A stretch of 64,000 nt of DNA from Haliotis cracherodii (taxonomy: Eukaryota). The notes under the pieces were generated by a model. The model saw only the letters and a program-made list of their open reading frames with translations. It made no database searches and was not told where the DNA came from. Position numbers and translations under genes: made by a program. Positions within the stretch are counted from its first letter, which is position 1; every line of letters begins with the position of its first letter. This document shows positions 1 through 64,000 of the stretch, in pieces. The DNA is taken from assembly GCF_022045235.1 (NCBI RefSeq), contig NW_027266273.1:3472001-3536000 (forward strand), read 5' to 3'.

Positions 1-358
1 CCGGGGTTCAATCCCCAGCCGCGTCATACCAAAAAACGGTAAAAGATGATACCTGTTGTTACCCTGCCTGGCGCTCGACATTAAGGGGCTGAAAACATGG
101 AGTCAGTATACTGTGTCTGAGTGGGGTATTAATGTTAAGCTGCGGCATGGTATCTCAATGGGCTAGCACTATAAAATCGGCATTAGTTCGGACTAGGACA
201 CACACACACACACACACAGACGTGCATGAAGGTCGCTATATAAGTGCAATAATCTTGAACGCCATTTCACCCCACCTCACCTCATAACTACGCAATATTC
301 AAAATAGATTATTGAGTGGATCAAATGCTTCTTTTGACGAAACCAACAGCTGCTTTTA

Positions 359-393
<35 letters not shown>

Positions 394-1726
394 CACACAC
401 ACACGTGAACGTGTAATTAATGAGTGGGCGTGAAATGTTTCTAGTATGGCCCTGCAAGGATAACATGTATATGCATTGAATCACAGGAAATACCATTCGG
501 CGTCATTTATTTTTCATAAATTTCTACTGTCCTAATACAGAGGCCAGCATGCTAATAATCCACATCTTGGCAAATGCCACTCGATCTGACATGGAACCGT
601 ATACATCACATTATTGCATCATTACAAACATGCCGGCAACGTGTTCTAAACTTGTTCCATCATAATCCCTGCTTTTCAAAATAAACAAAAATCCAAACAA
701 AACATTCAAAAGTAGGCGTATTCATGACGGATATCATGCCTGAAGTTAATTAACACTGAATGCCAGTACATCTTGTCTTTATGAAGTTAATCACTATTTC
801 TATAATTTCTCCCCCGAGCCTTCAATTAGTCGATGATTCATACATAACATGACATATACACCTGTCTTATTAATTTTTGGCAGGATTTGCTCCTTTACGA
901 GATCCAAATGTTACCCAACAATCAGCACACATCCGCAACAATATTTATTAATCGAACACCTGAAGCAAGGTTCCTCGATGCAAAATTTTTAAGAGTTGAT
1001 GAAACAGAACCTTCTGTTCTCACGCCCGGGGGTCGGGACTGAAGGATCTTTTTGGCAGGTGCGCGAACAAGGTCACCGTGACATAGGGCATGGTTACCTA
1101 GGTGTCAGAAGGATCATCGTTTCACAAAGAATTGCATGCAAGTAGTACACGTCATCTGGCATTTCTTGATGTGCATCGTCGAGTGCAGAGTCTTTAATAA
1201 GAACATAGTTACCATGCTCGTCTCTGCTTTATGGCGATTGGTTCAAGAGACATGTATCTTCCCTTTGCTCGTGCAATGGGTGCTTTGGTGGGGTATAATC
1301 TGTGCTATGTGGGCAGTGGTTCAAAACGGGAAAGATAAAAGATAAAATAGTTTTACCCTCGAGACACAAGTACCTAGGGGAAGATGTCCCGCCCTAACAA
1401 AACGTTTCCATACCGAAAGTTCAAACGGAGCACGTTCTTACCACGGCGGATGGCATTTATCCGATGAATGATTACCAAAAAAGTGTTAGTCCATTTTGAA
1501 GTGTATTATTCCAGACTTTAATCAATGTGACAATATGTAACCAGCAAACCTCACCCGTGATGGCATTATCTATGTATGCAATCCATCTGGCACCATTATA
1601 TTCTTTGAAATGTAAACTCCTTGAAGAACATACATAAAATCAAGACACTTGTAGCAGGTAGACAGCTTTGTAGCTCCTAGGTACATGTAGCGTACTATGC
1701 TGATACAGCTTTTCTAAATATATTTT

Positions 1727-2004
1727 GGGGGCACGGGGGCCCCAGTCGTCTAAGGCGCCGCGATTCGCTGTGCAGGGTTGCGTCCCTTGGGCACGCTAGA
1801 AACCTATGATTGTGGGTTCGAATCCCGGTTCGCCCCGATTATATTTCTAGGTTTGTCAGCACCATACCCATGCTCGTGGGTTTCACCGAAGTGGTAAACA
1901 TCTTAGACCTGCATCACCTCGGGCTTTCCTCCCACATTAAGCTGACACGCCGCGATATAACTGGAATAATGTTAAAAGCGGCGTTAAACCCAACTCACTC
2001 ACTC
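1727..2004 (+). mobile_element. tRNA-derived SINE family 2; other copies ~4330-4551(-), 15600-15871(+), 43690-43962(-), 44101-44348(-), 47038-47324(-), 50915-51195(-), 58616-58846(+), 62625-62902(-)
   Basis: Head ggggcacgggtggcccagtcgtctaaggcg, B-box ggttcgaatccc, (ACTC)n tail and 14-bp TSD tctaaatatatttt. Confidence 0.85.
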
Positions 2005-2627
2005 TAAATATATTTTACTTTCTAATGCAGTTAGCTTCACTGAAGCTGCCTAGAGTTAATGATGATGTTTGTATGTTTTAAGAACACACAAAACATCAGA
2101 ATCTATTTGCACTTTAACGAGAAATTGTGTAGATGCGAGTACATCATCATGTGAAATCAAAAACCACGAACGTTACCAACGATGGAATTGCAGCTTAGAC
2201 AGTATCCGTCGTTGTCTGCATGGACATAAAGTGAGCTGCTCTTTGCCTATGCTTGTATCAAATGTAGAATTACGCATGCAGTAATCAAAGGGAATACTTC
2301 TGTAACTTAAATATGTTGCTCAATGTCGATACTTAGATGTATATAAAGTGTAAAGCGAAACCTCGTTGTGAGAGCCCGGATTAAAGAAATCATCGAAACA
2401 AAACATTGTGTTTTGTGCTCAATAAGACTGTATGACAAGACGGATGACATCGAATAGTCAAATTTCTTTTAATGTCTACCCGTGAAGATTCCGGGGTAGA
2501 ATAGGTCTTCAGCAACCCATGCTTACCGTAAATGGCGACTATGCTTGTCGTAAATTTAAAAGGTGACTAAAGGGATCGGGTGGTCAGGCTCGCTGACTTG
2601 GTTGATGCATGTCATCGATCCCAACTG

Positions 2628-2900
2628 AGTAAGAACGTCATACAACTCTTGCTCAAAAGTTGTTCGATCAAGGTAACACACCTCAGTGAAGCTTTCAGAA
2701 CGTTTTATGGTAGATATGTTGAGGACATTTCGAAATTTGATGCAGCAGTGACAAAATTGATGTCAGATGCAATTCCCTATTTTGCCTTTCAGAACAAAAT
2801 TGCCTTGCCTCTGCATGAGTTTGGGATGGGTGCCACTGGTTGGACAGGGTACGCTCACCCTTTTGCGAATACCTTGTATCATCATTTTTTAACAGCCTTA
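2628..2900 (+). mobile_element. Penelope-like retroelement 3' fragment
   Basis: Translation LL..C....L...FRTFYGRY resembles Penelope-like C-termini. The downstream motif cagggtacgctcacccttttgcgaatacct recurs at ~49315-49352 (-) and ~61058-61097. Confidence 0.4.
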
Positions 2901-4671
2901 TATTTCCCTATCACTTGCAACTGTGGACTCCCAGCATGATAAACCGCAGACGTATGTCATGACTATATGTTATTTCCACATTACTATGTATATTTCAGAC
3001 TATAAGAAACAAACAAATAAGGGTGCTTTGTGAACTTTATGAGAACGCTGCTGGGTAACTTAGAAAAGGCCAAAGTAACACAGGTAGGTGTTTACATCTT
3101 TGGTGAAACAGAAAAGGTGTCGACAGACCAAGAATTATAAAATTGAACTGAATATGGGAGCCGTCATCACTCGATTGTGACACACAAGTTGACTCAACTC
3201 TGAACAGCCCTTTGACCACTGAACCCCTGACACTGTGGTTATATTTTATGACTGTAACTGTTGGCTCCAATCGGCCATAATCCTCAACCAAATAAGAAAA
3301 GTATCGCCTTAACCCGAATGTTTAGCCAATACCACAACAGTGCCTTGACCATATCATCCCTGCAATGTGGAGGCTCCGACAGTCAAAGAGATTCTTCATT
3401 GGTGAACATTCACAAATTCTTTCACCACCACCAACCCCACCCCCGACCCCTGACCCCCAACCCTCTCTACGCCCACCCAGTACGACAATACACTGCCCAT
3501 GTTAGGAGAGACAGTTGTTATCAGGGTTATAATGACTGTATGTGTTCCACGCAATTAGTGGCAAGCCGTCTTAGACTGTTTGCATGTTTCCTGACAAGTA
3601 AATATTTGTTTTGTCTACAATACTGTTCGCCAATTATTCTCCCGAAAATACCTTCCCCCGGAACCAAAAGAGCACCATGCGGAATCAATCACCTGCTCAT
3701 CTACACATATGTATATCTTACCTCTCCGATGGTAATCATCCTCACGTGCTGCAGATCTATCTGACGTCATCACGATGCCAATCTGACGTCATTTAAATAT
3801 AAAAATGTAATTGTCCGTTCCTACACCAAGCCTAAACCGTTACGACCAACGGGGCGATATATCCCCGGCAAGACGGGGAAGGTTGTGCTTAATAATCCTG
3901 ATTTCTCTTCCACAATATTTGTAACCGCTGCACTTTGCAGTACATACCATTGGAGTCAGAGGATCAGCACCACACGACTCTTTATTGCGAATTGCATAAT
4001 GCTTAGAGCCGGGACCACACACTCGCCTTCTATTGTCTGCGCTGATGTTGTCTGTGATGGGTGGGGATGCTGTCTGAATGGAATTAGGGCAGGGGAGAAG
4101 GTATGGTGAGGTATATATGCAGGTGACCCCCTCCACCTGTTGGTGTTTCTCACAGGGAACACAGTAATGTGCTGACATGGGCTGATTGAGGAGCGCCGGT
4201 TCGTTATTTCAAGGTAGACAAGACCCCTGATATTTAATGCACTGTTTGCCGGCAAGAGTGAACGTATGTTGTTGGGGTTTTCTTGTAATCATTAAGGATG
4301 TCCGCACCTTTGTGTAGCTTTTTTACCTCAGTGAGTGAGTGAGGGGTTTAACGCCGCTTTTAACAGTATTACAGTTACATCGCGGCGTGTCAGCTTAAAG
4401 TGGGAGCAAAGCCCGAAGTGATGCAGGCCTCAGACGTTTACCACTTCGGTAAAACACACGAGACAAAACTGGAAACATATTCGGGGCGAACCGGATTCGA
4501 ACCCACAATCACAGCGAATAGCGGCTCCTCAGACGACTGGGCCACCCCCTGCTCCTTTTTTACTTCAGGTGTTAGTAAAGTACTAATATGTTAATTTTAG
4601 AATAAAAAGGGTGGTATTGCATTCTTTTGCGCCTGGCAAATACAAACTCACCAAGCTAAATACACAGTACA

Positions 4672-4672
4672 C

Positions 4673-4724
<52 letters not shown>

Positions 4725-4733
4725 TAATAATAA
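4672..4733. repeat. (TAA)n microsatellite
   Basis: Directly visible. Confidence 0.95.
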
Positions 4734-7700
4734 TATAACTCCCCACACTGTGTCAAAATTGTGGTCATAAAGTATTTCAAACATTTATCCAAATTTTACC
4801 ACAATTGGCTAAAACCTGTTTTGCGTGCTAATTTTTCAACGAATTAATTATAACTCGTGCATCTAATTATTACCCCAGTTCTAATATACGTAACTGAATT
4901 CCATTGATAACGTCATAATAACGTCATGCAGCGACGTAACAATGTGAGGGATATCATAATGAAAAATTATATAAGTTTGCCGAAAACAAGAAGACTGAAC
5001 GACCTGCCTGGAAAAGCAAACGGAACAAATAGTCGTCAGTTTTGATGATCGGACATTGCGTCAAAGATTCGTAACTACTAAAGGGTTAATATAGGATAGA
5101 CCAATCTACAATTAGTCATTAGAACAGCCTGATACATGGTGTTTCAAGTTGCGCACTGAACCTAGAACAACAAACAGTAGAACCCTTTAATTTGATGTCA
5201 TTTGCACCAGATCGAGTAATCCATAGTTCGAGACAAATACGGTGCCAATATTTGACCACAAAATTCCATGGTATTGAGCAATGTGCCGAGTGACGCAAGT
5301 TCGAGATAAGAGAGATTTCTGCCAATAAGGATTCTCATAGTACGATAAAGCTTTCTCCTATGGAGCGATATACTGAGTGACTGAGGATGGTTTTACGCTG
5401 ACTTTAGAAATAGTCGGCGGAGGACACCAGAAATGTTGAGCGAGATATCGAGTTACGAAAGTTGAGTTAAAGAGATTTCACTGTATTATACAACGCAAGA
5501 GGTAGCCATGTCTTAGTATTGGTAGTCACGATCATAGCCTTAATAAGAGCGACAAAACCCTTACCATATTCATAAGAAACCTCTGCCAAAATCAGAGTCG
5601 ATTGTATGATTCCGACAATATCATGATTGGTTGGTTGGTTTTTTTAATTGTTGTTTAACGCCACACTCAGCAATATTCCAGCTATATGACGGCGGTCTGT
5701 AAATAATCGAGTCTGGACCAGACAATCCAGTGATTAATATCATGAGCATCGATCCACACAATTGGGATCAATGACATGCATCAACAAAGTGGGGGGGGGA
5801 TCTTCCCCGGAATCTTCACGATAATAAGCATGCGCTTATGAATCGCTATCGAATAGTTATGAGAAGACTCTCACAAGCCTTCGTTGCCTGTTTGTTACCA
5901 ATATCAAGACTCATATATTTCTGTACTCTCTTTAATAAAAATTCAAAACTGTCAGCCATATTTAACCAAGAAAATTGCTTCTCATTATCTTCTTACATCA
6001 AAAGAATAATTCACGTTCCATCAGGCAAAAACGGTTATCTCTTTTAATCTTTATTTCCTCCTCGTAATCACTGGTCAATAAAACTGAACATTAAATTATA
6101 CGATATTCAAACAGTTATTACAAGCATTGAACTTGGATTGGCCTCCTTCATACAAAACACATCCCACATTCAAGAAAACCGCTTCAAATTAAGTGTTAAG
6201 TGGGAGTAAATCGAGGAAGGATATGTTTCTCTTCTTTTCAAACAGAATTGGTCGATCTTGACAAAATAGCTTGAGCACTTTTCTTGCGGCTGTTGCTCTG
6301 TCGATTCTTCATCTTTTGATCAGTTTTCAGGGACATGTCATGCTTTGTAAACGTTATTCATGCTTGACTGAACAATGTCGCATCCTCATGATCCCCCTGA
6401 CAGATGCTCTCTCAAGATTACAACTCTCTTTACCTAATAATTAACAACTGATTTCTGTGAGGTGACTTTTGAGTTATTGTTTGTTTTGTTTATTTGTTGT
6501 TTAACGCCACACTCAGCAATATTCCAGCTTTATGAAGGCGGTCTGTAAAATAATAGAGTCTGGACCAGACAATCCAGTGATTAACATCATGAGCATCGAT
6601 CCACGCAACTGGGATCGATGACATGTATCAGCGAGCCTGACCACCCGATCCCGTCTGTCGCCTTTTCCGACAAGCATAGTCGCCTTTTACGGCAAGTATG
6701 TGTTGCTGATGACCTAATCTACCCTGGAATCTTCACGGGTCCTTTTGAGTTATCGTTGGCAATGAACGTACAAAGGCAAATCAAGGAATCTAAGCTTGGG
6801 CAACGGTTGGGAGTCCTACTTTTATATTCCCAAAACTTGAACGAAACAGTTCGAGGGTTTGTTCTGACACCAATTTGAACAGTATGCCAGTAACATAACC
6901 GTTTGACAGCTTGGTGTAAGAGAAAATACCAAAGTGGTACATTTCGTAAATGTTTTACCACCAGCGTTGTTTGGTGCTTACAAACCAAGTGTGTGAACTT
7001 TGGATCGAAACCAGTGACTTGCCTATACTGCATAATGCTAAATAATATAAATGACACTTTAATTCACATATACTATAATGTAAAAGCTCAGCTTCAACCT
7101 GATTGAGTACGTGTTTCCAAGGCTTAAAAAATATCGCACTTTCATGTAAAATATCTGTGTTCACAACAGATTTTGATAGTGAAATTTAGACGACAGGTCG
7201 AAAAAATAAAAGAAATCAGTTAAAATGCATGTGATTTTTATCGGTAAAGTGATTTTAAAAAGAACGATATATCGCTGGAATAATTTCTGTTTTAGTGATA
7301 TAAAAATCCCATGGATTATTTTTATTGACAAAAGCGATCTTTACCGTTTTCTGAATTTTTCTATTTGTAAGGTTGGCGGACACGTAAACCAAGGAACGAA
7401 AAATGCAAGGCCTTCTTAAAATATTTAATACATCTGATAGCTTGGTTAGTTTTAGTTTCCCTTTGATCTAACCTTTTGCTGTCCATGTTTTATAGAGCAA
7501 AACATAAAACACTGTGCTGCGGTGAAGATCGGGTTACAATTCACCTTCCGCAGCCAATGCTTGTTGTAAAGGGCGACTTACTAGATTCATTATTTTATAT
7601 CATAATGTGACCGCCTCCGTGGTCTAGCGGTAGAGCGTCCACCCGGAGTGCTAAATGACGTTAAAAGGTGGTACTTGTTGTTACCATGTCTGGCGCTCGG

Positions 7701-10700
7701 CATTAAGGATCCTAACAAAGACGGGTCGGTATACTGAGTCTGTGTGGGGTATTCATGATAAACTGCGGCATGGTATCTCGGCATCAGTCCGGACTAGTAC
7801 AAGCAGCCACACAAACACACACACGTACATGCACGTCGCTATATAAGTGCAATAATCTTAGACGCGACGGTAAACCCCATTTCGACTCACCTTTATTATA
7901 ATATATATGTACACAACGTATCAGAGCAGCTTCTCATTACTTTACATTGATATGAATCCGTGAAATGAACAGGTCAGCAACTCGTGCTAACCGTAAAAAG
8001 CGATTCTGCTTGTCGTAAGAGGCGACTAACGGGGTCGGGTGGTCAGACTCGCTGACTTGGTTGATGCATGTCATCGTATCCCAATTGCGTAGCTCATGAT
8101 GACAATCACTGAAATGTCTGGTCCACACTTGATTAGCGTCATATAGCTTGACTACTGCTAAGTGTGGCGCTAAACAATAAACAAACACGTACACGTGTCA
8201 TGCCTGCATCACGTTGGATTTTCTTCGCTGACTTGGTTGATGCATCACATCGTATCCCAATTGCGTGAATCGATCAGTCACTGGATTGTCTGGTTCAGAC
8301 TCGATTATTTACAGTCCACCGTCATTAAGCTGGAATATTGCTGAGTGCGGCGTAAAACAACCAACCAACCAACCAACTTCAAACATGCGGTGATAAAAAC
8401 CACAGTACTGCCCCAAACCACGTTAATTATAAACTACACTAACTCGTTCATAAGACAAAGCCAACAGGCTCGAGTTATTTTACACAACGTTGCACAGTCT
8501 GAGGTGCGTCAGCTTTCCAAGGGATCCATATACCGTGTAGAGTTGTCTCCCTTGCAACAGCTGCTTCCCATGTTTGTTGCTGACGTCTCAGTTTCAAGGG
8601 AAAGTCTTCCATATAAAGTTAAACCAAATACAAATATCTTTACCATCTTTAAAGGTACCATGATATATACAATGAAACGTTTACTCAACTAGATTTTCTT
8701 TTAATTACGTTCGTGGGATTCCAGGTTATAATTACGTCCCCAGCAACCAATGATTTTCGTATGAGGACATTAAATTGATCAGCCGCGGTGATTTCGTTGA
8801 TTGTGTGTTATCGTACACCGACAGCGTGAATCATTGTTCATGATATCAATCACTGGATTGTCCGGTCCAGGCTCGATTATTTACAGAACGTCGTCATATT
8901 GCTGAGTGCAACTTTAATCAAACAAACAATCAAGCATTTTTCAAATATTATGAAAACGAAATGATGGGCACATACGACATGAGTGAGTGAATGATTTACA
9001 GATGGTGCTTATTACATGTGCAAGTTAATTTTGATGAATTCAGTAAACTGGTGAATGGCATCCATGCACAGGTGGCAAGGTTTGGTTTGGATTGCTGTTT
9101 TACATTGCATTTAGCAATAATTCAGCTTCATATATATGACAGCGATCTTTAAATAATCGAGTCTGGACCAGACAATCCAGTGATTGATATCATGAGCATC
9201 GACCAACGCAATTGGGATCGATGACATGTTTCAACCAAGTTAGCGAGCCTGACCACCCGATCCCGTTAGTCGCCTCTTACAACAAGCAAAGTCGCCTTGT
9301 GCGGCAAGCAGGGTTGCTGAAGACCCATGCTTGCCGGATCTTCACGGGTGTCAAGGTAGTCTAAGGCGTTGTAAGTCGGCATTGAAAGTTTATAAGTAAT
9401 GTGAGGATTGGCAGATCGCGGTCAGAATCCTAGGCCTAGACACTGCCTTATTGTGATTCTGGTGCTTTTGTTAGCACCATACCCTCTCATGGGTTTCATA
9501 AAAGTGGTAAATGTCTTGGATTTGAGTCACTTTGGACTTTCCTGCTATATTTAACGGACAACTCATAATTGATAATTGAGTTAAATTTCAAAGCGGAGAG
9601 GCGAGGAGTCCAAGTGGTTAAAGTATAACGGAATCACCGACAACAGCAACACCAACAAAATATGACGCTCCATATGCTCTAGACCCGTAAATATCCGGGA
9701 TAGAATAGGTCTTCAGCAACCCATGCTTGCCGTAAAAGGCAACTAACCGGATCGGTTGGTCTGACTCGCTGACCTGGTTGATACATGTCATCGATCCCAA
9801 TTGCGTAGATCGATGCTCATGGTGTCATTCACTGGATTGTCTGGTCCAGACTCGATTATTTGAAGACCGCCGTCATATAGCTGGAATATTGCTGAGAGCA
9901 GCGTTAAACAACAAACAAACAAAGAAACAAAACTTCGTAACCTACATGAGGTGGGCATCCTTGAAGAAAACTAAGCAAGCCTTGCAAAGTTTCGTTCTAC
10001 TACACTTCACCATTATGGCGTCATATCGCTCATTGTGACGGAAGATTTTTTCAACCAAGTCAGTGACCACCCGATCCCGTTCGTCGCCATTTACGACAAG
10101 CATAGTCGCCTTTTAATGTGACTGAAGAGATGACATCACAGTCGAATATAGAATAGCGCCAAATTCCCAGTTCTCTGCTGTCCCCAAAACCTAAAATACA
10201 TTCTTTTTATAGATTTCTATCGTGTTTTCTGCACGAAATGTATTGCCACACATTCTTTGAATAGTGTAGTAAACGGAACTTTTCATTTTGTAACTTTTAA
10301 TTGTTGACATATTATTTAAATATTCCTACCGACAATGACTTATAAAATGTGAATATTAGCTTCCGCGATGATAAGGCCGTCAAATTACCTGTTTCAATCA
10401 GAGGTGATTTATTGTGATTTGACAACCTCTGATTGACCAATCAGAATGGAGTAATTTCCGATTCATGGTTGAATCATATAAACCCTTTGTAATAGATAAA
10501 TGAGTTTCTGATTTTCAGTAATCCATTCATATAATTATCACTGTGTTGCCTTTTACGATCAATGGAATCTGTTTCAGCAGATAATCGAGACTGGTTATTC
10601 TCTGGCGTAGATGTTATATAATTGTTAGTACAAACGGTATAATAAAATCTATTCTTGCTGATAACACAAACAATTACCATATGACACATGTAGAAGAAAC

Positions 10701-11365
10701 AAACAACCCTAGCGTTTGAATACATACTTTTCCCGGAAGACCATTGCCATTACACGATGTAACAAGTTATTGACAATGCAAATGTAAGCATTTATTTCAT
10801 TATTCAAAGAACATTGATCAGCATTCATCAATACATACATTGAATCTTTATACCCGTGAAGATTCCGGGGTAGAATAGGCCTTCAGCAACCCATGTTTGT
10901 CGTAAAAGGCGACTATGCTTGTGGTACGAAGCAATTAACGGGATCGGGTGGTCAGGCTCGCTGACTTGGTTGATGCGTGTCATCGATCCCAATTGCGTGA
11001 ATCGATGCGCGTGATATCAATCACTGGATAGACGATTATTTACAGACCGCCGTCATATATACCTTGATTGCTGAGTGCGGCGTTAAACAACAAACTAACT
11101 AACCAACCATTATGGCGTCATATCGGTCATTGTGAGGAAAGATCCAGCGACAAATCACCAAACAAACACCATTGCCATTACATGATGTAACAAGTTATTG
11201 ACAATGCAAATGTAGGCATTTATTTTATCATTCAAAGAACATTGATCAGCATGCATCAGTGCATACGTTGAATCTTTATGCATCAGTCCAATGATTTCCT
11301 GTGTAGTGTATGATTTTCTGTGTAACTCGGTGAAACACAATGGATTAAACTGTACACATCTTTCA

Positions 11366-11541
11366 ACTTCCTTGTTAACACAGGATGTATAAATGTAACT
11401 AAACAAGTAACCTACCAGTGGCTCCTCTCTCCGGGTCGGTTAGGCAAGGGACGCATGGTATCTATCGAGTGATTTACAAGACTACGTCTACAAACAGTCT
11501 TATGTGACACCAATGTTATCTTCAACACACATGATGTAAAC
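11366..11541 (+). promoter_or_regulatory. Putative promoter and first exon of cassette A
   Basis: ACTTCCT (ETS-like) at 11366, tataaat at ~11388, donor gtgagt at 11542; homologous to 38842-39042. Confidence 0.5.
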
Positions 11542-12591
11542 GTGAGTATGCATCTTTTCTAACAGAGGAAAGAATATTACTCTAAAATAGCACAGAAATT
11601 CATTGTTGTGTCCGACGGATGCTCAAATCGACACATTCTGTCCACATTACTCATGTTACACTTGGCCGTGAACATCCGGGGTAAAATAGGTCTTTAGCAA
11701 CCCATGCTTCCCGTAAAAGGCGACTATGCTTGTCATAAGAGGCGACTAACGGGATCGGGTGTTCAGGCTGACAAGGTTGATGCATGTCATCGATCCCAAT
11801 TGCGTCGATCGATATTAATGTTGTCAATCACTGGATTGTCTGGTCCAGGCTCGATTATTTACAGACCGCCGTCATATAGCTGGAATATTGCTGAGTGCGG
11901 CGTTAAACAACAAACAAACAAAACATGTTATACTTAAATCGGTCTTATACAGATATCTATAACTTATAAGGAGATAATTCGTTATCACCTCCATCCACAG
12001 TCCTGTAGGTTGGATCCTTTAAATTGAAAATCGTAAATTTGCATGCAGATGTAATTTTAACATTGGAGGGAACAGTCGTATCCAGTTAATGACATAATGT
12101 TTCGTATGCCCCAAGTAGCTTGTGATTCGCATATGTAACAAACCGTAAGTTTGTATACACGGAACTATTTCACTTTCCGCGAAAATTACGTCACATCTCA
12201 TCAGCAACTATACATGTATGCTTCCCTGTCACAACAAAACGGTGACCCAGATAAGTCAATGTACTGTGGCCCTAGTAGCAATGATTGTTTGTTATATAAC
12301 TCCGCACTCATCAGTATTCCAATATTCAAGTCTGGACAGGCAAGACAGTGACTGACATCATGAGCAGCTATCTATGCTGGGATATGATGACATGCATCAA
12401 CCAAGTCAGCGAGCCTGACCACTCGACCCTATTTCCCGCCTGGAATATTGCTGAGTGCGGCGTTAAACAACAAACACACTGTGTATCAAATGACATCAGT
12501 TCGAAGAGACAAACATATTTTAAAAAGAATTTACCTTCAGAACAGCTATATTCACAATTTGAACAATTACACATTTTTCTTTCAGAAAACT

Positions 12592-13703
12592 ATGCCATGC
12601 AAGTGTAGTACCTGCAAGAAGGTTGTTGACCTGTACAAAAAATCACAGAAGAAGGTGCCAAATCTGTTCTGTGATCATATTGACATTTGCGATTTAAAAG
12701 GTAAAAGGAAATATAAAGAGCAAAAGAAAACAAAATTGAGACAAATCGAGATCAAGTTGTCTGCATCATTATTCTTCATGTCAGCGGGACGGCATGTGGT
12801 GACCGTTTCTTGGGATGTGTGGATGAGTTTCTGGAAGAAAGTTTGAACAATTTCATATGTGATGGAACCTTGTTTGTAGATACATACAAACGGAAATGGC
12901 TGTGTGAAATAAATACGTTTGAGAAATTCACAGACTGCATCCTAATATCGGTTGAGAAAACCAAAGGTGTTGCTACTGTAGATTTCAAAACTAAAGTTTG
13001 CTCGGATTTAAAGGTCGAAAGACCATCAACGCTTAACATCGTGTCTCTCTTGTCTCACGGGAAAAGGTCCTCCAAAAAGGCTGCGGAATTAAGAGGCTTG
13101 CAATCAACTCCACACGAAAGTCGAAACATCCAACTCAAAGCATATAGACCCAAAGAACAAGACAAAAGCGCCATTGAGAGTAATCCAGATACATTTGCCA
13201 AATATATTTGGGAAAAACTTCGATTCCGAGAATATCTCAGTTGTATGACAAAAAATGAAGAAGGGGGATCCTTTTATCTAGGAATTACCGAAAAAGAAAC
13301 AAAATATACAAACACATCACCGGACAGCTCATTCACTTACAGTAGTTGTGTTCCAGATATCGAAGGATTTGTGTTGAACTTTAGTGAAGATGCTTTGAAG
13401 AAAAGTCTTATGTGTTTGATTCAATCTCATGTCACGATACTATATGTTGACACATCTATTGAAGACATTTCACCAGATCTTGTAAAATTTCAGTTCTATA
13501 GTTTGGGAAATAGCACTCCTGAAGGCAACAGGTTTGTCCTTGAGATTGCAGTTGGTTACACGGGCGGGATAGTGTTCTATGACAAAGAAGGTCCCCTGGC
13601 GTATCACGTTAATGGAGGGGATGTTGAAAGAATCACCCCATATGATTGGTTGTGCAGAGTAACAAAAACATTTGATGATCTGAAATGCGATTCCTCTCCA
13701 TAG
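12592..13703 (+). pseudogene. SLFN-like: Schlafen-like gene copy A, frameshifted
   Basis: ORF-track pieces 12448..12846 and 12810..13703 together match the intact paralogs. A 22-bp deletion (ctcagaaacacagcaggtggca, relative to copy B) between 12765 and 12766 removes the LRNTAGG motif and shifts the frame. Acceptor tttttctttcag ends at 12585; ATG at 12592. Confidence 0.85.
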
Positions 13704-13828
13704 TAAGCAAGAACCTTTTGAACACATGTCAGTGCCCTTTTTTGACGGTATCATAATTTCTTTGGACACCGGCTCATTACCGCACACATTCTTCATACAT
13801 TTATATTTTGATCAGAAATAATATGAAA

Positions 13829-16241
13829 ATGACATCCAGTTCCGATGCCAATCGTTCGAGTGTTTCAGATGGCACTTTAGACAACCTTCATAAAGGAATG
13901 TCTTGTGCCTATCATAAACAAAGTGACGCTAGCAGTGACAGCCATGCTGAAACATCTGTGTCCGGTGATTATAGTGATGAATCGTCCACTTTACGGAGAT
14001 GCAGACGCAGAACAGATCAAATCCCAGGTGAGATGTCTCCTTCCTTTTCTTGTTATATGTGGTGGAATGGGGTTTAACGTCGCGTCCAAGATTATTGCAC
14101 TTATATAGCGACATGCATGTACGTATGTGTGTTTGTGTGGCTGCTTGTACTAGTCCGGAATGATGCCGATTGATAGTGCTAGCCCACTGAGATACCATGC
14201 CGCAGTTTAACATAAATACCCCACTCAGACACAGTATACTGACTCCTAGCCGACCAGTCCTTGTTTTAGCCCCTTAATGCAGAGCGCCAGACAGGGCAAC
14301 AACAAGTACCATCTTTTAACGTCTTTTAGTATGACGCGGCCGGGGATCGAACCCCGGACCTTCCGCTCTCCGGGCGGACGCTCTACCATTAGACCACGGA
14401 GGCGGTCTTTTTCTTGTTATAAGAAATAGACTACATAGTATATAGTAAATAGTGCCTGAAATAGCTTTCATTATCTTTTCAACACTGATTACATGCATGT
14501 CACATTCACGAGCATTTCACCTGTATTTAACCTATATTGGTTTGTTAAATCTCCACTGTTAACTTCTAATGTTGACGTTTAAAAAAAAGTTTATTTTCCC
14601 AACATCAAGATTCAGGGATACGAAATGTGGGGGTAAATGGGGTGGATTCTGTGTAGGTGTGTCATTTATAAGTGTGCCCTGGTCACTGTAGACTATGTGC
14701 ACGTGTTTATCGCCCAACGAAGGTGGCGGGGGATATAGAAACGGGCTCCGTCCGTCCGTCCGGCCGTCCGTCACGTTTCGTTTCCGGAGCATAACTCATA
14801 AACCGATTAATATTTTTTCATGAAACTCTGCAGGTCTGTCAGGTACATGCTGAACTGGTGCATTTTGTTATTTAGAAATTTTAGACATTTTTATTTTTTA
14901 CGTTTCCATGGCAACAAAATGGACTTAGGTTCTGTGAGGGTAGGGTTTGTTTCCGGAGCATAACTCATAAACCGTTCAATATTTTTTCATCAAGCTTTGC
15001 AGGTCTATCAGGGATATGCTGACCTGGTGCCTTTTGCTATTGAGACATTTAAGAAATATTTATTTTTTACGTTTCCATGGCCACAAGATGGACTGAGGTT
15101 CCAAACTCATCTTTTTTTTACACTTTCCATGACAAGTTCCACCTCGGTTAGAAAAGGTTAGGGTTTGTTTAGAGTAATTATGTCATAAATTCTGAAACAG
15201 GGGCGGGGTATATAGCCACGTTAGTGGCAAACTCTTGTTTTCATTTACAAAAAATACTTCATCGCTAATCTCTGTTACCCAGATGAAGTAACTGTTGATG
15301 AGCATCAGCCGCTACCTTCCAGTAATTATCAGAAGGATTTGCCAATAGACATTATGATGAACATTCAAAAACAACAAGGTGAGACTAAATGAAAATGAGA
15401 AGGGAAGATGCTTGATAATGAAGTAAAACGAGAGGGTGATTGAAAGAGTATCCTTTGCTTGGTGTAAAGAGTGAGCGAGTATGGTTTTACGCCGCTTTTA
15501 GCAAGATCACGGCGGAGTAAATTTTGGCATGTCTTTGATTTAGTAATAATATTATGTTGCATGTCGAAGACATATTGCATATTTCTATTCAGTTGGTAGA
15601 GTGGGCACGTCTAAGCTTAAGACGCCGGGATTTGCTGTGCAGATTTGCGTCCCTTGGGCACGCCAGAAACCTATGATTGTGGGTTCGAATCCCGCTTCGC
15701 CAGGATTATGTTTCTAGGTTTGTGAGCACCATACCCGTGTTCGTGGGTTTCACCGAAGTGGTAAACGTCTGAGACCTGCATCACTTCGGGATATCTTCCC
15801 ACATTAAGCTGACACGTCGTGATATAACTGGAATGCTGTTAAAAGCGGCGTTAAACCCAACTCACTCACTCAGTTGGCAGAAAGTATTAAATGTGTGTTG
15901 GTAATGCCAGGTAACATTCTATTCAACATGTTTGACCATACGCTCGTACATTGCGCATGATGAATGAATAAGATCATTGTACACTCATACACCTGTACAT
16001 ATACAGATCCCAAGTTTATGTGTTAATGTAGGACGTGGTTCTGTCCATGTCATCATTTTCATTTAATTTCTTCGACATTCTTTCTACGGACATTTAACGA
16101 GACGAAGGAAAGCATAGAGAAAGCATGAAATGTTTATTAAATAATACACATTCATTTCTATGTACGTTGAGACCGCCTCCGTGGTCTAGTGGTAGCGTTC
16201 GGCATTTAGGGGCTAAAACAAGGACAGGTCAGCTCGGAGTC

Positions 16242-16282
<41 letters not shown>

Positions 16283-17874
16283 ACATGCACGTCGCTATAT
16301 TAGTGCAATAATCCTAGACGCGATGTTAAACCCAATTTCACCCACCTATGTACGTTAACATGTGGTAATAAAAATGTCATGTAGTTTATTCTGGAAAAAA
16401 GTATTGTTGGCATGGTGTCATTTTTCTGTTCGACAGACACACTACTGAAGGAGATGAGGGAGATAAAAGACACGCAGAAGGAGATTCAACGAGATTTAGC
16501 GAGATTGAAAGGTAAATGTTGTCTTATTAAAATCTTATCATCTAATGTCCATGCTAATGCCCATGCTACTTCCCAATTCACAAACCCGTGAGGATTCCGG
16601 GGTAGAATAGGTCTTCAGCAACCTATGCTTGCCGTAAAAGGTGACTATGCTTGTCGTAAAAGGCGACTAACGGGATCGGGTGGTCAGGCTCGCTGACTTG
16701 GTCGATGCATGTCATCCATCCCAATTGCGTGGATCGATGCTCATGATATCAATCACTGGATTGTCTGGTCCAGACTCGATTATTTACAGACCGCCGTCAT
16801 ATAGCTGGAATATTCCGGAGAGCGGCGTTAAACAACCAACCAACCAAACCAATCCTAATTCACATCACAGTCATCACTCGTTATACCAAGGCTTGTATTT
16901 TGTGCAAATAGTGTGACACGGTGGTGTGAGGTACTGGAATTACAAGTACAGATCGTTGAGATCTGATTGTCGTGGCTTCGAATCCCACATGCGCTCCGAT
17001 TATTATCCTTGGTCAAAGTACCGTACCATGTCAACATAGTCTCATCATGTTCTCTAAGCAGGTTTTCTTTACGTAAATGTATAAAGCGCAACATCCAATG
17101 ATGACATGATACGAAGTTTGGTTATCTGTTTCCATTTTAGGCGGCAGTGGTCATGGTGACAACAGTGTGACGGGTCTTAACTATGAAAGACGTGCCCGAT
17201 ATTCAGTGAGTATGATCCAATATATATCCCGTAGAGTATGATTCTGCCAAATACAAAGAAAAACAGTAATGTTTTGTAAGTCAAGCCGAATATGGCTCAT
17301 TTAAAAGAACAGTGTCACTTAGCTATTTGTAATCGAATAGGCAATTATTCATCATTCAGACCATATAAGGACATTTGTATGCACATATTATACATGTTAT
17401 TTGTGTATATTTTGCCCGTGAAGATCCGGGATAGAATAGGTCTTCAGCAACCCATGTCTGCCGTAAAAGGTGACTCGGATGGTCAGGCTCGCTGACTTGG
17501 TTGATGCATGTCATCGATCCCAATTGCGTGGATCGATGCTCATGATGTCAATCACTGGATTATCTGGTGCAGACTCGATTATTTACAGACCGCCGTCATA
17601 TAGCTGGAATATTGCTGAGTGCGGCGTTAAACAACCAACCAACCAATCATGTATATTTTGTTCGATATATATGACAAGAATAAAAAGACCTTTTATGCAC
17701 AAGAAATATTTCAACGATTATGTTCCAAGTAAGTCTCATATGAGCTAAAATATGTTGCAGATCCGTCCTCTGAGCACAATATACACACAAATGTCAACTG
17801 AAATTCAAGAAACACCATTTTCGGGATCATCGTCAGAAGATACAAAAGAAGATGTTTTCATTACCAAACTTTAA
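13829..17874 (+). CDS. Unknown 5-exon protein ORF2 copy A (182 aa); exons 13829-14027, 15283-15378, 16437-16511, 17141-17205, 17761-17874
   Basis: All introns are GT-AG with phases 1,1,1,0 and the frame stays open. Translation MTSSSDANRSS...DEVTVDEHQPLP...DTLLKEMREIKDTQKEIQRDLARLK...GLNYERRARYS...IRPLST...DVFITKL*. The same exon structure occurs in three paralogs. Confidence 0.85.
14060..14407 (-). mobile_element. SINE family 1 in ORF2-A intron 1
   Basis: Full-length reverse copy. Confidence 0.85.
14708..15237 (+). mobile_element. Helentron/DINE-1-type non-autonomous element (HINE) in ORF2-A intron 1
   Basis: 5' ttatcgccc..., (GTCC)n microsatellite, two ~165-bp internal tandem repeats, 3' gggcggggtata plus hairpin gccacgttagtggc and cttgttt. 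Inserted in a T-run; the paralogous site near 44745 is empty. Confidence 0.75.
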
Positions 17875-18491
17875 AAATGTCATGATTGTGTGAGCACTGA
17901 GCAGCACGAACTGTCATAAACAGTATAAGTGCCTTGGCGACACATGTTAAGTCAGTTTATCGCCGATATGAAGCTGTGCAATTGACAATTAGACGGAAAG
18001 TCAAATCTTTAATGTTTTCGGAAGTTTGTGAAGTGTTTACGACAATAGTGAATGAGCGTAGCATGGCAACGGTCTTTACGACATGACGTAACGCAACGAA
18101 GTTACAATACAGTGAGTTTAACAGCACAGAATGCCATCGATGGAATGTCACTGCATGAGGGAAAGACGGAATGTTCATCACAAGCTTTTAACGATTTGCT
18201 ACATATCAGCACACAAACATATATACAAATTTAAGTACCATTAATTATATCGTTTTGTGAAACTTTAACGGGATGAGTTATTTCCTTATAAGCCTCTATT
18301 AGCACGAGGCTATGTATAGTCAATTTGCCTCGGCAGTTGACCCCATGTGTTTCACCTTTGTAAAAATGAGATGCCTCAGAATTTTATAATTCCTATCTTC
18401 TCAGGCAGATCCCATTTCAATATATGCACTGCACAGTTTACGCAATAACTTGTGTTTATACCTTCTGCTTAGTTTCGAATACAGACCCTGA

Positions 18492-18764
18492 GACCCGTGA
18501 AGATTCCGGGGTAGAATAGGTCTTCAGCAACCCATGCTTGCCGTAAAAGGCGACTATGCTTGTCGTAAAAGGCGACTAACGGGATCGGGTGGTCAGGCTC
18601 GCTGACTTGGTTGATACATGTCATCGGTCCTAATTGCGTGGATCGATGCTCATGATGTATCTCACTGGATTGTCTGGTCCAGACTCGATTGTTTACAAAC
18701 CGCCGTCATATAGCTGGAATATTGCTGAGTGCGGCGATAAACAACAAACTAACCAACCAACCAA
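18492..18764 (+). mobile_element. SINE-like family 4 (~270 bp), about 30 copies or fragments, e.g. 6478-6741(-), 9085-9350(-), 9682-9930, 10852-11108, 11666-11922, 16584-16852, 17415-17647, 20608-20876, 22815-23050, 24332-24610(-), 29460-29712(-), 46081-46343, 57479-57752, 61321-61580(-)
   Basis: Recurrent consensus acccgtgaagatccgggg...cttgtcgtaagaggcgactaacgggatcggg...ggaatattgctgagtgcggcgttaaac followed by (AACC/AAAC)n. It explains the many MVRLADLVDACHRSQL-type ORFs. Confidence 0.9.
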
Positions 18765-21700
18765 CAGACCCTCAAACAATAATATCTAAACATCACAAGG
18801 AAGTCTGTATCTATAATTGTTTTGCCAGATATATTTTTTTCTGTTCAGTATTAATGAATAGATTCTATAAGCTCATTTCAGCTCTATATTAAAAGATAAC
18901 TTAAAACGAAATCTTAAGTATATTCATTTAAGAGACTAAAGGTTAGTCTAACTTCTTTATTACACAACATGTATGCTTTCACAATGTTCATATTTATCAT
19001 GATAAACATGATAGCTGTATATTTTACAATTGTAAAGATAGAAACTGATCACGTCGATGATGTTTCCTTTTCATGGACTTTTCTGTTGCATATGCTTCTA
19101 TCCTGATCCATATGTAACGATTCACCCGTGACGATCCGGGGTACAATAGGTCTTCAGAAACCCATGCTTGCCGTAAAAGGTGACTATGCTTGTCGTAAAT
19201 GGCGACTATCGGGATCGGGTGGTCAGACTCGTTGACTTGGTTGATGCATGTCATCGATACCAATTGGGTGGATCGATGTTCCCCATGTCAATCACTGGAT
19301 TGTGTGGTCCAGACTCGAGTATTTACAGACCGCCGTCATAAAACAACAAACAAATGCAACGTGTCTGAGTCGGGCATTTATGTTACTGCTATTGTCTGTG
19401 AACCTGCACTAGCACGTGATAATGATCACCTCATCTCACATCAATGTCCACGATGCAACAATTTATATTGTAATTATACAAATAACTTGATATCAATACA
19501 ACAAATTATATATATTTTATTAAATCACAAAAATAGCCTCTTTGAACCTAACCTCATTTCAGTAATGATATCACAGCGTGATTAAGTTTATAAGATTTTG
19601 TCGGCCATAGAATTTAACCACATTGATGTAACCGCGGAGCACGGATATGGTGCGCACAAACCTGGAAACATGATCATGGCGAATCGGGGATTCGAACCCA
19701 CTATCATCAGTTTCGGCCACAGGGAATTGCTACGCCTAAGACTGATAACCAGGGTAAAATCGAGAAACAATACTTAAAATATGCATCACTGTAATTTCTG
19801 TATGAATAAATTTGCAGTTGAAATTGACATCACCAATACGTTGAAACAGTAGGCGCCATGTCCGGCTTCGTAATTATAGAGTTTGGGCGGTCGTGTAGCC
19901 TAGTGGTTAAAGCGTTCGCTCGTCACGCCGAACATCCAGGTTCGATTCCCGACATGGGTATATTGCTGGAATATTGCTAAAAGCAGCGTGAAATCAAACT
20001 CACTCATTACAGAGTGGAGTGCACTCATTTGTTTTCTTAATGACTATATGTACATAAAATTAAAATAAATTCTCAATGCAATAGAATAACCACTCTGGAG
20101 TATCCGCCCAAACAGTTTCCATGAGGCGTGATGACTCCAGGTGTAGCCGTGTTGTTTAATCCTCCATAGTGAAATCAGACATTGTGGCAGTGCAAATGTA
20201 AGCGTTATCTTATCAATGAAGAAGTGAAGCATTTCATTAAAGTTTTAGCACTAAACTTCAGATAGCATTTGCTTTCAGTTTTGACAAATTGACCTGCACC
20301 TCTGAAGATATATATGTAGCTATATCTATGGTCACCATGTTTTGTAACAAAAGCCACATATCAAATGTATTGACAAAACCTGGTTCTTTTTTTTAGATTG
20401 TAAAGAGTCCATTGCGATTTTGGGAATCATGTATTAATTCCACGTATCTCAAATACTTTCTGTGACTATAAAGAAAGTCCTTCATTTATTGTATTGGGGA
20501 TTATGGTTAATCGATTATGGTTGCAAGACCAAGCAACATCTCTCTCATAATAAAGAATTCGACACCCATATATTCTCTTCCTTATGTCTCTCTTTGTCTT
20601 TATACAGGACCTGTGAAGATTCCGGGATAGAATTATTATAGGTCTTCAGCAACCTACGCTTGCCGTAAAAGGCGACTATGATTGACGTAAAAGGCGACTA
20701 ACCGGATCGGGTGGTCAAGCTCGCTGATGCATGTCATCGATCCCAATTGCGTGGATCAATGCTCATGGTGTCAATCACTGGAATGTCTGGTCCAAACACG
20801 ATTATTTACAAACCTCCGTCATATAGCTGGAATATTGCTGAGTGCGGCGTTAAACAACAAACCAAACCAAACCAAAAGTCTTTGTACAGATTTTTATGGA
20901 GTTGAGGAATCCAGTTCAAAGAGGAATGTACATTTCTTCAGGTTAAAGTTGATGGTTGTTTGGCTGGTTGGTTTGTTGTTTAGCGCCGCACTCAGCAATA
21001 TTCCAGCTATATGACGGAGGTTTGTAAATAATCGTGTCTGGACCAGACATTCCAGTGATTGACACCATGAGCATTGATCCACGCAATTGGGATCGATGAC
21101 AGCAATATTCCAGCTATATGACGGCGGTCTGTAAATAATGGAGTCTGGACCAGACAATCCAGTGATTAATATCATGAGCATCGAGATCGCAATTGTGATC
21201 GATGATATGCATCAACCAAGTCAGCGAGCCTGACCACCCGATCCCGTTAGTCGCCTTTTACGACAAGCATTGTCACCTCAAAGTTTATGGAACTGATGCA
21301 ACAGAAAAAGCAACATCAATCAGATACGCATTATATCGGTTGTGTGTGGCTTTTGTTTGTCAACTAAAGACCGTGTATAACTCACGGATGTCTAATGTGC
21401 CCTGCTCCGTGCATGAACTTTCTGCTTCCCGTCCGATTGCCTGACATTGAAGGATATGTAGATCAGATTGTCGTTTGAGTGATGTAAACTGACTGCTCAT
21501 TGGCCCTCCCTCGTTTCTCTCTCGCTGGATCAAGGCCTTGCTTGATTTGTTTGCGACAACACCGCAGAGCGGCCCTGTGTATTCACAGGCGATGGAAGAG
21601 CTTAATTTTTACAAACCCGTAAAGTGTTTACGATGCGGCAACAAAAGCTGAAAGAAGGCTTGCCGACATACAATATGAAGCGCTATTAAAATCATGCTTT

Positions 21701-21957
21701 AAACAAACGTTACTGATTGATTGAAAGAATCTTTGTCTTTCGGTCTTTGTGACATGATAGTTAACCTCTTCAAGTCCTTTATCAGAGTGATGATTGCCAA
21801 AAGAAATGTCACTACACAGAGAAGTTGCTTTTAAATCATCAATGTTAATCAGAGACATTATTTCGATTTGAAACCTCTGAATGACCCATCCCAATCATGT
21901 ATGCTCTGCAGTCATTGTAATATGCAGCAGCATCTCCAACGATCCTCTCGGTGTAAG

Positions 21958-24900
21958 TTAAAGACTTGTGATCACAATGTCTGCATCTGGTTTAAATACC
22001 CATGATTCCGAATTGGGTGTTTGAGTTTCCACTGAAAAGTTGGTTTGTGTACCAGCTGTACTCAGAGGACGAACCTGCAACAGTGGAAGTAAACTACTCA
22101 ACTTTTGATAAGGATACTGGGATACTTTATTCTTCTATAGTACATATAATGATTAATGACATAATAAATGGGGTAAATCAAGAAAATAATAAAAAATACC
22201 CCTATCAAAAGGTGAGTAGTATAATATAAACAAAACCTAGCAAGCTCTATCCTGACTGTGTTTACTCTAGACTTTGATGCTTCAAACACAATCTCATTAA
22301 AATCAAATCTAAGTTCTCGCTGCCGCTAAACAAAGATCTGAGGACATCCCATTTCGGACATCCCATTACGGGTCACGTCAGAACGACCTTTCGCAAACTT
22401 TGACCGCCAACTGAAACGAGTAACAAGAAGTCGACATCAGCCAATTAGAAAGCAGCTTTCTCGAGCTTTACGGCACTCGTTTCAACCTGGCGACTTCCAT
22501 TTCAGACTACGCTTGAAAAATATGTTGACACAGTTCTGGATTAAAATTTTGAAAACAGAACAAACGAACATTCCAGAATATCTAATATATGGTTGATTGT
22601 ATGACAGTGCTTCCCACATACTGTGCAGCGCCTCCTCCGTTCAAATGTTTATCCCACGGAAGCGGGGGGTAATTTTGACGGAATCAGTCGTACGGGCCGA
22701 AACTGTCGTCCGGGATACCCCGTGTAAACGTTTTCGAGGTTGCATGATTAGAAAACACATTCAGACTGTCACTTTCATGATCTGGTAAGCGACGCTTTGA
22801 TTGGCCGGATGAAAGGTCTTCAGCATCCCATGCTTGCCCTAAAAGGCGACTATGCTTGTCGTAAGAGGCGACTAACGGGATCGGGTGGTCAGGCTCGCCG
22901 ACTTGGTTGATGGATGTCATCGATCCCAATTGCGTGGATCGATGCTTATGGTGTCAATCACTTGATTGTCTGGTCCAGACTCGAATATTTACAGACCGCC
23001 GTCACATAGCTGGAATATTGCTGAGTGCGGCGTTAAATCACAACAACAAAAATAAAACATTTACAGGTCCCATTGTAAGCATAGATCTGTAATTAACGGC
23101 AGCGTGGAAAAACACTCCCTCAATCACTGACAACTATAACCATGGAATCATACTCACTGCATACTGGGCACGTCTCTGGTACGGTTCATAGTTCAGCGCC
23201 ATTACGTCACCATCACCACCGCTACCTACACAGAATATCCCCACGGGGTGTTAAGACAAGGTCCACTATACTGGAGTTTACCGCCCGCAATGTGTATACA
23301 CACACATACACACACCAAAGAAAATTGTGCTGCGAGTCCAATAGAATCCAAAGATCTATTCTGAAAGCGAATCTCATTAAAATCAGATCTTAGTTCTCGC
23401 CAAACAAAGATCTGAGGACATCCCATTACGGGTCACGTCAGACCGACCAATGGAATGACTAACAATAGTCAATCAGAAGGCAGCTTAATCGAGCTTAAAG
23501 GGGCTAATTTTAAACTGGCGACTACGCTTCGAAACATATTTTGACGTATGATCGATTACAAAATGAAAAAAAAGAAGAAAAAAGAACATTAAGGAATGGC
23601 TAATAGATGGTCTAGATTGTATGAATACAGACATAAAGCCCATAACTGTTGTCCGGAATACACTGTGGTATTTTTCGAGGTTGCGCGATAAAAACATCAT
23701 GTTCCAAATGTCACTTTCATGATCTGATAAGCGATGCTGTGATTGGTCAGATGAAAGGTCGTTCTGACATGACCTGCAATGGGATGTCCTCAGATCTTTA
23801 TTAAGCGGTAGCGAGAACTAAATTCTGAATTTAATGATATTGTCCGAAAGCCAAATTAAATTTGATTACGTATTCTATTGTTATTCATACAGTCTCATGC
23901 CGCCTCAACCCCGTTTGTAACCTATACTGACGTAAATAGCCTAATCCCGGCCCTGTCCGTTGCATGTACTCACCCATGCTCAATCCCCACCAGTAGCCTA
24001 TATTGACCCAGGCAGTTTAATCCCTGTCAGTTGCCTATACTGACCCAGCCAGCTTAACCCCTGTCAGTAGCCTATACTTACCCAGTCAGTTTAATCCCTA
24101 TCAGTAGCCTATACTGACCCAGGCAGTTTAATACCGTCTGCCAGTAGCACATCCTGGATCAGGTGGACTAGTTACTCGGTGACTGCATGTCATCACAGTT
24201 ACATGGCGTTGGGGGCTTGTCTGGCTTGTCTGGGCCAATATTGTTAAACAACAAGCACACTACAAAGAAGAGGGACTTCGACCAGTGTGAACTGAATGGC
24301 GAAACCCCAAAGTGACGCAGTTTAACACTTTAGTTGGTTGGTTGGTTGGTTGGTTTGTTGTTTAACGCCGCACTCAGCAATATTCCAGCTATATGACGGC
24401 GGTCTGTAAATAATCGAGTCTGGACCAGACCATCCAGTGTGATTGATATCATGAGAATCGATCTACGCAATTGGGATCGATGACATGCATCAACCAAGTC
24501 AGCGAGCCTGACCACCCGATCCCGTTAGTCGCCTTTTACGACAAGCATAGTCACCTTTTATGGCAAGCATGGGTTGCTGAAGACCTATTCTACCCCGGAA
24601 TGTTCACGGGTATACCACTTTAGTGACCAAGGGACCAAGGGTCATAGTCGGAGCGAGTGTGGGATTCGAAACCACGAACTGCGGATCGCAACTGTTTGAA
24701 CAGCTAATTGCCTCACAAATGAAAATCACCTCTGCCAACTTGCACAAAGCGATCTTAGTGCTAAGACTATCGTAAGCCTATGTTAAAGTATGGGACTTAA
24801 GATCATCGTAGTGCTAAGATTGCTTTGTGCAAGTTGGCCCTGATCTAATAAGGGATGGCTGTCATGTGAATTAGGAAGCTCAAGTGATAAGATTTTCACG

Positions 24901-26413
24901 AAAATTTTCACTGTAGGTACCTTTCAATCTCATCAAATCTTGTTGAAGCGTCCTCTGTGTGTCTTTGATCTCCCCTATCTCCTTCAAGAGTGTGTCTGTT
25001 GAAAGAAAGAAATAACACCATAGTAATAAAACTCATTTCAAAGTAAACCTTTTGACATGGTTATCAGTCCGTTGTAAGATTCCAACTATATCATAAGCGT
25101 TGGCTCATAAATCAATATCTGTTAGTTAACATAAGTTAACATACATAGAGGAGCACCTTTATACATTAGTTTGTTGTTTAACGCCGCACTCAGCAATATT
25201 CAAACTATATGACGGCTGTCTGAAAAATAATTGCCTTGTAGTTGGCCTACAACCATTATAAGATCACCATTTCATAAATTATTTCCAAAATGCAGTGTGT
25301 CACTGATTTATGCCTCACCTTTTAATGCATCGAATTGTGTTTGCATTTGGATCTTGATTTGCTCCAACAAATATTTCTGATTACCATCCTGGGGTAGCAT
25401 CGCTTGCTCACAAATAATGTCCTCATCTTGTCAACAGAAAATAAAACCAAGTGTAAAACGAGACTTTGGAACTTGAATTGTCATAAGCGTTATACATTAT
25501 CAATTCTTACAGTGGTAGCCTGTATTTCTTCTTCTCTATTCTTACTATTATTATTATGTGCAGATTAAAATAAGAAATGCAAAAAGAGGATTTCGGTGAT
25601 CCTGGCACAGTCAGACTGGTTAGGCTCATCATCAGCTCAGGGTCCTTGCCTCCTCTACACGCAACCCAGACAGCGAATGGGACTTCTCCCAGGAAGCGCT
25701 GCCTAGTCAGACCCACCCAGAACTTTGCGGAGAATGTGAAGACTCACCAACAGTGCAACCTTCTGCATTACCAAATGTCAGTCAACAGATTGGAAGGTAC
25801 CAAACCTAAGGCACTGAGAACAATTGGGAGTCGGACAACTTGGTACTTAGGGCAAGCGTGACGTCCGCATATTTGCCATGTTTTTCATGAATCTTGTCAA
25901 TCACATTGACGTTAAAAGGGACAGAAAATTCAATAATATAAATGATTTCATCAGGTTTGTTGGCCTGGATACATATGAGGCTGTATATGGGCCTATACCA
26001 AAGACATTTGTATTGATCATTTTCCATGACGCCCTCTACATATTCTGTGTCGTACCATGGATGGACCTCTGTGTCAAAACCACAAGCATGGCGAAGACGG
26101 TAATTAGATGATTGAGCCACTCCATCATGTCGCTAAAGATACTGTGTTTGTGCCAAAGCTGGACATCCACTGACAATGTTTTGGACAATCTCATTAAATT
26201 CATTACATAATCTACATTTCATGTTTACATTATGAAGCAAAATCACACATTGACAGTTTCAATTGCCTTTTCAGGCCAGTTGACCTCATCCAAGCGAAGG
26301 ACTCTGTAGGGTTGCTGACCATCTCAACACACTGCATATACACTCAGTATATGCAGTCTTTCAGATAGCCTCTCCTTGAAAAGCCACAAGCTATTATAAT
26401 TATAATTATTATC

Positions 26414-26444
<31 letters not shown>

Positions 26445-27121
26445 TTTTGTCCTCAAAATGATTTAATATGTTCATGCATAATTATAGCAATAATTCGTCA
26501 AGCAGTTTCTGTGAACAGCTGACATCAAAGAATTGGTAGCAAAACCTGGCTGGGCTAAAATTTCAATTCCCTGAACATTTTGAGATGGATAAGGGTGAAC
26601 GTGAACAAAATCATGAACATTGCATCTTCACTAGATGTCATAAGTCAGTTCCCCGAACACAATTCTGATGCGAACGTGGCGCAATGGTGGTGCGATAGTG
26701 GTTCGAAAGCAATCCTTTAAATATTTTGTTGCTGAAATGTCGGGGATAGTTTCTCGAAAGTGTTGCCAAAATACCGCGACATTAGGCAAGTTCTGTAATG
26801 AAAGTTTCAAATGATGTAATTGCCTTTGAAACCAAATAGTCATGTATCATTCCAAATACCGGTATACCGAATGTAATGAAAGGAACCAACCCCACCTGCT
26901 TTAGGATCCGATCTGTTCGTTACTTCAACACATTCGTCGTCTACGGCATATTCAGCCTCGTATATTCTGTTGTCGAATGTTTCAGTGCGCGAGTCGCTGC
27001 TCTCTTCACATGTAGATGAGTATCTTCTACTGTATGCACAACGCATACCGGGTCCCTGATGAAGGTTGTCCAACGCATCATCTGAATAACTCGAAAGATT
27101 TCCCTCTGAACTGGACGTCAT
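21958..27121 (-). CDS. ORF2 copy B (197 aa); exons 27121-26896, 25426-25319, 24995-24921, 23225-23158, 22074-21958
   Basis: GT-AG introns, phases 1,1,1,0, open frame: MTSSSEGNLSS...DEDIICEQAMLPQ...DTLLKEIGEIKDTQ...LNYEPYQRRAQYA...VRPLSTAGTQTNFSVETQT...DIVITSL*. Confidence 0.85.
22289..22819. mobile_element. Second copy of the same MITE, right TIR truncated at a SINE junction
   Basis: Homologous to 23369-23760; ends at aggtc, where a family-4 SINE begins. Confidence 0.7.
23369..23842. mobile_element. MITE with ~80-bp TIRs and 9-bp TSD (Mutator-like)
   Basis: TIRs aatctcattaaa...gaggacatcccatt / aatgggatgtcctc...tttaatgatattg. TSD tctgaaagc (23360-23368) / tccgaaagc (23843-23851). The paralog has an empty site tctgacagc at ~52571. 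Confidence 0.8.
24735..24842. mobile_element. Short palindromic MITE (~110 bp); further copies at ~29766-29877 and ~59625-59700
   Basis: Near-perfect hairpin gccaacttgcacaaagcgatcttag...ctaagattgctttgtgcaagttggc with GGCC-type ends. Confidence 0.65.
25545..26400 (-). mobile_element. 5'-truncated R4/Dong-like non-LTR retrotransposon (RLE domain) in ORF2-B intron 1
   Basis: Minus strand reads IVSGCPALAQTQYL*RHDGVA (zinc-knuckle/RHD region), then ENDQYKCLW...NKPD...IIEFSVP...EKHGKY (restriction-like endonuclease). Flanked by TAA/TTA triplet repeats. Confidence 0.75.
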
Positions 27122-27317
27122 TTTGATATACAAGGTTAGTGCACCAACACCTTACCAATACAAGAATGCGTTAATATGTTCCAGTATTGATGAGGCTAAA
27201 ATGACCCCAAATGAAACTGGTGTATGGGTGTCCTTAGTGTATTCCCAAGATGAGGAAAGGGACAGTGACACCCGTTTCAAGGTCCTTGATAGCGACGGAG
27301 ATGAATCTCAAATGAGA

Positions 27318-28415
27318 TCAATAAATTTCTTTTACTTTGCGCAACCAATCTTCACGGGTTATTCTTTTAATGTCCCCATTTTCTGTAATATGATAAGCTT
27401 CTGGGCCTTGTTTGTGATAGAACACTATCCCTTCCGTGTAGCCAACTGCAATCTCAAGGACGCACCTTCTGCTCTCTGTCTTCACTGGATAAAAGTGGAA
27501 TTTTACAAGGTCTGAAGAAATATCTCCAAAAGATTTACCGGAATCTAGTTTGATTACATGAGATTTAATTAGACATTTGAGACTGTTCTCAAGTTCACGT
27601 TTTCCACATTTTAACTCAAATCCTTCAATATCTGGAACCACACTACTGTAAGTGCGTGAGCCGTCCGTTGATGTCTTGTACTCTCTATTTGTTTCAGCAA
27701 TTCCTAAATAGAAGGAGCCCCCTTCGTCATTATTTGTCATACAACTGAGATATTCTCGAAATCGAAGTTTTTCCCAAATATATTTGGCAATTGTATCTGG
27801 GTGACTTTCAATGGCGCTTTTGTCTTGTTTTTCGGGTCTATATGCTTTGAGTTGGATGTTTCGACTTTCGTGTGGAGTTGGTTGCAAGCCTCTTAATTCC
27901 GCAGCCTTTTTGGAGGACGCTTTTTTTCGAGACAAGAGAGACACGATGTTAAGCGTTGATGGTCTTTCGACCTGTAAATCCGAGCAAACTTTAGTTTTGA
28001 AATCTACAGTAGCAACACCCTTGGTTTTCTCAACCGATATTAGGATGCAATCTGTGAATTTCTCAAACGTGCTTATTTCACACAGCCATTTCCGTTTGTA
28101 TGTATCTACAAACAAGGTTCCATCACATATGAAATTGTTCAAACTTTTTTCCAGAAACTCATCCACGCATCCCAAGAAACGGTCACCACATGCCGTCCCG
28201 CTGACATGAAGAATAATGATGCCACCTGCTGTGTTTCTGAGTGCAGACAACTTGATCTCGATTTGTCTCAATTTTATTTTCTTTTGCTCTTTATATTTCC
28301 TTTTACCTTTTAAATCGCAAATGTCAATATGATCACTGAACAGATTTGGCACCTTCTTCTGTGATTTTTTGTACAGGTCAACAACCTTCTTGCAGGTACT
28401 ACAATGCCATGACAT
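27318..28415 (-). CDS. SLFN-like: Schlafen-like (AlbA_2 core) protein copy B, 365 aa, intact, single coding exon
   Basis: Schlafen-core motifs SALRNTAGGIIILH (cf. CALLNSGGGVI), HESRNIQLK (cf. ESxxxEFK), YLSCMTNNDEGGSFYLGI (cf. YVSAFANTxGGYLFIGV) and GIVF...PEAY. Acceptor ttgtgtttcag lies 6 nt before the ATG at 28415. No helicase extension. Confidence 0.85.
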   Translation of the reverse strand: MSWHCSTCKKVVDLYKKSQKKVPNLFSDHIDICDLKGKRKYKEQKKIKLRQIEIKLSALRNTAGGIIILHVSGTACGDRFLGCVDEFLEKSLNNFICDGTLFVDTYKRKWLCEISTFEKFTDCILISVEKTKGVATVDFKTKVCSDLQVERPSTLNIVSLLSRKKASSKKAAELRGLQPTPHESRNIQLKAYRPEKQDKSAIESHPDTIAKYIWEKLRFREYLSCMTNNDEGGSFYLGIAETNREYKTSTDGSRTYSSVVPDIEGFELKCGKRELENSLKCLIKSHVIKLDSGKSFGDISSDLVKFHFYPVKTESRRCVLEIAVGYTEGIVFYHKQGPEAYHITENGDIKRITREDWLRKVKEIY

Positions 28416-30319
28416 TCCTGTCTGAAACACAATAAGTTAAATAGAGTTTCAAAGCCACACGTCCTACAGTTACCAGCTAAACATTGATAGACTAGATATG
28501 TATGTTGTTTCCCCGAAACTATACAAGTGATACAGTTTCTGTTCGTTCGTTTTCGTTTTGACGGTCAGGAACGAGAGTTTCATTGTCAGTGACAGGTTTA
28601 AATGACAGCGATGGAGGATTGCCAAGACTCCGACTGAGGGGGACAAAGGTTACAGTGGCCACGCGGTAAATTTAATGTCACCAAAGTGAGGGGAAAACAA
28701 TGAGACAAATTTTAAAATGCTGAAGGTTTTAAATGTTTGGAGACAATTTGTCCACATGTGTATGTTCATGGGAAAATAATTTAAACCATTTCTACCATAG
28801 GAAAGGCTACAATATGTCCCGAACACTTGCTTTCAATGTGCACGTAGTTGAATCAAATGGGGTTCGTTTTTTGTTGTTGTTTAACGTCACACTCAGCAAT
28901 ATTCAAGCGACATGTATATGACGGCGGTCTGTTTGTTTGTTTGTTGTTTAACGTCGCACTCAGCAATATTCCAGCTTTATGACGGCGGTCTGTAAATGAT
29001 CGAGTCTGGACCAGACAATCTTGCTTAATTGGTTGATGTATGTCATCGTATCCCAATTGCGTAGATCGATGCTCATGATGTCAATCCGTGGATCGCCAAG
29101 TCCAGACTCGGTTATTTGCTAGAATTTTGCTGAGTCAACAATAAATCATAAATCATCCCAAATAGCAACCATCTGTCTTCTAATGTTATCCGGAACTACT
29201 TATTATATGCGTGACTTCAAAACGACCCTCTGGTGAAATTATGACAACAAACCCAACTCAGTAACATGTTTTAAATGAATTATATATGCAGGACATGACA
29301 CATTTAACACTACCTCATAACAATATGAAGAGCGTGCGACACATTGTGTAATCGAATCTTCAAAAACTTGATAACATGTACTATAGAACCGCGTGAACAA
29401 AGATCAAGGTACAACGGGTCGACAGGTATAATATAATGGAACTCTTAGTGTGTAGATGTTGTTTGTTGTTTAACGCCGAACTCCAACTCTCTTCAAGCTA
29501 TATGACGGCTGTCTGTAAATATTAGAGTCAATCCAGACCATCCAGTGATTGGCATAATGAGCATCGATCCACGCAATTGGGATACGATGACATGCATCAA
29601 CCAGGTCAGCGAGCCTGACCATCCGATCCCGTTAGTCGCCTATTACGACAAGCCTTTTATGGCAAGCATGGGTTGCTGAAGACCCATTCGAATTCTTACC
29701 CCGGTCTTCACTTATCCAGTGTATGGATGGTGACACAGCTGCCAATGTAACTAATTCTTACCATTCAGGACCCAATTGCACAAAGCCATGTTAGCGCTAA
29801 GATTATCGTAAGCCTATGTTAAAGTATGGGACTTACGATCATCTTCGCTCTAAGATCGCTTTGTGCAAGTGGGCCAAGGTTTATAAGATAAACACGGACG
29901 TGTAATAAATGTTTTCAGCAACGAAAGTTGACGTAAATAACGTGTTAATGCTATACGTTATCATACATGCACAGTGTGCTTGTTTGTTTAATTGTTTGGT
30001 AATTTGTTGTCTAACGCCGCAATATTCCAGCTATATGACGGCGATGTCGACCAGACAATTCAGTGATTGAAATCATTGGAATCGATCCAAGCAAATGAGA
30101 TACCATCATCAGAAAAGTCTACAATGTGTGGGGTCAATTCCCGGTGTCCAACGCGTGATATTTCTGTATAATATACCACGTTTGGTTCCGGGTTAGAATA
30201 GGCCCCCAGCAACCTATGCTGGTCGCACGAGGTTACGCACTGTAACGGTGGTCAGACTCGGTGACTTGATAGATTGCGCGCCATCTCACCCTAACTGTGT
30301 GGATCCTTACTCATAATAA

Positions 30320-30603
30320 GACCGCCTCCGTGGTCTTGTGATAGAGCGTCCGCCCGGAGAGCGGAAGGTCCGGGGTTTGATCCCCGGCCGCGTCATACCA
30401 AAAGACGTTAAAAGATGGTTTTTGTTGTTACCCTGTCGGGCGCTCGGCATTAAGGGGCTAAAACAAGGACTGGTCGGCTAGGAGTCAGTATACTGTGTCT
30501 GAGTGGGGTATTCATGTTAAACTGCAGCATTGTATCTCAGTGGGCTAGCACTATCAATCGGCATCATTCCGGACTAGTACAAGCAGCCACACAAACACAA
30601 ACA

Positions 30604-30684
<81 letters not shown>

Positions 30685-30798
30685 TCACGTCGCTATGTAA
30701 GTGCAATAATCATGGACGCGACGTTAAACCCCATTTCACCTCACCTCACCTCACCTCACCTCACCTCACCTCACCTCACCTCACCTCACCTCACCTCA
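30320..30798 (+). mobile_element. tRNA-derived SINE family 1 with internal (CA)n and (CACCT)n tail; other copies 1-285(+), 7607-7893(+), 14060-14407(-), 16170-16350(+), 63925-64000(+)
   Basis: Head gaccgcctccgtggtct..gtagagcgtccgcc with A/B boxes and a conserved central domain. Confidence 0.85.
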
Positions 30799-31479
30799 CT
30801 CAACCATCTTTTAGTAAACCATCTTTTATTTACATCCACCGTCATGTGGTCGGAATATTGCTGAGAGTGGCCTTATAAAACTGGCAAAACTGTAACAGGC
30901 TCAACACCTTACAGTTCAGGAGGTAATATAACCGTATTCTAGCGCTGTGGTTACGGGTGAAATTTTATTGGCTAAACGCTCCAGTGCAAATTATCATCAC
31001 CACGAAACACAGTTGTCACTGATCACAATTAACTTTATTCAAAACGTCAACGTTTTTATCAGTCTTGATTACTTCTGCCGAAACAGATTCCGTGGGGAAT
31101 AAAAAAGCAACACAGGGATACAAATTAGTTCAATGGATCACTTAAAAAGTCAAAGATGACAGACATTTTCGCGAAAAGGGTACGGTAAGCATACATGTAC
31201 ATGCATGTCCTGATGTACCGAGAGCACCCGTAACTCATACATTCTTTTTCATACAAAAGTAGGTTGTTGCCATACGACAGTGACCTCAAACATTTCAGCA
31301 TGGACAAGACAATCCAGTGATCAATATCATGAACAAGGACCTACGTCGTCGTGGTACGACGCCACGCTGTCAGTCAATCATCAATCCTGAACAACCGATC
31401 TATTAAAGTAAGTGCCAGTGAGAAATGTGTTGTGTATAGTGGAGAAACTCCCTGTAAAGATTCTAGCATGAGTACATAC

Positions 31480-31660
31480 CTCGTCATCGGATTCTTGAGT
31501 ATTGTGCATGCACACACTAGGGTCACGACAACGAATTATCCTGCACACGGCTAGTGAACGTGACAAACTGTTGATATCAAATTGATATCGTTATCGACAC
31601 AGACCTTCCTGGACTGACATGCCTACGTGTGTCAAACGTATAATCGATAAACCAGGAAGT
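31480..31660 (-). promoter_or_regulatory. Putative promoter and first exon of cassette B
   Basis: ACTTCCT on the minus strand at 31660-31654; donor gag|gtatgt at 31479; homologous to 60168-60340. Confidence 0.45.
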
Positions 31661-33429
31661 ATAGGTTTGTCCTTGTTTGTTTTTTAACGCGGCAAATATT
31701 CCAGCGGTACGACGCCTTGCGAGGGCACGGGTGACCCAGTCGTCTGAGAAGCCACAATTTCCTGTTGGGATCTACGTCCCTTGTGGGTTGGAAATCCATA
31801 TTCGTTCTGATTATATTTTTAGGTCTGTTTCTAGGTCATTTCCAAATTTTCCACAACGATGATGTCCTATCCATGCAATTTCCAATTTTGATTTGCACCA
31901 TATAATCCCGTGTTTGTACAGATGAACACTTGATTTGCCTTTGCATGTGTTTGTGGCGGGTACCACCAGCGCCGTAGATTACAGCCTTTCTCAAGCAACT
32001 CTTATAATCAATTTGTTAACATATGTTAACATTCATTGATTAACCTGATACTAGCGGAAGAAAGTAAGTTTGCTTCATATTGAATAGAGTAAATGTTAGG
32101 TCATTGAAAATATGTCACGGAGCTGTGCTCCAATGATCAGACGTATACGAATAAATTAATAACGAAAACGTGGTAAAAGGTTCACAGGTATATTAATAAC
32201 AACTAATTGCATTAAAGATGACAATAAAGGACCAGTTAAACCCAATCTGCGCTGACAAAGATCACGGAGTGATTACATCAGAGCAAATGATGTATTACAG
32301 TAATAAAATGAGCGTAGCAACACTTTGACAAGACACCAACCAGATGCGTTTTTACAGCCAATTAAGTCGGCTGCAACCAATTAACACCTGAGTCAATTTA
32401 CTCAACACTCAAATGAATGAATAACATCGGCAGGGTTGAATAGCTGGAAATAAACACAGAGAGCCTTCCCCTTTAATAAGTCACTTGGACTACAACATAG
32501 ACGAGTACGTCTGAATATCACTTTGAGTGAACAAGGAAATACTAAATTTTCCAAATGGTTAGACAATCACGGACAGGTTGGTTACCGACGGATTACTAGA
32601 AAAACGGAGTATGACACACCTTAGCTACTACGTTTATTTCAATCAACTGTTAGTAAGTCAGAACTGAGATCGAACAGTGTCCCGTAACCGGCCAAATGAA
32701 TCATTGGGGTAAAGACAAAAGAAACTGACAGATGTATAAATACACTATATAGCTACACGCGGACCTCAGAGAGGATAATCTCTTCTGGATAGCCGGGGAA
32801 TACAATAGTCTGAGGCGCTTCGCCAAACTGTGTTTCTAAACACAAGGAAAACACGAATAGCACCTCCTACTGTATCTATATTGACGATGTAAGTAAACAA
32901 ATACAGCTATCCAGCGGTATCATTAAGGACATACAACAAGCTATGTACAACTCTTGAGGAGGAAAACATGATCATGAGAAATATCTGAGTGTACGTATAA
33001 ATTCCCCATATGTTTGAAAATGATAGCTACAAAAACATTTTCAATACAAGAATAAGGTAGCGAACACGTAGGAGATAACATACATCAAGTCAATACATGA
33101 AATAAGAGTGACACAAGATCACAAGAGAATGAAATAGTTGAGCCACTAATTACCTAACACAGGAGTAATGACACCGCACAGCGACAACTGCCGGACTTTG
33201 ACGAGCAGTGTCGGAAATAAGTCGGGGAGAGGAGAGGTAACTAGACCGTGAAACGAGCAATTTAACGACCAGGTGACAAAATGAAATAATAATATTTGGT
33301 CATTCGTTTGATCAATGATTATCATAAGAAATTCATTGACAAAACCCATACCTGGTAATAGAGGGGTGGTTTAAGAACTCAATTAACAATGTCAATATGG
33401 GTGTGACCACCAATTGCGTTAGTATAGGC

Positions 33430-34420
33430 GAGGTAGCGGCGGTGCATTGAAGACACCAGATGATTGAAAAAAGCCTGATGGATGTTGTTTCAACTGTCAA
33501 CTAAACATTTGCCCAATGGAGCTACCGTCAGCGCCTGGTTCTGGTCCTGTCATAGGCGTCGTTCCATTTCATCCCGGACATGAAGTCCATGATAATGCAG
33601 CAATGTTATACTGCCTACTAAATCTGTTACAACATGTGCAATATGTGGGAGGGCATTTTCCTGCTGCAACATGACGTTACGTCCCTGCGTTTACACAAAG
33701 AACATGATATCGGACGATGTGTCCCGACACCGTACGCCATTCAAATTGCCATGAACAATGACGAGTTCAGATGCCACCCCATACCATCAACTTCCACCCC
33801 TAAAATGACGACGGGGAGTACACAAACGTCTCTAAAGTATTGTCCCTTGCACGTCCATCAGAACTGTCCAGATCAAACCTGGACTCATCTGTGAACAGTA
33901 TAGTCTTCTGAACTTCAGATGAGTCTCCACCAAGCTAGGCGTGCCTGACGGTGACGTGGAAGCACATTGAACGCGTCGCGGCTAGATGTTGTGTTCTCTC
34001 AACTGGTTGCATGCAGTCTTCCACTATTTGGTCTCAAACCAGGAATTGTCCGAGCTGTTAATGTGCCAGATTGGTGTTGATTCCGTACAAGTATGAATAT
34101 GGTTGTCTTGTAAGTGTGACGTCACAAGTGGAGGAGCATCCCATGGAAAGTTTGATGAACGTTAACATGTCTGGCAACTTCGTTATACGCCTTTCCTGTT
34201 TGAGCATACCCACGGCGCGTACACGTTGATTTCAGCAAGCTGTGGCATTGAGCAAGCGTTATTTACGGTCAAACAACGGTGTTTTTATGAGCACCTGATT
34301 CCAAAATAATAATTGTGTGCTGTTCACTTTTAAAACTACGTGTATGAGTACGCAAACGCAAACGCAAACACTCAAATTGTGCGCTGTGCATTACCTTGCA
34401 CGTGCAAATTGTGAATCAAG
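33430..34420 (-). mobile_element. Older, degenerate Tc1-like transposon remnant
   Basis: Minus-strand remnants such as LQQENALPHIAH (DDE second-Asp region) and N-terminal helix-turn-helix-like fragments; many stops and frameshifts. Confidence 0.6.
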
Positions 34421-34854
34421 AGCTTAATGTTGAGGAGACGTCTTCATGAATATGTATTGAAAGATGCATTATTTAATTTCGGAATAGATTTTATGGAGCA
34501 CAGTTACTCTTGTTAGTATCCATACATTAGCGAACAATTATGTTCACTCTTAGGAGCAACCCACATCCAATGTACATAACCAATGTGTCAAAGCAAAACA
34601 AAAAGTTGGACCCTTTGTTGATTATGACGGATCATATTAGAAAATAAGGTACTGTCCAGATTATATTATCAATAAAGGTACTGTCCAGATTAAATTATCA
34701 ATAAAGGTACTGTCCAAAGATTAGGAAACAGATTTTCAGCAAGTGTACCGTGATGAAACGTGAGTGACGGCCAACAGGTACCCGGCCCCGTTCTGCCATC
34801 TGACAAAGGGAAGCGAATCATCATCTTGCACGCTGGGACTCGTACTAAACGTCT

Positions 34855-35028
34855 GTGAGTGAGTGAGTGAGTGAGTTTGGTTTTACGCCGCTTTTAGCAA
34901 TATTCCAGCAATATCACGGCGGGGGACACCAGAAATGGGCTTCACACATTGTACCCATGTCGGGAATCGAACCCGGGTCTTCCGCGTGACGATCGAACGC
35001 TTTAACCACACGGCTACCCGACCGCCCC
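34855..35028 (-). mobile_element. Short tRNA-derived SINE family 3; other copies 19884-20005(+), 51323-51481(+), 60766-60925(+), 63029-63130(+)
   Basis: Head ggggcggtcgggtagcc..gtggttaaagcgttcg..cgtcacgc.gaagacccgggttcgattccc and (ACTC)n tail. Confidence 0.85.
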
Positions 35029-35479
35029 AATAGACGGCTTTGAAGTAGCCTGTGATTAACACAGAGAAATGAATGGAACGGTATTCTGTGAAAGGTTTAA
35101 CATGATGAGTCTCTTTCACGACTGTACAGCCCAAGCGTGAATGCGATGGATAACGCGAGTTACCGTAACAATAACCGAAACTGTAACCACAAATACGAGC
35201 AGTTTGAAAGTTTGCAAGAATACCTTCACTTCTGTCTGAGACAAATGTGCAACTTATTAAAAAGGTCAGAGTACATAACACACCCACTCAGAAAAAGGTG
35301 GTGACAAGTTGCCTTGGGCAGAGGGGAGGTGAAACACATAAAGGGTTTCAGGTGAGCCTATTAATTATAATACTGCACTTAACATTGTGCAGACTAACGA
35401 CAGTGATCAATTGCTAGTTTACGTCATTAAACCATGAGATCTTTTCCTCGCAAATACCTTTTATATTCCATTTGTTTTT

Positions 35480-38400
35480 TTTGCATCAGTTCACATATGT
35501 ACCAGTCAATACATTCAATCTACATACATCACTCCATACACTGAATCTGCATGTAACAGTCAATACACTGAATGTTCATGTACCAGTCAATATATTGAAT
35601 CTTCATGTATATGTCCATGCATTGAATCTGTATGCATCGGTCCATGCATTGAATCTGCATGCATCAGGCCATACATTGAATCTGTATGCACCAGGCCATA
35701 CATTGAATCTGTATGCTTCAGGCCATACATTGAATCTGTATGCATCAGGCCATACATTGAATCTGTATGCATCAGGCCATACATTGAATGTGCATGCATC
35801 AGTCAATACATTGAATCTGCATGCATCAGTCTATACATTGAATCTTCATGCATCAGTCTATACATTGAATCTTCATGCATCAGTCTATACATTGAATCTG
35901 CATGCATCAGTCATACATTGAATCAGCTTGCATCAGTCTATACATTGAATCTGCATGCATCAGTCTATACATTGAATCTGCATGCATCAGACTATACATT
36001 GAATCTGCATGCATCAGTCTATACATTGAATCTGCTTGCATCAGTCTATACATTGAATCTGCATGCTTCAGTCATACATTGAATCTGCTTGCATCAGTCT
36101 ATACATTGAATCTGCATGCATCAGTCATACATTGAATCAGCTTGCATCAGTCTATACATTGAATCTGTATGCATCAGTCTATACATTGAATCTGCATGCA
36201 TCAGTCTATACATTGAATCTGCATGCATCAGTCATACATTGAATCTGCTTGCATCAGTCTATACATTGAATCTGCATGCATCAGACTATACATTGAATCT
36301 GCATGCTTCAGTCATACATTGAATCTGCTTGCATCAGTTTATACATTGAATCTGCATGCATCAGTTTATACATTGAATCTGCATGCATCAGTCTATACAT
36401 TGAATCTGCATGCATCAGTCTATACATTGAATCTGCATGCATCAGTCTATACATTGAATCTGCATGCATCAGACTATACATTGAATCTGCATGCTTCAGT
36501 CATACATTGAATCTGCTTGCATCAGTTTATACATTGAATCTGCATGCATCAGTTTATACATTGAATCTGTATGCATCAGTCTATACATTGAATCTGCATG
36601 CATCAGTCTATACATTGAATCAGCTTGCATCAGTCTATACATTGAATCTGCATGTGCCAGTCAATACATTGAATCTGCATGCATCAGTCATACATTGAAT
36701 CTTCATGCATCAGTCATACATTGAATCTTCATGCATCAGTCTATACATTGAATCTGCATGCATCAGTCATACATTGAATCAGCTTGCATCAGTCTATACA
36801 TTGAATCTGCATGCATCAGTCTATACATTGAATCTGCATGCATCAGACTATACATTGAATCTGCATGCATCAGTCTATACATTGAATCTGCTTGCATCAG
36901 TCTATACATTGAATCTGCATGCATCAGTCATACATTGAATCTGCTTGCATCAGTCTATACATTGAATCTGCATGCATCAGTCATACATTGAATCAGCTTG
37001 CATCAGTCTATACATTGAATCTGCATGCATCAGTCTATACATTGAATCTGCATGCATCAGTCTATACATTGAATCTGCATGCATCAGTCATACATTGAAT
37101 CTGCTTGCATCAGTCTATACATTGAATCTGCATGCATCAGTCATACATTGAATCAGCTTGCATCAGTCTATACATTGAATCTGTATGCATCAGTCTATAC
37201 ATTGAATCTGCATGCATCAGTCTATACATTGAATCTGCATGCATCTGTCATACATTGAATCTGCTTGCATCAGTCTATACATTGAATCTGCATGCATCAG
37301 ACTATACATTGAATCTGCATGCTTCAGTCATACATTGAATCTGCTTGCATCAGTTTATACATTGAATCTGCATGCATCAGTTTATACATTGAATCTGCTT
37401 GCATCAGTCTATACATTGAATCTGCATGCATCAGTCTATACATTGAATCTGCATGCATCAGTCTATACATTGAATCTTCATGCATCAGTCAATACATTGA
37501 ATCTGCATGCATCAGTCATACATTGAATCAGCTTGCATCAGTCTATACATTGAATCTGCATGCATCAGTCATACATTGAATCTGCTTGCATCAGTCTATA
37601 CATTGAATCTGTATGCATCAGTCTATACATTGAATCTGCATGCATCAGTCATACATTGAATCAGCTTGCATCAGTCTATACATTGAATCTGCATGTGCCA
37701 GTCAATACATTGAATCTGCATGCATCAGTCTATACATTGAATCTGCATGCATCAGTCATACATTGAATCTGCTTGCATCAGTCTATACATTGAATCTGCA
37801 TGCATCAGTCATACATTGAATCAGCTTACATCAGTCTATACATTGAATCTGTATGCATCAGTCTATACATTGAATCTGCATGCATCAGACTATACATTGA
37901 ATCTGCATGCATCAGTCTATACATTGAATCTGCATGCATCAGTCATACATTGAATCTGCATGCATCAGTCTATACATTGAATCTGCATGCATCAGTCTAT
38001 ACATTGAATCTGCATGCATCAGTCATACATTGAATCAGCTTGCATCAGTCTATACATTGAATCTGCATGCATCAGTCATACATTGAATCAGCTTGCATCA
38101 GTCTATACATTGAATCTGTATGCATCAGTCTATACATTGAATCTGCATGCATCAGTGTATACATTGAATCTGCATGCATCAGTCATACATTGAATCTGCT
38201 TGCATCAGTCTATACATTGAATCTGCATGCATCAGACTATACATTGAATCTGCATGCTTCAGTCATACATTGAATCTGCTTGCATCAGTTTATACATTGA
38301 ATCTGCATGCATCAGTTTATACATTGAATCTGCTTGCATCAGTCTATACATTGAATCTGCATGCATCAGTCTATACATTGAATCTGCTTGCATCAGTCTA

Positions 38401-38585
38401 TACATTGAATCTGCATGCATCAGTCTATACATTGAATCTGCTTGCATCAGTCTATACATTGAATCTGCATGCATCAGTCTATACATTGAATCTGCATGCA
38501 TCAGTCTATACATTGAATCTGCATGCATCAGTCTATACATTGAATCTGCTTGCATCAGTCATACATTGAATCTTCATGCATCAAT
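35480..38585. repeat. 26/27-bp minisatellite array (ctatacattgaatctgcatgcatcagt), about 115 copies
   Basis: Directly visible tandem array; it generates the repetitive YTLNLHASV/SLYIESACI ORFs. Confidence 0.97.
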
Positions 38586-38841
38586 ATTGGAGGTTTCTCA
38601 ATAGACTGTAATACATTCAATCACTCGCCATGCACTAAACTCGTGTATGCAAGACGGAGAAGAGAAAGACCGTCAAATACCATCCTGGTTCAATACATCA
38701 ACATGCTACACACGAAAGCTATTTTGACCTATAAATGAAACAGCCTAGTATAACAACCCGTAACTCATACCCGCTGTCGTGACGTGTAACACTGCGAACC
38801 AGATCCTGCCTGACCCGCTGTAATACAAAGAGTACAAATTT

Positions 38842-39042
38842 ACTTCCTTGTTTCAAATAGCATGTACATGTACACCTGTAACTTAAGAGATAAGCTGAGT
38901 GATCTTCCCGCGGCTGGTAGACATGACAGCTCTTATTTCGTCAGTGAGACAAGGGAAACATGATATCAACTGAGTGATTTACATGTTGGCCAACAGTGTC
39001 TTTTGTGACACCAATACTTACTTCCACACACACGATGCAAAC
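38842..39042 (+). promoter_or_regulatory. Putative promoter and first exon of cassette C
   Basis: ACTTCCT at 38842; donor gtgagt at 39043; homologous to the copy A region. Confidence 0.5.
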
Positions 39043-39221
39043 GTGAGTATGCTTGTCAACGATACATAGTTTACATAGGAAAGAATATTGAACCAAATAG
39101 CATATTCTTCATAAGGTAAACAAGTCGTTATAACGTTCATCCATATTCATTTTTCCTCAAAATACAAGCAAAATGGTAAATTGACATGTAAATGTAATTT
39201 TTACAATGGAGGGATAAGTCA

Positions 39222-39425
39222 NNNNNNNNNNNNNNNNNNNNNNNNNNNNNNNNNNNNNNNNNNNNNNNNNNNNNNNNNNNNNNNNNNNNNNNNNNNNNNN
39301 NNNNNNNNNNNNNNNNNNNNNNNNNNNNNNNNNNNNNNNNNNNNNNNNNNNNNNNNNNNNNNNNNNNNNNNNNNNNNNNNNNNNNNNNNNNNNNNNNNNN
39401 NNNNNNNNNNNNNNNNNNNNNNNNN
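39222..39425. other. Assembly gap (N run)
   Basis: 204 N bases. Confidence 1.
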
Positions 39426-40928
39426 CAAAAAGAAACGTCCCCCCAAGTAACATTGCATGAAAAGTTGTCATTTAAATATCTGCGTAATTTTTGCCAAAGT
39501 TTCTAAAATTAAACATTACCTTGTCCGGAAAAATTTGATTTAATGATAAAAAACAAAGCAGATGACAATAAAACCGATCGCCCAAACGCATCATGGCAAC
39601 GGCCATGGTACCCCGGTGCACGTGAGTTCCGTTCAAATTGAAATGCACATGCGTTCCCCCATTTCTTGCCCTATAAAAATCAACCCAGATCGGATAACAT
39701 TCATTCGCTATTGAATTGCTACCACATGCCAAGCCCTTGGACGATTAGAAGCTGGACAAACTGCCCGGCAAGTAGCCAATGCATTTCAAGTCCGCGTAAG
39801 GACCATATACAGGCTACAGCAATGGTACCAGACCACCAACACAACAGAAGCCCGATCACATGGTGGAAGACCAAGGGTCACCACCTGACGTCAGGATCGT
39901 CAGATTGTGCGACAGCATCTTCAAGATCGCTTTGTTACTGCTGCTGAAACTGTTCGACAGACCATGGGGAAACACCAGCGACACATTAGTGCGGACACCG
40001 TACGTCGACGATTGACGAGCAGACACCTCTACTGTCACAGGCCACACCGAGGACCCATTCTGAAACCACGTCATCGACGGGACCGTCTTTAGTGTGCAAC
40101 AAAGCACCAGCATTGGCGCCACCAGCAGTGTAGAAGAGTCCTCTTCTCAGACGAGAGTTGTTACTGCATCTCAACAGCAGATGGCAGAGAGAGAGAGTCT
40201 GGCGACGCCGTGGGAAATATTATCCGGATGCTTGCGTTGTTGAGGGAGACTCGTGGGGTGGTCCGAGCATCATGGTGTGGGGTGGAATTGGTCCTGTACA
40301 GAGGGTCTGTCCTGTGGTCTTACAGAACATCGGTCCTGGGAGGGGCAATGGTGTCACAGCAGCTCGGTACATTGATCAAGCCTTAAGACCAAAGGCCATA
40401 CCTCATTTGGCACGTCGCCGCAACCACGAGTTTCAACATGATAACGCCCGTGCCCCCACTGTGAGAGCAACAAGAGAATTCCTCCAGCAGAATGGCATCA
40501 GAACCATGCAGTGACCTGCCCTCAGTCCCGATTTGAATCCCATTGAGCACCTGTGGGACGAGATTCAAAGACGGCTGAATGACATCCGACCAAGACCGAC
40601 AACTGCAGATGAACTGCGTCAGGCGTTCCTCAGAGTGTGGGCTCAAGTGCCTATGTCCTTCATCAACCGCCTCATCCATTCCATATATCGACGTTGCACG
40701 GCAGTCATCAATGCACATGGCGCACACATGAGATACTGACTTGTGATGCCATTTTCTCAGAGACTGGTGTTGTGTTTCACTTTAAGAACATTTGACACTT
40801 TAATTTAAACCTTGATCAGTTTTGCCAAGTTTCATCTTTTTGATATGTCTCAAAGTATGTTCACAGTGTTTGGACAAATAAGGTTTCTCATATATCTATC
40901 CATGACGTTTCTTTTGCGGTTGAGTATA
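39426..40928 (+). mobile_element. Tc1/mariner DNA transposon with disrupted transposase, in putative intron 1 of cassette C
   Basis: Tc1-type motifs TVRRRL, SIMVWGGI, FQHDNAR and SPDLNPIEHLWD across broken frames. The TIR fragment caaaaagaaacgtc (39426) pairs with gacgtttcttttgc (~40904-40917). The left end lies in the N gap. Confidence 0.9.
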
Positions 40929-41172
40929 TGTATGTCTGTGCATATATGTGTGTGTATGTTTGTGTACGCATGTGTGTATACACTGTAGGTGTGTGTACAT
41001 GTACATGTTTGTGTGTAGATTGGTGGGAAGGTAGGTGTGTATGTATATATGTTTGTATGCTTGTGTACGCATGTGTTTATGTGTTTGTGTATGTGTTTAT
41101 GTATGTGGGGTAGGCAGATAGGCAGGTGTCTGTATGTGTGTATATATGTGAGTGCATGTATGTGTAGATACA
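40928..41172. repeat. Degenerate (TG)/(TATG) microsatellite
   Basis: Low-complexity TG-rich run next to the Tc1 right end. Confidence 0.85.
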
Positions 41173-41778
41173 CGTAGTTATCAAGGTTATAATTGTGTAC
41201 AAACTACTTACATGTTTATATTGTAAAACAACGTCGTGATCTTTTGCATGTGAAATATGTAATGTGCTTTGATCATCTAAAGGAAATCAACGTAAGGCAT
41301 GGTCTGTCAAGGGAAAGTGGAAGTAAATAATATTGTAGATGGCAATCTTAGTGTATAGACAGGTGTTTTTGAAGAAACTGGTTGACCCACATGTTGAAAC
41401 TAACAACATTATCGACTACCCTTAGTGTGTGACGACTCATGGGTAACGGGTGGCCTAGTCGTCTATAGTGTCGTAATGTGATAATGAAAGTATCAGAACC
41501 CGCTGATCAGGGTTTACTTCTTTATTTCTTATGTAAACAACCATTGGTTTATATAGAATGCGTTTTGTGAGGACACATGCTCACATACATGCATGGAATG
41601 AAACGTTAAAACAGTGTACGTTTTCTTAACATTTCTTTTCCACTTGCATGGTACTCAAATTCCAAAAGTTTTGCATTGTGTATCAAATAGCATCAAATCT
41701 GAAAGACATGAACTATATTTACAAAGATACCTGTATTCACAATTTGAACAAATAAACACTTTTTTCTTTCAGAAAAGA

Positions 41779-42921
41779 ATGTCATGCGAATGCAGTACCT
41801 GCAAGGAGGTTAAAGGCCTTTACATAGAATCACAGAAAAAAGTGCCAAATCTGTTCGTTGAACACATTGACATAGACGATTTGAAGGGGAAAAGGAAACG
41901 TAAAGATAAAAAGAAAATAAAACTGAGACAAATCGAGATCAAGTTGTCCGCACTGCGAAACACAGCAGGTGGCAACATCATTCTTCATGTCAGCGGGACG
42001 GCATGTGGTGACCGTTTCTTGGGATGCGTTGATGAGTTTCTAGAAGAAAGTTTGAACAATTTCATATGTGATGGAACCTTGTTTGTAGATACATACAAAC
42101 GGAAATGGCTGTGTGAAATAAGTACGTTTGAGAAATTCACAGACTGCATCCTAATATCGGTTGAGAAAACCAAAGGTGTTGCTACTGTAGATTTCAAAAC
42201 TAAAGTTTGCTCGGATTTAAAGGTCGAAAGACCATCAACGCTTAACATCGTGTCTCTCTTGTCTCACAGAAAAGCGTCCTCCGAAAAAGGTGCGGAATTA
42301 AGGGGCTTGCAACCAACTCCACACGAAAGTCGAAACATCCAACTCAAAGCATATAGACCAAAAAAACAAGACAAAAGCGCCATTGAAAGTCACCCAGATA
42401 CAATTGCCAAATATATTTGGGAAAAACTTCGATTCCGAGAATATCTCAGTTGTATGACAAAAAATGAAGAAGGGGGATCCTTTTATCTAGGAATTACCGA
42501 AAAAGAAACAAAATATACAAACACATCACCGGACAGCTCATTCACTTACAGTAGTTGTGTTCCAGATATCGAAGGATTTGTGTTGAACTTTAGCCAAGAT
42601 GACTTAAAGAATAGTCTCATGTGTTTGATTCAATCTCATGTTACGATACTACAGGCAGATGTGGATACAGTTTTTAAGGACATTTCACCAGATCTTGTAA
42701 AATTTCGGTTTTATAATTGGGGAAAAAGTACTCCTGAAGGCAACAGGTTTGTCCTTGAGATTGCAGTTGGTTACACGGGCGGGATAGTGTTTTATGACAA
42801 AGAAGGTCCCCTGGCGTATCACGTTAAAGGAGGGGAGGTTGAAAGAATCACCCCAGATGATTGGTTCCGCAGAGTAACAAACACATTTGATGATCTTAAA
42901 TGCGATTCATCTCAACATTAA
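41779..42921 (+). CDS. SLFN-like: Schlafen-like (AlbA_2 core) protein copy C, 380 aa, intact, single coding exon
   Basis: Same Schlafen motifs as copy B. The start is placed at ATG 41779, 6 nt after acceptor tttttctttcag (ends 41772), matching the paralogs; the ORF-track start at 41614 is intronic. Confidence 0.87.
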   Translation: MSCECSTCKEVKGLYIESQKKVPNLFVEHIDIDDLKGKRKRKDKKKIKLRQIEIKLSALRNTAGGNIILHVSGTACGDRFLGCVDEFLEESLNNFICDGTLFVDTYKRKWLCEISTFEKFTDCILISVEKTKGVATVDFKTKVCSDLKVERPSTLNIVSLLSHRKASSEKGAELRGLQPTPHESRNIQLKAYRPKKQDKSAIESHPDTIAKYIWEKLRFREYLSCMTKNEEGGSFYLGITEKETKYTNTSPDSSFTYSSCVPDIEGFVLNFSQDDLKNSLMCLIQSHVTILQADVDTVFKDISPDLVKFRFYNWGKSTPEGNRFVLEIAVGYTGGIVFYDKEGPLAYHVKGGEVERITPDDWFRRVTNTFDDLKCDSSQH

Positions 42922-43058
42922 GCAAGAATCCTATTAACACGTATCAGTGGCCCGTTTCCTCTACGTGAAAACATTAGGTAGCTTAATGTCTATGGACATC
43001 GCCTCATTACTGCATAATCTAACCTTACGTACCTGTTTTGATCAGAAATAATATCAAA

Positions 43059-46000
43059 ATGACATCCAGTTCCGATGCGAATCGTTCGAGTGTTTCAGAT
43101 GGCACTTTAGACAACCTTCATATAGGAATGTCTTGTGCTTATCATAAACAAAGTGACGCTAGCAGTGACAGCCATGCTGAAGCATATGACAACGCAGAAT
43201 CGACCACCGTACGCATAAGCAGAACAGATCAAGTCCCAGGTGAGATGCTTCCTTTCATTGTTTGTGATAAATATTGCCGTAAATATTTCGTGATCACTTC
43301 AAAACTGGATTCTTACATGTAACAGCCACCTATGCATTTAGCATGTATTGGTCAGTAGAATCAAATTGTGTCCATGTGACGTTTAATGTTAATGTCTAAT
43401 GTTAACGCCAGTACGAGAGTACTGTGTTTGATTAAACACTCAAGACACCATCCTGTATTATCAGTTCAAACAAGGTGTCTCCAATTGACCAGATGTGTCG
43501 AAACTGTTCTTGTCATACGTCAGCCTTTGTTATCAAAGTTTCACATTAATTATTGACGTTTTTAGTCAAAACCTTTATAAGCACAGAGAAGATGTTTACA
43601 AAGATTTCTATTGAAGTCAGCTTCTTCGTATTAGTTTGTTTGGTTGTTTGTTACGGCGACTGAAGATCTATTCTACTTTATATTAATATGTGAGTGAGTG
43701 AGTGAGTTGGGTTTAACGCCGCTTTTAACAGTATTCCAGTGATATCTAGGCGTGTCAGCTTAATGTGGGAGGAAAGCCCGAAGTCATGCAGGCCTCAGAC
43801 GTTTACCACTTCGGTGAAACCCACGAGCACGGATATGGTGCTGACTAACCTAGAAACATAATCGGATTCGAACCCACAATCATAGGTTTCTGGCGTGCCC
43901 AAGGGACGCAACTCTGCACAGCGAATCGCGGCGCCTTAGACGACTGGGCCACCCGTGCCCCCATATTAATATGTATATGTACATGTTTCAGGGTAGCGTC
44001 TCATTACTATATATTTTTTATGTATATATACATAAAGTTTCAGAGTAGGTTCTTATTACTTTATATTTTTTATGTATATATACATAACGTTTTCCAGTTA
44101 TAACAGTATTCCAGTTATATCTAGGCGTGTCAGCTTAATGTGGGAGGAAAGCCCGAAGTCATGCAGGCCTCAGACGTTTACCACTTCGGTGAAACCCACG
44201 AGCACGGGTATGGTGCTGACTAACCTAGAAACATAATCGGGGCGAACCGGGATTCGAACCCACAATCATAGGTTTTTGGCGTGCCCAAGGGACGCAACTC
44301 TGCACAGCGAATCGCGGCGCCTTAGGCGACTGGGCCACCCGTGCCCCCATATTAATATGTATATGTACATGTTTCAGGGTAGCGTCTCATTACTATATAT
44401 TTTTTATGTATATATACATAACGTTTCAGAGTAGGTTCTTATTACTTTATATTTTTTATGTGTATATACATAACGTTTCAGAGTAGGTTCTCATTTCTTT
44501 ATATCAGTATATGCACACAGCGCTTCAGAGTAACGACTTATTCATTCATCATGCCTATCCACACTACAGACGTTGACAGACGTTGACATCCATAAAACAT
44601 GATTCTTATGGCACAAATAAGATATTGTTTCAATAAAGTATATTTTCCCAACATCAAAATTCAGGATAAATGTGAGGGTAAATGGGGTAGATTCTGTGTG
44701 TCATGTATAAGTGTGCATTGGTCGCTGGAGACTATGTGTTGTTTATTTTCATTTATAAAAATACTCCAACGCTAATCTCTGTTACCCAGATGAAGTACCT
44801 GAGGATGAGCATCAGCCGCTACCTTCCAGTAATTATCAGAAGGATTTGTCAATAGACATTATGATGAACATTCAAAAACAACAAGGTGAGACAAAATGAG
44901 GAGAAAATAGAAACATGATAAAGGTTGAAATAATAAGAACATTTGTTTGACAAGGAAATGAATATCAGAGTGATTCAAAGAGTAAGATTCGCTGAGTGTA
45001 AAACATTAAGGATGAGCATAAGGGATATTGGGATTTTGTTGAATATTTCGCTAAGAATATTATTTTCACCCTGATTGCTCAAATTACGCGTAGTTCATTG
45101 TTTTCATTGCTTTAAAAGTGACCAAACCCAAGTTTATTGTCGAATACAATAATCATTGAAGATGACGTACATGTGTGAAAAGAATAGCGGCGGCGTCATA
45201 GCGCGAGACTGACTTAGTAGTGTTATTGTGGCACATGTTTGAAGTAGTCATATTATTATTATGTTATGTGGCGAAGAGAAACAAATTATTTCCATTCAGT
45301 TGGCAGGTTTGTTCGTTTGTTTGTTTGTTTGTTTAACGCCGCACTCAGCAATATTCCAGCAACATGACGGAGATCAGTGAAAAAATCGAATCTGAATCAG
45401 ACAATCTTGTGATGGAGCATCGATCCACGCAAAATTAAATATATGTGTTGGTGCTGCCAGGTAAAGTTGTGTTCAACATCAATGACCATACACTGCGCAT
45501 GATGAATGAATGAGAACATTGAACACCCATACACCTGTAAATAGACAGTTCCAGAGTATATGTGTTAATATAGGCAAAATATGGTTTTATCCATGTCATC
45601 CTCGTCATATTCATTGATTTCCTTTTTGTAAACATGACATTCTTCTTATGGACATTCAACGAGATGAATGAAAGCATAGAAAGAGAGAGCATGCACTTTT
45701 CATTCAATTATACATGTGCACCTCTATGTATGTTAACATGTGTTGATAAATATGTCATGTGGTTTATTTTGAAAATAAGTATAATTGTTACCATGGTGTC
45801 ATTCCCTGTTTGACAGACACAATACTGAAGGAGATAAGGGAGATCAAAGACACACAGAAGGAGATTCAACGAGATTTGGTGAGATTGAAAGGTAAAGGTA
45901 GTCTCGTTAAAGTCTTGTCATCTGATGCCCATGTTACTCCCCAATACACAGCACATCCATAGTTTATCGAGTGGTTGTACTTTGTGCGGACAGTATGACA

Positions 46001-47492
46001 CGGTGGTCTGAGGTACCGGGATTCTCTGTGCCAGTAGTTGCTATCCTCGAGTCGTGGTTTCAAATCCCACATCCCACATGACCCGTGAAGATCCGGGGTG
46101 GAATAGGTCCTCAGCAACCCATGCTTGCCGTAAAAGGTGACTACGCTTGTCGTAAGAGACGACTAACGGGATCGGGTGGTCAGACTCGCTGACTTGGTTG
46201 ATTCATGTCATCGATCCCAGTTGCTTGGATCGATGCTCATGATATCAATCACTGGATTGTCTGGTCCAGACTCGATTATTTACAGACCGCCGTCATATAG
46301 CTGGACAATTGCTGAGTGCGGAGTTAAACAACCAGCCAACCAAATCCCACATTTGCTACGGTTATGTTCTCATTGGTTGCACCAACGTAGTAAACCTACA
46401 AGGGCTGTACCATGACCATACAGTCTCATCATGTTTCGTGCTTGTATTTTGTGCAAACAGTGTGACACGGTGCTCTGACGTACTGGAATTACAAGTACAG
46501 ATAATGCGATCTGCTTGTCGTGGCTTCGAATCCCACATGCGCTCCGATTATTATCCTTGGTCAAAGTACCGTACCGTGTCAACATAGTCTCATCATGTTC
46601 TTCAAGCAGGTTTTCTTTACGTAAATGTATAAAGCACAACATTCAGTGATGGACATGATAGGAAGTTTGGCTATCTGTCTTCATTTCAGGCCGCAGTTGT
46701 TATGGTGACACCAATGTAACGGGTCTTAACTATGAAAGACGTGCCCGATATTCAGTGAGTATGATCCAATATATTTCCCATAAGAGTTTGATTCTGACCA
46801 TGATTAAGAAAATAACGTTGACTAAGCCAAGCCGAATACGCCTAAAGTAAAAGAACTCTGTCTCACTTAGACATTTGTGATGTAATCGAATTCATCATTC
46901 ACACCATATTAGTACATTCGTATGCACATATTTTATATGTTATTCATGTCATGAACTTACATGTATATTTTGTTCGATACAAATACCAAGTAGGCAGCTT
47001 GCGAAAGACCGTGGATGAACAAGTACTATTTCAAAGATGAGTGAGTGAGTGAATGAGTTGGGTTGAACGCCGCTTTTAACAGTATGCCAGTTATATCTAG
47101 GCGTGTCAGCTTAATGTGGAAGGAAAGCCTGAAGTGATGCAGGTCTCAGACGTTTACCACTTTTGTGAAACCCACGTGCACGGGTATGTTGCTGACAAAC
47201 CTAGAAACATAATCGGGGCGAACCGGGATTCGAACCCACAATCAGAGGTTTCTGGCGTGCCCAAGGGACGCAACTCTGCACAGCGAATCGCGGCGCCTAA
47301 GACGACTGGGCCACCCGTGCCCCCTATTTCAAAGATGAAGTTCCACGTAGATCTTATATTGGCTACCATCTGTTGCAGGTCCGTCCCCCGAGCACAGTAT
47401 GTACACAAACGACAACTGAAATTCAAGAAACGCCATTTTCGGGATCATTGTCAGAAGAATCAAATGGAGATGTTTTCATTACCAAACTTTAA
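43059..47492 (+). CDS. ORF2 copy C (176 aa); exons 43059-43239, 44790-44885, 45817-45891, 46690-46754, 47379-47492
   Basis: GT-AG introns, same phases and same lengths for exons 2-5 (96, 75, 65, 114 nt) as copy A; ends VRPPSTVCTQT...DVFITKL*. Confidence 0.85.
47038..47324 (-). mobile_element. SINE family 2 in ORF2-C intron 4
   Basis: Full-length copy with TSD tatttcaaagatga; absent from copy A. Confidence 0.85.
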
Positions 47493-48189
47493 GAATGTCA
47501 TGATTGTGTAATCACTGCGCAGCACGAACTGTCATATACAGTAATGATGTCCTAGCGACACATGTTAAGTCAGTTTATCGCCGATATGAAGCTGTGCAGT
47601 TGACAATCAGACAAAACGTCAAATCATCAAAGGTACGGCGTTTAATATCTGACGAAAAGTGAATTAATTCCTTGTTTTGAACGTTTGTGAATTGCTTACG
47701 ACAATAGTCGCTGTGCGTAGAAACTTAGGAAAATACGGAACGTTCATCACATTTTTTTAACGATTTACTTAAGACAAATTTAAGTATCATTAATTATATC
47801 ATTTGTGAAACTTTAACAGGATGCGTTATTTCCCTATATGCCTCTTTAGTATGAATTTAGTGTCCATTGACCACAGCAGTTCACCCCCATATCTTTTTCT
47901 TCTGGGCTTTATATAAATTGCTTCAGGATTTTATAATGCCCAGCTTGTATCATACATAATCTATGCACTGCACTGTTTAGTACCTTCAGTATTATATAAC
48001 ATGTATGCTTTCACAATTTCTATATTTCTCATTTTAAAAATCAAATTTCATACCCCACGCGAGCATATTTTACAATTTTAATGATAGAAACTGATCAAGT
48101 CGGTGTTGTTTCATTTCCATGTTAATTGCTGTTGCATATGATACTATCCCGATCCATAGACAACGATCAATGTACGTCAGCAGTTCAGC

Positions 48190-48595
48190 ACAAGAAGTAG
48201 AAAGATTGTACAAGAAGTAGAAAGATTGTACAAGAAGGAGAAAGATTGTACAAGAAGGAGAAAGATTGTACAAAGAGCAAGATTGTACAAGGAGAAAGAT
48301 TGTACAATAAGGAGCAAGATTGTACAATAAGAAGAAAGATTGTACAAGGAGAAAGATTGTACAAGAAGGAGAAAGATTGTACAAGGAGAAAGATTGTACA
48401 AGAAGGAGAAAGATTGTACAAGGAGAAAGATTGTACAATAAGGAGAAAGATTGTACAAGGAGAAAGATTGTACAATAAGGAGAAAGATTGTACAAGAAGG
48501 AGAAAGATTTACAAGAAGGAGAAAGATTGTACAAGGAGAAAGATTGTACAAGAAGGAGAAAGATTGTACAAGAAGGAGAAAGATTGTACAAGAAA
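48190..48595. repeat. 19/22-bp minisatellite (aaggagaaagattgtac...)
   Basis: Visible tandem array; it generates the low-complexity ORFs at 48070-48699. Confidence 0.93.
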
Positions 48596-51500
48596 TCCAA
48601 ATCGTTTCACTCAATGCACCCGCAGAAAAGAGTACCCCTTCTGATTCTAATCTGAGTGTGTATGTTGCTATTCATGTATATTTATATTCCTGCTTTTAAT
48701 TGGTGTTTGTTTGTTGTTTGAATATGTACTCAGCAATATTCCAGGTTATATGACGACGTCCTGTAAACCGATTGATCTTTATGATCCACGCGGTTGGGGG
48801 AACATTGACAAGCTATAAAAAGATCACCGAACCTGACCACAGGATACATAAAATCGCCTCTTACCACATGCATAACTTCGTGGGGGAAAAAATACCCATC
48901 CCCATAGGGAATTATCAAGACGTTCTTTTGGTATATGGTATAGTATACCTATTCGCTTCCCGGCTTTGAGATTATTTCAAAATATACACATACAGGAGCT
49001 ATATGTTACACTATTTTGAAGTTCAATTGAAAATAAAATATTCATATTCTTTGCCAAAGTTTTTCTTTTACATGCTTCATGTGGTTGATATGAACACTTC
49101 CTTCTGGTTGTCTTAATTAAAATATCAAAGTGGTTCTGAATCATATTTCAACATCTATCGAAATTGTGTAATTTCAACAGTTTAACATTACTATTTGAAA
49201 ACGTGAACGGTAGAAAATAACCAGTCTCGAATATCTGCCGAAATAGATTCCATTGGGCGAACAATGCAAACAGTGATGAAAATGATTTGAATGAATCACT
49301 GAAAATCTGTGATGACACCAGGTGTTCGCGAAAAAGGGTAAGCATGTCCTGTCCTAACAGCCGCACCCGCAACACAGTTTTCATCACTATAGTGCTGGGA
49401 GTAAGGATTTCTTCAGGCAACGTAAATCGGTGGTGTGTGGAGGGTCGGTGGTTTAGTCCCGTGGCATCGTCACACTAACAGATGGAACTGCTTGTTACCC
49501 TACCTGGCCCTCGGTATTACGGGGACAAAACATGGACTAGTCGACTATAAAGTGCAATGTGCCTGCGTGGGACAAGCACTAGCACGTCATGATCACCTCA
49601 CCTCACCACAGCTTACCTCACCTCAACTCACCTCGCCTCGCCTCACCTCACCTCACCTCACCACACCTCACCACAGCTTACCTCAATGTCCACGATGCAA
49701 CAATTCATCTTGTAGTTGTACAAATAACTTGATATTAATACATTTAAATTGAAATGCTGTCTTTCCTTCATGTTCATATCGTATATGCATGGAAGTGTCA
49801 ACATTCTATGCTATACTCCACAATTAAGATCGAGTGAGGTTTGTTGAATGCCTCTTTCACTTCGGTGAAACCCAGGAGCACGGACAGGTTTGCTGACAAA
49901 CCTGGATATATGATCATTGGCGAATCGGGGATTCGAACCCACGATCATAGGTTTCTGACACGCCTTAGTGACGCACCTCTGCACATGAAATTGAGGCGCC
50001 TTACGGGATTCAAACCATACCTAAAATATGCATTCCTTTAATTTTTGTACAAATAAATAAAAGAGCAGTGAAAATGCACTGACATCACCAAAACGCCTGC
50101 TGAAATAGTGAGCGCCATCTCCTTCGTAATGACAGAGTGGAGAGCACGCATTTGTTTTCTTTCTGACACTAATTTCATAACATCAACTCAGTGTAATGGT
50201 GCTGATTAATACTCTTTAGTGGAATCAGAAATTAGGACAGTGCAAATGTAAACGTGTGTCATGACATCACCTTTTGTTGACAATTATGACTGACAAGACA
50301 AGTTCAGTAGCATCGACAATATTTCACGGGTTTGTACACACGACGTTCCTCTATCACCCGTGAATACAACTGGCAGATGTATATCGTTGGCGGGTGTGTA
50401 TCGTTTGTCAGTTAATGACACGAGGACGTGTATAACTCACGGATGTCAAATGAGCCCTGCTCCGTGCATGAACTTTCTGCTTCCCGTCCGATTGCCTGAC
50501 ATTGAAGGATATGTTGAGCAGATACCACAAGGCTATTGCCCATATTGCACACAATGTCAAGCGAGAAGGCTGTGTCTATTGCACGGCATTGGTCCACTAT
50601 TTGCACGATATCGTGTATACAGACGGTCCGAAGCGAGAACCATTGTCGTTTGAGTGATGTTAACTGATCGCTCATTGGCCCTCCCTCGTTTCCCTCTCGC
50701 TGGAACAAGGCCTCCATTGATTCGTTGGTTAAAAATAGCGACACCATAGTAAAGCGGCCCTTTATTTACGGATGATGGGGAAGGGTAGTGCATACAAACA
50801 CGTCAAGGATTGATACTGGGGCAACGAAAGCAGAAAGAAAGCGTTCATACACATGAAGCGCTAGTAAAATCATGCTTTACTGACGTAACTGATTCACAGA
50901 ATCGTCTTTGATAAGTGAGTGAGTGAGTTAGGTTTAACGCCGCTTTTAACAGTATTCCCGTTATATCACGGCGTGTCAACTTAATGTTGGAGGAAAGCCC
51001 GAAGTGATGCAGGTCTCAAACGTTTACCACTTCGGTGAAACCCATGAGCACGGATATGATACTGACAAACCTAGAAACATAATCGGGGTGAACCGGGATT
51101 CGAACCCACTATCATAGGTTTTAGGCGTGCCCAGGGGACGCAACTCTGCACAGCGAATCGCGGCGCCTTAGACGACTGGGCCCCCCCGTGCCCCCCGTCT
51201 ATGATGAACTTGCCGGTCTGTGTCACCAGGTAGCTGACCTCTTCAAGTTCATATCAGAGATGTGATTGACAAAAGAAATGTCACTGCATGATTATACACA
51301 GTGAAGTGGTCTTTAAATCATCAGGGGCGGTTGGGTTACCTAGCGGTTAAAGCGTCACGCCGAAGACCCGGGTTCGATTCCCGACATGGGTACAATGTGT
51401 GAAGCCTATTTCTGGTGTCCCCTGCCGTGATATTGCTGGAATTTTGCAAAAAGCGGCGTAAAACCATTCTCACTCACTCACTTAAATCATCAATGTTAAT

Positions 51501-51609
51501 CAGAAACATTATTTCGGTTTGAAACCTCTGTGACCAATCAGAGTCAGATAGTGGCTTGAGTCCTTGTAGAATGCAATATTACAACCTCTAACGGTCCTCT
51601 CGACGTCAG

Positions 51610-64000: not shown

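What the first reader, a model, noticed from the sequence alone, without database searches (positions are those of the whole stretch)
39035..43061. Alternative 3' splice-site switch: the exon-1 ATG is in frame with ORF2 but out of frame with Schlafen
Seen: all four putative first exons have an ATG exactly 8 nt before the donor (11534, 31487, 39035, 60175), and all four Schlafen acceptors lie 6 nt before the Schlafen ATG. In C, splicing to the second acceptor (branch-like ctaac ~43019-43023, ttttgatcag ending 43045) gives ATG CAA ACA AAT AAT ATC AAA ATG ACA, in frame with ORF2. In B, splicing to tccag (ends 27111, branch cactaac 27141-27135) gives MTSSEGN, in frame with ORF2. Splicing to the Schlafen acceptor instead makes that ATG an out-of-frame uORF overlapping the Schlafen start (20 codons in C, 39 in B). 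Inference: the Schlafen behaves like an ORF captured in intron 1 of a host gene and is translationally damped.
Basis: partly seen in the sequence, partly recalled or inferred. Interest (0 to 1): 0.75.

Follow-up and report, generated by a model that had tools for sequence, protein, structure and literature searches.

The report
Abalone Schlafen gene with downstream partner
Four copies of an abalone immune-type (Schlafen) gene each carry a small second gene just behind it, and the two probably share one transcription unit, but the proposed splice switch that would choose between them has no support so far.

Summary
All four units have an ATG 8 nt before a GT donor and an AG acceptor 6 nt before the Schlafen ATG. 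In B and C that ATG is out of frame with Schlafen (39 and 20 codons) and in frame with ORF2 through the named distal AGs.

- In A and D the ATG is followed at once by a stop.
- B and C have an earlier exon-1 ATG in frame with Schlafen, and RefSeq models of B read exon 1 in that frame.
- None of 16 ORF2-type RefSeq proteins starts as the switch predicts. B-type ones keep the residue that the proposed inner acceptor would remove, and H. rubra models read straight through both proposed acceptors.
- The Schlafen-like core has 112 matches genome-wide, often with an upstream exon, whereas ORF2 exists only in this cluster. Schlafen was therefore not captured by a host gene.

One point favours coupling: H. 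rufescens RefSeq files the Schlafen and ORF2 as isoforms of one gene.

The assembly gap lies inside intron 1.

This scan had already noted two-ORF Schlafen modules elsewhere in this genome.

The parts
38940..39042 (+). Unit C exon 1. The 5' end is unknown; 38940 is where similarity to unit A starts.
39222..39425 (.). Assembly gap (N run) inside intron 1 of unit C. It was not filled or looked up.
39580..40740 (+). Decayed Tc1/mariner-type transposon remnant in intron 1. RefSeq model P0001 uses pieces of it (39860-40000, 40527-40649) as coding exons.
41773..43239 (+). Proposed single long exon of unit C. It begins after the acceptor cag that ends at 41772. It holds the Schlafen-like ORF 41779-42921, a 137-nt spacer, and the first 181 nt of ORF2 (ATG 43059). 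It ends at the donor gtgaga at 43240.
44790..47492 (+). ORF2-C downstream coding exons, mapped from RefSeq protein P0012, with limits good to a few nt: about 44790-44885, 45816-45896, 46690-46757, and 47379-47492 including the stop.
31480..31581 (-). Unit B exon 1 as used by RefSeq model P0009. The donor GTATGT starts at 31479.
26896..28421 (-). Unit B long exon: Schlafen-like ORF 28415-27318, a 196-nt spacer, and the ORF2-B first coding part 27121-26896.
21961..25427 (-). ORF2-B downstream exons, mapped from RefSeq protein P0022: 25427-25320, 24996-24916, 23226-23155, and a last exon ending near 21961.
11435..11541 (+). Unit A exon 1. The -8 ATG at 11534 is followed at once by TAA. No ATG in the Schlafen frame follows the last in-frame stop.
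12586..14028 (+). Unit A long exon. The Schlafen copy is broken by a deletion of about 22 nt near 12765, which shifts the frame. A spacer follows, then the ORF2-A first coding part (RefSeq P0006 starts at 13823).
60168..60266 (-). Unit D exon 1. The -8 ATG at 60175 is followed at once by TAG.
55778..57199 (-). Unit D long exon. The Schlafen copy is heavily decayed (11 stops in the best match). A spacer follows, then the intact ORF2-D first coding part 56015-55779 (RefSeq P0017).

Best explanation
The window is from black abalone: it encodes RefSeq Haliotis cracherodii proteins at 100% identity. It holds four copies, two on each strand, of one transcription unit.

Exon 1 is the unit's own 5' exon. 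It is spliced to an acceptor 6 nt before the ATG of a core-only Schlafen-like ORF. I infer that this second exon does not stop after the Schlafen stop codon. It runs on through a spacer of 119-196 nt into the first coding part of a small abalone-only protein (ORF2, 176-202 aa, no known domain). The ORF2 introns follow.

Schlafen is translated either from its own ATG or from an earlier in-frame ATG in exon 1. ORF2 is translated from its own ATG, either on shorter transcripts or, less efficiently, on the two-ORF RNA.

The ATG 8 nt before the donor is at most a minor out-of-frame start. It is not the start of ORF2.

Shown: the geometry, the frames, the family-wide layout and what RefSeq models contain. 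Inferred: the single long exon and how ORF2 is translated.
For: - Exon 1 to Schlafen junction: RefSeq P0009 (H. cracherodii) maps at 100% to 31581-31480 and then 28421-27321 in one frame. H. rufescens P0002 does the same and has a start codon.
- Earlier in-frame ATGs: C 38983 (402 codons open) and B 31509 (377 codons open).
- Family layout: there are 112 core matches in the genome. 15 of 30 fetched loci have no in-frame ATG before the CxxC motif and so need an upstream coding exon. 17 of 30 have a pyrimidine-rich AG there.
- ORF2 gave 12 exon matches, all inside this window.
- A second ORF follows the core in 26 of 30 loci. Its start is rich in Ser, Thr, Asp and Glu in 15 of those 26, against 4 of 33 control ORFs. 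Spacers are as short as 10-20 nt, which leaves no room for a promoter or an intron.
- One gene: H. rufescens LOC124140522 has X1 as the Schlafen and X2/X3 as ORF2.
- ORF2 N-termini among the 16 proteins: 11 start MTSSS, 1 starts MKMTSSS, and 3 are extended upstream. For two of those three, one of each H. rubra type, I mapped the N-terminus: the extension is continuous genomic sequence across the proposed acceptor sites.
- There is no AATAAA or ATTAAA between the Schlafen stop and the ORF2 donor in A, B or C.
Against:
- RefSeq models are computed. P0009 is marked partial and may have been carried over from H. rufescens by homology.
- Filing two ORFs under one gene could come from read-through models.
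- The poly(A)-signal argument is weak, because no signal was found within 700 nt after the ORF2 stop either.
- ORF2 is intact in all four units although Schlafen is dead in A and D. A two-ORF RNA with a decayed first ORF would translate ORF2 poorly, which favours a transcript that lacks the Schlafen part.
- The -8 ATG is kept in both exon-1 types even though they no longer align. This hints at some constraint.
Confidence: 0.5

Rival explanations
1. Exon 1 is shared and is spliced either to the Schlafen acceptor or to a distal acceptor at ORF2. The -8 ATG then opens ORF2 in one isoform and acts as an overlapping out-of-frame uORF that lowers Schlafen translation in the other.
For: - The frames are as stated in B and C.
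- A and C share the ttttgatcag site with a ctaac upstream, and the same 10 letters sit before the partner ATG at locus L009.
- H. rufescens files the Schlafen and ORF2 as isoforms of one gene.
- ORF2 stays intact where Schlafen is dead, which suits an isoform that skips the Schlafen part.
- The ATG at -8 is kept in two exon-1 types that no longer align.
- A known precedent exists in the cholinergic gene locus.
Against: - 0 of 16 ORF2-type RefSeq proteins carry the predicted start.
- B/D-type proteins start MTSSS, so the inner acceptor at 27111 is not used in those models. H. rubra models read through both sites.
- In A and D a stop follows the ATG directly.
- The distal sites have weaker pyrimidine tracts (0.65 in C, 0.47 in B) than the Schlafen acceptors (0.71-0.76).
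- Only 3 of 20 family loci have any pyrimidine-rich AG near the partner ATG.
- An in-frame result is expected for one AG in three.
Confidence: 0.15
2. Two separate genes. ORF2 has its own promoter in the 3' part of the Schlafen exon or in the spacer. The Schlafen mRNA ends before or within ORF2 exon 1. The filing under one gene in RefSeq is a read-through artefact.
For: - Three of the four H. rufescens ORF2 genes are filed as their own loci: LOC124140521, LOC124140523 and LOC124140524.
- H. cracherodii RefSeq gives separate proteins for the Schlafen and ORF2 of unit C.
- ORF2 survives where Schlafen decays.
- H. rubra models start inside the spacer or the Schlafen remnant.
Against: - The spacer is only 119-196 nt here and 10-20 nt at some family loci.
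- There is no canonical poly(A) signal between the two ORFs in A, B or C.
- LOC124140522 joins both ORFs under one gene.
Confidence: 0.3

Closest known systems
Cholinergic gene locus (VAChT ORF inside the first intron of ChAT)
   Same: A single-exon ORF lies between a 5' exon and the coding exons of a second gene on the same strand. Several promoters and alternative splicing yield the two mRNAs (passages of PMC3053374).
   Different: Here the upstream exon and acceptor belong to the Schlafen family's own layout. The second gene starts 119-196 nt after the first ORF's stop, with no proven acceptor. No junction from exon 1 to ORF2 is supported.
Short (core-only) Schlafen proteins of vertebrates, such as mouse group I members (named from recall)
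   Same: It is a protein of about 370 aa that consists only of the two-lobed Schlafen core. A profile of 22 abalone paralogues hits only SLFN11, SLFN14, SLFN12, Schlafen 8 and SLFN5 chains at E of 0.083 or better, 11 of the 12 hits listed.
   Different: The Pfam score is just under the cut-off (25.1 against 25.3 bits in B, 18.3 in C). The N-terminus has a CxxC motif. The second acidic residue of the presumed catalytic set is Gln in this clade. The family is hugely expanded, with 112 matches.
Two-ORF ('split') Schlafen modules noted earlier by this scan in the same genome (s1-823188, s1-831969, s1-831993)
   Same: A core ORF is followed closely on the same strand by a second ORF with a Ser- and acid-rich start. 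I saw this in 15-26 of 30 loci.
   Different: The partner here is a small orphan protein with a coiled-coil-like stretch and no linker or sensor domain. It exists only in this four-copy cluster.
Overlapping upstream ORFs as translational dampers
   Same: In B and C an upstream out-of-frame ATG would overlap the main start, if the junction is used.
   Different: Its length is not conserved (20, 39, 1 and 1 codons). It is not the first ATG of the exon in B and C. No ribosome or reporter data exist.

Membership tests
Schlafen core (Pfam SLFN_AlbA_2, PF04326) | Pfam model matched at or above the gathering score | tested here: inconclusive
   B scores 25.1 bits and its RefSeq model P0009 scores 24.8, against a cut-off of 25.3. 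C scores 18.3. Only profile positions 1-48 of 118 are matched.
Schlafen core (Pfam SLFN_AlbA_2, PF04326) | Sequence-profile similarity to solved Schlafen cores in both lobes | tested here: met
   The profile of 22 paralogues gave 12 hits at E of 1 or better, and 11 of them are Schlafen chains. The best is SLFN11 (7fex) at E 2.7e-07, matched in both the N-lobe and the C-lobe. A single sequence gave 0 hits.
Schlafen core (Pfam SLFN_AlbA_2, PF04326) | Three acidic catalytic residues of the RNase site (residue roles recalled, not taken from a call) | tested here: inconclusive
   Column E183 is invariant (22 of 22). The second position is Glu in 12 and Gln in 10 of 22; the unit B and C copies, the only two of this window in the alignment, have Gln. 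E241 is present in 21 of 22.
Schlafen core (Pfam SLFN_AlbA_2, PF04326) | Horseshoe two-lobe fold | not tested
   No structure was predicted.
Nested gene with shared 5' exon and alternative 3' splice sites (cholinergic-locus type) | A single-exon ORF placed between a 5' exon and the second gene's coding exons, on the same strand | tested here: met
   This holds in all four units.
Nested gene with shared 5' exon and alternative 3' splice sites (cholinergic-locus type) | The same 5' exon is joined to either ORF in mature RNA | not testable with these tools
RefSeq proteins show the exon 1 to Schlafen junction only. None of 16 ORF2 proteins shows an exon-1-derived start.
Nested gene with shared 5' exon and alternative 3' splice sites (cholinergic-locus type) | Both products annotated under one gene | tested here: met
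   H. rufescens LOC124140522 has X1 (Schlafen, 400 aa) and X2/X3 (ORF2, 211 and 197 aa). This is annotation, not an experiment.
Regulatory overlapping uORF | The uORF is conserved among copies | tested here: not met
   It is 20 codons in C, 39 in B, and 1 each in A and D.
Regulatory overlapping uORF | Its ATG is met first by scanning ribosomes | tested here: inconclusive
   Earlier ATGs lie in the last 120 nt of exon 1 (C 38923, 38960 and 38983; B 31509). The transcript start is unknown.
Two-ORF Schlafen module (this scan's earlier notes) | The core ORF is followed within about 220 nt by a second ORF on the same strand | tested here: met
   4 of 4 units here. 26 of 30 loci genome-wide, against controls of 13 of 30 and 20 of 30. 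The Ser- and acid-rich start is seen in 15 of 26, against 4 of 33 controls.
Two-ORF Schlafen module (this scan's earlier notes) | Both ORFs lie on one mature RNA | not testable with these tools
   There were no reads. It is only inferred from the RefSeq filing and from H. rubra models that run through the spacer.

The most novel reading that the evidence does not exclude
One short leader exon carries two start codons in two frames. The earlier one is matched to the Schlafen core through the proximal acceptor. The one 8 nt before the donor is matched to the small partner protein through a distal acceptor. A splice-site choice would then set the ratio of an RNA-cutting immune effector to its partner from a single promoter.
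Probability: 0.12. Interest if true: 0.65.

Novelty: new variant of a known kind. Interest (0 to 1): 0.4.

Why it matters
Schlafen proteins are antiviral and stress effectors, and little is known about how they are controlled outside vertebrates. If abalone Schlafen cores are routinely expressed together with a second protein from one transcription unit, the partner is a candidate regulator or co-factor. This cluster would be a useful case, because the partner has outlived the Schlafen in two of four copies. The specific claim of a splice switch with a dual-use start codon would be a neat mechanism, but the annotated proteins of four abalone species do not back it. Corrected this way, the locus is mainly an annotation and gene-structure result. 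It comes with a cheap decisive test: read the exon tables of three RefSeq mRNAs, or count junctions in RNA-seq.

Tried and rejected
- RNA evidence. The look-up of sequencing runs listed 24 runs, none on record as RNA.
- Conservation of exon 1 as a sign of use in the units with dead Schlafen (A and D). I rejected this argument. B and D exon 1 align at 68.6%, no better than the B-D intron pieces at 66-76%.
- Poly(A) signals as a test of one RNA against two. This was uninformative, because none was found after ORF2 either.
- A fusion of the Schlafen core to ORF2 through a donor near the Schlafen 3' end. I considered it by eye and dropped it, because reading into the 43046 exon in that phase meets a stop at once.
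- ORF2 identity. Pfam gave only sub-threshold coiled-coil-type hits. The profile against solved structures gave nothing meaningful.
- Literature. The terms 'Schlafen' plus 'abalone' gave 2 papers, neither about this by title or start of abstract (listing only). 'Schlafen', 'mollusc' and 'expansion' gave nothing on point (listing only). I therefore know of no printed account of this layout. Supplements were not opened.
- Spliced models. I searched exon by exon: ORF2 exon 1 alone, and the exons of B and D as separate alignment rows. I also searched with whole RefSeq proteins that the tools returned. I left out the step of joining my own exons for a search.
Full report
What the window is. The Schlafen-like ORF of the finding (41779-42918) matches a RefSeq protein of Haliotis cracherodii at 100% identity (P0001). 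Six further RefSeq proteins of that species map onto the window at 96-100% per exon. The window holds four units, shown by self-comparison, by the ORF list and by direct reading: A (+, about 11.4-18 kb), B (-, 31.6-21.9 kb), C (+, 38.9-47.5 kb) and D (-, 60.3-51.6 kb). Each unit has a short 5' exon, an intron of 1.0-3.1 kb, a large exon with a Schlafen-like ORF, and a five-exon small gene (ORF2) that starts 119-196 nt after the Schlafen stop.

The observation. An ATG sits exactly 8 nt before a GT donor in all four units, at 11534, 31487, 39035 and 60175. An AG acceptor ends 6 nt before the Schlafen ATG in all four. Through that acceptor the -8 ATG reads 20 codons in C and 39 in B, out of frame and overlapping the Schlafen start. 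The distal AGs, ending at 43045 in C and 27111 in B, put it in frame with ORF2.

Three things were missed.
- In A and D the ATG is followed directly by TAA or TAG.
- B and C each have an earlier ATG in exon 1 that is in frame with the Schlafen ORF through the junction. These are 38983 in C, open for 402 codons, and 31509 in B, open for 377.
- The proposed acceptors are not homologous. A and C have ttttgatcag 13 nt before the ORF2 ATG.

Among all AGs between the Schlafen stop and ORF2 +40 nt, 3 of 8 in C and 2 of 10 in B give an open in-frame reading. The frame match is therefore what chance gives. The four copies are two paralogue pairs, not four independent cases.

The gap. The N run 39222-39425 begins 180 nt after the donor, inside intron 1, so no reading frame crosses it. 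Its left flank aligns collinearly with unit A (39170-39220 to 12027-12077). Its right flank has no counterpart in A and leads into a decayed Tc1/mariner-type element. The junction of exon 1 to the Schlafen exon in C therefore rests on scaffold order alone.

Is it a Schlafen? Pfam SLFN_AlbA_2 scores just under its cut-off (25.1 against 25.3 bits in B, 18.3 in C). A profile of 22 paralogues from this genome and one H. asinina protein gave 12 hits against solved structures, and 11 of them are Schlafen chains. The best is SLFN11 at E 2.7e-07, matched in both lobes. I accept it as a core-only Schlafen relative. In this clade the second acidic residue of the presumed catalytic set is Gln (10 of 22 rows). 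The role of that residue is recalled, not tested here.

Whose exon is exon 1? The Schlafen-like core has 112 matches across the genome. ORF2 has 12 exon matches, all inside this window. Of the 30 best core loci, 15 have no in-frame ATG between the upstream stop and the conserved CxxC motif, so their start codon must lie in an upstream exon. I left out L002, where the 'no ATG' result was an artefact of a late alignment start. 17 of the 30 show a pyrimidine-rich AG right there. An upstream exon plus an acceptor just before the core is thus the family's own layout. RefSeq agrees for unit B. P0009 (H. cracherodii, marked partial) maps to 31581-31480 and then 28421-27321 in one frame. Its H. rufescens orthologue P0002 does the same and has a start codon. 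The idea that a host gene captured the Schlafen in its first intron is therefore the wrong way round. ORF2 is the local newcomer, or a local variant of a partner gene.

A second ORF is a family trait. In 26 of the 30 loci an ATG-ORF of 45 codons or more starts within 224 nt after the core stop. ORFs that long are common by chance, as the controls show (13 of 30 and 20 of 30). But the first 40 residues are rich in Ser, Thr, Asp and Glu in 15 of the 26, against 4 of 33 control ORFs. 12 of the 26, including ORF2 of A, B and C and the two neighbouring loci L004 and L005, link up by BLASTP run without composition correction, so that evidence is weak. Some spacers are only 10-20 nt, too short for a promoter or an intron. 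This matches earlier unchecked notes of this scan on 'split' two-ORF Schlafen modules elsewhere in this genome. I tested the layout, not the RNA. A pyrimidine-rich AG near the partner ATG is present at only 3 of the 20 loci I examined, the ones with typical partner starts. A distal acceptor is therefore not a family feature.

What annotated proteins say about the switch. I searched ORF2 exon 1 alone, the RefSeq protein it found, and an alignment with the exons of B and D as separate rows. With cluster look-ups I saw 16 ORF2-type proteins from four Haliotis species.
- 11 begin MTSSS.
- 1 begins MKMTSSS.
- 1 is truncated.
- 3 H. rubra models are extended upstream.
- None begins as the switch predicts.

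P0022 maps without a break from 27121. The H. rubra extensions align to continuous genomic sequence upstream of the ORF2 ATG, across both proposed acceptor sites.

One fact favours coupling. H. rufescens LOC124140522 has isoform X1 as the Schlafen and isoforms X2 and X3 as ORF2. From my knowledge of how RefSeq groups transcripts, this means the models share exon structure. That is an inference.

Best reading. This is one transcription unit. Exon 1 is joined to the Schlafen acceptor. I infer that the large exon continues through the spacer into ORF2 (41773-43239 in C), with the ORF2 introns after it. ORF2 uses its own ATG, on shorter transcripts or on the two-ORF RNA.

Points against my reading. 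The models are computed. ORF2 is intact in all four units while Schlafen is dead in A and D, which would suit a transcript without the Schlafen part. The -8 ATG survives in two exon-1 types that no longer align.

Comparison with known systems. Geometry and one-gene filing are met here. The defining shared-exon splicing to the second ORF could not be tested, and the proteins do not suggest it. As a uORF the -8 ATG fails conservation, with 20, 39, 1 and 1 codons. I found no printed account of abalone Schlafen gene structure (listings only).

Verdict. The locus is a real, four-fold Schlafen-plus-partner unit, a new variant of known two-ORF or nested gene layouts. It has moderate interest and a cheap decisive test.

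Noticed in passing
window 35503-38583: A 27-nt satellite of about 115 copies at 92% match ends 350 nt upstream of unit C exon 1. Short related pieces lie upstream of unit A exon 1 (11239-11288 and 10811-10851).
   Followed up: partly
window 39580-40740: The RefSeq model of the unit C Schlafen (P0001, 473 aa) takes its first 88 residues from a decayed Tc1/mariner-type remnant in the intron (weak DDE_3 hit) instead of from exon 1. This is probably an annotation artefact next to the assembly gap.
   Followed up: partly
window 12592-13703: The unit A Schlafen copy is a mosaic. Its first 60 or so codons are like unit B and the rest like unit C, which suggests gene conversion. A deletion of about 22 nt near 12765 shifts the frame.
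   Followed up: no
window, all four units: ORF2 is intact and annotated in all four units, and all four types are also annotated in H. rufescens (LOC124140521 to LOC124140524). The Schlafen is broken in A and D. The small partner outlives the Schlafen.
   Followed up: partly
window 31487-31480 and 27121-27111: In unit B the exon-1 tail and the start of ORF2 share the same six letters from the ATG on, and both end in AG. The spliced and unspliced starts would therefore differ by only one Ser. This is not seen in D, A or C and remains unexplained.
   Followed up: no
L009 (G000:C6:24236364-24240395): The 10 letters ttttgatcag that form the proposed distal acceptor in A and C also sit directly before the partner ATG of a paralogue that is only 38% identical and lies on another contig.
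   Followed up: no
alignment A1, column of residue 188 of the unit C protein: The second acidic residue of the presumed Schlafen RNase site is Gln in 10 of 22 paralogues, including the unit B and C copies and L004/L005; the other 12 keep Glu. This clade may be a weakened or inactive nuclease.
   Followed up: partly
window 43690-44480, 47040-47330 and at least 6 other places: A repeat of about 280 nt occurs many times in the window on both strands, twice in tandem inside ORF2-C intron 1. It is probably a SINE-like element.
   Followed up: no
(run list): All 23 holders share 0.26-0.34 of the words across seven organism codes and 15 studies. This looks like index background, not real holders of this abalone sequence.
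   Followed up: no
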